Of a stretch of DNA of 64,000 bases, positions 1 to 64,000 are shown piece after piece (the first letter of the stretch is position 1; each line of letters opens with the position of its first letter). The stretch spans positions 725,069-789,068 of the forward strand of contig JAHPZH010000001.1 in assembly GCA_019058315.1 (NCBI GenBank), written 5' to 3'. The position numbers and the translations under genes were made by a program. This DNA comes from Candidatus Helarchaeota archaeon (lineage in GTDB: Archaea > Asgardarchaeota > Lokiarchaeia > Helarchaeales > RDOG01). The notes under the pieces were generated by a model, which saw only the letters and a list, made by a program, of their open reading frames with translations, did not search any database and had not been told where the DNA came from.

Positions 1-1
1 T

Positions 2-397
2 GATAATGAAATCAAGCAAGTTCATAACAAAGTAGAAAATCTAAGAAAAGAAAAAAAAGTAGCTGTAACATTCCATACGATGCGAATGGAAAGAGATACT
101 GCACGATATCAAGAATTTTCAAATAATAATGTCTTAATCCCTACCACTGATTCTATCGGCTTAGAGTCTATCATGGATGTATTAAAAGAATATAATAAGT
201 TTCCAATTACAAAAAAAGAATTACTGGATGCACATGGTTGGAAATTAATTGATTTAACTCCTCATTTGAGGATCAGAGCATCAAAACTGCTTAATAAATT
301 ACCAAATACGAAATATACCAGTTTTCAGTTCATAGAGGATCATTTGCGAAATATATTAGGTCAAATTAATCAGAAAAAATTAGATCACTTCTTTTAA
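2..397 (+). CDS. C-terminal part of a protein entering from the left edge; ends in a small helical FPxTKxEL domain (DUF2795-like)
   Basis: Frame is open from base 2 (DNEIKQVHNKVENLRKEKKVAVTFHT) into the listed ORF, so the ATG at 80 is probably internal; motif FPITKKELLDAHGWKLIDL...LLNKLPNTKY. Confidence 0.55.
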   Translation, partial: DNEIKQVHNKVENLRKEKKVAVTFHTMRMERDTARYQEFSNNNVLIPTTDSIGLESIMDVLKEYNKFPITKKELLDAHGWKLIDLTPHLRIRASKLLNKLPNTKYTSFQFIEDHLRNILGQINQKKLDHFF

Positions 398-449
398 GAC
401 TATTTTCTCCTCTTAAAATCATATAATGAAAATAAAAAAAAAAGAATGT

Positions 450-2015
450 TTATTTTCCTTCTTTGCTAGCTAGTCCTATTGCTAAAGGGATAAAAAATAT
501 TCCAGCAGTAATGCCAATTCCTATTATATCGTTCATTTGTTGGTCCCCACCGCTACTTGTAGCCAATATTAACATTAGTAAATCCATAGGTGAAAGTCCC
601 TCTTCTAACCCTGCAGTAGTTGCTTCATACACTAAATTCCAACCTCCAGGTCCACCCATATATAATGCATTTCGAGTACATATCCCTGAGGCGGCTAAGG
701 TAAATTCAACCTTAAAACTTCCAACATCCGTTGCAGTCCCATTCCATATTACCCACTTTCCAGGAATTCCACCAGGGCTTGTATGATTGAAGCCAGGAAC
801 TGGTCCACCCATTGAAACAAATGCATATGTCATATTTACAATTGTGTGATTAGCTGCAGTAAAGTTTTGAGGTGCAATTTCTAACATTGGAATTCCCATA
901 TCGACGAAACCCATTATAAGACCATTTGAATAATAATTATATTGCCCAAAAATAGTATCATTATAATTATCAAAAGATGCTATTGAGTTAAATGCGGCAA
1001 TTAAGGTTGTTGCAAACGGGTTTGTGGTACCATATGTACTATTGTAATAACTATAATTTCCATATAACGTATTTGCAATCCATCCATTTGGAAATATTGA
1101 GGGAGAAGAACTATTAACAGTTATAATATCGACTATAAGTTTATCACCTCTTTTTACGGGTATACCAAAACTAGGATCAACTTTGGTTATCGTATATGTC
1201 CAAGAAGCACCCGGAGAAACGGAAAATCCTCCAGATAATACTGTGGATGGAGGTAATAAGACCGTCTCAAATGTTAAATTCCAACCAATCGGGCTATTTA
1301 CGTAAAATGCGTTTCTTGTGCAAAATCCGGAAGCATTAAAGGTAAATTCATATTTAAAACTAGTAGGTGTTGTAGAGGAACCATTCCAAATTTCCCACGT
1401 TCCATTTATGCTTGCTGGACTTGTGTGATTGAATGTGGGATCTGGTCCATACATTGAGAAATACGTATAGGTTGTATTTACAATTGTGTGATTAGCTGCT
1501 GAAAAATTATTAGGAATCAATTCCATCATCGGCATTCCATTCATGTACATGAATCCAATAAGTAATCCTTGACTAAAATAATAATATTTTCCAAATAACA
1601 TGTTTGAAACATTGGTATATGGGTGGGTTGAGTTGTAACCTCCAACAAAAGTTTCATTACCATCGAAAAGATCATCCCAGACTCCTGCTGTGCTGTTGAA
1701 ATAAGCGTAATAACCAAATACGGTATCTGAAATCCAAGGACCTAGCGGATTTGGTTGTTGAAGCAGTGGTATTGCAGAATTATTTGTTTTGGATAATGTA
1801 ATTTGAAAATGATCACCAGCAGTCATATCCAAACCAAGCGAAGGTTCACATTTTGTAATATTATAAATCAAAGAATCACTTACAGTAACTTGGTATCCAT
1901 CAGGCCCCTCTATAAAATTAGGTCCAATTGCTAGAACACGTTGAACTGGGAAAAGAAATAATAAAAATGGAATAATTAAGGCAATCACTAGTAATAAGAA
2001 TGTATTCTTTCTCAT
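450..2015 (-). CDS. Secreted, C-terminally anchored surface glycoprotein with two tandem ~210-aa domains
   Basis: N-terminal signal peptide, many N-x-S/T sequons, duplicated motifs NF(S/T)AANHTIVN and CTRNA, C-terminal hydrophobic segment plus KEGK. Confidence 0.75.
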   Translation of the reverse strand: MRKNTFLLLVIALIIPFLLFLFPVQRVLAIGPNFIEGPDGYQVTVSDSLIYNITKCEPSLGLDMTAGDHFQITLSKTNNSAIPLLQQPNPLGPWISDTVFGYYAYFNSTAGVWDDLFDGNETFVGGYNSTHPYTNVSNMLFGKYYYFSQGLLIGFMYMNGMPMMELIPNNFSAANHTIVNTTYTYFSMYGPDPTFNHTSPASINGTWEIWNGSSTTPTSFKYEFTFNASGFCTRNAFYVNSPIGWNLTFETVLLPPSTVLSGGFSVSPGASWTYTITKVDPSFGIPVKRGDKLIVDIITVNSSSPSIFPNGWIANTLYGNYSYYNSTYGTTNPFATTLIAAFNSIASFDNYNDTIFGQYNYYSNGLIMGFVDMGIPMLEIAPQNFTAANHTIVNMTYAFVSMGGPVPGFNHTSPGGIPGKWVIWNGTATDVGSFKVEFTLAASGICTRNALYMGGPGGWNLVYEATTAGLEEGLSPMDLLMLILATSSGGDQQMNDIIGIGITAGIFFIPLAIGLASKEGK

Positions 2016-2164
2016 AGCATTTCAATTCTTTATTATAATTTTTAGATTAGTATAATACTAAAAAACAACATTATTAAAATAGTTTATTTTTGGGGTTAAA
2101 CATCTATAGTTAAAAAAATAAATGAAAATCCAACTTTTAAATCTAATAATAACTAGAGGAAGAA

Positions 2165-3514
2165 TTAGCTATATTTTTTAATAAGCCGTTCAACTTGCTG
2201 AACTGAAGTACCGATATAATTCTTAGGATCTAGCCATTGATCCAATTCTTGAGAAGAAATCATTTGTTTTAGATCGGGGTCTTCTAAAATTCCTTCCTTA
2301 AAATCTAGATTTTCTTTTTTACATTTAATTGCGATTTTTCTTAATTTTTCATGTGCTATTTGTCTACTAATCCCTTTTTCAACTAATTTAACCATGATTT
2401 TTTCTGCAAATATCTGTCCTTTTGTCATTTCCAAATTATTTTTAATATTTTCATAATTAAATTCAAGTCCATGGATAATCGAAATCATTTGGGTAAGCAT
2501 ATAATCTAATAAAATGAAAGTCTGAGGATAAATAACTCTTTCACAAGCTGAGTTTGAAAGATCACGCTCATGTTCTTGAAGGGCAGCATTATCAAGTACA
2601 GGGATTAAGTTTGAATAAATTACACGAAATAGACCACAAATCCGCTCGGATTTGTGTGGATTGCGTTTGCTGGCTAAGGTTGAACTCCCTACTTGCGATT
2701 TCTTGAAAGGTTCGAATATTTCAGCAATTTCAGTTCTTTGAAGATTTCTTATTTCCTTCGCGATTTTTGATAAAGTTGTTCCAACTAATGCGAGAAAGAA
2801 AAAAATCTCTGAATGTAAATCTCTCGGAACAATTTGGTTTGAAATTTCACTTTCTTTTATACCTAATTCAGACATGACTAATTTTTGAATTTCGAAACCT
2901 TTTTCTCCAAAACTAGCCATTGTACCTACCATTCCACTCATTTTTCCTGCAATTGCTCTATTTAAAATTTCTTTATTTCTTTCTAAATGCCTATTGATTT
3001 CAGTTGCCCAAAGAGCAAATTTCATCCCATAGGTTGTAGGTACTGCGTGCTGTCCATGTGTTCTACCTACACAAACTGTTTCTTTCTCACGTTTTGCTAT
3101 TTTTATTAATCCTTTTCTTAATTCTAGTAGTCTTGTATTAATAATTTTTAGAGCATCTCTCAAAATTAAAGCCCATGCTGTATCTACTATGTCATAACTA
3201 GTTGCTCCATAATGTATGTAACCTCCTGCATCTTCCTCACAAACTTCTGCAAATGCTCGCACCATCGCCATTATATCGTGATGGATTTGATTTTCAATTT
3301 CTTTTACCCTTTCTAACTTGACAAATTGTGTTGAACCTTTTTTTTGAATTTTTTCAGCTGCCTGTTTAGGGATATTTCCTATTTTGGCATGGGCATTAGC
3401 CAAAGCAACTTCTACATCTAACCATTTTTGCAATTTATATTCTTCAGTAAATAAGGATTTCATTTCTTTTGTAAAATATCTATATTCAATGGGACTTACT
3501 GCCAAAATATTCAC
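2165..3514 (-). CDS. purB: Adenylosuccinate lyase
   Basis: HHDIMA, IHYGATSYDIVDTA, GRTHGQHAVPTT, SSxxxxKRNP, HERDLSNS. Confidence 0.95.
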   Translation of the reverse strand: MNILAVSPIEYRYFTKEMKSLFTEEYKLQKWLDVEVALANAHAKIGNIPKQAAEKIQKKGSTQFVKLERVKEIENQIHHDIMAMVRAFAEVCEEDAGGYIHYGATSYDIVDTAWALILRDALKIINTRLLELRKGLIKIAKREKETVCVGRTHGQHAVPTTYGMKFALWATEINRHLERNKEILNRAIAGKMSGMVGTMASFGEKGFEIQKLVMSELGIKESEISNQIVPRDLHSEIFFFLALVGTTLSKIAKEIRNLQRTEIAEIFEPFKKSQVGSSTLASKRNPHKSERICGLFRVIYSNLIPVLDNAALQEHERDLSNSACERVIYPQTFILLDYMLTQMISIIHGLEFNYENIKNNLEMTKGQIFAEKIMVKLVEKGISRQIAHEKLRKIAIKCKKENLDFKEGILEDPDLKQMISSQELDQWLDPKNYIGTSVQQVERLIKKYS

Positions 3515-3551
3515 CTAAAATATTTAATCATATTTCTCTAATATTCATTAA

Positions 3552-4922
3552 TTAATTACACTTTTTTAAAATACCTTCTGCGGCTATTAATCCAGAAAGT
3601 GCAGCTGCAACAATTCCTCTAGTTAAACCTGCACCATCTCCAGCCACAAATAAATTATTAACACTTGTCTCTAAAAATTGATTGGTAATTACACGTTTAG
3701 CAGAATATTTAATTTCAGGAGCATAAAGCAATGTTGAATTATTAGCCACTCCTGGGATCAATTTATCTAATTTTTCCAAAGCTTCGATGATATCTATGAA
3801 GATCCGATGAGGCAATGCCATGCTGATATCTCCAGGGGTCACATTTTTAAGAGTTGGTTGTATAAAATTATTTTTTAATTTGCTCCACTTAGATCTTCTA
3901 TTTTTTCTTATATCCCCTAATCGTTGTATTAAAGGTTTTCCTCCCCCTAATGTAGCACAATTGAACGAAATAGTTTCTCCATAGGCCGTAGTGTCTTCTA
4001 ATGGTTCTGTCAAAGATATCTTTACAAGTAAAGCAAAATTTGTATTGTTTGATCGCTCTGAAAGAAAAGAATGACCATTTGTTGTAATATTTCTTTCTCC
4101 ATAAACTTCCTGGACTACGAAACCTTGATGATTTACACAAAAAGTCCTGACAAAATCATCATAAGTAGGAGTAAAAATATGAAATTTCGGATCTCTTGCA
4201 ATAGAACAAATAGGTTCCATTACTGTAGATGGTACTTCAACTCTTACACCAACATCTAATGGCTCATATCGTGTTTCTACACCAATTTCACTCATTTGTT
4301 CTGAAAGCCAAGTCATACCAGATCTACCTGGTGCTACTAGACAAAAATCATATTTAATTTCTTTTCCCTTTGTTGTTATTATTTTATTGGGTCTTATAGT
4401 ATCTACTTCCGTATTTAAAAGAAATTCGACCCCATTATTTTCTAATTTTTTTTGGATTGCACTAATTACTTTTGGGGCGTTTTCAGTACCTATATGTCTT
4501 TGAGTTATGGGAATAAAATGTATACCAACTGAATTTGCTTTATTTTGTAATTCTTTAACTTGTGATTGCGAAGCTTGATATATATTTTTAGGAGCTCCAT
4601 TAACAACAAATACATTATCAATATAATTAATTAATTCTAAAGCTTTTTGTTCATCTCCTGCTAAATTGCTTAATTCTCCGCCAATATTAGGATTTAAATT
4701 AAGTAATCCTGAAGAAAATAACCCCGCTCCACCTACCCCAGATAAAGTACGGCATGGTTCACAATTAGAGCAATATCTATAATCCTTTTGTAATTCACAA
4801 TGCCGATTTTTAACTGGAGGTCCCTTATCTATAACTTTAATTTCTAATTGTTTATTTTCCATTAATTTATATGCTGCAAATAATCCTGCAGAACCTGCTC
4901 CAATAATTATAATTTTTTGCAT
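3552..4922 (-). CDS. FAD-dependent oxidoreductase (COG2509-like)
   Basis: IIGAGSAG Rossmann motif, CxxCxPC, GVGGAG, VRTFC, YAPEIKY, AGDGAGLTRG. Confidence 0.85.
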   Translation of the reverse strand: MQKIIIIGAGSAGLFAAYKLMENKQLEIKVIDKGPPVKNRHCELQKDYRYCSNCEPCRTLSGVGGAGLFSSGLLNLNPNIGGELSNLAGDEQKALELINYIDNVFVVNGAPKNIYQASQSQVKELQNKANSVGIHFIPITQRHIGTENAPKVISAIQKKLENNGVEFLLNTEVDTIRPNKIITTKGKEIKYDFCLVAPGRSGMTWLSEQMSEIGVETRYEPLDVGVRVEVPSTVMEPICSIARDPKFHIFTPTYDDFVRTFCVNHQGFVVQEVYGERNITTNGHSFLSERSNNTNFALLVKISLTEPLEDTTAYGETISFNCATLGGGKPLIQRLGDIRKNRRSKWSKLKNNFIQPTLKNVTPGDISMALPHRIFIDIIEALEKLDKLIPGVANNSTLLYAPEIKYSAKRVITNQFLETSVNNLFVAGDGAGLTRGIVAAALSGLIAAEGILKKCN

Positions 4923-4987
4923 TTTATTAAGATCCCAATTCGATATTGATAAAATTAATTTCTAGAGATGAGTTCTATTAAATCAAG

Positions 4988-5467
4988 TTATTCATATTTT
5001 TTCCTTTTTTGTTCTCTATATAATTTTAGTTTTTCAGTCAATTCCTCGTTATATATAGCTATGATCTGAATAGCCAGAAGAGCCGCATTAGTTCCGTTAT
5101 CAATTCCCACAGTCGCCACAGAAATTCCTGGCGGCATTTGTACAATAGAAAAAAGTGCATCTAAACCACCTAAATTAACGTTAACGGGAACGCCAATAGT
5201 AGGTTTAATTGTTTTGGAAGCTATCACTCCTGGTAATGCAGCCGAAAGCCCCGCAATAGCTATAAATACTTGTGCGGGAGAAGAATTTATATAATTTTCT
5301 AATAAATATGGAGAGCGATGCGCTGAAAAAATTTTAGTTTCAAAAGGAATTTCGAATTCATCTAAAATATCAGTAACTTGCTTTACAACCTCTCTATCAG
5401 CTTTATTTTTACTACCTGCAATAACTGAAATCAAAATATTGCTTTTTTTCACATCAATATCTGACAT
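4988..5467 (-). CDS. purE: N5-CAIR mutase / AIR carboxylase
   Basis: [42 protein letters not shown]. Confidence 0.95.
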
Positions 5468-5590
5468 ATAAACTCCTTCAAAAGTTTTTTGATAATTTTT
5501 TTATTTATGTATTTAATAATTATTATTCTAATCCTATTAATAAAGAAAAAATACTATTTTCAATTTCTTATTTATGTCGAGAGAATTTCA

Positions 5591-8500
5591 ATGGTCAGTT
5601 TAATAGAATGGATACCAGATTTTTCTTATTTTGCATATAAAGTGGCAAATCCTATTAATTTAGCAAAAAGTTTAAAGTATCTAGAAGAAAAAATCAAAAA
5701 AGGTGATATATTTCAATCTCTTGATGTTTTATTTTGGACTATTGTTTTAATTGACCGCCTAGATAAAAAAGAATTAATAGATAACAAATTAATAAAAAAA
5801 TACATTTCTGAATTAAAGCATGAAGATGGTGGTTTTAAATTCTCGTCTGATTTAGAAAGTCCAGACACATTATCTACTTCTTATTCCATAGCCATTTTGA
5901 AAATATTAGGAATAAACGAGCTTATCGATGATAAGGATATAAATTTTATTATAAATTCTCAAAATGAGGGAGGATTCATTCATTGTAATTCCAAAAGTTG
6001 TCATATTAATTGTAAAGGAAGAGCCTCGGTCGAATTTAGCTTGTATGCCCTTACTGCATTAATTCTATTAAGTAAACTTGAAAAAATAAATAAAAAACGA
6101 TTAATAGATTACTTAAAAAGAGAGACAAAGGATAACATTGAGTTAATTTATCAAATTCTCGGTTTAAAATTAATTAATGCACTTAATATTGATGATTTTG
6201 AGAGAAAATTTCCAATTTTAACATCTTGGCAATTACCGAATAGCGGATTTGGAATTAATACTAAATTTCCATCTGCAGAAGATACATATTGGGTTGGTAT
6301 CTGTCTAGGCTTATTAAAAAAACTGGATTTAATAGAATTTAATGGAGTATTAGATTTTATAAGGGGTATGCAACAAGATAATGGAGGTTTTACAGGTCAA
6401 TATACTAGTATAAGTTCGCAAAAACCAACTTTAATTAATACAGTACAATGTATTGTAAGCTTATTTTATATTTGGAATAATATAATTGAGATAATTGAAA
6501 ATGAAATTCTTCTGTGTGCCCGTGATTTTTCCGATATTTATTTAATTCCAATCACTGAAAAATTCTCGGTATCTATGGATCTAGTGGTAGAAATTGCCAA
6601 TTGGCTTATTTCAAATAAATGGATTGAAGGAGAAATAATAAATAGAGAAGTGATGTTTGATAGTTATTTTAATAAACAGAATCAAATCTCTCAAGAAATA
6701 ATAAACGCAATTATGAAACACGTAAAATCTTTCCAAAAACAAAAAGAACTCGATTTGAAAGAGTTAAGTAAGAATTTTGATTTTTCCAATCCCCTAGAAA
6801 GGGTAAAATTAGTTGTAAATGATTTACTTATCAATAAATTTTTAACAGGGAATGTAAAAGCCTATAAGAAAAAATATATCCTTGAAAATTTTGCTCTACC
6901 TGGTAAATATATCCAGCTTTCAAAACCAATTTCGTATGAGGAGATAATCGGAGAAAAGAAACGATTGGAAGTAGATAAACAAAAATTAATTACCCTTCGT
7001 TCAGAATTAATTAAAACCTCTAGAACTATTTTTGAAGAAATTCAGAAATTTATTGATAAGGAAAAAATTACTGAAGCAAATAATAAATTACAGGATGAAA
7101 TAAAATCCACAAGAGAGAAAATTTCAAAATTAGAAGAATTGATGAAAAACCTCAATTCTGAATATAAAATAATTGATTTTAAGTTATCTAATTTTAAATT
7201 CCAAAAAAACTGGCCATCAATAAAAAATGTAATTATAAAAGAGCTCAGTACAACAAAATTAAAAATAGAAGAATTAATCAAGAAAAAGGAAAAAGATATT
7301 TCGAAACGTTCCCAAGAGAAGAAAGAAGAAGAGGCTATTAACACTTTACGTACAAAATTAAGAGAAATTAAAAATAAAATGAATTTGTATCAAGTTGAAA
7401 TTAAGAATTTTTTTCCAAAAAATTTTACTGATCATGAAAATACACTGAAATTAATTAATTCTATCTCTGATTATGTTATTGAATCTGATTCTAACCTCAA
7501 TTCTGAGTTTTCAAATTTATCTTCTGATCTGAAACTTGAGAAATTTAAAAAAGAGCTTGAACAAGTCAAAACGTCCTGGGAAAAGGAGAAACAAGATAGA
7601 AAAGAACTTATCAAATCCTACCATATCAAAATTGAAAAGAGAATTGAATTAGAAAAATTAATTGAAAAAGTTACTTCAGAACTTGAAGAATTCTCTAAAA
7701 ATAAAAATGAACAAATCATAAAACTAACTAATGATAATAAATTAGATGAAGGCTCTAAATTATTAAATGAATCCATTAATAAGTTTAAAGAATTGAATTT
7801 AAAACAAAATAAAGCTATTAAAGATTTTTTAGAGAAAATAAATAAAGAAATTTCTGATTTTTCTAAATATTCTAGCGATCTTGAATCGGATTGGCAAAAA
7901 AAATTCAAAATTGAAGAAGAAAGATGGGATAAAATAGTATCCGAATTGAATACAAAACTCCATTCAAGCTTTGAAATTGAAAAGAAAGATGAATTGGATG
8001 AAAAAATGAAGCACTATGCCGAGGATATTAAAACCTCAATAGAAAAAATGAAAAAAACTGTATTAGAATTAATTGAAACTGATAAAGTGATTGATGCAGG
8101 AAATAATACCAAAGAATTGACTGTAAAAATAGATGAAGAAATTAAAAGATGTAATCAAGAATGTAAGGATTTTATAAAGGATAAAAGTCGTGATTTTAAA
8201 AATTTTCGCGAAACTGTAAATTCTATTATAGAAAATTGGGAATCTGATAGTGAAAAACTAGTCCAATCCTTAGAAGAAACAAAAATTGAATTAAAAAAGA
8301 AAATAAATGAAAAAGGATCAGAATTAAGAAAAATTCAACTAGAAGAACTAATTAAAAATGAAATTTCTGAAATTGAAGGTAAGATTGATAACTTTAAACT
8401 AAATTTTAATCAAACTATTGATTTTGGAAAAAAATTAGACGATTTTGAAGAGAAATTTGAAACAGAGTTATCTCAAATTAGGGATTCGTTAAAAATTTCT

Positions 8501-9283
8501 GATGATAAAATAAAAGATGTTATTAAAACTGCATCAAAGATTTATGAAATATTTGAAGAGCTAACATCAAAAGAAATTAAATATTGGGATGATTCAAAAT
8601 CTTCAATCGAAAATCAGTTAGAAATGATTTCAGGAAAGATCAATGATGAAATTCTAATAGTGAAAATACAAACAATAGTCAGTGCTTTTAAAGGTAATAA
8701 AATTGATTTAAGTTATTTATCCAAGGCATTAAAAACCAAATTTGAATCTCTTAAATTAAAAATAATTGAATTAATTTCTGAAAAAAGACTTGTTGGTGAA
8801 CTTGATACCTTTGATATGTTCATTTTAAAGGAAGAGGCTAGTCCTAGTAAATTATTAATAGAACAGGTAAATGAAATAAAGAAAGATATATTAAGAACGC
8901 GTTATTTAATGGTAATACATAATGAAATAGGAGCTTCTGTTTATAATAGACAATTAGGGGATTGGGACCTCGATCCAAGTCTGATGAGTGGATTTTTATC
9001 AGCAATCCAGAGTTTTAGTTCAGAAATCAAGAAGAAAAAGATTCCCATGAAACGGATGGAATATAAAGATTTTGAGATTATAATGGAACAAGGGGATTAT
9101 ATATTAGTGGCTTTATTCATAGATGGAAGAGAATCGGACTGGCTTCGAAGCAAATTAAAGTTATATGTTACGGAATTTGAAAAAGAATATGGAGAACAAC
9201 TAAAAGAATGGGGCGGTGAACTTGCTACATTCAGAAAATCGGGATTTTTAGTGGATAAAGCATTTGAATTATTTAGAGTGTGA
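5591..9283 (+). CDS. Multidomain protein: prenyltransferase-beta-like alpha/alpha barrel, PCI-like winged helices, long coiled coil, C-terminal longin domain
   Basis: QxxDGGF-type repeats in the N-terminal ~300 aa; LSYLSKAL...IIELISEKRLVGELD winged helix; longin RYLMVIH..G..Y...DPSLMSGFLSAIQSF. Start placed at ATG 5591 because 5489-5590 looks like AT-rich intergenic sequence. Confidence 0.8.
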   Translation: MVSLIEWIPDFSYFAYKVANPINLAKSLKYLEEKIKKGDIFQSLDVLFWTIVLIDRLDKKELIDNKLIKKYISELKHEDGGFKFSSDLESPDTLSTSYSIAILKILGINELIDDKDINFIINSQNEGGFIHCNSKSCHINCKGRASVEFSLYALTALILLSKLEKINKKRLIDYLKRETKDNIELIYQILGLKLINALNIDDFERKFPILTSWQLPNSGFGINTKFPSAEDTYWVGICLGLLKKLDLIEFNGVLDFIRGMQQDNGGFTGQYTSISSQKPTLINTVQCIVSLFYIWNNIIEIIENEILLCARDFSDIYLIPITEKFSVSMDLVVEIANWLISNKWIEGEIINREVMFDSYFNKQNQISQEIINAIMKHVKSFQKQKELDLKELSKNFDFSNPLERVKLVVNDLLINKFLTGNVKAYKKKYILENFALPGKYIQLSKPISYEEIIGEKKRLEVDKQKLITLRSELIKTSRTIFEEIQKFIDKEKITEANNKLQDEIKSTREKISKLEELMKNLNSEYKIIDFKLSNFKFQKNWPSIKNVIIKELSTTKLKIEELIKKKEKDISKRSQEKKEEEAINTLRTKLREIKNKMNLYQVEIKNFFPKNFTDHENTLKLINSISDYVIESDSNLNSEFSNLSSDLKLEKFKKELEQVKTSWEKEKQDRKELIKSYHIKIEKRIELEKLIEKVTSELEEFSKNKNEQIIKLTNDNKLDEGSKLLNESINKFKELNLKQNKAIKDFLEKINKEISDFSKYSSDLESDWQKKFKIEEERWDKIVSELNTKLHSSFEIEKKDELDEKMKHYAEDIKTSIEKMKKTVLELIETDKVIDAGNNTKELTVKIDEEIKRCNQECKDFIKDKSRDFKNFRETVNSIIENWESDSEKLVQSLEETKIELKKKINEKGSELRKIQLEELIKNEISEIEGKIDNFKLNFNQTIDFGKKLDDFEEKFETELSQIRDSLKISDDKIKDVIKTASKIYEIFEELTSKEIKYWDDSKSSIENQLEMISGKINDEILIVKIQTIVSAFKGNKIDLSYLSKALKTKFESLKLKIIELISEKRLVGELDTFDMFILKEEASPSKLLIEQVNEIKKDILRTRYLMVIHNEIGASVYNRQLGDWDLDPSLMSGFLSAIQSFSSEIKKKKIPMKRMEYKDFEIIMEQGDYILVALFIDGRESDWLRSKLKLYVTEFEKEYGEQLKEWGGELATFRKSGFLVDKAFELFRV

Positions 9284-9426
9284 AATACATTCAAATTTTG
9301 GTATTATAATGACTTTTAGATTTTTAGAACATTGATTTTTATTAATGGTTTTATATAATATTGTTAAATATATTTTCATTAACAAATTAACAATTTCGGG
9401 TTTAAGGATTAATTCTGGGATTATTT

Positions 9427-11553
9427 ATGTCATTTAAAAAAAATTTGGAAGATACAAATAAATTATCCAAAAAACAAATGCATAGTAAAGCAGAAATTAA
9501 AGATGCTATGGAGACTTTAAGACAAGAAATAAAAGAAAATGTAAAAACTTTGACTCAGTTTCAAACTGATTTAAAAAAATATTTTCTTCGAAACTTTAGG
9601 GACCATTTATCCACAAAAGATTACATTAATTCTTATTCAGAATTTATTGAAAAAGCTGATTCTACTCTAAGTTATAATATTTCAAAAATATCTGATTTTA
9701 TCCAAGAGGAAAAAAATAAAAGATCAATTTTAAAATATAAGACATTTTGGGCGAAAAATCGGAAAAAAGGTTTGGATATACTTCATATTTACCAAAGTAG
9801 ACTTAATAAACGAATTGAATTTGAAGAATTTATTAATGAAAGGATGTCTGAATTACAAAACTTTACTGATGAATTAAATAATCAAATAATTAATATGATT
9901 AATGAAGATAATTTGAAAGGAGCGGTTCATTTATTAAATGATTCAATTAAGCAATATGATCAAATTGTTTTAAAACATAATGTTGAATTTAAGGAGTTTA
10001 AAAGTGTAATTAATAGGGAAATGGCTGATGCGATTAAATTCTTTATTGATTTAAAAACATCTTGGATTAATAAAAATAATGAAGAAAAGATAAGATGGAG
10101 AAATTTTGTTATAGAAACAAGAAAAAAACTATCAACTACAAAAGAATCTGTATGGAAAGACGAATTGGAAGAAAAAATAGGAACTTATATTGACAATCTA
10201 GACAATTCCATTGATGATATGAAAGAAGAAATATCTAGATCAATGGAAACTGAAGATCCTATTAAACTTGTAATGGATTTAAAAAACCAATGTGCCACAA
10301 TTAATCAATCTATAAATAACTATCATAATGATATTAAAGTTTCTATTAGAAGTTCTATTAAGGACTTTAAAACCTCTCGTGAATCAATAAAAGATCAGAT
10401 TGAACACTGGCAGAATGAAAAGAAAAGAATTACGAATTATCTAAATGAAATTAAAAATGAATTGAAAGATGAAATTGATAATATAGGTATAGATGTTAAA
10501 ACTGAAGAATTACAAAAATTAATTAAAATGCAATTAGATGAATGGAAAAATAAAGTTAAGGAATTTATATCAAATTATAATGACTTTGTTGATACTGGAG
10601 AATCATTAATTAGTTATGAACCTAAATTCGAAGCAGAAAAAACTCAAATTAAAAAATCTTTCAAATCATCAGCATTATTGAAAGCATTTTTAAAAGATAC
10701 ATCCCGTGTTTATTCATCTTTTAATAAAATAGTGGATACTGATATTCAAGCTTATAAAAATTCAAGAAGTGTAATAGAGCATAACTTTGAATTAATAACT
10801 AATAAAATTAAAGAAGAAATTCTCATTCAGAGAATACAAGCGATAGTAAATGTTATAAAAGATAATAAAGTGGGAATAAGTTATTTAGCAAAAGCATTAC
10901 GAGTTGATGCAAAAGCATTAAAAAGAAAAATTATTAGCCTTTTAGCAGAATTCAAATTAATAGGGGAATTAGATCCCGTTTCTGGAATGTTCATTTTAAA
11001 AGAAAAAAAATTGCCTAATAAACTCGAAATCGATGAAGAATTAGAAGAGGAGCAAATTTTAGAAGAAGAAGAGGAAGAAGAAGAGGAAGTAGAAGAAAAA
11101 GTCGAAGAAAAAATAGAAGAAAAAGTAGAAAAAGAAGAAGATCTCATCAAAAAGGACATCTTAAGAATTCGATATCTAATGGCAATACATAAATCAGTAG
11201 GTGCATCTGTATATAATAGAAAACTGGGGGATTGGAAACTTGATCCTGATTTAATAGGTGGCTTTTTAACTGCTATCCAAAGTTTGAGTACGGAAATTAA
11301 GCAAAAAGAAATTCCTATAAAACGAATGGAGTATAAAGAATTTGAAATACTAATTGAACCTGGTGAATATGTTTTTGTCGCTTTATTTATTGATGGAAAG
11401 GAAACCGATTGGATTCGTGAAAAGCTTAAATTATATGTACAGGAATTTGAAAGTACATTTGAAGAAAAATTGAAAAATTGGTTGGGTGAATTGAGTGCTT
11501 TTGAAAAATCAGGACTTTTAGTTGATAAAATATTTGAATTATACCGTGTATGA
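9427..11553 (+). CDS. Coiled-coil / PCI-like / acidic linker / longin domain protein, paralog of the upstream gene
   Basis: ISYLAKAL...LIGELDPVSG; poly-Glu linker; C-terminal 135 aa about 70% identical (hand count) to the upstream protein. Confidence 0.85.
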   Translation: MSFKKNLEDTNKLSKKQMHSKAEIKDAMETLRQEIKENVKTLTQFQTDLKKYFLRNFRDHLSTKDYINSYSEFIEKADSTLSYNISKISDFIQEEKNKRSILKYKTFWAKNRKKGLDILHIYQSRLNKRIEFEEFINERMSELQNFTDELNNQIINMINEDNLKGAVHLLNDSIKQYDQIVLKHNVEFKEFKSVINREMADAIKFFIDLKTSWINKNNEEKIRWRNFVIETRKKLSTTKESVWKDELEEKIGTYIDNLDNSIDDMKEEISRSMETEDPIKLVMDLKNQCATINQSINNYHNDIKVSIRSSIKDFKTSRESIKDQIEHWQNEKKRITNYLNEIKNELKDEIDNIGIDVKTEELQKLIKMQLDEWKNKVKEFISNYNDFVDTGESLISYEPKFEAEKTQIKKSFKSSALLKAFLKDTSRVYSSFNKIVDTDIQAYKNSRSVIEHNFELITNKIKEEILIQRIQAIVNVIKDNKVGISYLAKALRVDAKALKRKIISLLAEFKLIGELDPVSGMFILKEKKLPNKLEIDEELEEEQILEEEEEEEEEVEEKVEEKIEEKVEKEEDLIKKDILRIRYLMAIHKSVGASVYNRKLGDWKLDPDLIGGFLTAIQSLSTEIKQKEIPIKRMEYKEFEILIEPGEYVFVALFIDGKETDWIREKLKLYVQEFESTFEEKLKNWLGELSAFEKSGLLVDKIFELYRV

Positions 11554-11566
11554 GATTTTAAATTCT

Positions 11567-12478
11567 TTAATGATTCTTAATAAATTTATTTAATATTTTT
11601 TTAGTGGGTAATCCTTCTCTTGCTCCAATATGTTGTATTTTAATTGCAGCTGTTGCGTTACCCATTTTTCCACAATTTTCTAAATTTTGATTGTTTAAAA
11701 TACCTGTAATAAATCCTGCTGAAAATGCATCACCTGCACCTGTTGTATCTAATGGTTTAACCTTATAAGGTGGAATTTTAAATTTATTTTTTTTATCTGA
11801 TATGAGAGATCCATTAGATCCGAGAGTTATCGCAGCAATTTTAGGACCAATGTCAAATAGCATCTCTAAGGCATCCTCTAAAGAATGAACCTCCATTATT
11901 TTAATAAGTTCATCTTGTGGAGAAATATAAATGTCTGTTAAAGAAATTAAGTGTTCAATCTCTTTTAATCCTTGATCTGCTATCAAAGCACCGGGATTTA
12001 GACTTACTTGGGTTGGAAAATTTTTAACAATTTCAGCAGCTTTCTCTAATGGGGCGATATTTTTTAAACTTGCTAAATGTATTATTTTCGATGAAATAAT
12101 AATTTCTCTTTTGATATCTTTAGGTTCTAAAATATTTGCTGCTCCGCTAAAAGCATATAATTTACGATCTGCCCCACTTACCGCTGCATAACATACACCT
12201 GTGCCAATCTCATCCGAAAAAACAATACCCTCTATATTAACTTGTTCATTTTTAAAATCTTGAATCAACTTTTCTCCGAAAGCATCTCGACCTAATTTGC
12301 CGATGAATGCGGACTTTAAACCCAATTTAGCACATGCAACCGCAAAATTTGCAGCTGATCCCCCACTTTTTACTTGTAATTTAGGTACATAAACCTCGTC
12401 ATCAATTTCAGGAAAGCGATCTACAACCGCAACCAAATCGACTAATGCTGCACCAATTGCAGTAACATCGATTTTCAT
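11567..12478 (-). CDS. PfkB/ribokinase-family kinase
   Basis: GGSAANFA, DTTGAGDAFSAG; start at the ATGA overlap with the upstream stop. Confidence 0.9.
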   Translation of the reverse strand: MKIDVTAIGAALVDLVAVVDRFPEIDDEVYVPKLQVKSGGSAANFAVACAKLGLKSAFIGKLGRDAFGEKLIQDFKNEQVNIEGIVFSDEIGTGVCYAAVSGADRKLYAFSGAANILEPKDIKREIIISSKIIHLASLKNIAPLEKAAEIVKNFPTQVSLNPGALIADQGLKEIEHLISLTDIYISPQDELIKIMEVHSLEDALEMLFDIGPKIAAITLGSNGSLISDKKNKFKIPPYKVKPLDTTGAGDAFSAGFITGILNNQNLENCGKMGNATAAIKIQHIGAREGLPTKKILNKFIKNH

Positions 12479-13566
12479 CCTAAAGAACCTACCCAACCTC
12501 TAACTTTTTTTCTCATTAATTTCTGAGCTTTAATAATATCTTCTTTTTCTTTCGAAGATAATTTCTCTAAATTATTTATTATTGGCACAAAATTATTTTT
12601 TATGAAATACTCCCTACTATCTGAATCTACTAAATCTTTTGGAATCTTTTTAGGATCGTTTTTAAATTCTGGATATTTTTGTTCCCATTTCTCAATGAAT
12701 TCCCAAATATCTGGATATGCATTAAATATTACTAATATTCCAACTGAATCTGGTGAAGTAACAGCAATATTTGCATAGGGAACGGAATATTCATTACCAT
12801 TCCAAGATATTGCAAAAGCTCCCTCTCTTCCTGCTCGATCAAGCATATTTTTATCCGTTATACTATCCCCAGTAACTATCATCTCTGATATAGGATAATT
12901 AGTTTTTTTCGATATCTCTTCTAATGCCTTTTCTTTGCGCTTTCCTCCTCTCACAATTACTTTATTCATAACTTTTATATAATCACTTTCTTGATTTTTC
13001 CAAAAATAGTTGTTTAAATCATCTATAACTGTCTCAAGTTGAAGATTTTTCTTCAAATATTTGGTAAAAATATCATCAATTAAGTTATTAATACTTTCAT
13101 TAATGTCTTTTATTTGATTTTTTAATTCCTCTACATTCAAATTAGTACAATAAATATGATCTTGCTCAATACCTAATAAATTTCCAATATTATGTGCATG
13201 TTGTGTGTAGCTTGTAGAAATTACATAAACATCCCAGTAATTTTTTTTGATGCTTGATATAGTCTTTTTAATCCCCCGATTTAAACCTGGTCTATTTTTA
13301 GAGATTTCTATTAATTCGTCGTTATTAAAATACCAAATATAAAACGGGGCCAATAATCTTAAAGTGTCGCCCGGTTCATAACTTTCAATACCTAATTCTT
13401 TAACTATTTCTGGATAATCAATTAAATAATCGTCATAATTACTGAGCATATTAAAGAAGTCGCCTAATCTCTCCCTCTTTAGTTTAGGTTCTAATAATTT
13501 ACAAATTTCAGCTGCAAAATCGACATGACTTAAGGGACCTTCAAGATCCCATGCACATACTTTCAA
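12475..13566 (-). CDS. HAD-superfamily phosphohydrolase, EhaR-like
   Basis: WDLEGPLS motif I, YEPGDTLRL, ISTSY, GDSITD, WNGNEY. Confidence 0.75.
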   Translation of the reverse strand: MKVCAWDLEGPLSHVDFAAEICKLLEPKLKRERLGDFFNMLSNYDDYLIDYPEIVKELGIESYEPGDTLRLLAPFYIWYFNNDELIEISKNRPGLNRGIKKTISSIKKNYWDVYVISTSYTQHAHNIGNLLGIEQDHIYCTNLNVEELKNQIKDINESINNLIDDIFTKYLKKNLQLETVIDDLNNYFWKNQESDYIKVMNKVIVRGGKRKEKALEEISKKTNYPISEMIVTGDSITDKNMLDRAGREGAFAISWNGNEYSVPYANIAVTSPDSVGILVIFNAYPDIWEFIEKWEQKYPEFKNDPKKIPKDLVDSDSREYFIKNNFVPIINNLEKLSSKEKEDIIKAQKLMRKKVRGWVGSLG

Positions 13567-13588
13567 TTTTTATTTTTCTCCATAAATC

Positions 13589-14770
13589 TTATTCTTCTTT
13601 TCTAGGAGGTATTTTAAAAACTTTTCTTAAATACTTCAAATACTCCTTATCCTTGCACATTTGCTTACCAGGACTATCGGATATTTTTGCCACAGGAAAT
13701 CCATTGCATTGGGTCATTTTGATTACAATTTGTAAAGCTTTAGGACCCAAATCATTTGTTAAATTCGTTCCTATCCCAAATGAAATTCTTATTTTTCCAT
13801 TATATTTTTCAGCTATCTTTATTGCTTTAGGAACTGTTAATCCATCACTAAAGACTGCCATTTTGGTTTTTGCGTCAATTCCAAGACGCGCATAAAGCTT
13901 TATTAATTTTTCACACCACTCATAAGGGTCTCCGCTATCATGTCGACATCCGTCATATAATTTTGCAAAATAAGAATCGAAATCTCTGAAAAAAGCGTCC
14001 ATGCCTAATGTATCAGATAGAGCAATTCCCAATTCGCCTCTATATTCATCAGCCCAACTCTGTAATGCAAATTTTTGGCTATCTATCAACCGTGGACCTA
14101 AGGCTTGAGCAGCTTGTAAAAATTCATGCGCCATCGTTCCAATTGGTCGTAAATTAAATTTTTTAGCAAAATAAACATTACTAGTTCCTACAAATTTATC
14201 TGAAGGTAGTTCCTTACTCAATTTGTCAATTAAATGTTCATGCCATTCCCTTGAAAATCGTCTCCTAGTGCCGAATTCGATTAATTTAAACTCATAATCA
14301 GTTATATCTTGAATTAATTTAATTTTAGTATTAATTCTTTTGTCTCCCTCTTGCCATAATTTTTTCTTATCATGTTTTTGGTTTCTAAAATAGGTTTCAT
14401 TTACAATGGCAAGGATAGGAACTTCGAAATAAATCGTAGTCAACCAAGGTCCAAATATTTTCAATTCAAAACCATTTTTTGTATCAATTTGAACTTCAGA
14501 ACGGTTAAGTTGTAAAAGTCTTAAGAATTCTAAATATGTATCTTTAAAATATCCTAATTTTTTTAAATAATCGAGTTCATCTGCATTTAGTCTTAATTTA
14601 CATAAATTGTCGATTTCTTTTGATATTTCATCAGAATATGGAGTTAAATCAATACCTTTGGTTCGATTTTTAAAAGTATATTCTACAATAGCTTGAGGAA
14701 ATTGGTGAAAGACCACTTGACCCATCGTTAATTTGTATAAATCTGTATCTAACAAGCTTTCTATTATCAA
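13589..14770 (-). CDS. pncB: Nicotinate phosphoribosyltransferase, bacterial type
   Basis: SLLDTDLYKLTM, EFGTRRRFS, GTMAHE, RHDSGDP, FGIGTNLT, AKISD. Confidence 0.95.
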   Translation of the reverse strand: MIIESLLDTDLYKLTMGQVVFHQFPQAIVEYTFKNRTKGIDLTPYSDEISKEIDNLCKLRLNADELDYLKKLGYFKDTYLEFLRLLQLNRSEVQIDTKNGFELKIFGPWLTTIYFEVPILAIVNETYFRNQKHDKKKLWQEGDKRINTKIKLIQDITDYEFKLIEFGTRRRFSREWHEHLIDKLSKELPSDKFVGTSNVYFAKKFNLRPIGTMAHEFLQAAQALGPRLIDSQKFALQSWADEYRGELGIALSDTLGMDAFFRDFDSYFAKLYDGCRHDSGDPYEWCEKLIKLYARLGIDAKTKMAVFSDGLTVPKAIKIAEKYNGKIRISFGIGTNLTNDLGPKALQIVIKMTQCNGFPVAKISDSPGKQMCKDKEYLKYLRKVFKIPPRKEE

Positions 14771-14795
14771 TTCTTAATCCTCTAATGAAAAAGTA

Positions 14796-16133
14796 TTATT
14801 TACCAAGAACTTTTTTCATATGAGCAATTCGTAAATTCAATAAATCTAAGGTTCCAACATCACTTCTATGATACAATTCTCCTTTTATGTATTTAATTGA
14901 TTTTTCGGCAATACGTTCAGCGATTTCAATTTTATCAGCTATACCAAGAACTCCGATGCTTCTAGATTTAGTCGTTGTTATTTTCCCATTCTCCTTATTA
15001 ACGGAGGCATAATATAGTCTTGCACCTTCTTTTTGTACTGCTTTTTCATCAACAATAACTTCTGTTGGTTTAGCATCAACTGGATAACCTTTGGGTGCTA
15101 GATATTTACAGACTGTAGCTTTATTTTCAAATTTTATCTTTAATGTATTTAATTTTCCATCAATAATCCTTTCACAAATCTCCACAAAATCATTCTTTAG
15201 TATCGGTAGCACATTCATAGCTTCTGGATCTCCAAATCGAACATTATATTCAACTAATTTAGGTCCATCTCGAGTTAACATAAATTGACCATATAATATT
15301 CCTTTATATTCTTGACCAGTTTCTTTTTTAACACAATCTACTGTTTTTTCCATTATTTGAATTGATTCTTTAATGGTTTTATCATCCACAAATGGTAATT
15401 TATGATCGGAGCAAGAATATGAACCCATACCTCCAGTATTGGGACCTTCATCACCATTTAGTAGTCTTTTATGATCTTGAACAAGCGGAGAACCTACTAA
15501 ATGTGAGCCAGTGCCATCAATAAAAGCTTGAAGTGTAAATTCTTCACCTATCAATTTTTCTTCCATTATTACTCTACTGCCACTTTTTATCAATTCTTGA
15601 CAATAATCAAGAACTTCTTTATCATTCATTAAATGGTCTCCTGTAACCTTAACTCCCTTTCCACCAGTTAGACCATCAGGTTTAACAGCAACTTCATTAT
15701 TTTGATTTAGAAATTTCTTTATCTCTTCCATATCTGAAGAAATAATATGCTCAGGATTACCCGGAATTTTATATTTTGTCATTAAATCTCTACAAAAAGC
15801 TTTACTAATTTCTAATTTTGCTGGTTCTTTTTTAGGACCGACAGAAGGAACTCCCAATTTTACCAATTCATCCGCAATACCATCTCCTAGTGGTGATTCC
15901 GGACCTATAACTGCAAAATTTAGATTTAAACCTTGCACAAATTTTTGTAATTTTTCAAAATCATTTAATTTACCCAGTAGTATTTTAGCACTAAGGGCAT
16001 CAATGCCAGGATTTTTTGAACTCATAAAACTAAATAACTCTATATCACTTTTTTTCAAGGATTCAGCTATAACATGTTCTCTAGCTCCATGTCCTACAAG
16101 AAGAATTCGAGTTTTATCACCCATTTTTGTCAC
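14796..16133 (-). CDS. purD: Phosphoribosylamine-glycine ligase
   Basis: GxGAREH, GPESPL, GKGV, QDHKR...GPNTGGMG, EYNVRFGDPE. Confidence 0.97.
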   Translation of the reverse strand: MTKMGDKTRILLVGHGAREHVIAESLKKSDIELFSFMSSKNPGIDALSAKILLGKLNDFEKLQKFVQGLNLNFAVIGPESPLGDGIADELVKLGVPSVGPKKEPAKLEISKAFCRDLMTKYKIPGNPEHIISSDMEEIKKFLNQNNEVAVKPDGLTGGKGVKVTGDHLMNDKEVLDYCQELIKSGSRVIMEEKLIGEEFTLQAFIDGTGSHLVGSPLVQDHKRLLNGDEGPNTGGMGSYSCSDHKLPFVDDKTIKESIQIMEKTVDCVKKETGQEYKGILYGQFMLTRDGPKLVEYNVRFGDPEAMNVLPILKNDFVEICERIIDGKLNTLKIKFENKATVCKYLAPKGYPVDAKPTEVIVDEKAVQKEGARLYYASVNKENGKITTTKSRSIGVLGIADKIEIAERIAEKSIKYIKGELYHRSDVGTLDLLNLRIAHMKKVLGK

Positions 16134-16356
16134 CTTTTTTTAAAAAAGTTCATTTAAAAGTTTAAATTAATTTAAATAATCCAAAATATTAATTTTTGTT
16201 TCGTAACTCATTTATTTAATCAAAAATTTCTTTCAATTAATGAATTATAAATAAGTAAAATAATCAATTAGATAAAATCCCTAAAATTTGCATTGAATAT
16301 TTTGAAATTTTAAAATATTTTTAAAAAATATCAAGTAAATTGAATAAATAATGTAA

Positions 16357-17814
16357 TTAAATGAGTGCGTGTTGATTGTGTAACTCTTTTTCTAACTCTT
16401 TTAAGTCAATTGAACCTCTTAACTTATATTTCCCCGTTAAACAAGCAGTACATAATTCTGCTTCGGGTAAATCAAGTGCTTCTAATAGTCCATTAAGGGT
16501 TTGATATTGCAAAGTATCTGCATCAATAAATTTCCTAATTTCTTCAATAGTCTTTGAAGGTGCTATTAATTCAGAAGTAGTAGGAAAATCTATACCCATA
16601 TAACAAGAATTAATTATAGGTGGGCATGAAATCCGAACGTGAACTTTATTTGCACCAAAATTCTTTAACATTCTAACAATTCTTTTAGTAGTGGTTCCTC
16701 TAACAATGGAATCATCAACTAATATGAGATCTTTTCCTTCTATTAAGCTTTTAATGGGATTTAATTTATATCTAACAGCGAGATCTCTATAATTCTGTCC
16801 TGGCATAATAAATGTTCTGTGAATATAACGATTTTTAATTAGTCCCTCTCTAAGAGGAATTCCCGACTCAAGAGAAAATCCCGAAGCTGCAGTACGTCCA
16901 GAGTCTGGAACCGGCACCACAACATCTGCATCAACTGGAAAATCTCTTGCTAGAATCTTTCCTAATTTTTCTCTTACTTCATAAACCGTTTTACCATAAA
17001 ATATTGAATCTGGTCTTGCGAAATAAACGAATTCAAACATACAAAATGCATGAGTTGGTAGTTTATACACTTGTTTTGATGAAATTCCTGTATCATCAAT
17101 TTTTATTATTTCTCCAGGTTCAAGATTTCTAATAAAATCACCTTCTAAAGTATCAATTGCTATACTTTCAGATGCTATTACTTCTAAATCCTGATCTGGA
17201 ACTCTACCTAAAGCTAATGGTTTGAATCCTAATGGATCCCTAAGTCCATATAATTCTTTTTTTTCATTTAGTATAACTAAAGAGTAAGAACCATCCAACT
17301 CTTGCATTGATAATTCTAATGCTTTAAGGAAATCATTATTGGTTTCTAATAAATTTTTTGCGATAATATGTGCAATTACTTCTGTATCGGTAGAAGTTGA
17401 AAAAACATGACCCTTTTCTCGATATTTCTTCTTTAATCGAATAAAATTAGTAAGAGTACCATTAAATGCTAAACAAAAACTATTTCCATTTGAATGTGAT
17501 TCAAATAAAAAGGGTTGTGCACAATCTAAAGAACTAGCTCCCACTGTTCCATACCTAACATGTCCAATAGCGACCGAACCAAACAAACCCATTAAAATTC
17601 TCTCAGAAAAAACTTGATTTACTAATCCTATTTCTTTATAACCAGTGATCCTATTTGCTACATTAGTAAATATTCCTGCAGATTCTTGTCCTCTATGTTG
17701 AAGGGCTAATAATCCATCATAAACCTGCTTTGATACATGATGACTTGGGATATTTGAATAAATCCCAATAACTCCACAGGATTCTCGAGGTTTATCAAAA
17801 TAGGTTCCTTTCAA
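16357..17814 (-). CDS. purF: Amidophosphoribosyltransferase (propeptide and Fe-S type)
   Basis: ESCGVIG, LQHRGQESAG, GHVRY, DDSIVRGTT, CMFE/CYMGID/CTAC cysteines. Confidence 0.97.
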   Translation of the reverse strand: MKGTYFDKPRESCGVIGIYSNIPSHHVSKQVYDGLLALQHRGQESAGIFTNVANRITGYKEIGLVNQVFSERILMGLFGSVAIGHVRYGTVGASSLDCAQPFLFESHSNGNSFCLAFNGTLTNFIRLKKKYREKGHVFSTSTDTEVIAHIIAKNLLETNNDFLKALELSMQELDGSYSLVILNEKKELYGLRDPLGFKPLALGRVPDQDLEVIASESIAIDTLEGDFIRNLEPGEIIKIDDTGISSKQVYKLPTHAFCMFEFVYFARPDSIFYGKTVYEVREKLGKILARDFPVDADVVVPVPDSGRTAASGFSLESGIPLREGLIKNRYIHRTFIMPGQNYRDLAVRYKLNPIKSLIEGKDLILVDDSIVRGTTTKRIVRMLKNFGANKVHVRISCPPIINSCYMGIDFPTTSELIAPSKTIEEIRKFIDADTLQYQTLNGLLEALDLPEAELCTACLTGKYKLRGSIDLKELEKELHNQHALI

Positions 17815-17816
17815 AA

Positions 17817-20039
17817 TTATTCAACCCCCATAAGGTTTGGAATTGTTTTGATCCATTTTTTAATCATTATATCTAAATTTAATACAATTTTATCTTGATC
17901 TGATTTAAAAATTAAGCTATTATTGTTAGTTACCTTACCAATCACATTAGAGACAACTTTATTTTCATTAAAAATTTTCAGAACTTTATCTAGATTTTCT
18001 GGTTTTAAAGTTAGAATAAACCTTCCTTGTGATTCTGAAAATAATAATTCATCCAATCCTAGATTTGAAGCTGGAACGTCATTTAAATTGATTTCAGCGC
18101 CATAGTTTCCTTTAATTGACATTTCAGCTATTGTGATTGCTAAACCACCTTTAGAACAATCATGGGCGGCTGTAATAAGGTCCTCAGATATAGCTTTCAA
18201 AACTACATTTAACACTTTTTTTTCATTCTCTATATTTATTTTAGGCGCAATGCCCCCACTAATTCCGTGAATAAAATAATAATATTCTGATCCTCCTAAT
18301 TCATCAAATGTTTCCCCTACAATTAAAATAATATCATTAGCATTCTTAAGAGCAAGAGTTGTATGATTATCTAAATTCTCCATTAATCCTGCAATAACTA
18401 TAACAGGTGAAGGTTTTACAGCAGTATTTGTAACTTTATCTTCATTATAAAAACTTACATTTCCTCCAATACAAGGTATATTCAATCCTTTGCACATATC
18501 AGTCATACCACGTACTGTTTCTTTGAATGTCCAAAATACTTCGGGTTTTTCTGGATCTCCAAAATTTAAACAATTAACCATAGCAATTGGTTCTGCACCC
18601 ACTGCTACAACGTTTCGACAAGCTTCAGCAAATTGTCCTGCAGCCCCATTATAAGGATCAAGGTAACAATGTTTTGAATTCCCATCAGATGCTATTGCAA
18701 TTGCCTTATTAGTGTTTAATATCCTTAATACTGCAGCATCACCTTGTCCAGGTTTAACTACTGATCGATCTCCTACTTCATGATCATATTGCTGATAAAC
18801 CCATTCCTTACTCGCAATGTTTGGTGAACTTAATAATTGATAAATTGTTTCTGCAAGATCCTCTGGAATCGAAGGTTTTTCAATTTTCTTTAATTCTTCA
18901 ATATATTTTGGTTTTTTCGCTTCTCGATCCACTGTTGGAGAATCTGCTAATAATGTTGCTGGAACACGACCAATTATATTCCCCTCTTTTTTGACTATTA
19001 CTTCATCCCCTTTAACAACTCTTCCAACTATGGCATATGGTAAATCATATTTTTCAAAAATCTTGATAATATCTTCAACATGTTCAGGTGAAACAACAAA
19101 CATCATTCTTTCTTGTGATTCTGATAGCATAATTTCATAAGGAATCATTTTGGGTTCTCTAAGGAAAATTTTATCAATATCAACTTCAACAGCGGTACCT
19201 CCACCTTCTGCAAGTTCAGAAGTAACGCAAGTCAATCCACCGCCACCTAAATCTTTAAGTCCATTAACAAATCCTGTGCTTAGAGCCTCCAAAGTTGCAT
19301 CTATGATTAATTTTTTAGTGAATGGATCACCAATTTGAACCGCTGGTCTGTCCTCTTCTGATTCTTCAGTTAATAAACGAGAAGCAAATGTCACTCCACC
19401 TAATCCATCACGTCCTGTAGATCCTCCCATTAAAATAAGAATATCTCCGGGGTTAGATGCTAGACTTGGAGAAATTTCTTCTTTTTTTGCTATACCAAGA
19501 CAACCAACATTCACTAAACAATTTGCTTCAAAACTTTCATCGAATTCTACTTCACCACCGATAGTAGGAACTCCAATACAATTTCCATAATCTGCTATAC
19601 CTTTCACTACATATTGAAAAAGCCATCTAGAATGAGCACTGTTAATATTTCCAAAGCGAAGAGGATCTAGTAATCCAATTGGTCTTGCACCCATACATAA
19701 AATATCCCGGATAATCCCCCCAATTCCAGTTGCTGCTCCGTTATATGGTTCAATTGCTGATGGATGATTATGAGATTCTATTTTAAAAACCAAAGCTAAA
19801 TCGTCTCCTATATCTACTACACCTGCGTCTTGACCCGGACCAACCAAAACTCGAGGTCCAGTTGTAGGAAGCATTTTTAAAATTGGACGCGAACTTTTAT
19901 AGGAGCAATGCTCTGACCACATCACGTCGATCATGCCGATTTCTGTCATATTCGGAGTTCTCTTCATCATCTTCTTAATCATATCAACCTCAGCGGGTTT
20001 TAAATCGACGTTAACTCCGCTAACCATCAATATATTCAC
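17817..20039 (-). CDS. purL: Phosphoribosylformylglycinamidine synthase subunit PurL
   Basis: MWSEHCSYKSS, ESHNHPS, SESQERM, GGNVSFYN. Confidence 0.97.
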   Translation of the reverse strand: MNILMVSGVNVDLKPAEVDMIKKMMKRTPNMTEIGMIDVMWSEHCSYKSSRPILKMLPTTGPRVLVGPGQDAGVVDIGDDLALVFKIESHNHPSAIEPYNGAATGIGGIIRDILCMGARPIGLLDPLRFGNINSAHSRWLFQYVVKGIADYGNCIGVPTIGGEVEFDESFEANCLVNVGCLGIAKKEEISPSLASNPGDILILMGGSTGRDGLGGVTFASRLLTEESEEDRPAVQIGDPFTKKLIIDATLEALSTGFVNGLKDLGGGGLTCVTSELAEGGGTAVEVDIDKIFLREPKMIPYEIMLSESQERMMFVVSPEHVEDIIKIFEKYDLPYAIVGRVVKGDEVIVKKEGNIIGRVPATLLADSPTVDREAKKPKYIEELKKIEKPSIPEDLAETIYQLLSSPNIASKEWVYQQYDHEVGDRSVVKPGQGDAAVLRILNTNKAIAIASDGNSKHCYLDPYNGAAGQFAEACRNVVAVGAEPIAMVNCLNFGDPEKPEVFWTFKETVRGMTDMCKGLNIPCIGGNVSFYNEDKVTNTAVKPSPVIVIAGLMENLDNHTTLALKNANDIILIVGETFDELGGSEYYYFIHGISGGIAPKINIENEKKVLNVVLKAISEDLITAAHDCSKGGLAITIAEMSIKGNYGAEINLNDVPASNLGLDELLFSESQGRFILTLKPENLDKVLKIFNENKVVSNVIGKVTNNNSLIFKSDQDKIVLNLDIMIKKWIKTIPNLMGVE

Positions 20040-20095
20040 TATCCAAATATTTGGATTTTACACAAGTACTTAAATTTTATAAGTTATAAAAGTAC

Positions 20096-20215
20096 ACCTT
20101 TGACATTTTCATGTCAATCGACAAAAATTAACTGTCGATAAATTTGGGCTAATATATCGGTTATCTATTCCCATTTATAAAGATATTTTTGTCGGATAAT
20201 TTAAATATCAAAGGT
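20096..20215. promoter_or_regulatory. 120-bp imperfect inverted repeat with internal hairpins and a TATA-like box upstream of purL
   Basis: Arms acctttgacattt (20096-20108) / aaatatcaaaggt (20203-20215), 12/13 match; cgacaaaaat (20119-20128) / atttttgtcg (20185-20194); TTTATAAA at 20174-20181. Confidence 0.5.
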
Positions 20216-20286
20216 TAAATGATTCATTTATTAAATTAAAGCGCGTATAAATAAAAAAATAAACTAAAATTAAATCAAAAACCGAA

Positions 20287-20997
20287 TTAAGCTGATTTTT
20301 TCTTAATATATTCAAACATGGATTTGAAAATCAATATTCCATCATTAGTTCTAAATGGGCTAAGTATTTTTTCAGAGGCACGTTCTGGATGTGGCATGAG
20401 ACCAGCAACGTTCCCCTCTAAATTACAGACTCCCCCAATATTATCTATAGAACCATTTGGATTAGCTTCATCATTTATTTCCCCATTCTCATCAACATAT
20501 CTAAATACAATTTGATCATTATCATACATTTCTTTTAATGCTTTTTTTTCATTAAAATAGCGTCCTTCGGCGTGGGCTATAGGGATATGTAACAAATTAT
20601 CTTTGGTAATTTGATTAGTAAATGCAGTTCGATTCGTTTCACTTCTTATTATAACCCATTTACATACAAAAGTTAAACAAGAATTTTTAATAAGAGCTCC
20701 TGGTAATAGTCCAGATTCGACTAGAATTTGAAATCCATTACAAATTCCTAAAACGGGTTTTCCTTCTTTTACCATTTCTTTAACAATCTTCATGGCAGGA
20801 CTAAATGCTGCAATGATTCCTGCTCTTAAATGGTCTCCATAGCTAAATCCACCAGGTAAAATTACACCGTCAAAATCGTCTTGAGATACAAATTCCTTAT
20901 GCCAAATTAAGCTTGTATCTATTCCCATTTTCTTTAATATATAAATAGCGTCGAGATCGCAGTTGCTTCCGGGAAATTGAATTACTGGAATGTTCAT
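20287..20997 (-). CDS. purQ: FGAM synthase glutaminase subunit
   Basis: FPGSNCD, PGGFSYGD, GICNGFQ, IAHAEG, MPHPER. Confidence 0.97.
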   Translation of the reverse strand: MNIPVIQFPGSNCDLDAIYILKKMGIDTSLIWHKEFVSQDDFDGVILPGGFSYGDHLRAGIIAAFSPAMKIVKEMVKEGKPVLGICNGFQILVESGLLPGALIKNSCLTFVCKWVIIRSETNRTAFTNQITKDNLLHIPIAHAEGRYFNEKKALKEMYDNDQIVFRYVDENGEINDEANPNGSIDNIGGVCNLEGNVAGLMPHPERASEKILSPFRTNDGILIFKSMFEYIKKKSA

Positions 20998-21269
20998 TTT
21001 TCAATACCTTTTACTTCTATACGTATAGTATGAACAACAGGGTTATAAATCCTAAGATCATTACAAAATTTCAAAGTTAAATCTTCAGCAGCCTTTTCAT
21101 TTTCTGATTCAACTTTTACACGAATGAATTTTCCTGTTCTAACAGAAGTAACTTGAGGATATCCTCCCCTGTTTATAAGATCTCTTTGAATAGTGGCACC
21201 TTCGGGGTCCTTTGCGGCAGGTTTATTTTCAATTACAATTTCAATTAAATATGTTTCCAATTTATTCAC
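20994..21269 (-). CDS. purS: FGAM synthase subunit PurS
   Basis: DPEG, VRTGK, NPV; lies between purC and purQ with 4-nt overlaps. Confidence 0.9.
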   Translation of the reverse strand: MNKLETYLIEIVIENKPAAKDPEGATIQRDLINRGGYPQVTSVRTGKFIRVKVESENEKAAEDLTLKFCNDLRIYNPVVHTIRIEVKGIEK

Positions 21270-22012
21270 CCTAATTTTGGATCTTTTTTTAATAACATCT
21301 TATATAATTCTATATAGGTATCTTTTACTTTGTTCAAAGGAGCTCCTTTTCTGTAGACATCCTTATCATATATTTTTCCTTCTATTTTTTCATCCCATAA
21401 TCTACAGCTGTCTCCATTTATTTCATCACCAACAACAAGGTTATTATTTTTATCTCGTCCAAATTCTATTTTTAAATCTGCAAGTACAATTCCATAAGAA
21501 GTAAGATATTCAGCTAATGCATCTGAGACCTTAACCGTAATTTCTTTAATTTCCCTAGCTTCGTCCACAGTTCCAAGATTTAAGATACGAATATGATCCT
21601 CATTTATCATCGGGTCATGATGTTCATCATCTTTATAATATAATTCCACTAACCCCGGTTTAAAATTTGTGCCTGCCTTAATAGGAAGTCGCTTTAATAG
21701 ATGACCTGCGGCTATACGTCTACAAACTACTTCAACTGGTAACATAACAAGGCTTTTAACTTTCATGAAACGAGGGGGTGTAAATTCTATGAAATGAGTA
21801 GGAATCCCTTTTTTATTTAAAATTCTGAAGAATTCTGCTGAGATTGCAGCATTCAGATATCCTTTATCTTTTATTATATCATGTTTTAAGCCATCGCCAG
21901 CTGTGATATCATCTTTAAATTCAAGAATAACTTCATTTGGGTTGTCTGATTCATAAACTATTTTAGTTTTTCCTTCACTAATCTTTTTTCCTAGCTTCAT
22001 TTTTATTACCAA
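21266..22012 (-). CDS. purC: SAICAR synthase
   Basis: EGKTK, FKDDITAGDG, PVEVVCR, DLKIEFG, DEINGDSCRLW, DKDVYR. Confidence 0.97.
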   Translation of the reverse strand: MVIKMKLGKKISEGKTKIVYESDNPNEVILEFKDDITAGDGLKHDIIKDKGYLNAAISAEFFRILNKKGIPTHFIEFTPPRFMKVKSLVMLPVEVVCRRIAAGHLLKRLPIKAGTNFKPGLVELYYKDDEHHDPMINEDHIRILNLGTVDEAREIKEITVKVSDALAEYLTSYGIVLADLKIEFGRDKNNNLVVGDEINGDSCRLWDEKIEGKIYDKDVYRKGAPLNKVKDTYIELYKMLLKKDPKLG

Positions 22013-22480
22013 TTAGAAAACAATATTTTTATTTTAATATCGATTTTTCTGAACAAATTTCTATTGTTGTAATTATTTGTATTTTGGTTTAAAAGTATAA
22101 ATATGCTTGATTTTTATCGGAATTAAAAATATTATTAAAAAAATAAAACATTTTCAAAATATATAATTAATAATCAATTAAATTAACAATTCTTTGTATT
22201 TAAAACGTTATAATAAAATCAAATATAAAATAACATTTTTAGGCTTATAAATACTAGAAATCATAACTTATAGAATTTTTTTATCTCCTTTTCTTACCTC
22301 TAAAGTCAAAAATTATTAGAAACTTATAATACCAACTAGGAGACTCCGACAAAATAGAGAAAAAATATAATATATTTAAATAAATCTTTATAAATAAAGA
22401 ATATTAAATCTAAAATATACTTAAAAAACTCAAATCCATATCTAAAAAAAAATTAAATTTAAGAAGAGAGTGAAAAATTA

Positions 22481-22744
22481 ATGGATGACAGATTAGAAAT
22501 TTTAGCTAAAATCCTGATTGGAGGACTTATTACAGGAATTGGAATCGTACTACTTGGAGGAATTTGGTTTTTCTTAGATGTAATTCAACCAACAGGTAAA
22601 GCAGGTGCATTTTTAGCAGGAAGTACGGGTATGCAAATATTGGTAATTGCTGCAGCCCTATTAGCAATATTCTTCTTGATAATCATATTTTCTACAATTT
22701 GGAAAAAAGGATACGATTATATTCTTGACAAATTGGAGAGTTAA
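22481..22744 (+). CDS. Small two-TM membrane protein
   Basis: Two hydrophobic helices; C-terminal KKGYDYIL. Confidence 0.75.
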   Translation: MDDRLEILAKILIGGLITGIGIVLLGGIWFFLDVIQPTGKAGAFLAGSTGMQILVIAAALLAIFFLIIIFSTIWKKGYDYILDKLES

Positions 22745-22753
22745 AAGTATAAG

Positions 22754-23068
22754 GTGGATAAAATGAGTCCTAACGCAATGAAAGCGTTTGCCACATTCTT
22801 ATCTTGGGCGATCATGATTACATTAATCGCTATTGTAGTTGGTGGAATTGTTCTTATCTTTGAGTCAGCAGTCACAGTTCAGGTTGGTTTCGTAACTACT
22901 GGATTTGCTGAATGGTTTTCAGGTATGTTTTCTCTATCGATTGGTCTAGGTTTACTTGTGATTGGTATGCTAATCACAATGTGTTTCTTATTAGCTACAA
23001 CTATTGCTATTTTAATTAAAAATGGACAGCAATTTATATTGAATATAATTACTACTATGGAAGAATAA
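22754..23068 (+). CDS. Small two-TM membrane protein, probable paralog of the upstream gene
   Basis: Two hydrophobic helices; C-terminal KNGQQFIL; 9-nt gap. Confidence 0.75.
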   Translation: MDKMSPNAMKAFATFLSWAIMITLIAIVVGGIVLIFESAVTVQVGFVTTGFAEWFSGMFSLSIGLGLLVIGMLITMCFLLATTIAILIKNGQQFILNIITTMEE

Positions 23069-23126
23069 ATTCCAAAATTATCTCTTTTTAACTCCAACAA
23101 TTAGGATAAAAATTGTATCAAAATAT

Positions 23127-23669
23127 TCAATATTTTAATTTGTTTTGAATTTCATTTAATTTTTCTTGTATTTTAAGAATTAATTCTTTATGTTCTGAGT
23201 TTAAATTTCTTTTAAGATTATTTATAATATATTTTGTTTGTTCAAAATATTTTTTTACAAAATCATCAGGTTCATTTGGATGACCTGATATATTATCTAG
23301 TCGATCACAGAGTTTTATCAATAACGCCTCATCACTCATATTTTTCATTTTATTTAACAAATAATCGGCTTTGCCTAATTTAGAATATTCATCCTTATTG
23401 GATGTCAATTCTCCCACTAAATCTGCAACCTCTTTACCAAATTCATTTAATATCTCTTCAAAAGTGGTTTCGGTATCCTCAATTGTATCGTGTAAATATG
23501 CAGCCATTATCAGTACTTCATCTTGGGTATATTTTGCCACCATTGATGCAACATTGGAAGGATGTATAAAATAAGGATTACCACCAAACTTGCGTTTCTG
23601 TCCTCTGTGTTTTTCTTCGGCAAATTTTTTAGCTTTATTTATTCTTTTATAATCCATCATAACCAACAA
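23127..23669 (-). CDS. Stand-alone SpoT/Mesh1-type HD hydrolase
   Basis: FAEEKHRGQKRK..PYFIHP, AAYLHDTIEDT, IKLCDRLDN. Confidence 0.88.
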   Translation of the reverse strand: MLVMMDYKRINKAKKFAEEKHRGQKRKFGGNPYFIHPSNVASMVAKYTQDEVLIMAAYLHDTIEDTETTFEEILNEFGKEVADLVGELTSNKDEYSKLGKADYLLNKMKNMSDEALLIKLCDRLDNISGHPNEPDDFVKKYFEQTKYIINNLKRNLNSEHKELILKIQEKLNEIQNKLKY

Positions 23670-23879
23670 GATTAATTATTAGAGATTTGAAAGGGGATGT
23701 AAATTAGAACAATAGCATGCTATATGATTATATTTTTAAATCTTATAGGTTTAACTTGGATATTAATAAAAAGAATTTGGATAAAAAGATATACCGAAAT
23801 TCATTAGTATTTAAAAATATGATTAAAAATTCAAAAATAGATTGTTAGAGATGATATTCTTTAAGGAGGAATATCATAG

Positions 23880-24635
23880 GTGAAAAAACTATCAATTTGT
23901 ATCCCAACTTATAATGAGAAGGAAAATATTGAAATTCTAATAAAAAAAATTCAAGAATCCCTTGAAAATGTAAAAATAGAGTATGAAATAATAATTATTG
24001 ATGATAACAGTCCTGATGGAACAGGGAAAATTATAGATAAATTAGCAGAAAAGTTTAATAATATTAAACCCATTCACCGTGAAAAGAAAGAGGGGTTAGC
24101 GATGGCATATATTGCGGGTTTTAGACACGCAACTGGGGATATGGTTATTACAATGGACGCAGACCTCTCCCACGACCCAAAATCTATCCCTGACTTCATT
24201 AAAGCCTCGGAATATTATGATATAGTTATAGGATCCAGATTTGTTCCCGGTGGAGGTAATTTTAATAGAAGTCGCTTTAGAGTTATGGTTAGTAAATTAA
24301 CAAATCTCCTTGCAACACTCTTTCTAAAAGTAAAATCCAGTGATAGCACAAGTGGATATCGTCTATATCATAGGAGAGTCCTCGAAAATATCCTGCATTA
24401 TATCAGCTCCCAAAAATTTTCTTTCCAAGTTGAAATACTCGAAAAATCAAAATATTTCGAATTTAAAATTGGTCAAGTTCCAATCCAATTTTATGATAGA
24501 AAGTTTGGTCATAGTAAATTTAACGCGAGAGAGGTTGGGGAATTCTTAGCTATTATTTTTGAAAAGTTACCGATTTTGAACCATTTACGCGAATTAAGGA
24601 GATTAGTTGAATTTTTTAAGAGAATTTTTATTTAA
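23880..24635 (+). CDS. Polyprenol/dolichol-phosphate glycosyltransferase (GT2, Dpm1-like)
   Basis: IPTYNEKENI, DDNSPDGT, MDADLSHDP, GSRF, DSTSGYR. Confidence 0.92.
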   Translation: MKKLSICIPTYNEKENIEILIKKIQESLENVKIEYEIIIIDDNSPDGTGKIIDKLAEKFNNIKPIHREKKEGLAMAYIAGFRHATGDMVITMDADLSHDPKSIPDFIKASEYYDIVIGSRFVPGGGNFNRSRFRVMVSKLTNLLATLFLKVKSSDSTSGYRLYHRRVLENILHYISSQKFSFQVEILEKSKYFEFKIGQVPIQFYDRKFGHSKFNAREVGEFLAIIFEKLPILNHLRELRRLVEFFKRIFI

Positions 24636-24708
24636 TACTAAATTCTCTTAAGTTTTAAAACTAATTTCAGATTAAATTTAAATATTATATTATTATTAAT
24701 GAATACAA

Positions 24709-25614
24709 ATGGAAAATAGACTGATTGATATCGGAATAACTGCTTATAATGAAGAAGAAAATATTGAAAATATTTTAGATTCTATTATGGCACAAAAATT
24801 TGACGAGAAAGTTAAAATTAATTCCATACTAGTTGTTGCAAGTGGATGTACCGATCAAACTGAAGCGTTAGTCCTAAAGAAAGCAAAAAAATATTCCCAA
24901 ATCAAATTAATATCTGAAAAAATTCGAAGAGGCAAAGCTTCTGCAATAAATCTCATTTTTAAGAATTCACAAGCTGATATTATTGTTTTTATAGGGGCGG
25001 ATGAAATTGTACCCAAAAATTCTATAAATGAATTAATCAGACCTTTCGAAAATAATCAAGTAGGAGCTGTTAGCGGCCATCCAATCGCTCTTAACGACGA
25101 AAAACAATTTGTAGGATATGCATCATGTGTTGTTTGGCGACTACATGATATCTATTCTAAGAATTATCAAACAAAATTAAGCGGGGAATTATTTGCAATA
25201 CGTTCAAATATAATAAAACAAATTCCATTGGTGAATTGCGATGATGCAATAATAGAAGTAATGGTTGCCAAGAAAGGACATAAAATTGCTTATGCCAGAA
25301 ATGCTAAAGTCTATATAATGGGACCTCAAACTGTCAATGATTTTATTAATCAAAGAAAACGGGTTTTACTTGGACATATGCAGATTAAAAAATTGATTGG
25401 ACATACAATGCAGACTATGAGTTTTATAATAAATTTAAAATTAATTTTTATGTATATGAAAGAAAGAGGAATTTTAAAACACTTACCTCGAGTTATTTTT
25501 TCATTAATTCTAGAAGCTCTTGCACAAATTTTTGCCTTTTTTAGTAGTTTTAGGGGTAAATATGAAACTGTTTGGAAACGAATAAGCAGTGCAAAATTTC
25601 TAAAAAAAATCTGA
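24709..25614 (+). CDS. Glycosyltransferase family 2
   Basis: ITAYNEEENI, RRGKASA, CDD, QRKR. Confidence 0.85.
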   Translation: MENRLIDIGITAYNEEENIENILDSIMAQKFDEKVKINSILVVASGCTDQTEALVLKKAKKYSQIKLISEKIRRGKASAINLIFKNSQADIIVFIGADEIVPKNSINELIRPFENNQVGAVSGHPIALNDEKQFVGYASCVVWRLHDIYSKNYQTKLSGELFAIRSNIIKQIPLVNCDDAIIEVMVAKKGHKIAYARNAKVYIMGPQTVNDFINQRKRVLLGHMQIKKLIGHTMQTMSFIINLKLIFMYMKERGILKHLPRVIFSLILEALAQIFAFFSSFRGKYETVWKRISSAKFLKKI

Positions 25615-25627
25615 AAATCATAAATGA

Positions 25628-27409
25628 TTATTTTAATATAGCTGATTGGAAAGCATAATTGACGAAATAGCTGTTTATTATATCTATATTAGGAATTATG
25701 GGTGTTAAAATTAAAATTTGAACTGTTAATAATATCATATTTGAAATTGAAATCAGAAAAATGATAAACAATATCCATTTATATTGTTTTGTTTCCTCAT
25801 AAAGTTCAAACATATTAAATTTTAGAAATTGTGACAGTTTATTATTGACTTTTTCAAATATTTCAGATTTTTCCTCCTTAAATGAATCCTTATATTCTAA
25901 AATTTTCCAAAATAAAATAATATTTGCAATAAGAATACCTATTAATAAAATAAAAATTATTTCGACATATACTACACCACGAAACCAAAATATGGAAACT
26001 ACAAAACTGTTAAGGAATATTAACATAATTAAAAATCTCCCTTCTTTTATTTTAAAAGCATATAGTAACAAAAGTGGAGACAACCATAAATAATACCATG
26101 GATAATTAACCCAGTATATAGAAAGGAAAATATAAAATGAATAAAAAATTGGGGTAATCGAATCTTCTCTATTAAAATCGTCAGATTTAATAAGCTGATA
26201 ATAAAAAATACCTATGAAAAGAATCAACATTATTAAATTAAACATTATTTGTGTTCCATAAAACAATTCAAACTTTAGGAAAATTTTACTAAAAAATAAT
26301 ATTATAGGAGATAAACAGAGAAGGAAAAACAGAGGTTTTTTTATCTCATCTTTAAAAGCAATAAACAATAAAATTCCTAGCAATAACCATGATATTTCCA
26401 AATAATCTGCAAAAACAGAAATATCTTGAACAAAAAAAATCAATGAAGGAACAGCATCAGGAACATAAGATAAGAAAGAAATTATTAGGCCAGCAATACC
26501 CTTTATATTACTAGAATTATTAAGTGTACTTAGTAAACCAAGTACAGGAAGACGTCTGCTATGACCCCGTATTATTACTAGTATATCTATAATCATTCCA
26601 GGATTGTATAAAAGTATACCACCAAGTGCAATTAATACAGGGAAGTAAATAACAATTAGTCTTTTGAAGAAATGAGATATAGAATCACTTTTTTTGTAAT
26701 AATAAATGAGAAAAATTGGTAAGACTAACATCGAATAAAATTTATAAAGAATTCCAATAAAAACAAAAATACCTGCCAACATATCTTTATGTTTTAAAAA
26801 CAGATATATTGAAATTAATATTAATAATATCATTCCTGTATCATTATGTCCATTCCATGCAAATTCTATTATAGAAACAGGGACCAGAGCATATAATAAG
26901 CAAATTTTGTGATTATCTTTTATTTTTAAATGGTTTGTAACTAAATAAATCATTATAATATTAAGGGCATCTAAAAAAACAAAAGAGAATTTGATAGCAT
27001 AATAATCACCACCTGTTAAAAGAGCAATAGTAAAAAGAAATGCGTAATACACTGGACCATAAGCGCTACCATGGTGATAGAATTTAATCTGACCATTTAA
27101 AAACTGTTTTGCGGTCCTATAATATATGTCATAATCGGGTGTCAACATTGTGCTTTTGAAAACAAAGGGAATACGTAACCAAAAGAATATAAGACATATA
27201 AAAAAGATACTAGTAAAATGTTTATTTCGTACTTCATTTTTCATGAGATAATTAACAAAATAAAAGAATCCTATAATGGACAATACGTTTCCTAGTATGT
27301 AATAAAAATAATATTCTCCCCAAAACAGAAGGATTAAAAGTCCAATTGAGTATATAATTGAAAATACAATAATTAATTTTAATTGAGAATTATTTGAACT
27401 CATTGTCAA
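25628..27409 (-). CDS. Multi-TM GT-C fold glycosyltransferase (GT87/DUF2029-like)
   Basis: >10 TM helices; DYDIY, YGP, NGHND, KFY, PWYYLW. Confidence 0.75.
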   Translation of the reverse strand: MTMSSNNSQLKLIIVFSIIYSIGLLILLFWGEYYFYYILGNVLSIIGFFYFVNYLMKNEVRNKHFTSIFFICLIFFWLRIPFVFKSTMLTPDYDIYYRTAKQFLNGQIKFYHHGSAYGPVYYAFLFTIALLTGGDYYAIKFSFVFLDALNIIMIYLVTNHLKIKDNHKICLLYALVPVSIIEFAWNGHNDTGMILLILISIYLFLKHKDMLAGIFVFIGILYKFYSMLVLPIFLIYYYKKSDSISHFFKRLIVIYFPVLIALGGILLYNPGMIIDILVIIRGHSRRLPVLGLLSTLNNSSNIKGIAGLIISFLSYVPDAVPSLIFFVQDISVFADYLEISWLLLGILLFIAFKDEIKKPLFFLLCLSPIILFFSKIFLKFELFYGTQIMFNLIMLILFIGIFYYQLIKSDDFNREDSITPIFYSFYIFLSIYWVNYPWYYLWLSPLLLLYAFKIKEGRFLIMLIFLNSFVVSIFWFRGVVYVEIIFILLIGILIANIILFWKILEYKDSFKEEKSEIFEKVNNKLSQFLKFNMFELYEETKQYKWILFIIFLISISNMILLTVQILILTPIIPNIDIINSYFVNYAFQSAILK

Positions 27410-27534
27410 GAAATTTGTATTTTTTCAATTTAAAACTTACTCAAAATTTTTAGAATAAATAATTTTCGAAAATTCACTATAATTGAGAATAGAAAACAAA
27501 AGATTTTATATTTTTTTTTCTAAATTGTATTCAA

Positions 27535-28530
27535 ATGCAATTAAGAGCTTTAAAAGATTTTATTGTTATTCATAAAATTCTTCTTCTTATAGCTTTATTT
27601 CTAATAAACTTGCCAATAATTGGGCATATTTACGATTATTTTTATTTTAAAAGGGTAATTTCTAGGGTTAATGCTAATAATCTACGTGTCATAATTGAAC
27701 CAAATAACATCTGTAATTTGCGTTGTGTGGTCTGTCCTTACCAGAAAATGAAAAGAAAAAGAGAAACAATGCCTTTAGAATTATTTGAAAAAATTGTTGA
27801 TCAATCAGTGGAATTAGGATGTAAAGTAATACAGCTCCAGCAATATAACGAACCATTTACCGACAAAGATATTTTTAAAAGAATATCTTATATTCGAGGG
27901 AAAAATATTGAGGTTTATTTTTACTCAAATGGAACCCTTTTAGATAGAAATATTCGTGAAAAAATTTTGATAAATCCCCCAAATTTGATACGTTTTAGTA
28001 TTGATGGGATTGAAAAAGAATCATATGAAAAAATTAGAGTAGGTGCGAATTTCAAAAGAGTTGTTAGTAATGTTATTAAACTTTTTAAGGAAAGAAATGA
28101 ACTTGGTTTGAAAGAACCTAGGATCGAAGTATGTAGCTTATTATTAGATAATAACAAAAATCAATCTAAACAATATTTAAATTTTTGGAAAGATAAGTGT
28201 GATAATGCTGCGGTGTATCCGGCAGATTCACGCATGGATGAAGATTATTCATATATTAAATATAATAAATTGAAACCTTACCCATGTTTCAATCCTCATA
28301 ACATTGTTGTTTTAAGCAATGGAAAAGTATGCTTATGTTGTGTTGATTATGATGGTGAAGTTATTCTTGGTGATTTAAATAAGCAAAATTTAAAAGATAT
28401 TATAAATTCAAAGAAAGTTAAAAACATTTATAACTCCCATTTAAAACAAAAATGTAATCTTCCTATATGTAAAAGATGTTCGAGATTATACGTTGATAGC
28501 GCTTTCTATTGGTGGGATAATATCTTTTAA
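27535..28530 (+). CDS. Radical SAM / SPASM-Twitch protein
   Basis: CNLRCVVC; C-terminal PC...GKVCLCC...CKRC. Confidence 0.9.
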   Translation: MQLRALKDFIVIHKILLLIALFLINLPIIGHIYDYFYFKRVISRVNANNLRVIIEPNNICNLRCVVCPYQKMKRKRETMPLELFEKIVDQSVELGCKVIQLQQYNEPFTDKDIFKRISYIRGKNIEVYFYSNGTLLDRNIREKILINPPNLIRFSIDGIEKESYEKIRVGANFKRVVSNVIKLFKERNELGLKEPRIEVCSLLLDNNKNQSKQYLNFWKDKCDNAAVYPADSRMDEDYSYIKYNKLKPYPCFNPHNIVVLSNGKVCLCCVDYDGEVILGDLNKQNLKDIINSKKVKNIYNSHLKQKCNLPICKRCSRLYVDSAFYWWDNIF

Positions 28531-28537
28531 ACAATTT

Positions 28538-29713
28538 TTATAATAATTTTTTATATAATTCTAAGTGATCTTTTATAGAAATTTCAGAATCAAACCTTTT
28601 ATTTATGAATCCCTTACCCTCCTCTCCTAAAGAATCCCTCAACGCTTGATCCTTGATAAGTTCCATAATTGCATTTGCTAATTCTCCAGAATTATTTGGA
28701 GAAACTAATAGTCCTGTTTTTCTATTCTCAATTACTTCTGTCATACCACCAACTTTAGTACTAATAACAGGAGTTCCAATTGACATTGCTTCAAAAGAAA
28801 CTCTAGAAAGTGGTTCTGGCCATATAGAAGGAATACATACAACATCTGCTAGCTGATAGAGTCTTATCATCTTATTAAATGGAATTTTTCCCAGAAATTT
28901 TATATATTTATTTAATTTTAATTCAGAGCACAAATTTTTTAAAATATTTTCGTAAGGACCTTCTCCTGCAATTAATAATCTTATGTTTTTTATGCTACTC
29001 AAAATTGTTTTCATAGCTTGAATTAAGATATGAATTCCTTTTGCTTTTTCTAGTCTTCCTGAGTAAACTAAAGTGTATAATTTATTTTGCCCAAGCTGCT
29101 TAGATTTTTTTTCTATTAAGTCTAATTTGTTCCATTTTGGTGGGAAATTATATATAGTAACCATTTTATTTTTTGGTATTCCAAGCTTTGAAAGTCTTTT
29201 TTTAATGTAATCACTAACAGTTATTACTCGATCACACTTCTCTTTTAAAATTTTAATTAAAATTCTATTTCTGCTTTTAAGAATTTGACTTATAAAGAAT
29301 TTAAATAAGAAATTATATGGATGGAGAAGAACTTTAGGTAAAGGTTCTCTTATTGTCACTATTATGGGAATTTTCAATTTTTTTGCGACTTCTACACTTC
29401 CTGGTAATGCATAGATATTCTGTACATGAATAATATCTGGAAAAAAATTATATCTCTTAAAAGCGCTTTCTATAGTTCTTTTAAATAGCTTATCTAATAG
29501 AAAATTTCCAAGTAGTATTATTTCTTTGGGTATTGGGATTTTAAAATCTATCGGAATAAAGTTTTTATTATGATTAGTCTGTTGGGTAGTTAAAATTTTA
29601 ACCATTACCCCTTTATTTTCGAGACCTTTCCGTAATAAATTAGCTCCTATTTCTCCACCACCAAGTCTGCTCCAAAACGCTGAAATCAAGGCTAGTTTAA
29701 AACTTTTCGTCAT
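28538..29713 (-). CDS. Glycosyltransferase family 4
   Basis: GGGE, GRLEKAKG, PSIWPEPLSRVSFEAM. Confidence 0.92.
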   Translation of the reverse strand: MTKSFKLALISAFWSRLGGGEIGANLLRKGLENKGVMVKILTTQQTNHNKNFIPIDFKIPIPKEIILLGNFLLDKLFKRTIESAFKRYNFFPDIIHVQNIYALPGSVEVAKKLKIPIIVTIREPLPKVLLHPYNFLFKFFISQILKSRNRILIKILKEKCDRVITVSDYIKKRLSKLGIPKNKMVTIYNFPPKWNKLDLIEKKSKQLGQNKLYTLVYSGRLEKAKGIHILIQAMKTILSSIKNIRLLIAGEGPYENILKNLCSELKLNKYIKFLGKIPFNKMIRLYQLADVVCIPSIWPEPLSRVSFEAMSIGTPVISTKVGGMTEVIENRKTGLLVSPNNSGELANAIMELIKDQALRDSLGEEGKGFINKRFDSEISIKDHLELYKKLL

Positions 29714-30088
29714 CTACTTTCTCCAATCTCGCTAATTTTTCTCCAATTAAATTAAATATCTTCCAAGTCTAGAGTAAAATAGAAATATTTAACTATTTTC
29801 TAATTATAATATTTTTCTTTAATGAGAAATTCTTTCATTTAATAGATAAGTTTATGACTAAAAAAATTTCTATGGAATTTAATAGAAAATGGAACTTATT
29901 AATACAGCTAAATAAAATCAAATTCTGATTTTTCAAGATCTAATAAAAAACCGAGATTTTTTTATTTCCATAGTCCAAAATACCTAATTGAAATGTATTA
30001 AAAATAAAATTTAAATAATAAAAACTGAAAAATTATTCATTATAATTAGTTTAAAAAATTCAATTTTTCCAATCAATAATTTTAGGGC

Positions 30089-31246
30089 TTGAAAAAAATT
30101 AAAATTATAACTGTTCTAAAAGATCGAATTAGAAACTTATTAGATAAATATGGGAATATGGGATTATATCGCATAGGACTTTTATTATTTAATTATTTAC
30201 AACATAAACAAATCAAAGCTCTATATCAAGAATATTTAAAAGTTTTAAAAAATAAACCTAAAAATGCCAAATCTATTCTATTTTTTCCCTCAGGTTTTTA
30301 TCAAACTCTCCCCTCTGGTAAATTTCGTTGTTATAACGTTGCCAAATATTTAAAATCTAAAGGATATTTTACAATTGTTGTTTCACCTAAATTAGGAAAG
30401 TACCAACGTAAAATGATATTAAAAAATCTAAAACCAGATTGGGTTTGGATTCAGAAGGCATATCACCCATTAAATAGATATAAATATTTTAGAAATTACA
30501 AGGTCCTCTTTGATTTAGATGATGCAGACTTTTTTAATCCATTTTTAAGAAAAATTATTCATGAATTCTTTAAAAAATTACAAATTATTACTTGTGGGAG
30601 TGAATTTATAAAAAATTATGCAAGGAAATTCTCTGATAATGCATATAAAATTTGGACACCCTTTCCTGTTGACAAAGATAAGATATTCAAAGTCCAAACT
30701 AAAGATCAAATAATTATTGGATGGACTCCAAATAATGCTGATGCAAATTATGAAAGTATAAAATTGCTTTATAAACCACTTGTAAACTTACATAAGAAAT
30801 ATAATATTATATTTAGAATTGATGGGAGAGGTGTAAAAAAAGTTGGGGAATTATTTTCGAATTTAGACTGGGTTCAAATTATTTATACACATCCTTATAA
30901 ACTTTTTTTAAAGAAACTTAAGGAAATTGATATTGGGATTCATCCATTAAACAAAACAACTCGTAATTTGGCTAAAAGTTTTGGAAAGACTCTAAATTAT
31001 ATGAATGCTGGCATCCCTTGTGTGGTAAGTAATATTGGAGAAAATTCAATATTTTTTAAAGATGGAATAAATGGATTTCTAGCAAGTACTCCCGAAGAAT
31101 GGGAATTAAAACTTGGGAAACTTGTTAAGGATCAAAAATTAAGAGAAAAATTTGCAAACTTAGCTTTCAAAGATATGAGAAAAGAGTTATCCTTAAGTAA
31201 TATATGTAAGAAATATGTTTTATTACTGTTTGGCGAAGATATATAA
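30089..31246 (+). CDS. GT-B glycosyltransferase (GT4-like)
   Basis: FDLDDA, KSFGKTLNYMNAGIPCVVS, DGINGFLA. Confidence 0.85.
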   Translation: MKKIKIITVLKDRIRNLLDKYGNMGLYRIGLLLFNYLQHKQIKALYQEYLKVLKNKPKNAKSILFFPSGFYQTLPSGKFRCYNVAKYLKSKGYFTIVVSPKLGKYQRKMILKNLKPDWVWIQKAYHPLNRYKYFRNYKVLFDLDDADFFNPFLRKIIHEFFKKLQIITCGSEFIKNYARKFSDNAYKIWTPFPVDKDKIFKVQTKDQIIIGWTPNNADANYESIKLLYKPLVNLHKKYNIIFRIDGRGVKKVGELFSNLDWVQIIYTHPYKLFLKKLKEIDIGIHPLNKTTRNLAKSFGKTLNYMNAGIPCVVSNIGENSIFFKDGINGFLASTPEEWELKLGKLVKDQKLREKFANLAFKDMRKELSLSNICKKYVLLLFGEDI

Positions 31247-31303
31247 AATATATTAACCTACTTAAATTTAAAATTATATTTCGATTAATTTTCAAGAATA
31301 AAA

Positions 31304-32533
31304 ATGATAAATTCCAATTTGAAGAAATTAAAAATAATTCACTTACAAGGTACTAGATTTGGTCATTTTGTATATAAAACTCTTTCAGAAAAAGATTATG
31401 GTATCTCCCATAAGAGCTATCAACCTTATTTATGTGAGGAACAAGGAAAACTCGGACATAAAGTAATTGGGATATTATTCTCAAAGGATGGAAAGAGTCT
31501 AATAATTGAAAGGAGAAAATATTATGTATTGTATTTTTTTCCTTCTGGATTTCAACTTCCCTTCCCGCTTAATAAAATTTATAAAGAACCAATTAATCCT
31601 GGTTTATTTTTAAGGATTATAAGGATGAAACCAGATATCATACATTTACATGGGTTATTCACTTATTTTATGTTCTATTTATTTTTAATTCCTTTATTAC
31701 GAATTAAAAAAATAAAAGTAATTTCTCAATTGCGAGGATTAGACCCAGTTAATCCTATTAAAAGTCCACTTAATTTATTTTTTTATATTATCCAATTCTT
31801 ATTATGTAAGTTATCAAATATTGTTTTGTATCTAAATAAAAGAGTTGGTTATTTATTACAGAGATTTAAACTATGTAAAAGAGATAAAATAAAATTAGTA
31901 CCAAATGGTATTGATTTGGAACTTTTTAAACCTTTGAATAAGTCAAAATGTATCCAATCTTTAAAATTAGATACAAATATTCGCTATATATTAATGGTAA
32001 ATCGAATTAAATTACCTCAAAAAGATGTTTTTACAGTTATAGATAGTTTAAAAGATTTTCTGTTAGATAATGAAAATATCAAGCTGATTATAATAGGTGA
32101 TGGACCCGATTTACCCAAATTAAAACATGATATTAAGAAACATAAATTAACAGATAAAATAATTCATTATAATTTTGTAAAATTTGAAGAAATGCCATTA
32201 TTTTATAATTCTTCAGATTGTTTCATCTTACATTCAAAATTTGAAGGAATGCCAAAAGTGATTCAAGAAGCATTTGCTTGTAAGACACCAGTTATCGCAT
32301 CAAATATCTCTTCAATAAGAGATATAGTCAAACACAATAAATCTGGTTTATTAGTTGAATTTCAGAAAAAAGATCAAATATTAGAAGCTGTAAAAACAAT
32401 TTTTTCTAACGATAAACTAAAAAATAAGCTTATTTCTAACGCATTTAATTTTATCCAAGATTATTCTTGGTTTAAAACTAGTAGTAATTTAATAAAATTA
32501 TATAATGCAGAATTAACAAGACGAAATGGATAA
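31304..32533 (+). CDS. Glycosyltransferase family 4
   Basis: PDIIHLH, VPNGID, IGDGP, EGMPKVIQEAFAC. Confidence 0.92.
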   Translation: MINSNLKKLKIIHLQGTRFGHFVYKTLSEKDYGISHKSYQPYLCEEQGKLGHKVIGILFSKDGKSLIIERRKYYVLYFFPSGFQLPFPLNKIYKEPINPGLFLRIIRMKPDIIHLHGLFTYFMFYLFLIPLLRIKKIKVISQLRGLDPVNPIKSPLNLFFYIIQFLLCKLSNIVLYLNKRVGYLLQRFKLCKRDKIKLVPNGIDLELFKPLNKSKCIQSLKLDTNIRYILMVNRIKLPQKDVFTVIDSLKDFLLDNENIKLIIIGDGPDLPKLKHDIKKHKLTDKIIHYNFVKFEEMPLFYNSSDCFILHSKFEGMPKVIQEAFACKTPVIASNISSIRDIVKHNKSGLLVEFQKKDQILEAVKTIFSNDKLKNKLISNAFNFIQDYSWFKTSSNLIKLYNAELTRRNG

Positions 32534-32547
32534 TTCGAGGATAATAC

Positions 32548-34047
32548 ATGAGTTCCAAGGATAATAACGAAAATAATGTTCTTAAAGATGAAGATCTATC
32601 CGATAAAACGGTTAAAGGCGGAGTATGGATATTTTCAATCAGAGTTATTGAAGAATTTATTTATCTCTTAAAAATCATAATTCTCGCAAATTTATTAGAA
32701 CCTAGAGATTTTGGTTTGTTTGGCGTCGCTCTCTTAACATTAGATATCTTAAAAAATTTTACACAAACTGGTTTTGAACGTGCATTAATACAAAAGAAAG
32801 AAAATATTGAATCCTATCTTAATAGTGCTTGGACAGTTATAATTATACGAGGTTTAGGTATATTTCTAATACTTTTTTTTATTGCACCAGTTGGTGCATT
32901 CTATTTTAATGCACCAGAAGCAACACCCTTAATTCAAGTAATTGGAGTATCAATGGTTATAACAAGCCTTGCTAATATAGGTTTTGTCTATTTTGATAAA
33001 GAATTAAATTTCAGCAAACGGTTTATTTATCAAGTAGTTGGAACTCTTCTAGATTTTATTTTAGCAGTTTCTTTTGCATTAATTTTTAGAAACGTATGGG
33101 CAATAATAGTTGGAGTACTTGCTGGAAATGCAGCAAGATCTATTATGAGTTATATTCTCCATCCTTATAGACCTCGATTAAGTTCTGATTTTGGAAAAGC
33201 AAAAGAATTATGGGGTTATGGAAAGTGGATTTTTGCTGCTAGTATTGTAGGATTTCTAATAATTGAAGCAGATGATATTTTTGTTGGGATTTTATTAGGT
33301 GTAACTGCATTGGGTTTTTACCAAATGGCCTATAGAATCTCAAACTTACCTGCTACTGAAATTACAGAAATAGTTGGGCGAGTTACTTTCCCAGCATATT
33401 CAAAAATACAAGATGATAAATCAAAATTAAAAGATGGTTATTTAAAAGTACTAAAATTTGTATCATTTTTAACCTTTTTAGCTGGAGGTTTTATTTTTCT
33501 TTTTGCTTACGAATTTACAAAAATATTTTTAGGACAAAAGTGGGTTCCAATGGTTCTAGCGATGCAAGCACTGGTAATATATGGAATGATTAGATCTCTA
33601 GGGCGTACCACATTTGCTGTATTTCAAGGTATTGGAAAACCAAGAATTTTATTAAAGATAAATTTAATTCAATTTGTAATAATGGCAATCCTAATTTATC
33701 CTTTTAGTGTAAATTATAATATATTGGGTACTTCTATCGTGATAGTGATATCCTCATTAATAGGAAATATAATTAGTTTAATTATAATTTTTAGGACTAT
33801 TAAAGCTGGAAAATGGGAATTTAGTAGATTAATAATCTTTCCTTTAATAAGCATGTCCGTTATGATTTCATCTATTTATTTTGCTAAAATATATTGGAAA
33901 ATACCTATCGGAATAATGCAATTGGGTTTTTTAGCTATTTGTGCATTCTTAATATATATTAGTCTTATTTTTATATTTGAGAAGATATTTAATTATAAAA
34001 TAATTAAAGAATTGTTCGCTATATATAGACAAATAATAAAGCGATAA
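32548..34047 (+). CDS. Oligosaccharide flippase (Wzx/WzxC-like)
   Basis: Multiple TM helices; LANLLEPRDFGL, ALIQKK, LGFYQMAY. Confidence 0.9.
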   Translation: MSSKDNNENNVLKDEDLSDKTVKGGVWIFSIRVIEEFIYLLKIIILANLLEPRDFGLFGVALLTLDILKNFTQTGFERALIQKKENIESYLNSAWTVIIIRGLGIFLILFFIAPVGAFYFNAPEATPLIQVIGVSMVITSLANIGFVYFDKELNFSKRFIYQVVGTLLDFILAVSFALIFRNVWAIIVGVLAGNAARSIMSYILHPYRPRLSSDFGKAKELWGYGKWIFAASIVGFLIIEADDIFVGILLGVTALGFYQMAYRISNLPATEITEIVGRVTFPAYSKIQDDKSKLKDGYLKVLKFVSFLTFLAGGFIFLFAYEFTKIFLGQKWVPMVLAMQALVIYGMIRSLGRTTFAVFQGIGKPRILLKINLIQFVIMAILIYPFSVNYNILGTSIVIVISSLIGNIISLIIIFRTIKAGKWEFSRLIIFPLISMSVMISSIYFAKIYWKIPIGIMQLGFLAICAFLIYISLIFIFEKIFNYKIIKELFAIYRQIIKR

Positions 34048-34101
34048 TTATATTTCCAAATAATCGAAGTTATAATCCAAAGATCCTGTTGAGAAATTAA
34101 T

Positions 34102-34965
34102 ATGAACTCTATTAAATCATTGGTTATGTCATCTTGTTTGAGAAATAAGGATAAATTTTCAAGTATAATAACTAAATATGAAGAACATGGCATCCTACAT
34201 AGTGAAATGCTTGCAGTCTGTTCAGTAATACAGAATTTAGATATCAATCTAATTATAGAATCAGGAAGATACAATGGACAAAGTACAGAAATTCTTGCAA
34301 GGTTTTTTTCAGGAACAAAAATAAAAATAGTTAGTATTGAAATCATAAAAGATCAAAACGCAAAATACGTCGAAGAGAAATTAAAAAAATATTCGAATTT
34401 GATTTTATTGTATGGTGATTCAAAGGATTTAATACCAAAAATTCTAACTATTTATCAAAAGGGTAAAGTGGCTATTTTATTTGATGGTCCAAAGGGAGAG
34501 GCCCCTATAAAGATATTCAAGAAAGTAATTTGCGATTTTCCAAAAGTAAACGTCGGTTTTTTCCATGATATGAGAAAATCCACAGAAAAAATGCCAAATC
34601 CCACTCGAAAAATTATGAAACATTCCTTTAACCGTGTTTTTTTCACAGATAATAATGAATATATTGAAAACTTCAAACAATTGGATTATCCAATTATCAA
34701 AACGGGTATATGGCGTCCTTGGATGAAGGGAAATAACAAAATTGGCAGTTATGGTCCAACATTAGCTGTTGTTCTACCTGTCTCAACGGAACGAGTAATG
34801 GAGTCGGAAGAAGAAAAAACCACCACTTCCAACTTAATTAGTTTTTTAAAGAATACTAAAAATAATTTAAAAAGAATTTTTACGAAAAAAGTTACAAATT
34901 TTAATTTAATAGAAAATATCAAATACATCTTAAGAAATATTAAAAAAGTTATTTATGATAAATAA
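34102..34965 (+). CDS. Putative class I SAM-dependent methyltransferase-like protein
   Basis: IIESGRYNGQST, IVSIE, GDS, LFDGPKG, FFHD. Confidence 0.65.
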   Translation: MNSIKSLVMSSCLRNKDKFSSIITKYEEHGILHSEMLAVCSVIQNLDINLIIESGRYNGQSTEILARFFSGTKIKIVSIEIIKDQNAKYVEEKLKKYSNLILLYGDSKDLIPKILTIYQKGKVAILFDGPKGEAPIKIFKKVICDFPKVNVGFFHDMRKSTEKMPNPTRKIMKHSFNRVFFTDNNEYIENFKQLDYPIIKTGIWRPWMKGNNKIGSYGPTLAVVLPVSTERVMESEEEKTTTSNLISFLKNTKNNLKRIFTKKVTNFNLIENIKYILRNIKKVIYDK

Positions 34966-34997
34966 TAATATTTTAAATATAGAACTTTTCTGTATCA

Positions 34998-36191
34998 TTA
35001 TTTTTTTCTAATTCTTTTAATAATCGCCTCTCGATATACCTTCAAGTAATCATTTGTAATTTTATTTATCTGAAGCTCTCTTTCTACGATTTTTCTTGCA
35101 TTTTTACCCATTTTTTCTCGTTTTTTTTCATCTAATGCAAGTTCGATTATTGCATTTGCTATAGCATCAATAGAATGCAAGGGGACTAAAAAACCACTCT
35201 CTCCATCTTTTATCATTTCTGGATGGGGTCCTGTATTTGTTAAAACAACAGGTTTTGAGCAAGCCATTGCCTCAATTACAACATTCGGATGTCCTTCAAT
35301 TATAGAGGGTAAAACGAATACATCACATCTTGTAAATAAATCCCATTTCCTATTTCCAAAAACTAAACCTGTAAAGATGACTCTTTCTTTCAATTTTAAT
35401 TTAGAAGCTAATCTTTTCAAGTGATTCTCTTCTTTACCTTTGCCTGTAAAAATCAATTTTGCATTTGGAATCTCTTTAAGTACTATTTGAAATGACTTAA
35501 TTAAATCATCAGGACATTTTCTAGGTTCTAAATTCCCTACGAATAGAATAATAAAATCCTCTTCTCTTATTTTATATTGCTTAAGGATTTCTTTCTCTAC
35601 AGAAGGTATTATACTTTTAAGGTCAATACCATTATAAACAACCCGAATCTTCTCCCGATTAGAGCCTGCTTCTATAGCGGGCTTAATCATTGATTTACTT
35701 ACTACGGTATGTAAGGTGGCAAATTTAAGGATTAGTTTTACTAGAATTGCACCCATTTTTTTTAGTCTTAATCCATACCCAATTTCCCTTATCATTAAAA
35801 TATCCATTCCATGAGATGTACAAATTATAGGAATATTTAATAATCTAGCTGCAAGAGCAATGAATCCACCTGGAAAGGCGTTGTGAACATGAACGATATG
35901 AGGTCTTTTTTTTCTTAAAAATCGGTAAAATAATATAAAATTTAAAATTTGACCAATAGAATTGTCTAAAAATTTATTATATAATCTTCTAAATATGGGA
36001 TAAATTCTCATACCACTTAGAATTTTTGTTTTACTTGGTCCAACGCATGTATTTTGAACTATGACTCTATTAGATATTCTAGCTGCATGTTCGTAAGTAC
36101 TTTTATTGATTATTTGCTCATATCTTTGAAAATTAATTATACAGACTTTAATTTTCTTGTTCATTGCATTATCACTTGAAACAAAATTCAA
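34998..36191 (-). CDS. Glycosyltransferase family 4
   Basis: VHVH, TSHGMD, YNGID, EGHPNVVIEAMAC. Confidence 0.92.
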   Translation of the reverse strand: MNFVSSDNAMNKKIKVCIINFQRYEQIINKSTYEHAARISNRVIVQNTCVGPSKTKILSGMRIYPIFRRLYNKFLDNSIGQILNFILFYRFLRKKRPHIVHVHNAFPGGFIALAARLLNIPIICTSHGMDILMIREIGYGLRLKKMGAILVKLILKFATLHTVVSKSMIKPAIEAGSNREKIRVVYNGIDLKSIIPSVEKEILKQYKIREEDFIILFVGNLEPRKCPDDLIKSFQIVLKEIPNAKLIFTGKGKEENHLKRLASKLKLKERVIFTGLVFGNRKWDLFTRCDVFVLPSIIEGHPNVVIEAMACSKPVVLTNTGPHPEMIKDGESGFLVPLHSIDAIANAIIELALDEKKREKMGKNARKIVERELQINKITNDYLKVYREAIIKRIRKK

Positions 36192-36339
36192 TTTAAATCT
36201 GGAGTTTCAACTTTAATTATTAATAATATTTTTTTAAAAACGAGAAAAATATTTGAGATTTTTGGTTCTCCTAATATGATAGAATTTGTTCTTTTTTCTT
36301 CCGAAAAAAATTAATATTAATTTCATAAAAAAAAAATCA

Positions 36340-37254
36340 ATGAATAATCTAGAAATTATTTTTAAAAAAATTAAATTTGTATTTCTTAAAATAATAGCCC
36401 AAATTAAATTATATTCTTTAAAATATAACGTAATTAAAAAACTGCATTATTATTTAATTAAGGCTAATCAAAAAAGTAAATTTCTCAAGCCAATTAAGAA
36501 AATATTAAGAAAGAATTCTTATTCTGATAAATTTTTAACTCGATTTAAAAAATCTTTAGAGAGTTTTAATTTATTAAGATTAACTGCACACGGACCTTCA
36601 AGATTTGGTGGAGATGTGATACTAAGCTCAATTATTGATGAAATAATTGAATTTTTCAAAGTGACCTCATTTATAGAAACAGGGACTTATTTGGGTTCAA
36701 CTTCAGCAAATATGGCAAAGTTATATCCAAAATTGCCAATATTTACATGTGAAGTGAATAAAACTTATTATAAAATTGCTAAAGAAGGATTAAAGAAATA
36801 TAGAAATGTTCAAATTGAAAATAATAGCTCTGAATTATTTTTAGCTAAATTAATTAAGAAAAAAAAATCATTTACCTTACCTCTTATTTTCCTTGATGCT
36901 CATTGGTACGATTTTTTACCACTCCCAATTGAAATTGAATTAATATCAACAAACTTGAATAAAAGCATTATAGTTATTCATGATTTCGAGGTACCGAACA
37001 AACCTGAATATGCTTCTGACATATCTAATAGAATGAGTACCCAACCTATAGCTTGTAATTTATCTCTTATCGAGGATAAGTTGAAAAATAAAAAAAATTA
37101 CAGATTATTATTTCCTAATTATACTCTTGAAGCCTCAGAAACGTCCGCATTAACCGGATATGTAGTAATTTTTCAAAATCTAACAGAATCATTTGAAATA
37201 TTTAAAAATGAAAAATTTGTCCAAGATCATTTCCTTGAATATAATATCACTTAA
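36340..37254 (+). CDS. Putative SAM-dependent methyltransferase-like protein
   Basis: FIETGTYLGST, FTCE, IFLDAHW, VIHD; start position uncertain. Confidence 0.7.
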   Translation: MNNLEIIFKKIKFVFLKIIAQIKLYSLKYNVIKKLHYYLIKANQKSKFLKPIKKILRKNSYSDKFLTRFKKSLESFNLLRLTAHGPSRFGGDVILSSIIDEIIEFFKVTSFIETGTYLGSTSANMAKLYPKLPIFTCEVNKTYYKIAKEGLKKYRNVQIENNSSELFLAKLIKKKKSFTLPLIFLDAHWYDFLPLPIEIELISTNLNKSIIVIHDFEVPNKPEYASDISNRMSTQPIACNLSLIEDKLKNKKNYRLLFPNYTLEASETSALTGYVVIFQNLTESFEIFKNEKFVQDHFLEYNIT

Positions 37255-37275
37255 ATTATAAAAACTAATGAATTC

Positions 37276-38379
37276 TTAATCAATATTTAGATTTTTAATT
37301 ATATGTTCTTTAAGAAACTGTATTTTTTTTGAAAGCGTATGTCTATTTAGTATTAAATCTCTCCCATTTTCTCTAATTTTAACATAATTCTCTTTATTTT
37401 TTAAATAGTCATATGCCTGTTTTTTAAAATTTTCCTTATTAAAAATTATACAGTTATTATTGTTTTTAAAGCCCAATAAAGGTAAATCATCTGCCTCTTG
37501 AGCAAATAATAAAGATCCACTTGCAGGAACTTCAAAATATTTTGGCATGACCAATTTATATTTTGGGTCTAAAGATCCAGCAGCTATAATTGCATCAAAT
37601 TCTTGTAACCATTTGAAATATTCGGAATCTGTTAAAATTTTATTTATGGATGAATGAGGGAATGTTTTTACAAAATCGAATTTTTTACACCATTTTCTTG
37701 TTTCGTAGATTGCATCTCGTGTTTGACCAAATACCATTATATAATTTTGAGTTGGGGTTCTTATTGGTCCTTTATATATAAATTCATCCGGGATTGATCT
37801 TGGAAACGATATTATCCTTTTCTTGGGGATTTTTTTAAAGTGAAAAAGAGTCGGAGAATAGTATATAGCCAGAATAAAGGAAAAATTATTTTCCAAAATA
37901 TAATCTTGTCTTAATTCTGTATCAAGATGTGGATCACTTAATTCTATATATTTTAATTTTGGTTTTCTTTTCTGATATTTAATAAAAGGTCCACAATAAC
38001 CAGGTTCTGGAGCTATAATAACATCTAAATCCTCCTTATATTTATTATAGTCTTGTTGATTTTCTAGAACAATACAATTTAGATTCTTAATAATTCTATT
38101 GTGTTTATAAGAAGTAATTCCAGCTAACCATTTATTACATAAATGAGCATCTAGATTAAGCACATATCCAACTTTCGGGAAAATTTGAGAATTTGATAAA
38201 ATCCTTTCATTTCTCTCCCTATATTTTTTTTTCAATAGATTATTTCTGGTAATTGACTTAAAATAATTTTTAATTCTATTGATGTCTGATTTTTTAGGGA
38301 TTCTTAAAAATTGTGCAAGAGTATAAAGGAGGTATGAGTTTGAAACTGCATTCTTATAAATTTTTTTAAAGCTTCTCAT
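37276..38379 (-). CDS. GT-B glycosyltransferase (CgeB / Glyco_trans_1_2-like)
   Basis: PKYFEVPASGSLL, IRENGRDLILNRHT. Confidence 0.8.
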   Translation of the reverse strand: MRSFKKIYKNAVSNSYLLYTLAQFLRIPKKSDINRIKNYFKSITRNNLLKKKYRERNERILSNSQIFPKVGYVLNLDAHLCNKWLAGITSYKHNRIIKNLNCIVLENQQDYNKYKEDLDVIIAPEPGYCGPFIKYQKRKPKLKYIELSDPHLDTELRQDYILENNFSFILAIYYSPTLFHFKKIPKKRIISFPRSIPDEFIYKGPIRTPTQNYIMVFGQTRDAIYETRKWCKKFDFVKTFPHSSINKILTDSEYFKWLQEFDAIIAAGSLDPKYKLVMPKYFEVPASGSLLFAQEADDLPLLGFKNNNNCIIFNKENFKKQAYDYLKNKENYVKIRENGRDLILNRHTLSKKIQFLKEHIIKNLNID

Positions 38380-38495
38380 TTCGTTCCCAATTTTTAAGAA
38401 TCTTCATTATTATTTTTTTAAAGAATCAACAAACTAGATTAAAATAATTTTTTTATTAATTTTCTAACATAAATAAACATTATTTTTAAAGCAGT

Positions 38496-39446
38496 CTATA
38501 TGTTTGGATTTGATTTTGCATACTCTATAAAACTCTTTAACCCCTCCTCTAAACTAACTTTTGGAAAATAGCCTAAAACTTTTTTTGCTTTATCTACATT
38601 TGCAAATGTATGATTTGCATCCCCCTTTACATTTTCCAAAAAAATAATCTCTGATGAACTATCAGTCAATTCAATAATTTTCTGAGCTAATTCTAAAATT
38701 GATATTCTTTTACCTCCCCCAATATTTAATTCCCCCCTTCCTTTTTCCATAGCCAACATATTTGCTTCTATTATATTCTCAATGAATGTAAAATCTCTGG
38801 TCTTCTTCCCATCTCCAAATATTTCGATAGTCGAATTCTGCAATGCCTTATTTGTAAAGATCGAAATTGCAAGATCTGGACGCATTCTTGGACCAAAAAC
38901 AGTAAAATATCTTAAACAAATATAATTTAATCCATAAATTTCATAATAAACCCGAAATAAATGTTCTCCAGCAAGTTTAGAAACGCCATAAGGTGACATT
39001 GGATTCTTTGGATGCTCTTCGTCAAAAGGAAGATAATGAACTGTCCCATAGATAGAAGATGAAGAACCAAATATAATTTTTTTGATATTTGAATCCAAAC
39101 AAGCTTGTAATATGTTTAAAGTCCCCAATATATTTACATTATTAACCTTAACAGGATTTTTTAATGAAAATCTCACTCCAGGTTGAGCAGCTTCATGAAA
39201 AACATATTCAATATTATTTTCACTTATAATTTTTTTCATTAGTATATCGTCTAAAATATCTCCCTCAATTAAATGAAAATTTTCCTTCTCTAATAAATCC
39301 GAGATATTATTTCTTTTAATACTTGGGTCATAATAAGGGTCAAAATTATCTAAACAGTAAACATCAAATTGGTTCTCAGCTAAATGATGACATAGATGGC
39401 CTCCAATAAAACCTGCACCACCCGTAACTAAAATTGCTTGTTTCAT
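38496..39446 (-). CDS. NAD-dependent nucleotide-sugar epimerase/dehydratase
   Basis: TGGAGFIG, HEAAQPGV, SSSSIYG, YGVSK, RDFTF. Confidence 0.93.
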   Translation of the reverse strand: MKQAILVTGGAGFIGGHLCHHLAENQFDVYCLDNFDPYYDPSIKRNNISDLLEKENFHLIEGDILDDILMKKIISENNIEYVFHEAAQPGVRFSLKNPVKVNNVNILGTLNILQACLDSNIKKIIFGSSSSIYGTVHYLPFDEEHPKNPMSPYGVSKLAGEHLFRVYYEIYGLNYICLRYFTVFGPRMRPDLAISIFTNKALQNSTIEIFGDGKKTRDFTFIENIIEANMLAMEKGRGELNIGGGKRISILELAQKIIELTDSSSEIIFLENVKGDANHTFANVDKAKKVLGYFPKVSLEEGLKSFIEYAKSNPNI

Positions 39447-39693
39447 ATCAATCTTTGAATAAATTTATTTTCTAATTTAATATAAAAAATTAAAAAAATA
39501 CGATATTTAAGAATTTTATCATCAAAATAATTTAAAACTCACTCAGATAAATCATTATAATTTTTTTATTAATTTCATGTGATATGAATTAAGTTATAAT
39601 TTAATATTACTCTTATAAAAATTCTCAAATCTTTTCAATCCTCTAAATTGGTTATATTTTTAATCTTATTCTCAAGATATTTTTGTGATTTAA

Positions 39694-40797
39694 TTGAATA
39701 ATTATAATAGAAATATCAAGAAAGTCATGAATAATAATGTTAAATCAATTAGTTCAGATGCAGGCAATCCGGTATTGAAAAAATCATCAAGAATTCATTC
39801 AATCGACACAATGAGGGGTTATCAAATCGTCCTTATGATTGCATGGCATTATTGGGCTTTTCTGAAAACAGGTTATTTCGAAACTAAAATGTATGTGCTA
39901 TTTGTGATGAATCTTTTTGGACAAGTGGCAAATGCACTATTCGTAATCGTAATGGGTGTGTCTATGGTTTTATCAATGGATCAACGGAAAAATAAAGGAA
40001 TGAATTTTAGAGATAACCTAATTCATTGGATAAAAAGAGCAATCATATTCTTTCTATTAAATCAAGTTCTTGTAATTACTTATCTTATAAATTTTGGAGC
40101 TGAAATTACATTTAGTATGTCTGGGTTATATCCTGGATGGATAACATCACTTGGAATAATCGCTATATTTTGTTTTTTATTATTATATGTAAAAAAGTTG
40201 TATCGAATTTTAATCATGATAGTAATTGAATTGCTTTATGAAATGCAATTTATTGATGGTTGGTGGATATTTAATCTATCGGCATTTTTCTATATGACTT
40301 TTGGCACACTTATAGGGGATTTTATCCTTGAGGCAAGACAAAACAATTCTTGGAGGGAATTTCAAGTAAAAATATTTGCTACTGGTGTTATTCTTTTCAC
40401 TTTAGGAATTCTTGCAGAACTTTATCTAATTAACACTTATGATTTAACAGTCCCTCATACAACTCCCCAATATGCTCCATTTTTTAATATATATAGTTTA
40501 GGTATGTTTACCTTAGTTTTTTCGATTTTTTTTAGGATTCAAGATTATAAGAGGGAGCGTGGGGTAGCAATAGGACCAATAAGAGTTTTTAGTAATTTAT
40601 CCCTTACTATATTTTACTCTCATCTAATATTATTGGCAAGTTTCTTTATACCAATTGGGATGGGCAATTCATTTTCTGTTTATTCGTTCGTTATTTTTTT
40701 AATGTGTTTCTATATTTCGATCTATTTAATAGGAGTTCTATGGGCTAAAAAGGGTTATATTTATAGTTTTGAATGGATCATTCGGAAATTTAGCTAA
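39694..40797 (+). CDS. DUF1624 / HGSNAT-like transmembrane acyltransferase
   Basis: RIHSIDTMRG...MIAWH, LSLTIFYSH, FEWIIRK. Confidence 0.8.
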   Translation: MNNYNRNIKKVMNNNVKSISSDAGNPVLKKSSRIHSIDTMRGYQIVLMIAWHYWAFLKTGYFETKMYVLFVMNLFGQVANALFVIVMGVSMVLSMDQRKNKGMNFRDNLIHWIKRAIIFFLLNQVLVITYLINFGAEITFSMSGLYPGWITSLGIIAIFCFLLLYVKKLYRILIMIVIELLYEMQFIDGWWIFNLSAFFYMTFGTLIGDFILEARQNNSWREFQVKIFATGVILFTLGILAELYLINTYDLTVPHTTPQYAPFFNIYSLGMFTLVFSIFFRIQDYKRERGVAIGPIRVFSNLSLTIFYSHLILLASFFIPIGMGNSFSVYSFVIFLMCFYISIYLIGVLWAKKGYIYSFEWIIRKFS

Positions 40798-40800
40798 AAA

Positions 40801-41535
40801 TTATAAACTCACCACTGATTTAACTACATTTCCAATAATTATCAAAGCTGGTGGATTTATTCCTTGTTTCTTCACTTTAGATAATATGGTTTCGAGTGTT
40901 GCTGTTAAAATTTTTTGTTTTGGAAAAAACCCCTGCTCTATAATGGCAATTGGTGTTTTTTCTGGTAGACCTCCCATTAGTAAAGATTTAACAATATTTG
41001 AAAGATTTCTTAATCCCATTAATATTACTAGGGTGTCTACTGCTTTAGCCAATAATTCAAAATTGACTCTCTTCTTTTTTTTAGTAGAATCTTCATGTCC
41101 AGTCACAATACCAATTGAGGAGGCGTATTTTCTATGTGTTAAAGGTATATTAAATTGTATTGGAATTGATAATGCACTTGAAATCCCAGGGATTATTTCA
41201 TAATCGATTTTATTTTTAATAAGAAATTCTATTTCTTCGGCACCCCTTCCAAAGATGAAGGGGTCACCACCTTTTAATCTAATGATTTCCATGCCTTTAT
41301 TATAATATTCTATAATCAAATCGTAGATCTTATTTTGAATTTCTCGTTGTTTTCCGTAATCTTTTCCAACTGAAATAATTTTAGCTGTATCTGGTGCAAA
41401 CTTTAAAATTTCTTTATTTACTAATCTGTCGTAAAGGATTACATCAGCCTTTTCTAAAACTTTTAATCCTTTTATAGTTATTAATTCTGGGTCACCAGGA
41501 CCTGCTCCAACTAAAAATACCTTTCCCTTAGGCAA
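40801..41535 (-). CDS. cobA: Uroporphyrinogen-III C-methyltransferase
   Basis: LVGAGPGDPELIT, RLKGGDPFIFGRG, PGISS. Confidence 0.95.
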   Translation of the reverse strand: MPKGKVFLVGAGPGDPELITIKGLKVLEKADVILYDRLVNKEILKFAPDTAKIISVGKDYGKQREIQNKIYDLIIEYYNKGMEIIRLKGGDPFIFGRGAEEIEFLIKNKIDYEIIPGISSALSIPIQFNIPLTHRKYASSIGIVTGHEDSTKKKKRVNFELLAKAVDTLVILMGLRNLSNIVKSLLMGGLPEKTPIAIIEQGFFPKQKILTATLETILSKVKKQGINPPALIIIGNVVKSVVSL

Positions 41536-41550
41536 TTTGAATCCGTTCCT

Positions 41551-42477
41551 TTATTCTATTTCTTTTAATTTTTCTAATAATTCCCTTCCCCCTTGATATT
41601 GCATTTTATTAGCCAGTTTTTCTCCTAATATTAAATAGTCATTTGGTTTTCCAGAAATCTTCGATGTAATTCTTTTAGTTCCATCGATATCTAAAATTTC
41701 CGCTAATAAAATTAAATTATTTTCTTCAATTCTTCCCAAAACTCCAATTGGGATTTGACAACCTCCACCCAAAGTTTTAATAAATGAATTCTCCGCCATT
41801 ATTTCAAAAAAAGATTGTTGATGATTAATTTTTCCCAATAAATTTAAAATTTCTTTACTTTCTGAACGTGTTTCTACTGCTAGTGCCCCCTGACCAGCAG
41901 CGGGTAAAATAAAATCTGGAAGATCAAAAGTTTTGATTTCCAGATTTAGTCTTTGAACTCCAATCTTTGCCAAAATAATAGCATCATATTCACCATTATC
42001 TACTTTTTTAATCCTAGTGTCAACATTTCCCCTAATATTTTGAATTTCTATATCTTTTCTGAGAAATAAAGCTTGACTCCTTCTCCGAAAACTTCCCGTT
42101 CCTATGATTGAACCGCTTTTTAGCTCCTTTAAGCTTTTATTTTCTCTAGAATAAATAACGTCTTTATGTGTCTTCCTTTTCGGAATTGCTGCTAGAGTAA
42201 TCCCATTCGGTATCAGAGTAGGCAAATCTTTCATACTGTGAACACTTATATCAATCTCTTCTCCTAATAAAGCTTTATCAATTTCCTTAACAAAAACCCC
42301 TTTTTTTCCTAATTTATGAATTGGGGTTGAATTAAATTTGTCTGCATGAGTTTTGATTATTTTTAATTCAAAGGTAAATTTATCTGTAATTTTTTTTAAA
42401 TCTGCAATAACTTCTCTAGCTTGTATTTGTGCTAATTTGCTCCCCCTAGTCCCTATAATAAGCTTTTCTTTTGACAA
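41551..42477 (-). CDS. hemC: Porphobilinogen deaminase
   Basis: IGTRGSKLA, VHSMKDLP, IRGNVDTR, GGCQIP. Confidence 0.96.
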   Translation of the reverse strand: MSKEKLIIGTRGSKLAQIQAREVIADLKKITDKFTFELKIIKTHADKFNSTPIHKLGKKGVFVKEIDKALLGEEIDISVHSMKDLPTLIPNGITLAAIPKRKTHKDVIYSRENKSLKELKSGSIIGTGSFRRRSQALFLRKDIEIQNIRGNVDTRIKKVDNGEYDAIILAKIGVQRLNLEIKTFDLPDFILPAAGQGALAVETRSESKEILNLLGKINHQQSFFEIMAENSFIKTLGGGCQIPIGVLGRIEENNLILLAEILDIDGTKRITSKISGKPNDYLILGEKLANKMQYQGGRELLEKLKEIE

Positions 42478-42483
42478 AATTGA

Positions 42484-43803
42484 TTACCTTATCTTTTTAA
42501 AGACCTTTTCGGCAGCAAAAACAGTTTTTTCTATATCTTCAGGGGAATGTGCATTTGATAAGAAACAAGTTTCATAATTGCCAGGAGGTATAAAGACTCC
42601 TTCTTTGTGCATTTCTAAATAATATTGTTTAAACTTTTCATGGTCTGCTTTTTTACAAGTTTCATAATCATAAACTTCATTCTTCGTAAAGAAAATTTGC
42701 CACATTGATTCAATTTGATTGATAATAAGCTTTAATTTATTTCTTTCTGCTAAATCTTTTATTCTATTTGTTAAGTTTGCACATGAATCCTGAAGATTTT
42801 GATATATTTTTGGATTTTTTTGAAGTTTCTTTATTGCTGTTATACCAGCAAGAGTTGAAATGGGATTGCCAGAAAATGTACCAGCTTGATATATTTTTCC
42901 AGACCTTTTCTTATCAATTGATGCAGGTTTGATTCTTCCTGCTGGAGATATCATTTCCATAATTTCTTTCTTTCCCCCATATGCTCCTGTACAAAACCCA
43001 TGCCCTATTATCTTTCCCAAAGTTGTAATGTCTGGTAAAATATTGAAATATTCTTGAGCACCTCCTAGAGCTAATCGAAAACCAGTTATTATTTCATCAA
43101 AAATTAGTAAAGCATTATAATCATTCGTAATTTTTCGCAAAAAAGGAAGATAATCTCTTTTAGGAAGAACTACACCCATATTTCCAACTATTGGCTCAAC
43201 AATAATAGCTGCGATTTCATTTCCTAATTTCTGAAATGCCTTATCGATTGCATCAAAATCGTTATAAGGAATTATTAAGGTGTATTTTGCCAAATCTTCT
43301 GGAATACCTAATGAATCAGGAACACCAAATGTTGAGGCTCCAGAACCTGCTTTAACTAATACAGAATCATGAGCTCCATGGTAACAACCTTCAAATTTAA
43401 CAATATATTTTCTATTTGTAAATCCTCTTGTTAGTCTTATTGCACTCATTGTAGCCTCTGCACCACTGTTAACTAAACGGACCATTTCTATGCTTGGGAA
43501 AGCATTAATAATTAATTTTGCCAACTCATTTTCAAACAGAGTTGGTATTCCATACATTGTTCCTTTATCTAGCTGTGTTTTTACCGCTTTAATAATATCA
43601 GGATCGGCATGTCCAAATATTAAAGGTCCATACGCCATACAATAATCAATATAGGTGTTTCCATCTACATCTTTTATCCTACTTCCAGTTCCCTCCGAAA
43701 TGAAAAAAGGATATGGAGAAAAAGCTCTTACTGGACTATTTACGCCTCCGGGGATTAAATTAATTGCTTCCTCATATAATTGTTTTGAGGTTTCTGTATT
43801 CAT
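42484..43803 (-). CDS. hemL: Glutamate-1-semialdehyde 2,1-aminomutase
   Basis: PGGVNSPVRAF, FEGCYHG, FDEIITGFR, YQAGTFSGNP. Confidence 0.96.
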   Translation of the reverse strand: MNTETSKQLYEEAINLIPGGVNSPVRAFSPYPFFISEGTGSRIKDVDGNTYIDYCMAYGPLIFGHADPDIIKAVKTQLDKGTMYGIPTLFENELAKLIINAFPSIEMVRLVNSGAEATMSAIRLTRGFTNRKYIVKFEGCYHGAHDSVLVKAGSGASTFGVPDSLGIPEDLAKYTLIIPYNDFDAIDKAFQKLGNEIAAIIVEPIVGNMGVVLPKRDYLPFLRKITNDYNALLIFDEIITGFRLALGGAQEYFNILPDITTLGKIIGHGFCTGAYGGKKEIMEMISPAGRIKPASIDKKRSGKIYQAGTFSGNPISTLAGITAIKKLQKNPKIYQNLQDSCANLTNRIKDLAERNKLKLIINQIESMWQIFFTKNEVYDYETCKKADHEKFKQYYLEMHKEGVFIPPGNYETCFLSNAHSPEDIEKTVFAAEKVFKKIR

Positions 43804-43815
43804 TAATATAACTCC

Positions 43816-44805
43816 TTAATCAAGCCATTTTGCAACGTCTTTTGCAAAATAAGTTAAAATTAAATCTGCACCTGCTCGCTTTATTGAATTCAAAATCTCT
43901 AAAACTATCTTTTTTTCATCTATTAATCCTTGTGCAGCAGCAGCTTTTACCATACCGTATTCACCACTAACATTATATGCCGCAGTTGGATATTGAAATT
44001 GTGTTTTAACTCGATAGATAACATCCAAATATGATAATGCTGGTTTAACCATAATAATATCTGCACCCTCTTTTATATCAAGAGCAACTTCCCTAATTGC
44101 TTCATCGCTATTACGGTAATCCATTTGGTAAGAAGAGCGATCTCCAAATTGAGGAGAGGAAAAAGCAGCTCCTCGAAAAGGACCATAAAAATTTGAAGCA
44201 TATTTTGCTGCATAACTTAAAATTATTGTATCTTGTTTCTTATTTTCATCAAGTTTTTTACGTATAGCTCGAACTCTACCATCCATCATATCACTTGGTG
44301 CTACAATATCCGCCCCTGCCTCAGCATGACTTAAAGCGGTTTTAGCTAATAATTCTAAAGTGGGATCATTTAAAATTATTCCATTTTCAACAATTCCACA
44401 ATGTCCATGGCTCATATATTGACATAAACAGACATCTGTGGCAACTAGAATTTTATTACCTAATTCTTCTTTGATACTTCTAACCGCCTTCTGAACAATA
44501 CCTTCTGATGCATATGCATAGCTTGCCTTCTCATCTTTATGTTTTGGAATTCCAAATAAAATGATTGCTGGTATTCCGAGATCCGCAACTGATTTCACTT
44601 CATCTGTAATTGTATCAAGAGGATAATGGTATAGTCCAGGCATTGTACTAATCTCTTGAATTGAATTTATGTCTTCTCTAACGAATAAAGGATATATTAA
44701 ATCAGTTTTTAATAGTTTAGTTTCTGCTATCATATTTCTAATGGAAGGGAATTGCCTTAATCTTCGAAACCTTAAATTTGGATATTTAGCACCCATTTTT
44801 ATCAT
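43816..44805 (-). CDS. hemB: Porphobilinogen synthase (Zn type)
   Basis: [36 protein letters not shown]. Confidence 0.97.
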
Positions 44806-44940
44806 CCAAAGTTAAATGTAAAACATAATTAATATTGTAAGTTAATCCCAATTGATTTATTAAATTTTAAATTATTAATTAAAATTCACATAAATATTTA
44901 ACATTTTAATCATATTGATTTTGTTAAGAGGTAGATAAAT

Positions 44941-45309
44941 ATGGATAAAGATGAAATATTGGATTTATTGCTTCAAGATAAGGAACAGTTACAGTTTTTT
45001 TATAAAATAAAGATGAAAGATATATGGATTACAAGTGATTATGGTTTTAGAACCCTCCTTATTACAAATAAAAGAATGATAATTATATCGAAATTTTGGT
45101 TTAATTTTCCAAAATTTGCGATTCTTCCTAAGAATAAGATTATTAATGTAGCTCTTAAAAAAGATTGGATAGCTATAAAATGGAAGTGGAATAATAATAG
45201 AGGTAAGTTTAAATTTCGAATTAGTGAAAAAGATAAAATAAAACGTAGAACCTTAAGCAAAAATATTTATGAAAATCTATCTGAAATAAGTTTATCCCAA
45301 ACCTCCTAA
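44941..45309 (+). CDS. Small hypothetical protein, possibly PH-like fold
   Basis: LLITNKRMII strand motif; SD-like GAGGT upstream. Confidence 0.55.
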   Translation: MDKDEILDLLLQDKEQLQFFYKIKMKDIWITSDYGFRTLLITNKRMIIISKFWFNFPKFAILPKNKIINVALKKDWIAIKWKWNNNRGKFKFRISEKDKIKRRTLSKNIYENLSEISLSQTS

Positions 45310-45431
45310 ATTTTCCTTAGGCGTGAAAAAAGTCTAATATTAATTATAAAATTATAAAATTTTATTCATTTAAGATATATTTATTCATATTTTAATTTCT
45401 ATTTTAATTATAATTATCAGAAGGGCTGAAT

Positions 45432-45998
45432 TTGAGTTTGGAAGATATTGAAATCAATTATAAACTTTGGTTAAAACGAAAAAAAGAAAATATATTAGGT
45501 AAGGGTGGAGCTGCTCTATTGGAAAATATCGATAAGTTAGGAGATATAGGAAAAGCAGCTAAAGAATTGGGGTATTCCTACAAATATGCATGGAATATAT
45601 TACAAAAAATTAAAAAACGATTTGGAGAAAATCCAGTTGAAACTTTTAAGGGTGGAATAGGTGGAGGTGGAGGGTCAAAAATCACCGAATTTGGAAGACG
45701 CTTAATTAATTATTATCGTACTTTTGAAAATTATATTACTGATGCTTTAAATAATTCTGATTTGTGGCAATCATACGGTTTAAAATCGACTGAAAAAAAT
45801 GATATTACCGGGAAAGTAATCGATATTAAAAAAGATGAAAATGTAGCTATTTTAAAAATCGAAATCGACATTCCTACTCAAATTACCTCAATTATTACAA
45901 AAGAAGCAGTAAATGATCTAGAACTTAAAATCGGAAAAGAAATTCTTACAGTTATTAAAGCAACTGAAATTCAAATAGGAAAGGAGGGTATTTTTTGA
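45432..45998 (+). CDS. modE: ModE-family molybdate/tungstate-responsive regulator (HTH plus TOBE)
   Basis: LLENID...AAKELGYSYKYAW, KGGIGGGGSKITEFG, SIITKEAVNDLEL...IKATE. Confidence 0.88.
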   Translation: MSLEDIEINYKLWLKRKKENILGKGGAALLENIDKLGDIGKAAKELGYSYKYAWNILQKIKKRFGENPVETFKGGIGGGGGSKITEFGRRLINYYRTFENYITDALNNSDLWQSYGLKSTEKNDITGKVIDIKKDENVAILKIEIDIPTQITSIITKEAVNDLELKIGKEILTVIKATEIQIGKEGIF

Positions 45999-46204
45999 AA
46001 ATTAGCGCTCGAAATAAAATACTTGGGAAGATTAGAGCACTAGAAGATAAGGGCTTAATTTTTAATGTGAGAGTTCAACCTAGCGAATCTGCCATTATAA
46101 CTGCTGTAATAACAAGAGAAGCAGCTGAACAAATGAAAATTAAGAAGAATGATTTAGTAAAAGTAGTAATTAAACCAACAGAAGTAATGATCCAACAGAA
46201 ATAA
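45995..46204 (+). CDS. Molbindin / TOBE (Mop) protein
   Basis: MKISARN, ITAVIT, VIKPTEVM. Confidence 0.9.
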   Translation: MKISARNKILGKIRALEDKGLIFNVRVQPSESAIITAVITREAAEQMKIKKNDLVKVVIKPTEVMIQQK

Positions 46205-46226
46205 ATAATGATAAAAAATAAAGAAA

Positions 46227-46898
46227 TTATACTATTGGCTTTAATACCCAGTATTCCATCTCGGTCGGAAGAGTTTCTTTTGTTACTTCAACCTCAGAAA
46301 TGGCTATTTTCTTAACGTTTTTCTTGTCTTTGATAAATTTATCTACTGTACTTAATGCACTAAACATGGATGCCATGCCTTCATGATAATAATGCATAGG
46401 GATTACAGCTTTTGGATTAAGTTGGTTAACTACTTCAGTAGCTTTTACAGGATCAATAGTAAAAACTCCTCCCACTGGGATTAATAAAATGTCAATCTCC
46501 CCAATCTCTTTCAGTTGTTCATCTGTTAAAGTATGTCCAAGATCACCACAATGACACAGCGTTATACCATCTACAGTAAATACATAGACTGTATTTTGAC
46601 CTCTTGCAGATCCACCCTTGTCATCATGAGCTGTGGCTACACCTTTGACTTTTACACCCTTAAGATTTTCAAATGTCTTATTTTGCCATTTGAGAATTTC
46701 TGCTCCTTCATTACACATTTTTTGAGCTACCTTACGGTCATAGTGGTCTCCATGATTATGAGAGCTCAAAATAATATCTGCACATATATCTGGCGTCACT
46801 AGACCGACCATTTTTCCGTTAAAAGGATCCGTAGCTATGACTACATTTTTACCTGTGATTTCAAAACAGTTATGTCCACACCATCGAATTTTTACCAA
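46227..46898 (-). CDS. Metallo-beta-lactamase-fold hydrolase
   Basis: SHNHGDH, HCGDLGH, IPVGG, IPMHY. Confidence 0.9.
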   Translation of the reverse strand: MVKIRWCGHNCFEITGKNVVIATDPFNGKMVGLVTPDICADIILSSHNHGDHYDRKVAQKMCNEGAEILKWQNKTFENLKGVKVKGVATAHDDKGGSARGQNTVYVFTVDGITLCHCGDLGHTLTDEQLKEIGEIDILLIPVGGVFTIDPVKATEVVNQLNPKAVIPMHYYHEGMASMFSALSTVDKFIKDKKNVKKIAISEVEVTKETLPTEMEYWVLKPIV

Positions 46899-47066
46899 TT
46901 AATTCACCTCAAGAATTAAAATTGATCTTAATTAAAATTATACCAATTATAAAATTATTCAATTAAAAAATTTTTTCGGAGTTAGAATGAAATTAGACCA
47001 TATAATAAGTTAAAATTAAGGTTAAAAATAAGAACTGATTATTATGTATTAATAATTATCTGGTTC

Positions 47067-47792
47067 TTGTATTTTTTTACGATATCATGTATATTATTAC
47101 TTGGGCGCTATAATACTGTATATAATGGCTTTTCAAATGCTTTTTCATTTGCCTTATTATTTGCTTTTATTCCATTTGGTTTATCATTAGGAGTTATTGG
47201 TGATAGGTTTTATGCTCAATTGGAACTTCAAAATTACAAAAATGAAGAAATGGAGTTAAAAAAAATCCAATATGAATTAAATAAAGAAGATAAAATAAGA
47301 ATTATATTGATTATAATAACAACTGTAATTACAATACCATATATTAATGCTCTAACTGGAATATGTATAGTTGGTGTAAATATAACTATTCCCCTATTAG
47401 GAATAGAAGGGTTAAAAGCACAAATTTGGCCATTTTTTCCTACTCATTTAGGTCTTAATCATGGTTGGTTAGGGTATTTTCTAATTATTAGCGCTATTTT
47501 AAACTCAAAAATTGAAAAATTATTTAGATATTCAATTGTTTCAGATTGGATTGTATTTGGATTTTGTTTTTTAGCAATATGGGGTACTGGATGGTTAATA
47601 AATGACTTTGTAAGTGAAGAAATTGCCCCAATATTTCAAGGAGCTTATTTTCCATTTCTTACACCCTCTAGAAGTGATTTATTTAAATTTGAATTACTTA
47701 TCCAAATTATAATAGTTTTTACTCTAGCTTATATCATGTATCATTTTGGTTGGAAGAAATATTATCGTCCTTTAATAATAAAAAAGAGTTGA
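47067..47792 (+). CDS. Multi-pass membrane protein with HxGxxHG motif (start uncertain)
   Basis: Several TM helices; THLGLNHGW. Confidence 0.7.
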   Translation: MYFFTISCILLLGRYNTVYNGFSNAFSFALLFAFIPFGLSLGVIGDRFYAQLELQNYKNEEMELKKIQYELNKEDKIRIILIIITTVITIPYINALTGICIVGVNITIPLLGIEGLKAQIWPFFPTHLGLNHGWLGYFLIISAILNSKIEKLFRYSIVSDWIVFGFCFLAIWGTGWLINDFVSEEIAPIFQGAYFPFLTPSRSDLFKFELLIQIIIVFTLAYIMYHFGWKKYYRPLIIKKS

Positions 47793-48001
47793 GCTATTTG
47801 GAAGAACAGATCAAAAATCTATGTGTTATTTGTGGGGAAAATTTAATTGATGAAAAAGGAGAACAAAAGAAGTTTGAAACTTACGCAAATTATGCAAAAA
47901 TCTGTTATGATTGCCTTTTTTTACCTATAAAATGTGTAAAAGGAAACGTAACTTTAAATGATGTAATTAGAAGAGTCAGTTTGTTACGAAGATCTTATTA
48001 A
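47789..48001 (+). CDS. Small zinc-finger protein
   Basis: CVIC...CYDC; TTG start overlapping the upstream stop (TTGA). Confidence 0.6.
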   Translation: MSYLEEQIKNLCVICGENLIDEKGEQKKFETYANYAKICYDCLFLPIKCVKGNVTLNDVIRRVSLLRRSY

Positions 48002-48056
48002 TTTTTATATTAGTTGGTTTGTAGATTAATTTTCAAAATTTGTATTAACTAGATAA

Positions 48057-49169
48057 TTGAATAAAATGGAAACGATAAATTCTATAAAACATAAAAAAGC
48101 CCCAATAAAAAGAATTAGGTCTATAGATACTGTAAGGGGGATGGCTACCATGGAAATGATAATTTATCATTTTGTTACATGGTATATACCCCAGATTCCA
48201 AAATATTCCTTGATACATTTCATTGTTATTACGATTTTTGGGCATACTCTTCGGTTTTGTTTTGTTACAATACCTGCAATGGGTGTAAGTTTACAACTTT
48301 ATCGAGGTAAAAAAGATGGAACTGATGAAAGTTTAATTAGAAAATCAATATTTAAAAGAGGTTTGTTGTTAATTATAATACAATTTATTTGTAATTTTTT
48401 TGGATGGCATCCTTTTTTTATTTGGAACTCTTTTATTTTATCTTTTGTGGGAATATCCATAATTGTTGCCTATTATGTTTCAAAACTTTCACATCGAATA
48501 AGAATTATTTTAATTGTAATTATTGCTTTGATAACCCCATTCTTAAAATTCTATTTATCCCCCATCCAATTTCAAAGCGGATTTGTTCAAAATGTATGGA
48601 CTATCGACACTTTTTTGTATAGTATGTTCCTACAGGTGGATTTTCCAATCTTACCTTATATCTCATTTTCAATTTTTGGGACAATTTTTACAGAAAAGAT
48701 GATTAAAGCCATTGAGACCGAATCAGAAGAGAAATTCATAAAAAATTCTCTTATCATAGCGATAATTTCATTAGTCTTATATGGAATATTTACGAATTTT
48801 AGATCCATTATTAATTATCCAGATTTTTTTCTTGGTAACCCTCCTCGTCAAGATATATTATTTGCATTAGGTTCAGTGATTTTATTTGTCACAATTTTTT
48901 TCTGGATTCAGGATTGGGAGCAAGTGGAGGTGAAGGCATTAGAAATTTTTGAAATATTTGGTAGTATTTCTCTAACTACCTTTATTACTCATTATTATAT
49001 TTTCCAAAGGATTTTCGACTCGATTTATGACCCATGGTTGAATTTGGATCCATATTCTGTTTATTTGTTAAGTATAATATTATGGATTAGTCATGCTATT
49101 TATGGTATTATAGTTTTAAGGAATAAAAGGAAATATAGTGTAGAATGGTTTATTAGATGCTGCGTGTAA
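48057..49169 (+). CDS. DUF1624 / HGSNAT-like transmembrane acyltransferase
   Basis: RIRSIDTVRG..MIIYH, FPILPY, SLTTFITH, VEWFIR. Confidence 0.8.
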   Translation: MNKMETINSIKHKKAPIKRIRSIDTVRGMATMEMIIYHFVTWYIPQIPKYSLIHFIVITIFGHTLRFCFVTIPAMGVSLQLYRGKKDGTDESLIRKSIFKRGLLLIIIQFICNFFGWHPFFIWNSFILSFVGISIIVAYYVSKLSHRIRIILIVIIALITPFLKFYLSPIQFQSGFVQNVWTIDTFLYSMFLQVDFPILPYISFSIFGTIFTEKMIKAIETESEEKFIKNSLIIAIISLVLYGIFTNFRSIINYPDFFLGNPPRQDILFALGSVILFVTIFFWIQDWEQVEVKALEIFEIFGSISLTTFITHYYIFQRIFDSIYDPWLNLDPYSVYLLSIILWISHAIYGIIVLRNKRKYSVEWFIRCCV

Positions 49170-49243
49170 TTTAATCTGATATTTATAATTATATAAAGGA
49201 GGTTATAAAAATCGGAAAGGATAAAATATTATACGAAGGACAA

Positions 49244-49507
49244 TTGAGTGGAACAATTGAACAAATAGGTGGTTCGGGAGTTTTTAGTTCAGCTGGTACA
49301 GTAAAAATTAAATTAGATCAACCTATAATGGAAATACAAGAAGTAATTGCCAAATCAAGACATTTCAATGAGTTTCCATTTAATGAAGGAGATGTGGTTA
49401 AGATTCAAGGGAAATTATTTCGAAAATATATACCATTTTGGGACAAGGAATACGTAATGTTGTCAGCAGAACACACATGGAATGAAACAACTGGATTTGG
49501 CTGGTAA
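49244..49507 (+). CDS. Small hypothetical protein (OB-fold-like)
   Basis: PFNEGDVVKIQG beta-strand pattern; purine-rich RBS-like sequence upstream. Confidence 0.6.
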   Translation: MSGTIEQIGGSGVFSSAGTVKIKLDQPIMEIQEVIAKSRHFNEFPFNEGDVVKIQGKLFRKYIPFWDKEYVMLSAEHTWNETTGFGW

Positions 49508-49552
49508 ATATTTTAAATTACCATTTTTTTATCAACAATTGAGCTTGATATC

Positions 49553-50896
49553 ATGGCTAAACAAAATATTATTTTTATTTTATCTGATCAGCAACGCCAT
49601 GATTCTATGGGATGTTATGGTCAAGAATTAGAGGTAACACCCAATCTTGATAATTTTGCAAAAAATGGTGTAATATTTACTCATGCATTTACATGTCAAC
49701 CAGTTTGCGGACCCGCCCGTTCTTGTATCCAGACTGGTCTTTATGCTACTGAAACAGGCTGTTTTAGAAATGGAATTCCTCTGCCAATTAGTGATAAAAA
49801 TATAGCTAATTATTTTTCTTCTAATGGTTATGAAGTTGGATATATTGGAAAATGGCACCTTGCAAGTTATGTAAATGTAAATATATTCAAAAGGAGTAAA
49901 GAGCAACAATATATAAATAGAGGGGTAACCCCAGAACTTCGAGGAGGTTACAAAGATTACTGGCTTGCTTCTGATTTGTTAGAATTTACCTCACATGGTT
50001 ATGATGGTTATTTATTTGATAAAAATATGAAAAAAGTTGAATTTGAGGGCTATCGGGTAGATTGTTTAACTGATTTCGTATTGGAGTATTTAGAAACCCG
50101 TGACGGAAAGAAACCGTTTTTTCTTTTTATTTCATATTTAGAACCTCATCATCAGAACGATCATAACCAGTTTGAGGGACCCATTGGAAGTAAGGAAAAA
50201 TTCAAAGATTATAAAATACCAGGTGACCTTGAAGATACTAAAGGAGATTGGCGTGAGAATTATCCCGATTATTTAGGATGCTGTAATAGTATTGATAAAA
50301 ATTTTGGGCGGATTTATAACAAACTCAATGAAGTGGGAGTTTTAGAAAATACTCTTATAATTTACACAAGCGATCACGGATGCCATTTTAGAACGAGAAA
50401 TAGCGAATACAAACGTTCCGCTCACGAAGCATCAGTCCATATACCACTGATAATCAATGGTCCTAAATTTCAAGGTGGGAAAAAAATAACTGAACTTGTA
50501 AGTCTAATTGATCTACCTCCTACTTTATTAACAGCGGGAGGAATTGATGTTCCAAAACATATGAAAGGAAGATCTTTGCATTCTTTAGTTAATGGTACTC
50601 CAAAAGACTGGCCACAAGAGATTTTTATTCAAATAAGTGAAAGCCAAATTGGAAGGGCTATTCGCACAAAAAGATGGAAATATAGTGTCAAAGCAAAATC
50701 TAGACGAGGATTTTATGATTCCAGTGCTAAAGAGTATGAAGAAGAACTTCTGTATGACCTAGAAAATGATATATATGAGAAAAATAACCTTATTAAAGAT
50801 CCAAATTATTCAGAACTTCGTGTTAAATTGGCAAATATATTGAAGAAAAAAATGGTTGAGGCGGATGAAGAAGTTCCAAAAATAAAACCTTTATAA
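49553..50896 (+). CDS. Cys-type sulfatase
   Basis: SDQQR, CGPARS (CxPxR), GKWHL, PHH, SDHG. Confidence 0.93.
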   Translation: MAKQNIIFILSDQQRHDSMGCYGQELEVTPNLDNFAKNGVIFTHAFTCQPVCGPARSCIQTGLYATETGCFRNGIPLPISDKNIANYFSSNGYEVGYIGKWHLASYVNVNIFKRSKEQQYINRGVTPELRGGYKDYWLASDLLEFTSHGYDGYLFDKNMKKVEFEGYRVDCLTDFVLEYLETRDGKKPFFLFISYLEPHHQNDHNQFEGPIGSKEKFKDYKIPGDLEDTKGDWRENYPDYLGCCNSIDKNFGRIYNKLNEVGVLENTLIIYTSDHGCHFRTRNSEYKRSAHEASVHIPLIINGPKFQGGKKITELVSLIDLPPTLLTAGGIDVPKHMKGRSLHSLVNGTPKDWPQEIFIQISESQIGRAIRTKRWKYSVKAKSRRGFYDSSAKEYEEELLYDLENDIYEKNNLIKDPNYSELRVKLANILKKKMVEADEEVPKIKPL

Positions 50897-50905
50897 TCCG
50901 AGTTA

Positions 50906-52168
50906 TTAAGGTTCCTTTTCTAAAATCAACCTAACTTTTTTCAAATTATCGCATGCTATTTGATATTTTCCTTGTATAAAATTATGCCATGCGGCTTGAA
51001 ATAACTCATCCAATCCCTCTGGAGATTTATATTTTGGATTGTCCAATCTAGGCATGGCTTTAGTTGAAACTAATGCAAATTCAGACCATATTTCTTCAAA
51101 ATTTTTTGGTAATCTAGGAATTCTTTCTTCTAAAGGTGGAAAAGGAGGAAATTTCTTGTGGGGTTCTTTTTGATACCAATAAGCCACACTTGAATAATCA
51201 TTCTCAAAATTATTCGCATGACCATGTTCAATTGTCCATCTGATTCTTTTTTTAAACCTTATAGGATCATGGATATACCAGCGATACATCCCGTTATTTC
51301 CCGAATAATCCATATTTTCAATAAGGTGAAATCCTGTGTACGGACCCGAATATTCATGTTTTGGGCTTGCTCCACCTCCAAAAATTTCTTCGGAACCTGT
51401 ACCGTGAATCGAAGGAGGCCAAGTATCATCATCAATAAAAATCATGTCATCTCCTTCTCCGTACCAACCTCCAGCTATATTATCTATATTCAGTAATAAT
51501 CCTGCAAGTTGACCATCTCCCTCAGCATCTAATATAACATAATTATCTTCACCAGTTAGATTTTTTCCACTCCATAGCTGTAAATTTTTCTTTCTCTTTG
51601 GTATTTTATCAGAAACTTTGGTTATTTTCTCTCTATTCCATAAAGCATGAAAATAGCCTATGTCTTTTGATAATGGCTCATTTAATTTTTCGTAATCTAT
51701 ATGATAACAAAATGCACAAGGAATTCCCCCTAATGTTGAAGGTCCTTGGTTTTCTATTTCAATTTTTGCATGATTTGAAAATGGCATTGGAAAATAAATG
51801 TTATATCCATAACTTCCCGCAATCCCTCTATTAATTGTTATCATTAAGGATTTTAATGTTCGCAACCTACAGTTACTTATACCAAAAAAATCACCCAAGG
51901 GAACTTCAACACTTGGATTTTTTTCATCATCCCAGTACATTCTTATAATTGCATACCTACCTTCTAGAGGGCTCTGAAGCATAGTATCCACGAAAAAATG
52001 TTTTATTATACCCGGTCCTTCTATATCCGCTAAAATTCTTGTTTTTTTGCTTCCAATTTGAAAAAAATCAAAATTTCTTCCATGTCTATTCCAGCTAGAA
52101 GCACGATGGTTACTTTTATTTGTTAATCTAAAAAGACTTGAGAGTATATCTGAATTCATATTAATCAT
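50906..52168 (-). CDS. DUF2961 (GH172-like) glycoside hydrolase
   Basis: YWDDEKNPSVEVPLGDFFG, WYGEGDDMIFID, GTGSEE, IEHGHAN, SVAYWYQ. Confidence 0.9.
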   Translation of the reverse strand: MINMNSDILSSLFRLTNKSNHRASSWNRHGRNFDFFQIGSKKTRILADIEGPGIIKHFFVDTMLQSPLEGRYAIIRMYWDDEKNPSVEVPLGDFFGISNCRLRTLKSLMITINRGIAGSYGYNIYFPMPFSNHAKIEIENQGPSTLGGIPCAFCYHIDYEKLNEPLSKDIGYFHALWNREKITKVSDKIPKRKKNLQLWSGKNLTGEDNYVILDAEGDGQLAGLLLNIDNIAGGWYGEGDDMIFIDDDTWPPSIHGTGSEEIFGGGASPKHEYSGPYTGFHLIENMDYSGNNGMYRWYIHDPIRFKKRIRWTIEHGHANNFENDYSSVAYWYQKEPHKKFPPFPPLEERIPRLPKNFEEIWSEFALVSTKAMPRLDNPKYKSPEGLDELFQAAWHNFIQGKYQIACDNLKKVRLILEKEP

Positions 52169-52272
52169 CCTTAATTATTTTTTATTTTTAACGTAAAATG
52201 GAATTAATAATAGAATTGATTTATTTTTAACATAATTAAATATTATATTCAATATTCTAATATTAGAAAAAA

Positions 52273-52641
52273 ATGAAAAAAATGATAGCTTATTGTGGAA
52301 TAAATTGTGCTGAATGCCACATATATTTAGCGACACAAAAAGACGATGATAATCTTAGGAAACAAGCTATAAACCTATATGAACTTGAAAAGTTTGATTT
52401 AATGCTTAAGGATATTAATTGTACGGGTTGTAAAAGTGCTGGAATAAAATATTTCGGTTGCCAAAAGTGCAAGATTAGAGAATGTGCAGAGGAGAAAAAC
52501 TATAAAAATTGTGCTTATTGCCAATATTATGTTTGTGATATCTTAAATAGTTTTTATGACCAGCTTCACACTTTTCCGCCAGAATCTAACGCAAAAAAAA
52601 CATTAGATGAAATAAGGAAACAGATTATGAAAAAAAAGTGA
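52273..52641 (+). CDS. DUF3795 Cys-rich protein
   Basis: AYCGINCAEC, CTGC, CKIRECA, CAYC. Confidence 0.88.
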   Translation: MKKMIAYCGINCAECHIYLATQKDDDNLRKQAINLYELEKFDLMLKDINCTGCKSAGIKYFGCQKCKIRECAEEKNYKNCAYCQYYVCDILNSFYDQLHTFPPESNAKKTLDEIRKQIMKKK

Positions 52642-52755
52642 TAATCTATTTCTAAGACTATAGAAAATAATGAACTAATAGTAAATTATCTCCAAAACTT
52701 GTTAGTAAACCTCCTTAGAAAGATTATAAATAATTAATTAGTTTTATAATAAAAT

Positions 52756-54249
52756 ATGGTAATCATTAAAACAACAAAAGGAGAAATAAAAGGCGTTCAA
52801 GAATCAAATTATCAATGTTTTTTAGGAATACCTTTTGCAAAACCACCTATTGGTGATTTGCGCTTTCGGGAACCACAACCCATGGATTCGTGGGAGAGTA
52901 TTAAAGATACTACCCAATTTGGATCAATTCCCCCTCAAAATTACAAAGATATCCCTCCAATTAATCAAAAAGAGGATGAGGATTGTCTCTATCTCAATAT
53001 ATGGACTCCAGCAGCGGATGATAAAGCTAGACCTGTAATGGTTTGGATTTATGGTGGTGCATTTGTTATTGGTGCTAGCTCTAGAGATCGATTAAATGGT
53101 GCAAGACTTGCTGTTCATGGTGATGTTGTTGTAGTAAATTTTAATTATCGTTTAGGAGTTTTAGGATTCTTGAACTTATCAGGAATACCTCCAAACATTG
53201 GAGTTCTTGATCAAGTTGCGGCTTTAAAATGGGTTCAAGAGAATATAGATCGGTTTGGTGGTGATCCGAATAATGTAACAATATTTGGAGAATCTGCTGG
53301 AGGGGCATCAGTAGCCATTTTACTCGCAATTCCTGCATCAAGGGGTCTATTTCACAAAGCCATTATGGAAAGTGGAACAGCACATCCAACAGGATTTAGA
53401 CCAAAAAGGGCAAGAGAAGGTGCTGAAAGATTTTTATCTAAGCTGCATATTGAAAAAGAAAAGATCGATGAATTACGTAAGGTACCTCTAAAAAAAATAA
53501 TTAGAGCACAAAAAAGGATTGCTGGTGGAGTCGTTCAGGTAGGAGATGTTCCATTTCGACCCTTTATTGATGGCAAAATCATTCCTGAAGATCCTATAGA
53601 AATAATACGTAAAGGGAAATCAAGTAATGTCCCAATAATAATTGGAAGTAATAATGATGAATTAGCCTTTATTTCTCGTCTACTTAATCAAGCAGTAGAT
53701 GATAGTGTAAAAAAATCCATTATGGATATTGTTCAAGCACAGATCCAATCCCTTGGAATTGAGAAGAAAAAATTGGATAAATTAATCAAAATATACAAGG
53801 AAGTTATGGAAAAAAAACATCCAAAAAATTCTTTCAAATATTTAGATGCGTTTATTTCCGACTATATGTTTGGAATTCCTATTATACGCAATATCGAGGC
53901 ATATGTAAAATATCAATCGAATATTTACTGTTATATTTTCACTTATGGGTCACGTACTAACGGTGCAGCTTTTCATACAATTGAAATTCCATTCGTATTT
54001 GGAAATCTTGATACTACTGACACTCAAATAGGTGCAATTGGATCTGGTGAAGAAGAGGTAAAATTAGCTAAAAATGTAATGGATGCTTGGGTGACTTTTG
54101 CTCGTATTGGGAATCCAAATCATAATGGTTTGCCTGAATGGCCTACCTACGACCTTAAAAGACGTGCCACGATGATGTTAGGTATTAATTCAAAGGTGGA
54201 GGATGACCCAATAAAAGATATTCGAAAAGCTTGGGATGATATAATATAA
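52756..54249 (+). CDS. Carboxylesterase type B
   Basis: GIPFAKPP, EDCLYLNIW, FGESAG, HTIEIPFVFG. Confidence 0.95.
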   Translation: MVIIKTTKGEIKGVQESNYQCFLGIPFAKPPIGDLRFREPQPMDSWESIKDTTQFGSIPPQNYKDIPPINQKEDEDCLYLNIWTPAADDKARPVMVWIYGGAFVIGASSRDRLNGARLAVHGDVVVVNFNYRLGVLGFLNLSGIPPNIGVLDQVAALKWVQENIDRFGGDPNNVTIFGESAGGASVAILLAIPASRGLFHKAIMESGTAHPTGFRPKRAREGAERFLSKLHIEKEKIDELRKVPLKKIIRAQKRIAGGVVQVGDVPFRPFIDGKIIPEDPIEIIRKGKSSNVPIIIGSNNDELAFISRLLNQAVDDSVKKSIMDIVQAQIQSLGIEKKKLDKLIKIYKEVMEKKHPKNSFKYLDAFISDYMFGIPIIRNIEAYVKYQSNIYCYIFTYGSRTNGAAFHTIEIPFVFGNLDTTDTQIGAIGSGEEEVKLAKNVMDAWVTFARIGNPNHNGLPEWPTYDLKRRATMMLGINSKVEDDPIKDIRKAWDDII

Positions 54250-54311
54250 TATTAATTGAAATCGTAAAACTGATAACCAAATATTCAATTTATTAATTAT
54301 TTTATCCAAAT

Positions 54312-55256
54312 TTATAATAGATATTTCTTTAACCAATCATATTGTAATTCATTTGTAATTTTTTGAACATATTTGTCAGGTGAAAAAATACCCATCTCTG
54401 AAATTATAGATGTAATTAAATTTGGAGGGGTAATATCGAAATAGACATTTTTAGGCTCAATTCCTTGTATTTTTTCTGATAATATCTCGCTTGGAGGTTT
54501 TTCCTCTATTTTTACTTCCATTTCAAAATAACTTTTTATATTAAATTTTGATGACTCAGCAGCGACATAAAATGGAATCTTATGTTCATGAGCTATTAAA
54601 GCAAGAGGATAGGTTCCAATTTTATTTATTATCGATCCATCTGCCAGTATGCTGTCCGTTCCCACAAGAATTAAGTCAATTTTACAATTTTTAATAAAAT
54701 AACCGATTGCGGAATCTACAATTAAGGTAATAGGGGCTATTCCTGTCATAAGTTTAGCTAATGATACTCCTTCTAATTGTGGGCGAGATTCTGTCATTAC
54801 AATTCTTAAAATTTTATCGCTATTATACTTTAATATTTCAAATACTGTTTTACTCATACTATGTGTCATGATTATGCTATTTGTTTTTATAATACTGGCA
54901 AAAAATTCCATGATCTTTTTTATAGCATTATCAGAATCTTCCAAATACTTCTCGCCTTTTTTAATTGCTCTAACTTTTAACTCTCCAAGAGGAATTTTGT
55001 TATAATTTTCGAGAATCTCATACATAATGTTACCTGTTCCATAGATTAAAGGAGCCATGCTTGGTTGAGCTTTTAAAAGTAATTTAAAAACATTTTCTAC
55101 ATCCTGAATAAAAGATTCTGAAGATTTCTTTATTTGTAGTATTAGAGCTTCAATTGCTTGTCTAGTTAATGTATTTGCGCCCGAAATATTATTTTTCGCA
55201 ATTTTATCAACAAGATTTTTAACATCATCATCAATGGGCATATTAATTTCTTCCAT
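54312..55256 (-). CDS. eIF-2B alpha/beta/delta-family protein, probably non-catalytic
   Basis: ESRPQLEG, GTDSI..DG..INKIGT, FDITP; THSMS where the isomerases have THC. Confidence 0.85.
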   Translation of the reverse strand: MEEINMPIDDDVKNLVDKIAKNNISGANTLTRQAIEALILQIKKSSESFIQDVENVFKLLLKAQPSMAPLIYGTGNIMYEILENYNKIPLGELKVRAIKKGEKYLEDSDNAIKKIMEFFASIIKTNSIIMTHSMSKTVFEILKYNSDKILRIVMTESRPQLEGVSLAKLMTGIAPITLIVDSAIGYFIKNCKIDLILVGTDSILADGSIINKIGTYPLALIAHEHKIPFYVAAESSKFNIKSYFEMEVKIEEKPPSEILSEKIQGIEPKNVYFDITPPNLITSIISEMGIFSPDKYVQKITNELQYDWLKKYLL

Positions 55257-55367
55257 ATTACCATTCTAAAAGAAAATTTTTAAAGAAAGAATATTAGAAA
55301 TCATAATATACTTTATATTAAAATACAAATCAAATAAAAGGTAAAAAAATAACTTGTGTGAATAACT

Positions 55368-56102
55368 TTGGATGATTATGACTTAAACAAAGGGAACGCC
55401 CCATTTGAGGAAAAGATTGTAGATCTGGAGATTCACTTTAGAACAAAAAAAATTGGTAAACCAGAAGCAAAAGTCCTGCTAGAATCTAAAATTAATAAAG
55501 TTTTTAAGAAAGCTGCGGGAGTAGATGTTAAATATCTAGATGTAACAGAGTATTATGAACCATTTATTCATATTTCTGGGAGATATCGTATTATATATAT
55601 AAAACGAAAACCAATAGATCTTCCAATCTCACATGAAGTCATCGGTGCAAAAGTTTGTCCTGATTGTGATATGGTTTATGAAGTTGGAGAAGCATTAGAG
55701 GGTGAGACGAAGAAAAAAAGAAATCTGCCAATCGAAGTAGTTCTGAAATTAGTTCATGAATCGGGAGATGCTGATTTAGCTTTCGATTATAAAGGTAAAG
55801 AAATGAATCCTCAAAAAATAATAGATTGGAAGACAGAAAAAGGTCCTTCAAATTTTATAGAACAAAATAAAAATAGCATTAGAAGGTTCTCTGTGACTCC
55901 TCAAGAAGCAATAGATAGATTAAGGAAAAAAATTGCAATAAGACCTCATGACACTCGTAGAATTTTGGAAGAAGTATTTGAAGTCACAAAAAATGAAATT
56001 ATATTACATCCGCTATTTATCTATACTATGCAATATCAAGAAGAAACTAAAAAGGTTCAAATTGATACAATTTCCGAGAAATTAGAAGTACTAAAGATAT
56101 AA
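55368..56102 (+). CDS. Hypothetical protein with a CPDC motif
   Basis: 244-aa ORF with typical composition. Confidence 0.7.
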   Translation: MDDYDLNKGNAPFEEKIVDLEIHFRTKKIGKPEAKVLLESKINKVFKKAAGVDVKYLDVTEYYEPFIHISGRYRIIYIKRKPIDLPISHEVIGAKVCPDCDMVYEVGEALEGETKKKRNLPIEVVLKLVHESGDADLAFDYKGKEMNPQKIIDWKTEKGPSNFIEQNKNSIRRFSVTPQEAIDRLRKKIAIRPHDTRRILEEVFEVTKNEIILHPLFIYTMQYQEETKKVQIDTISEKLEVLKI

Positions 56103-56160
56103 ATTCCTTTTTTTTTAAAAAGAGATTTAAAATTGTAAATGAGCTTTTGGGAGTAAAAAA

Positions 56161-57246
56161 TTATAGAAAATAGGGCAAAAATGGATGAATTAAAGAAGCT
56201 AATTGCCTCATAAGTTGATAACCTTCTGGTTGATACAGATTGCCAGGAACAGTAGTCAATATTGCACCAATTTGCGAATAAGGTCCTTCCCAAGGTATAA
56301 AAATTAATGCAGCAACAATACCAAGTAGAGCGAGAAGTGTAAAAGCCCATGCCCCTTTATTCCAAGATATTATTTTCTTTCCATCTAATACAGAAATCGG
56401 TATTAGATTAAACACTCCAAGCATCACATTCATAAAAGCTGAAAAACCCATTATCCACCATATTGTGTTTGTTTCTGAAGGAGTTCCAAAAATGAATGTA
56501 AATAAAATTGCAAGTAACATAAAAATTCCACCAAGTACTAAATTAAAAACTGGACCTGCCAAAGCAACTTTCCCCATTTCATCTTTTGAAGCTTTAGACG
56601 AACCAACTTGAACTGCACCCGGCATAACAAACCATGGTAGGACTGCAGTAAGTAATGCATAAGTTTTTTCTAATCTAAATTCTGCCCAATAATCTAATCT
56701 CAAAGAAGTGAATTTATGTGACAATTCATGACCAATAAAACCAATAGTTATTAGTCCACCAAGTAAAGTAATTAAAATGTAAATTTTTGGAAATTTATGA
56801 AGATAATCCATAAAACTAATCATAAACATTAAGAAAACACTTTCAAACATTAAAATAATTCCAATAAATAAATTTATTAATTCCTTACCAGAAGTTATAC
56901 CAAGTATTGGCCTATCAGGTTTTCGCACAGTCGGCATATAATATTGTACTATGGTATCTCCGGTCTCTGGATCGTATCTTTGTGAATGTATTTCAGCACC
57001 TTCCGGAATATCGGGAGGTGTGCCTCCTTGAAAGGGTACGCTTTGTGTTTGTGGTGTAATATATTGTGTTTCAGAAATAGACTCTGAAGCTCTCTTTTTT
57101 TCTTCTTCTATTAGGTCAACTCTTTCACAATTATGACTTTCTGGCAAACGATGTTCACTACAAAATTGTTTACCGCAATATTTACAAGAAAATGGCATAT
57201 ACAAATCTTTTCCGCATTTAGAGCAATTTGCCAAGAATTTCACCAA
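56161..57246 (-). CDS. AN1-type zinc finger fused to a site-2 (M50) intramembrane metalloprotease
   Basis: CSKC...PFSCKYCGKQFCSEHRLPESHNC; HELSH, AGP, FNLIPISVLDG. Confidence 0.9.
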   Translation of the reverse strand: MVKFLANCSKCGKDLYMPFSCKYCGKQFCSEHRLPESHNCERVDLIEEEKKRASESISETQYITPQTQSVPFQGGTPPDIPEGAEIHSQRYDPETGDTIVQYYMPTVRKPDRPILGITSGKELINLFIGIILMFESVFLMFMISFMDYLHKFPKIYILITLLGGLITIGFIGHELSHKFTSLRLDYWAEFRLEKTYALLTAVLPWFVMPGAVQVGSSKASKDEMGKVALAGPVFNLVLGGIFMLLAILFTFIFGTPSETNTIWWIMGFSAFMNVMLGVFNLIPISVLDGKKIISWNKGAWAFTLLALLGIVAALIFIPWEGPYSQIGAILTTVPGNLYQPEGYQLMRQLASLIHPFLPYFL

Positions 57247-57483
57247 TTATATTATTAATCTCGCTTCAATAACTTAGATTTTGTAAAGATTTTGGTAAAA
57301 ATCAAATTAATTTGATTTTTAAAAAATCCATACTTCATAAAATCTAATTTTAATAATGAATTATATATTTTTTAATTTGCTATAGTAAATAAATTAAAAA
57401 GTTTTTATTAATAACAAGTAATTTAAGAAAATTAAATTATAACATATTTCGACAAAATTGAAAATTATTTGAAGAGGAAAAAA

Positions 57484-58053
57484 ATGTCTGAAGAAAAATT
57501 TGTTCCTTACTCATCACCAATTCCTATTGCGGGTACAAGCTATAGTGCGCAAATTGGTAAAGCTAATGAATCGGATCCGGGATGGATTGTGAGATTGATA
57601 AAAGGAAAAGAAGTAATGGACAAGGAAGCTTTTCCTGAATTGAACGGAAATTTAATGATTGCATTTATAATGCGTGCCACAGCTATTCCCATGTTAAATC
57701 CTTATAAAATTAGCCAAAATATTAAGATGTTGATTCGTCAAGCTGAACGTGGACAACCCTTAACTGCAAAACCAAGCATGGGACCACCTCCAGGATATCA
57801 ACCTGCATCTGAATATGCAAGTATGTCCTCCACTTCTAGTACAGGTTCAGTTCCTTCAACAACGAGTGTTAGTGTCCCAACAGCGACAGCACCTGGCGAA
57901 GGATGTTCTAGATGTGGTTCGGTAATCGATGGCAAATTTTTATATTGTCCTTATTGCTCACTCCAATTAAAGCGTTTAACATGTCCAGCATGTAATAAAG
58001 ACGTCCGTGCGGACTATAAACTATGTCCCTATTGCGGCATTCAACTAAAATAA
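57484..58053 (+). CDS. Double zinc-ribbon protein with Ser/Thr/Pro linker
   Basis: CSRC, CPYC, CPAC, CPYC at the C-terminus. Confidence 0.85.
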   Translation: MSEEKFVPYSSPIPIAGTSYSAQIGKANESDPGWIVRLIKGKEVMDKEAFPELNGNLMIAFIMRATAIPMLNPYKISQNIKMLIRQAERGQPLTAKPSMGPPPGYQPASEYASMSSTSSTGSVPSTTSVSVPTATAPGEGCSRCGSVIDGKFLYCPYCSLQLKRLTCPACNKDVRADYKLCPYCGIQLK

Positions 58054-58074
58054 TTCCTTATCCTTATATTTAGC

Positions 58075-58890
58075 ATGGAGCACCAAAACTTGGAATCTGA
58101 AGAAGAAAAAACCGAAGAAGTTAAAACCGAAGAAGAAAAATCCGAAGAGGAAGAACTCGAAGATGATGAATCCGAAGATGATAAACCCGAAGATGATAAA
58201 TCCGAAGATGATAAATCCGAAGATGATAAATCCGAAGATGATAAGTCCGAAGAAGGTTTAATTGATTACAAAGCAGAATGCGAAAAAAAAGACGAAATCA
58301 TCGATGATTTAAAGAAGAGATTAGGAGAATATGCAAAAAAAACTATGTTGTTAATCAATGAAAAAAATGAATTGAAAAAATTATTAAATACTAAACAAGG
58401 TCAAAATCCATCTTCTCCAACTATTTCAAAACCAGTTCGTTCTGATCAATTATTACCAACGCCCTCATCGGGAGCCTTATTAGAGGAATCTAATTCAGAA
58501 AGTGAATCTTTGATAGATTATAAAGCAGAAGTTGAAAAAAGAGATAATATTATTAAAGAAATGAGTGCAAACTTTAAGGAATACTCACAAAAAACGATGG
58601 AAATAATAAATGACAGAAATAATTTAAAAAAGGAAATGGAGGAAATACAAGAAAGATTACAAGTTTACGAAAATAAGGAGGGGAAAATTGAGGGTGTTTG
58701 GAAAAGAAAATTGAATGAAGCTGAACGAAAGGTAAGAGCTATAGAGAAAATATTAGAGCAGAAAAACAAAGATCTTTCCGAGTTCCAATCACGATATATT
58801 GCTGAAATTACCCAAAAAGATAAAAAATTAGAAGAATTATTATTGAAAATAACAAAATTAGAGGGTAAAGAGGGAAAAGAAGAAAAATAG
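58075..58890 (+). CDS. Acidic-repeat, coiled-coil protein
   Basis: (S/T)EDDK repeats; duplicated LIDYKAExEK module. Confidence 0.8.
   Translation: MEHQNLESEEEKTEEVKTEEEKSEEEELEDDESEDDKPEDDKSEDDKSEDDKSEDDKSEEGLIDYKAECEKKDEIIDDLKKRLGEYAKKTMLLINEKNELKKLLNTKQGQNPSSPTISKPVRSDQLLPTPSSGALLEESNSESESLIDYKAEVEKRDNIIKEMSANFKEYSQKTMEIINDRNNLKKEMEEIQERLQVYENKEGKIEGVWKRKLNEAERKVRAIEKILEQKNKDLSEFQSRYIAEITQKDKKLEELLLKITKLEGKEGKEEK
58096..58254 (+). repeat. In-frame 15-bp tandem repeat, ~10.6 units, consensus TCCGAAGATGATAAA
   Basis: Units start every 15 nt from 58096 to 58246. Confidence 0.95.
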
Positions 58891-58907
58891 GATAAAATTT
58901 GTAAATA

Positions 58908-60230
58908 TCATGGCACTAATCTAGTAGGATCCCTTGGAAACAGAGTAACCTCACGAATATTTTTCATATCCAGCATTTGCATGGTTATTCGTTCTATTCC
59001 GATATTAAAACCTCCATGTGGAGGGGCTCCATATTTAAAAAATTTGGTAAACCATTCACTATCTTCTAAAGACATCTTCTTTTCTTTTAATTGTGTGATG
59101 ATTTTTTCATATCTATGTTCTCGCTGCCCCCCAGAACTCAATTCCAGACCCTTACAGATTAAATCAACACTTCTGGCCCATTGTGGGTCTTCATCTACAT
59201 ACATTACATAAAAAGGTTTAATTTTTGAAGGAAATCTATTTAAAAATACAAAATCATGATTAAATTTTTCCTTTATATAATCTGAAATCAATTTCTCAGA
59301 TTCTCGATCGATATCTTCTCCAAAGGGAATATTCTTTCCAAATTCTTTGAGGATTTCATAGACCTTTGGAAAACGAATTTCTGGAAAAGGGATAGTTGGA
59401 ATTTCAGGTTTTATTTCTAAAATTTCTAATTCTTCAGCACAATCTTCAAATACTCGTTTATATGCATTTACCACTAATAATTCTTCTAATTTCATAGTTG
59501 AGGATTCATCTTTTATAGGGGCAAATTCTACTGCACATCCTCGATGTTCTGTGAGATGTCTTGGGGTGTAAGATGGTTCGGCCCTCCAACTTGGTCCAAT
59601 ATCATAAATTCTCCATAATCCACCAAGGATTGTTAATTGTCTATGTAACTGTGGATCTTGACGTAAAAACGCATTTTTTTGAAAATAGAAAATAGGAAAT
59701 ACTTCTGCCCCTGATTCTGAAGGTATCCCCATAATGCATGGAGTAAATACTTGGACAAATTCATTAATATTTAAAAAATTCGTCATACCTTCAACTATCT
59801 TTGATTGGATTCGAAAAATTGCCCAATTCTTTTTATTTCTCAAATCTACGGGACGAAAATCTAAACGTACACTGATATCTGCAGGTTGCTTGGGATCGAG
59901 AGGGATTGACTCAATTGGTGAACTAATTGATTCAACATAACTTGGTAATATTTCAACTCCTCCAGGAGCGATTTTATTCTTTTTCACCTCACCTTTTACT
60001 ATTACAACTGAGTGTCTTTTTACTTCTTTGAGAGCGTCCTTGACTTTTTCTTCAGCATTTTTAAGAAGAGTTATTTGAATTGTACCAGTAACATCTCTTA
60101 ATAAATAAAATTTAATTTTACCAATATCCCGTATACTTTCTACCCAACCACCTAGAGTTACTATTTCTCCATCTTTTTCTGGCTGGATGTCCTTAATTAA
60201 TTCTTTATTCATAAGATTAAATTTGTCCAC
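58908..60230 (-). CDS. aspS: Archaeal-type aspartyl-tRNA synthetase, probably non-discriminating
   Basis: OB-fold anticodon domain with APGGVEI, SESGA, WRAE, ELSSGGQR, PPHGGFNIGIER, FPRD. Confidence 0.92.
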   Translation of the reverse strand: MDKFNLMNKELIKDIQPEKDGEIVTLGGWVESIRDIGKIKFYLLRDVTGTIQITLLKNAEEKVKDALKEVKRHSVVIVKGEVKKNKIAPGGVEILPSYVESISSPIESIPLDPKQPADISVRLDFRPVDLRNKKNWAIFRIQSKIVEGMTNFLNINEFVQVFTPCIMGIPSESGAEVFPIFYFQKNAFLRQDPQLHRQLTILGGLWRIYDIGPSWRAEPSYTPRHLTEHRGCAVEFAPIKDESSTMKLEELLVVNAYKRVFEDCAEELEILEIKPEIPTIPFPEIRFPKVYEILKEFGKNIPFGEDIDRESEKLISDYIKEKFNHDFVFLNRFPSKIKPFYVMYVDEDPQWARSVDLICKGLELSSGGQREHRYEKIITQLKEKKMSLEDSEWFTKFFKYGAPPHGGFNIGIERITMQMLDMKNIREVTLFPRDPTRLVP

Positions 60231-60396
60231 TTTAATTCACTGAAAGCTCTTAATGTAATTAAATTAAGTTTTACAAATACACATTAAAAATTTTGGAAAG
60301 ACCTTTATTTCGTTCTCAGTAAAAAGTATATTATCTTTATCCTTATTTTCGATTGTGTATTTTATTTTGAAAATAAAATAGAAATAATTGCAGTAA

Positions 60397-61239
60397 TTGA
60401 TTAAAATGATTCATAATGAAGATTATTTTAAAGGTAAGAATGGTTTAAAACTATACTATCAAACATGGAGACCTGATGAGAATCCAAGAGCGATTATCCA
60501 AATCGTACATGGAATAGTAGAGCATTCTGGAAGATATTTTAATGTAGTTAATGAATTAGTTCCTAAAGGATACATTATTTATGCATCGGACCAACGGGGC
60601 CATGGAAAATCTGAAGGAATAAAAGCATTTGTGAAAAATTTTGAATATTTTGTTGATGATCAGAAAACATTTTTTGAATTAATAAAAGAAAAAGAACCTG
60701 ATTTACCCATTTTTCTTCTCGGACATTCTATGGGTGCATTAGTGGCAATATTATTTGCCACTAAGTATCAAGAAGGATTACAAGGCTTAATATTATCCGG
60801 AGCTGGTACGAAAGCTGGAGGTGGTGCGGGCAATATTTTTGCAAGAGGCTTAGTAAAACTAATGGCAAAAATTAGGTCAAAAAGTAAAATTGATCCTCGC
60901 ACTACTGATTTAATTTCCCATGATCCAGAAGTAGTTAAAGCTTATATTGAGGACCCTTTAGTTCATAAAAAATCTACATTTAAATTAATTGGGGAACTTT
61001 TAAAATCCTATAATAAAACAACTAATCTTTTAGGTAGAATTAAAGTTCCTACTTTGGTACAATGTGGATCGGATGATAAATTAGTACTTGGCGCAGAAGA
61101 TCTTGATAAATTAATGAAAATGGAAGATAAAACCATAAAAATATATAAAGGATTATATCACGAAGTTTACAACGAGCTAGAAGAAGATAGAAAAACCGTA
61201 TTAAATGATCTTACTGAATGGCTGGATTCTCATTTATAA
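60397..61239 (+). CDS. Alpha/beta hydrolase (lysophospholipase / monoacylglycerol lipase-like)
   Basis: HGIVEHSGRY, DQRGHG, GHSMG, YHEVYNE. Confidence 0.93.
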   Translation: MIKMIHNEDYFKGKNGLKLYYQTWRPDENPRAIIQIVHGIVEHSGRYFNVVNELVPKGYIIYASDQRGHGKSEGIKAFVKNFEYFVDDQKTFFELIKEKEPDLPIFLLGHSMGALVAILFATKYQEGLQGLILSGAGTKAGGGAGNIFARGLVKLMAKIRSKSKIDPRTTDLISHDPEVVKAYIEDPLVHKKSTFKLIGELLKSYNKTTNLLGRIKVPTLVQCGSDDKLVLGAEDLDKLMKMEDKTIKIYKGLYHEVYNELEEDRKTVLNDLTEWLDSHL

Positions 61240-61437
61240 TTTTTTCTAAACCACCTTTAAACATATTAATTTTTCCAAACTTTAAAAAATATAACCTAGA
61301 AATATCCTAGGAATATACTAGTCTTTACCTATAAGGTCATCTTTAAAAATAAATTTGACTTTAAGTATGACAATAAAGAATAAAAGATATGAATAATTCA
61401 TTTAAACATTATCTTAAAGAATTCTGTGAGGTATAAA

Positions 61438-61797
61438 ATGAAGATAAATTTCACAAATTCTGCAAATAAATTCATTAATGAAACATTAGAGAAAAACAAA
61501 GAATCCTTAGACGATGTAGCACTAGCAATTTATACAAGAAGATCTATTGGATGAGGTGGAGTGAAGATATCAGTAAATATAGGTCTAATAAGAGCTCCAA
61601 TGGAAGAGATCAAAGACGAGTTCCAGGTGATTGATCAATATCGAAATGGAAATAATATAGAATTGCCCATTTTAATTGATCAAAAATCCAAAGATCTATT
61701 ATCTTATCATGATAAAATTATGGTCGAAGCTATTGGCTGGGGCTACTTTAAAAAATTGGCAATTCGTAATACTCCCGTTAGCTATGGATCTTGTTAA
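61438..61797 (+). CDS. HesB-like selenoprotein (119 aa, putative Sec at codon 39, TGA 61552-61554)
   Basis: SD-like GTGAGGT at 61426-61432, ATG 61438; MKINFTNSANKFINETL...LAIYTRRSIG-U-GGVKI continues in frame into the listed 61561 ORF; terminal Cys; downstream SECIS-like hairpin. Confidence 0.85.
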
Positions 61798-61806
61798 AAA
61801 ATTTTT

Positions 61807-61857
61807 AATCTGATGAATCTCTCTTATAAATTTTAGAAGAGAGAGGAAGAACAGTTT
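61807..61857 (+). promoter_or_regulatory. Putative eukaryote-like SECIS element in the 3' UTR
   Basis: ATGAA (61813-61817), stem TCTCTCTT, loop ATAAATTTTAG containing AAA, stem AAGAGAGA, GGAA (61845-61848); lower helix aa.ctg/cag.tt. Confidence 0.8.
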
Positions 61858-61911
61858 GCGACTGTAAAAAAAATCAAAATCTCAATTTAAGAGAGTAATA
61901 GTCATTTTAAA

Positions 61912-62460
61912 TTAATTAATTATATTAAAACCTTTTTCAATAGCCTTTATATTTAGGTCTTTATACTTTTCTGAAACGGTATCAGAAATAGATCTTATAA
62001 TTGCATCCTTTGAGACTATATTTGTAACTTTAATTAAAGCTCCAAGCATAATCATATTTGCTACTTTTTCATTTTCTAATTCTTTCGCAATTTTACTTGC
62101 TGGAATTTTAAAAACATTTTTTCTATCATCATCAAATTGGATGAGATCAGAATTTATAAAGATAAAACCATCTTTTTTAGTATTTGGATAATAAAAATCA
62201 AATGCTTCTTGTGAGATTGCCACTAATATATCCGCTTTATCTATAACTGGATATGAAATCATATCGGATTTAGAAATGATTACATCGCTTCTAACTTTAG
62301 TGCCTCTTTGTTCAGCTCCATAGGATTGAGTCTGAATTGCATTTTTTTTATCATAGATGGCAGCTTTCCCTAGTATCACGCTGACTAATATTACACCCAT
62401 GCCACCTAAACCACAAAACCGTATACTTGTTTCACTTTCTTCGTTTTTTCCAGAATGCAT
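61912..62460 (-). CDS. 2-oxoacid:ferredoxin oxidoreductase gamma subunit
   Basis: GLGGMGV, QSYGAEQRG, ANMIMLGA. Confidence 0.92.
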   Translation of the reverse strand: MHSGKNEESETSIRFCGLGGMGVILVSVILGKAAIYDKKNAIQTQSYGAEQRGTKVRSDVIISKSDMISYPVIDKADILVAISQEAFDFYYPNTKKDGFIFINSDLIQFDDDRKNVFKIPASKIAKELENEKVANMIMLGALIKVTNIVSKDAIIRSISDTVSEKYKDLNIKAIEKGFNIIN

Positions 62461-63322
62461 TTTTAGCTCTCTCTTTTAATTTTTTATATAATTGATAAAA
62501 ATCAGGTTTTATAAGGTCTACTATTTCCCCAATAATTATTTTTCCTTGAGAATCTGTAGTAAAACATGCATTTAAATCTTCAAATACATGAGAAGATTCT
62601 TCTTCTTCTTCTTTCTCTCTTCTTTCAGAATAATAACGGATTGTTTCATTTAAAAAATAATTCAAATTTTCTCTTGGAGTTTTAAACCGCTTCCTGCTTA
62701 CAGGACATGTGGATAAAATTTCGATAAATGCAAGTCCACTTTTCTGTATCCCTTTCTTTATTGCACCAATTGCTTGTATTGAATGCGCTGTTGTCCACCT
62801 TGCTACATAAACTGCTCCTGCTGCCTTTGCTAGAAAAGATAAGTTAAACGAATGTTCGATATTTTGGTATGGTGTTGTCGTCGAATAATCGCCCATCGGG
62901 GTTGTTGGAGATACCTGTCCTCCCGTCATTCCATAATTCTCATTATTAATACAAATAACAGTAATATCTACATTTCTACGGATTGCTTGAAGAAAGTGAT
63001 TCAATCCGATAGCAGCTAAATCACCATCTCCAGTAAATACAATAACAGTTAAATCCGGATTAGTAAGTTTTATGCCAGTCGCAAAAGCAATTGCACGTCC
63101 ATGTGTTGTATGAATTCCATCAGCAACAATATATGCAGGTAATCTAGATGAACAACCAATACCTGAAACAAAAACAAGATTATCCTGAGAAATGCCTAAA
63201 TCATCAATTGCCCTGATTACATAATTTAAAACTTGCCCATTACCACAGCCTGGACAAAAAACAGTAGGTAATAAATCTTTTCGTAAATATTTTTCTCTTA
63301 ATTCTTCTGCCGTTTTCGCCAC
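62432..63322 (-). CDS. 2-oxoacid:ferredoxin oxidoreductase beta (TPP-binding) subunit
   Basis: FCPGCG, SGIGCS, HTTHGRA, GDGD, NNENYGMTGGQ. Confidence 0.94.
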   Translation of the reverse strand: MAKTAEELREKYLRKDLLPTVFCPGCGNGQVLNYVIRAIDDLGISQDNLVFVSGIGCSSRLPAYIVADGIHTTHGRAIAFATGIKLTNPDLTVIVFTGDGDLAAIGLNHFLQAIRRNVDITVICINNENYGMTGGQVSPTTPMGDYSTTTPYQNIEHSFNLSFLAKAAGAVYVARWTTAHSIQAIGAIKKGIQKSGLAFIEILSTCPVSRKRFKTPRENLNYFLNETIRYYSERREKEEEEESSHVFEDLNACFTTDSQGKIIIGEIVDLIKPDFYQLYKKLKERAKNAFWKKRRK

Positions 63323-63460
63323 TTATTTCACATCTTTTCTTTATTTCTTTTTTTCTATTTCATATTATAATCTTTATCGCCTTTAACATATTATAGATTT
63401 ATATGTTAAAAAAAAAATATAATTGTAATCTTATTTTTTTCCATTTAAAGAAGGGATATT

Positions 63461-64000
63461 ATGAGAATAAAAAATAGAATCAGATTAATTGCACAAATTT
63501 TCCTTATTTTGACATTATTAATTGTTATTAACACTTCTAAACTTGATACTGCTGCTATTCCCTTGTCTTCAGTCAACGAAAAGGGTTTTACCTTAAATAC
63601 TGCTGCAAGCTGGTCCAATGCGACCGTTATTTCCGACCTTTACGGGTGGAACGATGGTAATAGTTATTCCCCAAGCATCGCCGTGGACGACAGTGGCATC
63701 GTACATGTGGTCTGGTACGATGCAACGGATGGTGAGTGGGGAACTGATGAAGAAATTATGTACGCAAACCTCACCGCTTCTGGTTGGTCCAACGCGACCG
63801 TTATTTCCGATAATACAGGATGGAATGATGGCAATAGTAAATACCCTAGCATTGCAGTCGAAAGTAACGGAAACATTCACGTAGTTTGGGAAGATGGGAC
63901 GTTCGGTGAGTGGGGAACTGATGAAGAAATTATGTACGTAAATTACACCGCTTCTGGTTGGTCCAACGCGACCGTTATTTCCGATAATACAGGATGGAAT
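63461..64000 (+). CDS. Partial secreted beta-propeller-like repeat protein running off the right edge (absent from the ORF track)
   Basis: ATG 63461, signal peptide MRIKNRIRLIAQIFLILTLLIVI, 58-aa repeats WSNATVISD..GWNDGNS..PSIAV...G.(V/I)HVVW.D...GEWGTDEEIMY; no stop before 64000. Confidence 0.9.
   Translation, partial: MRIKNRIRLIAQIFLILTLLIVINTSKLDTAAIPLSSVNEKGFTLNTAASWSNATVISDLYGWNDGNSYSPSIAVDDSGIVHVVWYDATDGEWGTDEEIMYANLTASGWSNATVISDNTGWNDGNSKYPSIAVESNGNIHVVWEDGTFGEWGTDEEIMYVNYTASGWSNATVISDNTGWN
63731..64000 (+). repeat. Direct repeat with a 174-bp period inside the repeat-protein gene
   Basis: 63731-63826 vs 63905-64000 differ at 4 of 96 nt. Confidence 0.93.

Follow-up and report, generated by a model that had tools for sequence, protein, structure and literature searches.

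An apparent pseudo-enzyme of the prenyltransferase type, carried on a long helical rod with a longin-fold end, in an archaeon of the Lokiarchaeia

RabGGTase beta (RABGGTB, also the GGTase-III beta chain; 3pz2_B, 1ltx_B, and 6o60_B; PF00432) is an (alpha/alpha)6 toroid whose repeats form Gly-Gly-Phe loops. We take its zinc ligands to be those numbered D238, C240, and H290, the D-x-C motif itself being visible in our alignment, and two of its Trp residues presumably line the isoprenoid funnel. Longin folds are known from Sec22b, VAMP7, TRAPPC1/C4 (Bet5/Trs23), the CPLANE proteins Fuzzy and Inturned, Mon1-Ccz1, the N-termini of the AP sigma and mu chains, SRX, and a Lokiarchaeota Roadblock-Longin structure (8yqg). 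Golgins and other long coiled-coil tethers, which serve here as an analogy with no homology claimed, combine a C-terminal anchor with a long helical rod and, at the N-terminus, a module for capture; the anchor of golgins can be a transmembrane tail or else a dimeric domain that binds a small GTPase. Asgard archaea have many small GTPases and many longin and roadblock domains, with hardly any effector or scaffold tied to them. Here we describe a gene of a Candidatus Helarchaeota archaeon whose product (P0002) combines a toroid, winged helices (WHs), a rod, and a longin fold. It had been said that no characterised protein has such an architecture, and this still stands, as our literature search found no paper on a protein of the toroid-WH-rod-WH-longin type.

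The window, i.e., the whole stretch of DNA that was analysed, is 64,000 nucleotides long. The features of the locus are the following.

5591..9283, forward strand: whole gene (P0002), 1230 aa, encoding toroid, WH1, WH2, rod, WH3, and longin
5648..6526, forward strand: (alpha/alpha)6 toroid of the prenyltransferase-beta type, residues ~20-312 (PF00432, AF2, Foldseek)
5981..6013, forward strand: invariant His131-Cys132-x4-Cys137-x3-Cys141 loop, a candidate metal site, inserted relative to RabGGTase beta
6527..6643, forward strand: WH1, residues ~313-351, a partial winged helix (beta-alpha-alpha-beta; DSSP of the model)
6683..6925, forward strand: WH2, residues ~365-445, a canonical alpha-beta-alpha-alpha-beta-beta winged helix (DSSP assignment, model pLDDT about 90)
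6935..8632, forward strand: helical rod, residues ~449-1014, ~565 aa (repeat HMMs, conserved Gly/Pro breaks)
8633..8833, forward strand: WH3, residues ~1015-1081, a PCI/UFL1-type winged helix (model pLDDT 91.8, VIA-align)
8849..9280, forward strand: linker helix and longin-fold domain, residues ~1087-1230 (model topology, structure matches)
9427..11553, forward strand: tandem 708-aa paralogue (P0017) with rod, WH, acidic linker, and longin, without a toroid; not part of the gene

The reading frame is open from position 5489. All orthologues start with M-x-x-x-x-W-I-P-D/E-F and, because their N-termini match there, the start was assigned to the ATG at 5591. The gene is real and conserved, with 11 full-length orthologues (39-84% identity), every one of them from an Asgard MAG. 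The tandem paralogue P0017 is 40% identical to residues 570-1230; a paralogue of this type was also found downstream of the 84%-identical orthologue and was absent beside all other orthologues examined. No neighbour is conserved across the orthologues, the flanks being genes of purine or proline biosynthesis. No GTPase gene was found near any orthologue examined or near the gene itself, the nearest Ras-family ORF being 144 kb away.

A prenyltransferase-beta-like fold had been proposed for the N-terminus from the sequence, and several searches agreed with this. The protein matched PF00432 with 54.7 bits (Pfam cut-off, 26.5), and phmmer run against the PDB retrieved RabGGTase beta at 4e-7, or at 5e-18 with a family profile. 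In an AF2 model of residues 1-470 (pLDDT 86.9), the toroid consists of 12 helices arranged as 6 hairpins, and its best 17 Foldseek matches were all RabGGTase beta (E 2e-9 to 3e-7; TM 0.67-0.70 by target), with ~20% identity across ~300 aligned columns. The four Gly-Gly-Phe repeats (residues 71-82, 119-129, 210-221, and 256-267) and the TYWVGICLGLL segment (residues 232-249) were located where they had first been placed. Unlike RabGGTase beta, the toroid has one degenerate repeat and an extra HCx4Cx3C loop and is fused to WHs, a rod, and a longin domain. It is not specifically eukaryote-like, as it is equally near to bacterial and Bathyarchaeota PF00432 toroids, which have no assigned function, and to eukaryotic GGTase-II beta.

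All three zinc ligands and two of the three diphosphate-binding residues are replaced family-wide. In both pairwise and profile alignments, D238 of RabGGTase beta aligns with S228 and C240 with E230; the corresponding columns hold Ser/Thr and Glu/Lys/His, respectively, in all orthologues, and the conserved His that follows the last Gly-Gly-Phe motif is absent from the orthologue alignment. Among the diphosphate-binding residues, only the Lys is retained (K235, aligned with K225). The Arg (R232) aligns with I222 and the His (H190) with N182 at ~20% identity, in a region where the pLDDT of the model is low (residues 217-224). Judged from these alignments, the toroid appears to be a pseudo-enzyme that lacks the zinc and diphosphate chemistry seen in protein prenyltransferases. 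Two invariant Trp residues (W49 and W234) align with the Trp residues that we assume to line the funnel of RabGGTase beta. The HCx4Cx3C loop, which faces a gap where the protein is aligned with RabGGTase beta, is invariant in the 11 orthologues and in three distant ~1470-aa relatives (P0014-P0016), and paralogues in the same genome have the variants HCx4Cx2C and HCx4CxC. Because the Cys-rich loop and the two funnel Trp were kept while the zinc and diphosphate chemistry was apparently lost, the toroid is most likely a ligand-binding head.

The middle of the protein differed in part from what had been expected. Of two winged helices predicted behind the toroid, WH2 is canonical (with N400, D411, and L412 invariant), while WH1, which packs behind the last toroid helix in the model, is partial. 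The following ~600 aa, read as coiled coil, do form a long helical rod, but not a continuous one: amphipathic helices of 30-70 aa are separated by conserved Gly/Pro breaks with register shifts and are organised in repeats of ~115 aa (residues 515-635, weak; 635-745; 740-855; 855-975; and 975-1030, partial), each with a conserved Trp. An HMM of residues 855-975 matched residues 740-852 (9e-8) and an extra repeat of the orthologue P0008 (3e-25), and an HMM of residues 740-860 matched residues 638-730 (6e-6). Both P0008 and another orthologue, P0012, have one additional repeat, and such a variable number is as expected for a spacer. With three helical segments and their conserved Trp, the repeats may be compared with the ~106-aa three-helix bundle of Spectrin; Pfam Spectrin (PF00435) gave no match to the protein. 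The description of some segments as PCI-like holds for the WH subdomain of the third one, WH3, only. WH3 resembled the WH of UFL1/DDRGK1 (VIA-align Z 10.2, 60 aa) and that of TREX-2 PCI (Z 9.9, 69 aa). Pfam PCI is recorded for five orthologues; its match was below threshold in this protein (E 1.2) and had an E of 0.0037 in the paralogue. PCI domains of the proteasome lid, CSN, and eIF3 share this subdomain; toroid or rod helices precede the WHs here, at the position of the N-terminal TPR-like subdomain of PCI domains.

The C-terminal longin fold was confirmed by a model of residues 1015-1230 (pLDDT 91.8), which shows a canonical WH, a helix, and then the full beta-beta-alpha-beta-beta-beta-alpha-alpha topology (DSSP) with both C-terminal helices. 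Longins matched the domain over its full length (Z 10.5-12.9, 118-126 residues, rmsd 2.7-3.3 Å; Z 10.9-12.9 for Sec22, VAMP7, TRAPP, CPLANE, and the Loki longin), while roadblock matches covered only ~100 residues and missed the last helix (alpha3). With the N-terminal (alpha/alpha)6 toroid and the C-terminal longin fold both present in the models, the domain assignments of the sequence-only reading (a toroid of the prenyltransferase-beta type, winged helices, a long rod of helices, and a longin fold) were right. The domain shares 6-18% identity with known longins and has no Pfam longin match; indeed, neither Pfam nor NCBIfam reported any family over residues 1087-1230 at E<=10, and no curated family was common to the 66 relatives scanned. 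Unlike known longins, it has an extra helix in front, lacks a SNARE, GEF, or coat context, and belongs to an Asgard-expanded family without a Pfam model. This family has 1480 representative clusters at E<=1e-3 and 136 ORFs in this genome, in which the module is joined to many unrelated heads (TPR/MIT, WH arrays, Big/MG4, and LRR). Because the module is so heavily shuffled, the toroid-longin fusion is less special than it looked. Four ORFs of this genome fuse the same longin family to a Ras-type domain, and of the 132 other longin-family ORFs, 24 lie no more than 1.5 kb from a Ras-family ORF (random placement, 1000 trials: mean 9.7, sd 3.0, maximum 19). In this genome, the family, though not this gene, thus adjoins or fuses with Ras-family genes above chance.

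The WH+longin part is further predicted to homodimerise. The ipSAE was 0.60 (median of three runs) compared with 0.00 for the best control, contact agreement between runs was at least 97%, and the partner pLDDT was at least 83. In a benchmark of solved structures, the ipSAE mark was reached for 20 of 30 pairs formed by one chain and for 1 of 23 single chains; that the present pair passed it may reflect its likeness to solved longin and roadblock structures. The predicted interface consists of helix alpha1 (residues 1125-1147) and antiparallel strand beta3 (residues 1151-1161), which is the canonical mode of solved longin and roadblock dimers.

The head of the protein (toroid and WH) was found in 73 of the 301 genomes sampled in the phylum. 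It is present in 65 of the 68 genomes of one Lokiarchaeia family, nearly always within a ~1470-1500-aa frame. All four of the ~1470-1500-aa proteins that we examined end in two hydrophobic helices and a basic tail, without a longin domain, whereas, of the 300 other genomes in the sample, just 3 yielded the longin-tailed form. This longin-tailed variant, whose heads formed one group in an unrooted tree (100/100 support), is rare and monophyletic; the protein family to which it belongs is near-universal in one Lokiarchaeia family. The anchored relatives, which are uncharacterised and include a copy in the same genome (P0168, G000:C11:648601-653022), have a homologous toroid with the His/Cys loop, WHs, the start of the rod, and a PCI-type WH, with ~25% identity to the present protein across its first ~570 residues and again across residues 971-1072. 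They follow the same head-rod-anchor plan; they continue, however, with more rod and then a two-helix membrane hairpin and a basic tail, whereas the present protein is shorter by ~240 aa and has the longin domain at its end. Because the common form of the family has a membrane hairpin at the equivalent end, we read the longin dimer as a replacement for the membrane anchor, an argument by analogy. The "tether" half of what had been proposed for this protein is compatible with the data and is strengthened by these hairpin-bearing paralogues.

The explanation that we favour, tentatively and at somewhat less than an even chance, is that the gene product is an elongated cytoplasmic dimer without catalytic activity, which acts as a scaffold or tether and is docked through its longin domain. 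The toroid would bind a ligand, which could be a lipid, a peptide, or a metal-dependent partner. The two WHs and the jointed rod, with its about five ~115-residue helical repeats, would separate this head by some tens of nanometres from the C-terminus, where the PCI-type WH and longin would pair with a second copy via helix alpha1 and strand beta3. Rather than being permanently fixed to a membrane, the rod would then be docked reversibly by the longin dimer onto a partner, for which the numerous small GTPases are plausible candidates. The choice between hairpin and longin would parallel the two ways in which eukaryotic golgins are anchored.

The sequence-only reading had gone further and suggested a lipidation scaffold, with an isoprenoid-handling enzyme joined to GTPases. 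In its strongest form, the toroid would be an active transferase whose metal site had moved to His131, Cys132, Cys137, and Cys141 and which modifies proteins recruited by the longin domain. The invariance of this loop in longin-tailed orthologues and distant relatives, with near variants in paralogues, argues for such a site, which could be catalytic rather than structural, as do its position on the barrel, at the end where the canonical zinc site lies (deduced from the helix topology of the model), the two invariant Trp, and the retained Lys. Against it stand the loss of the canonical zinc ligands and of the diphosphate-binding Arg and His, the similarity of the toroid to bacterial and Bathyarchaeota proteins, and the fact that 136 ORFs of the genome carry the longin module. 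Moreover, unlike the RabGGTase setting, the genome appears to encode no convincing alpha subunit: a search with PPTA (PF01239) gave isolated single-repeat matches alone (22-29 bits), the best of which (29.1 bits) reached 29.6 with a neighbour in the same 1045-aa frame, barely at the cut-off of 29.5, and the model also gives sub-cut-off matches in two control archaea. None of the 98 Ras-family ORFs, to which the survey was confined, ends in a prenylation motif (CaaX, CC, or CXC), and only two have a Cys within the last five residues. This agrees with the reported absence of a C-terminal Cys in MK-D1 GTPases and with a Thorarchaeota analysis in which BLAST gave no RabGGTase or REP homologues (PMC10933270). 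The lipidation of GTPases by this protein found no support in the analysis, and we consider an active transferase very improbable.

A structural rod with no link to GTPases is unlikely, though a more serious competitor. The longin domain, which may be a general-purpose unit for dimerisation or regulation and not an anchor, would serve only to dimerise or oligomerise a cytoskeleton- or cortex-like, spectrin-like linker, the head of which binds a structural partner. The predicted symmetric homodimer, the Trp-containing repeats and their varying number, the lack of a GTPase gene near any orthologue examined, and the great diversity of the heads that carry the module are all consistent with this. 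The absence of a Pfam Spectrin match and the above-chance association of the longin family with Ras-family genes argue against it, as does the statement, given as Levine 2013 in a passage of PMC10933270, that solved longin and roadblock dimers are commonly GTPase platforms. The three WHs could instead suggest a nucleic-acid or chromatin protein in which they bind DNA or RNA and the rod is an SMC/Rad50-type arm; one relative is annotated as [quoted passage not shown], and there is a faint SMC match (E 0.07). The protein has no ATPase head, however, the SMC/SbcC matches, at 10.8 bits (cut-off, 567), reflect nothing more than coiled-coil composition, WH3 is similar to the PCI/UFL1/DDRGK1 class, which binds proteins, and the common paralogues are membrane-anchored. 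We rate this as the least credible of the explanations considered.

The longin-docked scaffold or tether could also be part of something larger. Lokiarchaeia might possess golgin-like tethering with two anchors, the hairpin form being constitutive in nearly all genomes and the rarer longin form recruited on demand by an active small GTPase. The toroids of both would capture, on a second membrane surface or protrusion, either an isoprenoid lipid or a partner that bears a lipid. Where golgins have a short motif as their head, however, this protein has a toroid, and its rod is a series of jointed repeats; moreover, internal membranes have not been seen in the Asgard cells examined so far (PMC10933270). 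We regard the idea as improbable; if true, membrane tethering under the control of GTPases would have a prokaryotic precursor in such a system.

A ring of the prenyltransferase type thus exists in Lokiarchaeia, yet it is mounted on a long rod and appears to be a pseudo-enzyme, so that the gene should not be taken as evidence for protein prenylation in archaea. The family may act as a spacer or tether between a membrane, or a GTPase, and the ligand of the ring, and longin domains may be localisation modules in these organisms. That homologous rods end in a hairpin in one form and in a predicted longin dimer in the other makes this role of longins a concrete, testable idea, and the 130-residue predicted dimer provides a defined bait for GTPase binders, if any, among about 100 candidates.

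The sequence-only reading had assigned a single gene to window positions 5591-9283 on the plus strand, and this assignment was confirmed. The interval is one open frame, with a product of 1230 aa (P0002). We place its start at the ATG at 5591 because the N-termini of all orthologues coincide with this codon (shared start M-x-x-x-x-W-I-P-D/E-F) and because the leader of the longer frame, which is open from a TTG at 5489, is hydrophobic and AT-rich. When 5.8 billion proteins were searched with a word index, 11 full-length relatives and 1 partial one were retrieved (39-84% identity, 1227-1368 aa), as well as three distant proteins of ~1470 aa. Whenever a source name was available, the relatives came from Asgard MAGs (Helarchaeota, Hodarchaeota, Lokiarchaeota, Promethearchaeota). 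The mean column identity among the 11 orthologues was 59% and the whole length was conserved, which marks this as a genuine gene under selection. P0002 is built from known folds, arranged as a toroid, two winged helices (WH1 and WH2), a rod, a third winged helix (WH3) and a longin domain. This combination is undescribed in the literature searched, which covered prenylation, geranylgeranyltransferases, golgins and alpha-alpha toroids in Asgard archaea, in line with the earlier remark that no characterised protein of this architecture is known.

The gene is divergent from purE and lies within a purine-biosynthesis cluster. Its neighbours in the window are as follows:

2165-5467, minus strand: purB-like lyase, FAD protein and purE, on one side of the gene
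9427-11553, plus strand: P0017, a 708-aa tandem paralogue, 144 bp downstream of the gene
11567-20039, minus strand: PfkB kinase, HAD hydrolase, NAPRTase, purD, purF and a 740-aa ORF, on the other side

The counterpart of the 740-aa ORF at the locus of the orthologue P0007 has purL (FGAM synthase) domains. The purine-cluster arrangement was retained at orthologues of 55-84% identity, while more distant orthologues have an AA_kinase gene on one side and an aldehyde-dehydrogenase gene on the other, the AA_kinase gene lying upstream of three orthologues. An isoprenoid link through this kinase was rejected. At the locus of the orthologue P0010 (L020), the sole AA_kinase locus scanned, the gene is the glutamate 5-kinase proB (278.6 bits, compared with 63 for the isopentenyl phosphate kinase model, cut-off 120) and the gene downstream is proA. 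No partner gene was conserved across all orthologue loci examined, purine or proline genes being present according to the lineage. A gene with two gelsolin domains was observed ~3.4-4.5 kb upstream of distant longin-tailed orthologues in three genomes (L020 3756-4754, L021 2512-3501, L041 1639-2634).

P0017 is 40% identical to residues 570-1230 of P0002 and has no toroid head. The longin parts of the two proteins are much more alike than their rods, and in P0017 a Glu-rich linker of ~35 residues stands ahead of the longin domain. A counterpart adjoins the 84%-identical orthologue only (74% identity over the 265 aa available). P0017 was rejected as an obligatory partner, since no copy adjoins the orthologue of 75% identity or any that is more distant; the gene is a duplicate of recent origin that has been retained, and no general partner.

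The four Gly-Gly-Phe repeats and the TYWVGICLGLL segment of the head lie where they had been reported, and a fifth repeat is degenerate. The prenyltransferase-beta-type (alpha/alpha)6 toroid that had been proposed is supported. PF00432 matched P0002 with 54.7 bits (Pfam cut-off 26.5). A phmmer search of all PDB sequences with residues 1-340 found RabGGTase/GGTase-III beta alone (4e-7), and this match improved to 5e-18 with the family profile. The AF2 model of residues 1-470, obtained with a 14-row alignment, contains twelve helices forming six hairpins (pLDDT 86.9, pTM 0.82). When this model was compared with the PDB by Foldseek, the top 17 matches were all RabGGTase beta chains (E 2e-9 to 3e-7; ~20% identity over ~300 columns, with a TM of 0.67-0.70 by target), followed by GGTase-I beta, FTase beta and thioester domains; the top rank of RabGGTase partly mirrors which structures have been solved. 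The toroid is not specifically eukaryote-like, as Nitrospirota and Bathyarchaeota clusters of the ESM Atlas (TM 0.71 and 0.77, respectively, by target) were equally close as eukaryotic GGTase-II beta clusters (0.66-0.76).

No close stand-alone relative of the toroid was found at E<=1e-3 among proteins of 30-675 aa. The organism's own genome encodes a divergent stand-alone toroid of 313 aa (G000:C5; L001:1441-2382), which has five GGF-type repeats, lacks both the D-x-C motif of RabGGTase beta and the Cys loop described below, and opens with W-H-P-Y-W, similar to the W-I-P-D-F of the P0002 family. Its gene is preceded by that of a 190-aa helical protein (L001:828-1400). A further PF00432 match (27 bits) lies at G000:C5:1041428-1041724 (minus strand), within a giant open frame of 14,439 aa.

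We then compared the head with RabGGTase beta at the catalytic positions. In pairwise and profile alignments the D-x-C motif aligned with S228-A-E230 of P0002, the family consensus at the D-x-C positions being S/T and E/K/H, and the orthologue alignment contained no conserved His after the last GGF. Of the diphosphate ligands of RabGGTase beta (Arg, Lys and His), only the Lys is retained, the Arg aligning with I222 and the His with N182. The own genome (5.79 Mb, 12 contigs, 94% complete) was searched for an alpha subunit and for GTPases. The alpha-subunit model PPTA gave isolated single-repeat matches only, the best of which (29.1 bits, in a 1045-aa frame) barely reached the cut-off of 29.5 once its neighbour in the frame was added; sub-cut-off matches were also obtained in two control archaea. 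A survey of all stop-to-stop frames with a Ras model made from the genome's own best matches yielded 98 Ras-family ORFs, with a median tail of 10.5 residues beyond the G domain. A Cys was present among the last five residues in 2 of the 98, and a CaaX, CC or CXC terminus in none. These missing prenylation motifs agree with a previous report, in which no C-terminal Cys was found in MK-D1 GTPases and BLAST did not find RabGGTase and REP homologues in an analysis of the Thorarchaeota Rab (PMC10933270). In these respects, the head appears unlike the enzymes of the protein-prenyltransferase beta family.

The head does contain potential metal ligands elsewhere. An 11-residue motif (HCx4Cx3C), made up of His131, Cys132, Cys137 and Cys141, occupies a loop that corresponds to a gap in the RabGGTase beta alignment. 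These four residues are invariant in 11/11 orthologues and in the three distant ~1470-aa relatives, and variants of the loop occur in two more own-genome paralogues, P0168 (HCx4Cx2C) and P0166 (HCx4CxC). In the order of helices the loop stands ahead of an inner helix, which is also where the canonical Zn ligands are placed, and its predicted location is therefore the open end of the barrel that they occupy. The invariant W49 and W234 align with Trp residues of RabGGTase beta. We read the loop as a putative zinc knuckle with a structural role, placed where a retained funnel opens, though it may instead be a relocated catalytic metal site.

The model of residues 1-470 also contains a partial winged helix (WH1, residues 313-351) and a canonical alpha-beta-alpha-alpha-beta-beta winged helix (WH2, residues 365-445). 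The rod that follows (residues ~449-1014) is nearly devoid of Gly and Pro (1.4% over the 420 residues preceding the tail). It had been described as a coiled coil, which is correct for a long helical stretch but not for one continuous coiled coil: the heptad register shifts at intervals of 30-70 residues, conserved Gly/Pro residues interrupt it at 542, 609, 758, 837, 909 and 946, and units of ~115 aa are repeated. HMMs of residues 855-975, 740-860 and 965-1030 matched residues 740-852 (9e-8), 638-730 (6e-6) and 850-896 (7e-6), respectively. Each unit has a conserved Trp (W541, W663, W768, W883, W999), and the rods of the orthologues P0008 and P0012 are longer by exactly one unit. This fits a predicted jointed chain of helical-bundle repeats. 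Pfam Spectrin did not match P0002, and an ESM Atlas language-model search with residues 470-1020 gave no usable match.

The tail (residues 1015-1230), modelled with a 147-row alignment (pLDDT 91.8), consists of a canonical winged helix, a linker helix and a beta-beta-alpha-beta-beta-beta-alpha-alpha domain. Foldseek assigned it to the longin/roadblock superfamily (Ragulator, MglB, AP sigma, Mon1-Ccz1, Asgard roadblocks). With VIA-align, an exhaustive structure search that separates the two folds, longin domains covered the whole tail domain (CPLANE, Z 12.9 over 124 aa; Sec22, 11.8; VAMP7, 11.7; TRAPP, 11.4; a Lokiarchaeota Roadblock-Longin protein, 10.9), while roadblock matches spanned only ~100 residues and ended before the last helix. 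The C-terminal domain is thus a longin fold, as had been claimed. The term 'PCI-like', also used earlier, is fair for the winged-helix subdomain and limited to it: WH3 matched the UFL1/DDRGK1 winged helix (Z 10.2) and that of a PCI subunit from TREX-2 (Z 9.9), and the Pfam PCI model was sub-threshold in P0002 (E 1.2), reached 0.0037 in the paralogue and was recorded for five orthologues.

Residues 1015-1230 were co-folded as a pair alongside controls. The homodimer scored 0.60 (median of three runs) versus 0.00 for the best control; in calibration, the mark used was reached by 20/30 proteins solved as pairs of one chain and 1/23 solved as single chains. Contact agreement was >=97% and partner pLDDT >=83. 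The predicted interface consists of helix alpha1 (1125-1147) and of strand beta3 (1151-1161), which pairs antiparallel with its counterpart across a two-fold axis. Longin and roadblock dimers of solved structure associate in this way, so that the score may reflect likeness to them rather than independent evidence for the predicted WH3-longin homodimer. WH3 and longin were rejected as a single mobile cassette, the closest other own-genome longin proteins aligning with the longin alone (37%, 123 aa).

An exhaustive phmmer search of 1.84 billion representatives with residues 1085-1230 gave 1480 clusters at E<=1e-3, of which 302 reached E<=1e-10, in host proteins of 116 to 2774 aa. All 10 named relatives that were looked up came from Asgard MAGs, and no Pfam family covers the module. 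Among the domains joined to it in 66 relatives are HTH/WH models, PCI, UFL1, DDRGK, Big, MG4, TPR and LRR. E3_UFM1_ligase (3e-12) and DDRGK (6e-10) matches were present in 3 of the 66, and WH3 of P0002 is structurally closest to the winged helices of UFL1/DDRGK1, which hints at UFL1/DDRGK1-type winged-helix arrays in Asgard. The HVO_0163 N-terminal HTH model matched many relatives, and the literature on HVO_0163 yielded nothing useful.

In the own genome the module occurs in 136 ORFs, at the extreme C-terminus in 89. Its larger members have TPR/MIT-like or WH-array heads, and only P0002 and P0017 place a rod before it. Taken together, the longin family of this genome is linked to small GTPases, because the module is fused to a Ras-type domain in 4 ORFs and a Ras-family ORF lies <=1.5 kb from 24 of the remaining 132 (random placement, 9.7 +/- 3.0, maximum 19 in 1000 trials). 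When neighbouring longin ORFs were merged, 17/99 loci adjoined a Ras-family ORF. This fits published work on domain shuffling in Asgard archaea and on longin domains as platforms. For the P0002 gene itself, the nearest Ras-family ORF is 144 kb away. Six tandem longin paralogues of ~355-385 aa were observed at G000:C5:1285052-1291644, with two Ras-family genes directly after them (C5:1291717 and C5:1292471).

A profile of the head (toroid plus winged helix) was found in 73/301 genomes of the phylum (65/68 in one Lokiarchaeia family, 4/7 in another family), nearly always within a frame of ~1470-1500 aa; the longin-tailed form was present in only 3/300 other genomes. Four of the ~1470-1500-aa proteins were fetched, including one from a 4.36-Mb single-contig genome and the own-genome P0168, and 4/4 end in two hydrophobic helices and a basic tail, without longin. 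The head and rod of this anchored form should be cytoplasmic according to the positive-inside rule, because there is no signal peptide and the C-terminus is a hairpin. P0002 aligns with the anchored form along the head and again at WH3, beyond which the sequences diverge. In an ML tree of 19 heads (unrooted, with long branches), the 11 longin-tailed heads formed one group with 100/100 support. P0168 (1473 aa; G000:C11:648601-653022, L018:1601-6022) has the same toroid and WH domains; it differs from P0002 in its loop spacing, its longer rod and in having a hairpin and basic tail rather than a longin tail. P0166 (up to 1291 aa; G000:C2, L017:1619-5494) has a toroid, WH and rod, with neither longin nor membrane tail, and its gene is immediately followed by one for a P-loop (GSGKT) ATPase of 376 aa (L017:5528-6658).

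The interpretation offered by the sequence-only reading is partly supported; its most exciting inference, a scaffold for GTPase lipidation, failed the tests. The invariant His/Cys loop is the main point in favour of such a scaffold; the replaced Zn ligands and diphosphate-binding Arg and His, the lack of a prenylatable terminus in all 98 Ras-family ORFs and a toroid that is not eukaryote-specific make it improbable. A nucleic-acid role appears more improbable still. The strongest competing explanation is a rod of structural function alone, its longin domain serving the predicted dimerisation only; we consider this unlikely, though far less so than the two preceding explanations. Our tentative preference, held at somewhat less than even confidence, is for a scaffold or tether, P0002 being a non-enzymatic, dimeric rod with a toroid head. 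Its longin dimer would dock it onto a partner, possibly a small GTPase, a part of the mechanism in which we have less confidence. The longin-tailed P0002 is a variant of a known family of toroid-headed rods, one in which the longin dimer would substitute for the membrane hairpin as the localising end.

Follow-up and report, generated by a model that had tools for sequence, protein, structure and literature searches.

Introduction

Small selenoproteins related to the A-type carrier IscA are known from Methanococcales and anaerobic bacteria, where they form the HesB-like selenoprotein family TIGR01911; in these proteins a single selenocysteine (Sec) replaces the first conserved cysteine of the A-type carriers. 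A HesB-like selenoprotein is about 100 aa long, and the function of the Methanococcus protein is unknown (PMC11097638). The family is characterized by the motif U-x-G-P (PMC13188914, Table 1).

In Asgard archaea, a different set of selenoproteins has been described. Five families were listed for Lokiarchaeia (Mariotti et al. 2016, PMC4989117), and seven were reported across more than 400 Asgard genomes by Huang et al. 2024. The published Asgard selenoproteins are SelD, FrhA/VhuU, HdrA, FrhD/VhuD, Prx-like, AhpF-N-like, and DsbA-like (PMC4989117; PMC11227280). A 2024 study of Atabeyarchaeia and Freyarchaeia found only HdrA, Prx-like, SPS, and VhuU, and a 2026 review names three Asgard-exclusive families and does not flag the curated family NF041239 as archaeal (PMC13188914). 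SECIS elements with the kink-turn layout of eukaryotic SECIS have been reported in Lokiarchaeota too (PMC4989117; PMC11227280). Neither HesB nor IscA is mentioned in the main text or in 87 supplementary files of Huang et al. 2024, and no report of an IscA-fold Sec family in Asgard archaea was found in the searchable literature.

This study analysed a stretch of 64,000 nucleotides (here referred to as the window) on contig C3 of the 5.8-Mb assembly (30.5% GC) of a Candidatus Helarchaeota archaeon. In all likelihood, the window contains a single functional gene for a predicted 119-residue selenoprotein with an IscA/HesB fold, in which UGA codon 39 is read as Sec with the help of a SECIS element, and which belongs to a multi-copy Asgard family. 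Asgard archaea serve as a reference point for the origin of the eukaryotic Sec system, and this locus and its relatives add a family to the Asgard selenoproteome.

Results

A single reading frame with one in-frame TGA

The gene and its landmarks are as follows (window positions):

61428..61432, + strand: Shine-Dalgarno-like GAGGT, 5 nt ahead of the ATG at 61438 (sequence read directly)
61438..61797, + strand: predicted selenoprotein coding sequence, IscA/HesB-like fold (translation, homologues over both halves, AlphaFold2, Foldseek)
61552..61554, + strand: in-frame TGA taken as the Sec39 codon (in alignments, opposite the first, invariant Cys of A-type carriers; kept in strain variants)
61792..61794, + strand: codon of the C-terminal Cys119, a candidate resolving cysteine (members of the U-[GS]-G subgroup repeatedly end in a Cys or have one close to the end)

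One frame runs from the ATG to the TAA at 61795-61797 (119 codons plus TAA), and its only TGA is codon 39, which follows 38 codons and lies in the context S-I-G-U-G-G-V. The original prediction had claimed that a Shine-Dalgarno-preceded ATG opens a frame that crosses the TGA into a listed 78-aa ORF and ends in G-S-C, and the sequence reads as claimed. Ordinary ORF calling breaks the gene into ORFs of 42 aa and 78 aa; the Sec codon resembles a stop, and the gene is therefore missed by gene callers. The neighbouring genes encode an alpha/beta hydrolase and subunits of a 2-oxoacid:ferredoxin oxidoreductase, and thioredoxin is not among them. Further downstream, an ORF at 63461-64000 (+ strand) runs off the end of the window; its start is like that of a signal peptide, it contains tandem repeats about 55 aa long (unit A-S-G-W-S-N-A-T-V-I-S-D ... 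G-E-W-G-T-D-E-E-I-M-Y), and it resembles a repeat-rich surface protein.

Homologues retain the TGA or carry a cysteine

When 161 genomes belonging to the class were searched in six frames, six homologues of about 30% identity were recovered that span both sides of the TGA; each has exactly one TGA inside the conserved region, and these TGAs share one alignment column. A9, G100, W101, and L107 are invariant in alignment A1, and so is the TGA column. At shorter distances, independent sediment-metagenome contigs with 95-99% identity keep the TGA and the unchanged 3' element and contain no frameshifts, and 9 of the 13 coding differences among these strain variants fall at third codon positions, a bias present on both sides of the TGA. 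The frame is not a chance occurrence, since the six homologues share the TGA column with conservation on each flank and the strain variants keep the codon; the locus very probably represents a genuine gene for a small predicted selenoprotein with an IscA/HesB fold. A pseudogene with a nonsense mutation, or a TGA created by a sequencing or assembly error, has nothing in its favour beyond the presence of the stop codon itself, and it is scarcely credible given that the TGA is kept in dozens of genomes as well as in the independent contigs, with intact frames and third-position bias before and after it; the comparative data effectively refute it.

Among 400 Asgard genomes, the A1 profile matched 53, and a single genome may contain as many as five copies; of the 79 matches listed, an in-frame TGA was present in 67 and absent from 12. 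Translation of 30 loci placed U at the same motif position in 28 and Cys in two, the latter being stop-free and having Cys in Q-A-C-A-G-S. The family is multi-copy, with 4 copies in the closed genome G012 and 3 in the closed genome G015, and is spread over Lokiarchaeia and some other Asgard classes. An HMM search of 1.84 billion representative proteins additionally recovered full-length relatives with Cys at the Sec site (often as C-C-G), full-length relatives with W at this site, and many C-terminal fragments. The W-containing relatives (P0003-P0046) are public metagenome gene calls on short contigs and could be used for finding hidden selenoproteins; their W is presumably an artefact of automatic calling under code 4, in which TGA is taken as Trp. 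The close relatives at NCBI are deposited as truncated hypothetical proteins of 63-74 aa from MAGs labelled Helarchaeota, Hodarchaeota, or Promethearchaeota, and the family is therefore systematically mis-annotated. The proposal that UGA is recoded as Sec to yield a 119-aa product thus finds support in homologues that are conserved on each flank rather than on one only, and that carry either TGA or, where stop-free, Cys at codon 39, as well as in the Sec machinery described below.

Several loci deserve separate mention. The G-U-C-G-subgroup orthologues L027, L029, and L030 seem to start at TTG instead of ATG, at the same alignment position. Locus L066 (G004 C139:55881-56204) has an in-frame TAA 15 codons past the Sec codon and has probably decayed. 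One family of genomes (G052 C334:33160-33892; loci L068-L077) has a Cys-form and a TGA-containing copy in tandem beside a P-type ATPase, and the two copies constitute a natural Sec/Cys paralogue pair.

Predicted fold and a second thiol

AlphaFold2, run on alignment A1, gave a model with pLDDT 87.8 and pTM 0.81, with a lower value for the C-terminal tail (pLDDT 69). Residue 39 lies at the tip of a beta-hairpin, where one long strand turns into the next. When this model was compared with the PDB by Foldseek, the top 11 matches were all of the IscA/SufA/HesB type or DsrR (probability 0.96-1.00), including IscA 1r94/1s98/1x0g, SufA 2d2a, and DsrR 2k4z, with TM values of 0.5-0.63 to 1r94, 2d2a, and 1x0g. 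A sequence-profile search of PDB chains yielded nothing at E up to 10, and fold comparison alone worked. Alignment of A1 to A3, which comprises canonical Asgard IscA proteins, by hhalign (probability 86%, E 4.7e-6) brought U39 into register with the invariant Cys in G-G-C-[AS]-G. The window protein is thus predicted, from these models, to adopt the A-type carrier (IscA/HesB) fold.

Two subgroups can be distinguished at the putative active site. The window protein and its nearest relatives combine U-[GS]-G with a Cys at or near the C-terminus (A1; L067, L075, L078), whereas the other subgroup has G-U-C-G and lacks the C-terminal Cys. Because an adjacent Cys occurs without a tail Cys in one subgroup and a tail Cys without an adjacent Cys in the other, the sequences suggest that a second thiol is always needed, supplied either by the residue next to Sec or by the flexible tail. 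In IscA the tail holds the C-G-C ligands, at the place where the window protein has Cys119. A pairing of Sec39 with the terminal Cys, as initially proposed for this protein, fits the recurrence of the C-terminal Cys in its closest subgroup.

A eukaryote-like SECIS element follows the stop codon

A hairpin with the following parts was found downstream of the gene (window positions):

61803..61857, + strand: 3'-UTR SECIS of the eukaryote-like (Lokiarchaeial) type (strict descriptor and model R1)
61809-61811 with 61848-61850, + strand: lower helix, 3 bp
61813-61816, + strand: AUGA, then one nucleotide
61818-61825 with 61837-61844, + strand: upper helix, 8 bp
61826-61836, + strand: apical loop, 11 nt, contains AAA
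61846-61847, + strand: GA, one nucleotide after the upper helix

The element is located 15 nt past the stop codon and about 260 nt past the UGA. Its lower helix leaves a 3-nt bulge ahead of the tandem G.A/A.G pairs, which is the kink-turn layout of eukaryotic SECIS. A strict descriptor, i.e., AUGA-N-8bp-(AAA loop)-8bp-N-GA, was applied to the whole genome on both strands (11.6 Mb) and matched at only seven sites. Besides the window site, these comprise the SECIS of VhuD (a TGA-containing gene), two sites 12-13 nt past other TGA-containing IscA-like ORFs, and three with no clear upstream ORF. The last three are:

C3:41521-41555, - strand: strict match without a convincing upstream TGA-containing ORF of a known family; follows a 45-codon frame with one TGA
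C10:42123-42157, - strand: strict match, likewise without such an ORF
C3:478149-478182, + strand: strict match, likewise without such an ORF

These orphan matches may mark other hidden small selenoproteins or may be due to chance.

The same layout occurs shortly after the stop codon in 21 of the 28 TGA-containing homologue loci, with very different helix sequences, and the two Cys-form loci gave weak, imperfect matches only, to a relaxed descriptor. All seven helix pairs show changes on both sides in the alignment of the SECIS elements (A2), where pairing amounts to 99%, a value that is partly by construction as the elements were picked with a pairing descriptor. A covariance model (R1) built from 20 elements of other genomes, with the window sequence excluded, gave its highest score in the whole genome to the VhuD SECIS (35.9 bits), followed by the window site (33.6 bits) and then by the two paralogue sites in third and fourth place; for genome matches of R1 below 30 bits, no convincing TGA-containing ORF lay upstream. 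Within the window, the E value of the site was 5.5e-6, and the next match scored 19 bits. That match (16107-16163, - strand) was attributed to chance; the ORF 193 nt ahead of it is amidophosphoribosyltransferase-like and contains no TGA.

Folding energy alone is not significant for the 3'-UTR (z -1.89; 9 of 200 shuffles fold as well). The curated models of Rfam should include SECIS families, and a scan of 61000-62400 at permissive thresholds returned only chance-level snoRNA-like matches and no SECIS family. For Lokiarchaeota, standard SECIS models were likewise reported to give no significant matches (Mariotti et al. 2016, PMC4989117).

The 3'-UTR SECIS is the strongest local evidence for the Sec reading. 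It also bears on the extremely improbable explanation that the locus consists of two unrelated short ORFs (42 aa and 78 aa) followed by a terminator hairpin or a chance structure, which is how standard ORF calling and the NCBI annotation treat the gene and its relatives. Against it, AUGA, AAA, and GA are conserved in the hairpin while the helix sequences differ between genomes, homologues keep both halves in a fixed register, and the high-confidence fold prediction extends without a break across the TGA.

Sec machinery and TGA usage in the genome

Presence of the Sec machinery had been named as a check on the predicted recoding, and all parts looked for, namely, tRNA-Sec, SepSecS, EFSec, a PSTK-like gene, and SelD, were found in the genome. 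The tRNA-Sec scored 63.5 bits against a cut-off of 47 bits and was also called by ARAGORN as tRNA-SeC with anticodon TCA; it adjoins the genes for SepSecS (400 bits) and the EFSec/SelB homologue (287 bits). The PSTK-like gene scored 170 bits, which is under the equivalog cut-off of 290.5, a threshold trained on Methanococcales. SelD itself carries one in-frame TGA, and the other known selenoprotein families with in-frame TGA in this genome are represented by three FlpD/VhuD genes, a Prx-like gene, and VhuU. The Sec machinery is complete and the organism is equipped to make selenoproteins. At C5:124363-128115, EFSec, SepSecS, and tRNA-Sec are clustered on one strand and followed by a weakly matching SelD/AIR-synthase-like gene (46 bits).

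TGA terminates 483 of the 3020 frames of at least 250 codons (16%); it is not globally reassigned and still serves as an ordinary stop codon. This share of TGA-ended frames is one of several observations that make it very improbable that UGA is read through or reassigned to Trp, Cys, or Gly, giving a full-length product without selenium. The W in gene calls of relatives on public short contigs would agree with that explanation, but these calls are automatic code-4 predictions and not observations. It is further opposed by the dedicated SECIS after the gene and its homologues, for which the Cys forms show weak relaxed-descriptor matches only, by the Cys of stop-free homologues, i.e., the signature Sec/Cys pair, and by the complete Sec machinery.

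Paralogues in the same genome

Three further family members were located in the genome:

G000 C5:240985-241398 (L092:586-996), + strand: Sec paralogue, 137 aa, with A-I-U-G-T-G-G and terminal G-G-G-C; hhalign to A1 88%
C5:241411-241445, + strand: SECIS of the C5 paralogue, 12 nt past its stop codon
G000 C2:186051-186374 (L093:555-875), - strand: Sec paralogue, 107 aa, motif F-S-U-C; hhalign to A1 89%
C2:186003-186037, - strand: SECIS of the C2 paralogue, 13 nt past its stop codon
C5:1280140-1280499: Cys-form relative

Sequence comparison confirms the C2 and C5 loci as two further putative IscA-fold Sec paralogues, each with a predicted SECIS of its own.

Scores against curated families

The cut-offs of the curated models considered were 66.35 bits for TIGR01911, 26.3 bits for PF01521, and 40 bits for NF041239. 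The window protein had no match to TIGR01911 at E up to 10, and none to NF041239. Against PF01521 (Pfam Fe-S_biosyn) it scored 17.6 bits (E 0.0047), which is sub-threshold, and 5 of the 7 family members tested match this model weakly. When the genome was searched in six frames, neither PF01521 nor TIGR01911 had a significant member (best E 0.32 for TIGR01911, whose M. jannaschii control passes). The homologues matched NF041239 at 12-37.5 bits, and those with G-U-C-G reached 22-37.5 bits over nearly their full length, all below 40. As judged by these scores, the window protein does not count as a scoring member of any curated family, being below the threshold for TIGR01911, PF01521, and NF041239.

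The original prediction had called the protein HesB-like, which holds for its predicted fold and for the profile-profile alignment of Sec39 to the first Cys and does not extend to the TIGR01911 score or to the U-x-G-P motif. Strict orthology to the known HesB-like selenoproteins would share the fold class and a Sec at the first IscA cysteine position, and the C2 paralogue does show a faint TIGR01911 match (E 0.03-0.5). It is nevertheless unlikely, given the missing TIGR01911 matches of both the window protein and, with the passing control, the genome, a motif that reads U-G-G-V and not U-x-G-P (PMC13188914), and the fact that NF041239 is the curated model nearest to the homologues. The faint match of the C2 paralogue is N-terminal.

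Discussion

A predicted selenol centre and its partner

In the mechanism proposed for the window gene, the UGA at codon 39 would be decoded as Sec by Sec machinery of the archaeal/eukaryote type, directed by the kink-turn-type SECIS hairpin past the TAA stop. Sec39 would form the reactive centre, at the position of the invariant first cysteine of the A-type carriers. Together with the flexible Cys119, it may form a reversible selenenylsulfide or jointly ligate iron, sulfur, selenium, or a cluster, and in sister subgroups the adjacent Cys (G-U-C-G) would serve as the partner in place of Cys119. Thioredoxin would be the likely reductant. The protein may accordingly be pictured as a selenol/thiol centre that either cycles through a selenenylsulfide with thioredoxin or ligates Fe, S, or Se.

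Thioredoxin (PF00085, E 1e-23) is the immediate neighbour of family members in seven genomes from three genera and two families:

L052, L054, L057, L059, L062, L063, L072: loci adjoined by a thioredoxin gene (PF00085, W-C-G-P-C), which lies either upstream in divergent orientation or directly downstream

At an eighth locus (L070 of G159, a fourth genus), W-C-G-P-C was read by eye directly downstream.

A possible replacement of canonical A-type carriers

A broader reading, offered tentatively and as rather doubtful in its full extent, is that an Asgard-wide, multi-copy IscA-fold Sec family replaces the A-type carriers in Sec-using lineages (e.g., Lokiarchaeia), where its members would use a selenol, linked to thioredoxin, to carry iron, sulfur, selenium, or clusters. 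Of 201 sampled Asgard genomes, 9 had canonical PF01521 members, and these 9 belong to three taxonomic families; in the samples searched, the Sec family was found in none of these three families, and no sampled Lokiarchaeia genome contained a canonical PF01521 member. Since related genomes do not count as independent observations, this distribution does no more than hint at a functional replacement.

If this reading is true, the family would be the eighth Asgard selenoprotein family and one of the more widespread. In lineages in which no canonical IscA was found, the family also suggests that some step of iron-sulfur or thiol metabolism depends on selenium. The family is widespread, often multi-copy, and was missed by homology-driven surveys and by NCBI annotation; for annotation, a simple SECIS descriptor combined with a read-through search recovers such hidden genes in Asgard genomes. 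For studies of SECIS evolution and mechanism, the loci also add dozens of natural elements of the eukaryote-like type.

Comparison with known systems

The canonical IscA/SufA/HesB proteins (PF01521) have the fold predicted for the window protein, and the N-terminal strand-helix and the G-x-[C/U]-x-G hairpin can be aligned between them, with Cys present in a flexible C-terminal tail in both. The window protein differs in having Sec for the first Cys and a single terminal Cys (G-S-C) for C-G-C, and the conserved G-W motif of the Sec family is not seen in canonical PF01521 members.

The HesB-like selenoproteins of TIGR01911 are likewise small and IscA-related with one Sec at the first cysteine position. 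They have U-x-G-P where the window protein has U-G-G-V, to which the latter adds a C-terminal Cys tail. The recoding signals differ as well: the window gene is followed by an AUGA/GA SECIS of the eukaryote-like type, whereas TIGR01911 genes have the Methanococcales GAA_A type or a bacterial in-frame SECIS.

Among the curated models, the homologues of the window protein are matched best by the CC/Se motif family NF041239 (Moor_selen_rel), which was described from Moorella thermoacetica and metagenomes. This family has the adjacent Cys/Sec pair in common with the G-U-C-G sister subgroup, unlike the window protein, which has U-G-G without a vicinal Cys. The G-U-C-G centre of this subgroup mirrors the G-C-U-G redox centre of animal thioredoxin reductase.

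Lastly, the window protein family is not among the seven published families of the Asgard selenoproteome, with which it has in common the recoding system and the type I SECIS architecture of AUGA, an A-rich apical loop, and GA (PMC4989117; PMC11227280).

Follow-up and report, generated by a model that had tools for sequence, protein, structure and literature searches.

An open reading frame in the genome of a Candidatus Helarchaeota archaeon is interrupted by a UGA, and a small hairpin follows directly after the final stop codon of the gene. In this study, we asked whether this hairpin is a SECIS element of the type reported for Lokiarchaeota and whether it would allow the upstream UGA to be read as selenocysteine (Sec). 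In this genome TGA is an ordinary stop (374 of the 2436 long open frames end in it), therefore a Sec reading needs local recoding. All positions refer to the window, that is, the whole stretch of 64,000 nucleotides that was analysed, and the features discussed here are collected in Table 1.

Table 1. Positions of the gene, of the elements of the two hairpins and of the downstream oligo-T run in the window.
Feature	Positions	Strand	Basis or remark
Predicted IscA/HesB-fold selenoprotein gene P0001, 119 codons	61438-61797	+	translation with TGA=U
Presumed Sec codon TGA, codon 39, motif G-U-G-G	61552-61554	+	SECIS core about 260 nt downstream
Stop TAA of the P0001 gene	61795-61797	+	direct reading
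C-stem, 5' strand UCU	61809-61811	+	pairs with 61848-61850; MFE fold of the longer context
Predicted kink-turn bulge G-A-U, 3 nt	61812-61814	+	its A-U opens AUGA
G-A of the putative tandem sheared G.A/A.G pairs, then A61817	61815-61817	+	opposite A61847 and G61846; A61817 opposite G61845
Upper (NC) helix, 5' arm UCUCUCUU	61818-61825	+	sequence, fold and covariation
Apical loop AUAAAUUUUAG, 11 nt	61826-61836	+	lokiSECIS loop features
Upper (NC) helix, 3' arm AAGAGAGA	61837-61844	+	sequence, fold and covariation
G, then GA of the 3' side of the SECIS core	61845-61847	+	G61845, GA 61846-61847; direct reading
C-stem, 3' strand AGA	61848-61850	+	fold and covariation
Mini-hairpin ACAGUU-UGC-GACUGU (hairpin 2)	61851-61865	+	fold; no spacer after the C-stem
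A8 on the + strand, T8 on the - strand	61866-61873	-	sequence and list of open reading frames

The interrupted gene and the selenocysteine machinery of its host

The frame of the gene (P0001) is opened by an ATG at 61438 and holds exactly one TGA. Pfam Fe-S_biosyn matched the translated product below threshold (E 0.0047), the NCBIfam model TIGR01911 gave no match to it at E<=1, and a search of PDB sequences with the protein-family profile returned nothing meaningful, so that a comparison of folds was needed. In the AlphaFold model of the product (pLDDT 87.7), eight of the nine top PDB fold matches were IscA, SufA or close relatives (best E 1.9e-4). Thus, the product is confidently predicted to have an IscA/SufA fold. 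The HesB-like selenoprotein described by TIGR01911, which occurs in Methanococcales and bacteria, resembles P0001 in the IscA/HesB fold and in the placement of Sec at the first conserved Cys position; however, its motif is UxGP (PMC13188914) and that of P0001 is G-U-G-G, and the two differ in their type of SECIS.

Coding constraint is present on both sides of the TGA. Contigs from four metagenome runs were aligned to the locus, and strain-level contigs differ from the P0001 coding sequence at 13 positions, nine of them third codon positions, and these differences lie on both sides of the TGA, which is itself unchanged in three other metagenome runs. In the stretch 61798-61865, which follows the stop codon, contigs from other sediment runs revealed no strain differences. 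A single-protein search of 400 Asgard genomes recovered seven homologs that all have one, and only one, in-frame TGA, and a profile search of 400 Asgard genomes gave 80 matches in 59 genomes, 72 with a TGA inside and eight with none; closed genomes are among those that carry TGA-bearing members of the family, and in the closed genomes G134, G137 and G142 the family is present with 2-3 copies per genome. The TGA column is invariant in ten aligned family members and stays at one column across homologs that are 20-34% identical to P0001. One database homolog, P0003, has a Cys at this column, and this Cys and the U of P0001 form a classic Sec/Cys pair. Behind the gene of this Cys homolog (L030:117-475, motif G-C-C-G) the 3' hairpin is kept with the core UUGA in place of AUGA, and from its sequence the locus looks like a recent switch from Sec to Cys with a decaying or still tolerated SECIS. 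On short AT-rich contigs, TGA was read as W in the public gene calls (P0002, P0004-P0010, P0012-P0014, P0016 and P0018), therefore databases hold Trp at the position of Sec.

The host genome holds a complete Sec machinery. The gene for tRNA-Sec is found on contig C5 (C5:127141-127232) and is adjoined by SepSecS (482 bits), which in turn adjoins aSelB. The latter was located by GTP_EFTU plus aSelB_III (aSelB_III 1.3e-22) and matches the structure of SelB from M. maripaludis (PDB 4ac9) at 9e-112. A PSTK-like gene is present as well, and so is a SelD gene that itself contains an in-frame TGA. The genes for aSelB, SepSecS and tRNA-Sec form a compact cluster of neighbours, all on one strand (C5:124342-127232). 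The Pfam families eEFSec_4th and euk_SelB_III had no match in the genome, and the controls likewise gave none. In the 3' UTR of selD (C11:696600-696731, - strand), AUGA lies 20 nt past the stop, and a helix GCGGC/GCCGC encloses a hairpin GUGUCU-GCA-AGACAU. This region did not fit the Asgard type I model discussed below, and a kink-turn pairing could not be made out in it; the SECIS of selD is reported to be of a different form, type II.

Anatomy of the hairpin and its relation to known SECIS elements

A sequence-only reading of this locus had described AUGAA 15 nt past the stop, followed by a perfect 8-bp stem, a loop with AAA and the letters GGAA, as a eukaryote-type SECIS. This description was confirmed letter by letter, and the span 61807-61857 holds the whole element. 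AUGA occupies 61813-61816, 15 nt beyond the UAA, the next letter is A61817, and 61818-61825 and 61837-61844 form eight perfect Watson-Crick pairs. The loop AUAAAUUUUAG has A in four of its first five letters and ends on AG. The core AUGAN...NGAN with tandem G.A pairs likewise stands, with AUGA and the GA at 61846-61847 as its two sides; the sheared geometry of these pairs we infer from what is known of kink-turns and of eukaryotic SECIS elements. The statement that Lokiarchaeota carry eukaryote-like SECIS elements agrees with the accessible text of two papers (Mariotti et al. 2016, PMC4989117; Huang, Xiao and Zhang 2024, PMC11227280).

According to the accessible text of PMC4989117, lokiSECIS elements consist of a 9-bp stem that is preceded directly by AUGA, followed by GA and capped by an apical loop of 11 nt, and they lie near the end of the coding sequence. 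The first five letters of the loop favour A, and its last letter is an ultraconserved G that is usually preceded by A. It was also reported there that the SECIS elements of Loki escaped every SECIS tool, whether archaeal, bacterial or eukaryotic. The present element shows all seven of the published features: AUGA precedes a stem of nine positions, the 11-nt loop starts A-rich and ends on AG, GA follows, and the hairpin begins a few nt past the stop of a selenoprotein gene; eukaryotic SECIS tools do not detect it either. It also differs from the published lokiSECIS. Its first stem position is a non-canonical A61817.G61845, where most other elements of the host genome have a standard pair, and it serves an IscA/HesB-fold family that is unlisted in the accessible text of PMC4989117 and PMC11227280. 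The Asgard type I model, as given in the accessible text of PMC11227280, has a core GA_[G/A]A, a stem of 7-15 bp with at most two mismatches, a loop of 8-20 nt and a folding energy below -5 kcal/mol. The present element, with its GA_GA core, 8-9 stem positions, 11-nt loop and -10.1 kcal/mol, lies within all of these bounds. The sequence-only reading had found the upper stem shorter than in eukaryotes and had suggested a lineage-specific variant. This suggestion has to be given up: nine stem positions and an 11-nt loop are the published shape of lokiSECIS, and since all of its features recur here (as far as the accessible text of PMC4989117 defines them), the short stem is the standard Loki form.

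Like the eukaryotic SECIS of form 1 (RF00031), the element lies in the 3' UTR, has a kink-turn core of AUGA...GA with tandem G.A pairs and opens its apical loop with unpaired adenines. In contrast to eukaryotic SECIS elements, the region of the present element is not matched by RF00031: an Rfam scan of it at E<=10 gave no match to SECIS_1, for which the gathering threshold is 35 bits. A search of the whole genome with SECIS_1 gave no match, and the controls likewise gave none. The SECIS of Methanococcales and Methanopyrus (eaSECIS) also lies in the 3' UTR near the stop of archaeal selenoprotein genes and is presumably served by the same aSelB family. However, the present element lacks the asymmetric bulge GAA_A and the GC-only upper stem of eaSECIS. 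Its GAA (61815-17) is followed by an 8-bp stem made of A, U, G and C, and the letter after the 3' arm is G and not A as in eaSECIS.

At the level of sequence, all features of a canonical kink-turn are present, namely the UCU/AGA C-stem, the G-A-U bulge, GA/GA and the NC helix. The bulge takes its 3-nt geometry from the combination of the C-stem and the G.A pairs. Judged by its letters, the hairpin is a simple kink-turn of textbook form, with 3 nt in its bulge. It shares the C-stem, the 3-nt bulge and the G.A/A.G pairs with the canonical archaeal kink-turns, such as the L7Ae-bound ones of box C/D sRNAs and Kt-7 of 23S rRNA, and the latter has an A.G pair at the third position just as the present element does. 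In contrast to both, it lies in the 3' UTR of an mRNA, behind genes with an in-frame TGA, and has no box D. That such a kink-turn binds L7Ae for some other purpose, for example as a box C/D-like sRNA or as an element of translational control, appears extremely unlikely. CUGAUGA does resemble box C (RUGAUGA), the fold is that of a canonical kink-turn, and weak matches to snoRNAs of Rfam were obtained (E 0.7-5.6); however, neither a box D (CUGA) on the 3' side nor C'/D' boxes are present, the Rfam C/D match reaches 14 bits as compared to a gathering score of 40, and the genomic distribution of the element is tied to selenoprotein genes.

The folding energy of -10.1 kcal/mol for 51 nt corresponds to z = -0.8 against shuffled sequences. 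Because this energy is unremarkable and Rfam SECIS_1 gave no match, the case for a SECIS rests on comparative evidence. Across the elements, all eight pairs of the upper helix covary and 95% of the cells are paired, a result that is partly circular because the scan demanded pairing there. The columns of the C-stem, by comparison, were outside all selection criteria used to find the elements. In 15 elements its two closing pairs, each of which occurs as four pair types, were paired in 90% of cases; shuffles gave 44%. Among the model-aligned elements they were formed in 15/15 and 15/15 cases, and in an independent set of elements in 29/29 and 26/29. AUGA is invariant among the 15 aligned elements, and the GA of the 3' side, or AA in some relatives, is kept.

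Two other pairings for the base of the hairpin were considered and rejected. A lower helix CUG(61810-12)/CAG(61852-54) is contradicted by an ortholog in which G61812 is changed to A without compensation; moreover, CAG is part of the conserved mini-hairpin, and it is the UCU/AGA columns that covary instead. The change of G61812 to A, seen in ortholog L028, is as expected for the kink-turn, because the L1 position of the bulge is unpaired. A three-way junction closed by U5 (61802-06) and A8 (61866-73) was ruled out because the U-run is missing in orthologs. Oligo-T is a known termination signal in archaea. The T5 run at 61802-61806, which lies between the stop and the hairpin and is not conserved in two close orthologs, could in principle be an early transcription terminator. 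The T8 on the opposite strand probably terminates the convergent gene (61912-62460, - strand) before its transcript reaches the SECIS, as judged by analogy with archaeal termination.

Recurrence of the element behind genes with an in-frame TGA

A strict descriptor (ATGA-N, 8 bp, an 11-nt loop with at least three A in the first five positions and a final G, then N-GA) matched four times in the 5.8-Mb genome and not once in each of ten first-order Markov genomes. All four matches lie at most 15 nt past the end of an open frame with an in-frame TGA. The genes are P0001, hdrA, an IscA-like paralog and a small UxxC membrane protein (UPLC motif); hdrA has two Sec codons, and its UGA stop lies inside the AUGA core of its element. 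Relaxed scans added elements behind vhuD (Pfam FlpD, 3.9e-58), a DsbA-like UPWC gene (4.6e-27), a third IscA-like paralog and a gene with the motif C-U-U. Thus, the element is tied exclusively to genes with an in-frame TGA.

Several of these genes deserve description in their own right. The membrane protein (L024:174-386, - strand, contig C10) is tiny, has the motif H-x-U-P-L-C, a second in-frame UGA and no Pfam family, and ends on UGAUGA; a perfect lokiSECIS follows its gene (C10:42115-42165, - strand). The gene with two adjacent UGA codons (L025:152-571, - strand, contig C2) encodes a 140-residue protein with the motif G-C-U-U, again of no Pfam family, and its stop codon supplies the UGA of the AUGA core (SECIS at C2:355609-355659, - strand). 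The IscA-like paralogs on contigs C5 (L021:86-496, + strand) and C2 (L022:155-475, - strand) have one in-frame UGA each, at the same alignment column, and their own lokiSECIS 12-13 nt past the stop. In several members of the IscA-like family (L005, L041, L042 and L044 in G139-G142), the UGA stop of the gene itself forms the 5' strand of the C-stem (UGA-N-AUGA), so that the stop codon lies inside the SECIS.

We also built a covariance model (R1) from 13 other lokiSECIS elements, with the present one left out; R1 is our own model and not that of Mariotti 2016. It recognised the present element at 41.0 bits (E 6e-5 per genome), as the only match within the 64-kb window and the only non-training match with E<0.1 in the whole genome. 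The non-training matches ranked after it start at E 0.14 and fall within ordinary coding sequence. In the same class, 51 of the 61 sampled genomes contain R1 matches, with 1-7 per genome, which is the size expected for selenoproteomes.

The element is also kept behind homologous genes. In six of the first seven homologs, an AUGA...GA/AA hairpin with an R1 match (E<0.003) lies directly past the stop. Of 23 further homolog loci, 14 have an R1 match at this level immediately 3' of the gene; among the other nine, two have weak matches (E 0.049 and 0.3) and seven have no match at the 3' end of the gene. In one close ortholog the coding sequence is 85% identical (306/360), and the 45-nt core of the SECIS is identical in 45/45 positions; at the rate of the coding sequence (0.85^45), this would be expected about 7 times in 10,000. 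The second ortholog, L028, is 77% identical in the coding sequence and 42/45 in the core, where the only differences are two letters in the middle of the loop and the change of G61812 to A. Thus, the SECIS core is conserved above the level of the coding sequence. Ortholog L003 (genome G128) has no recognisable AUGA/GA core. At L003:1690-1790 there is instead an 11-bp hairpin with the loop UAAAAACCUCAG, and a helix UUCGGA/UCCGAA encloses it together with a second small hairpin; judged by its sequence, this structure may be a SECIS variant that lacks the kink-turn.

The sequence-based checks that the sequence-only reading had named for its hairpin thus came out in its favour: a covariance-model scan recovers the element with the element itself left out of training, the AUGA-stem-GA motif stands behind vhuD, hdrA and other genes of the genome with an in-frame TGA, and the element is kept behind orthologous and paralogous genes of other Asgard genomes. 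The comparative evidence supports its interpretation of the hairpin as a SECIS, and recoding of the upstream TGA would follow from that interpretation.

A more ordinary reading would be that of a generic 3'-end structure, a stabilising or terminating hairpin behind a TGA that is a real stop or the lesion of a pseudogene. The short convergent intergenic setting and the unremarkable folding energy would suit such a hairpin, but it leaves unexplained why AUGA and GA do not vary, why the A-rich loop is fixed at 11 nt and why the element is placed exclusively behind genes with an in-frame TGA. The lack of a T-run after the hairpin on the + strand and the TGA column conserved across homologs of 20-34% identity, with coding constraint on both sides, also speak against this reading. 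We regard this alternative as very unlikely. Chance likewise fails to explain why the core is invariant and the loop fixed, why the element is restricted to genes with an in-frame TGA, and why it is conserved above the level of the coding sequence. Therefore, the sequence comparisons make us highly confident that the hairpin works as a lokiSECIS (Asgard type I, eSECIS-like), carried by the mRNA of an IscA/HesB-fold selenoprotein in its 3' UTR, and the UGA in this IscA-like gene is most likely read as selenocysteine owing to the hairpin.

An abutting mini-hairpin and a model of the signal

The mini-hairpin that abuts the C-stem (hairpin 2) is, from its sequence, probably part of the signal. A mini-hairpin, counted when it had at least 4 bp and a loop of 3-8 nt, was found at offset 0-3 after the C-stem, and mostly at offset 0, in 22 of 26 elements. 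In shuffled tails the count was 7.5 +/- 2.2 with a maximum of 15, and 38% of random genomic 30-mers contain such a hairpin. Independent model matches from Lokiarchaeia had it in 28 of 29 cases as compared to 12.3 +/- 2.6 after shuffling; many elements of this second set are probably orthologs of one gene, and the counts overstate independence because kin are not independent. In ortholog L028, a compensatory change from U-A to G-C is seen in hairpin 2. The stems of hairpin 2 are unrelated between genes, and its loops usually contain WGC or UGY. Such mini-hairpins, of 4-6 bp, begin without a spacer after the C-stem in most of the Lokiarchaeia SECIS elements examined, here in the window and 3' of the SECIS at the loci L020-L026, L002-L008 and L072-L101.

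It is tempting to speculate that the SECIS consists of two modules, the kink-turn hairpin and the mini-hairpin with its GC loop, and that the hairpin first flagged is necessary but not the whole signal. Hairpin 2 would then stack on the C-stem of 2-3 bp and substitute for helix I of eukaryotic elements, or offer a second site of protein contact. The conservation of a hairpin whose stems change from gene to gene speaks for this proposal; however, four of the 26 elements have no hairpin of at least 4 bp, and hairpin 2 might just as well serve the 3' end or the stability of the transcript and only travel with the SECIS. We put the proposal forward tentatively, at slightly less than an even chance. 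The fuller claim, a two-module signal that here serves an IscA-fold family omitted from the published Asgard lists, is possible, with the balance tipped a little against it. A C-stem with a 3-nt bulge and an abutting mini-hairpin are not described in the main texts of PMC4989117 and PMC11227280, as far as these are accessible.

The signal would work as follows. The 3' UTR of the mRNA most likely folds into the kink-turn hairpin, with UCU/AGA, the G-A-U bulge, the tandem G.A/A.G pairs, the A.G pair, the 8-bp helix and the 11-nt A-rich loop, and the short C-stem would be extended by stacking on hairpin 2. This structure would recruit aSelB with Sec-tRNA(Sec), either directly or via a putative kink-turn-binding protein. 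Some 260 nt upstream, codon 39 (UGA) would then be read as selenocysteine rather than as a stop, and the UAA of the gene would end translation. That the transcript runs through the hairpin, that a protein binds it and that Sec is inserted is proposed here by analogy with the eukaryotic and methanogen systems. SBP2 is reported to be absent from Asgard archaea in the accessible text of PMC4989117 and PMC11227280. If the hairpin is a simple kink-turn, as its sequence suggests, L7Ae or L30e would therefore be concrete candidates for the archaeal SECIS-binding factor.

A SECIS of Loki type is in itself no surprise in this genome, and the type is already published. The gene family that it serves and the abutting mini-hairpin may be new. 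The Asgard selenoprotein surveys up to 2026 give seven families, none of which is HesB- or IscA-like in their accessible text, and an IscA/HesB-fold family would extend the published Asgard selenoproteome. For the gene itself, the element provides independent support that the UGA-split frame is a real selenoprotein gene, of a kind that gene-calling programs split into two or, with TGA=W, mistranslate. In summary, the comparative data refine the picture of the Asgard SECIS to a canonical kink-turn whose bulge has 3 nt, adjoined by a conserved mini-hairpin, and this refined model would provide testable candidates for how SECIS elements are recognised in archaea that have no SBP2, a question that the field calls open.
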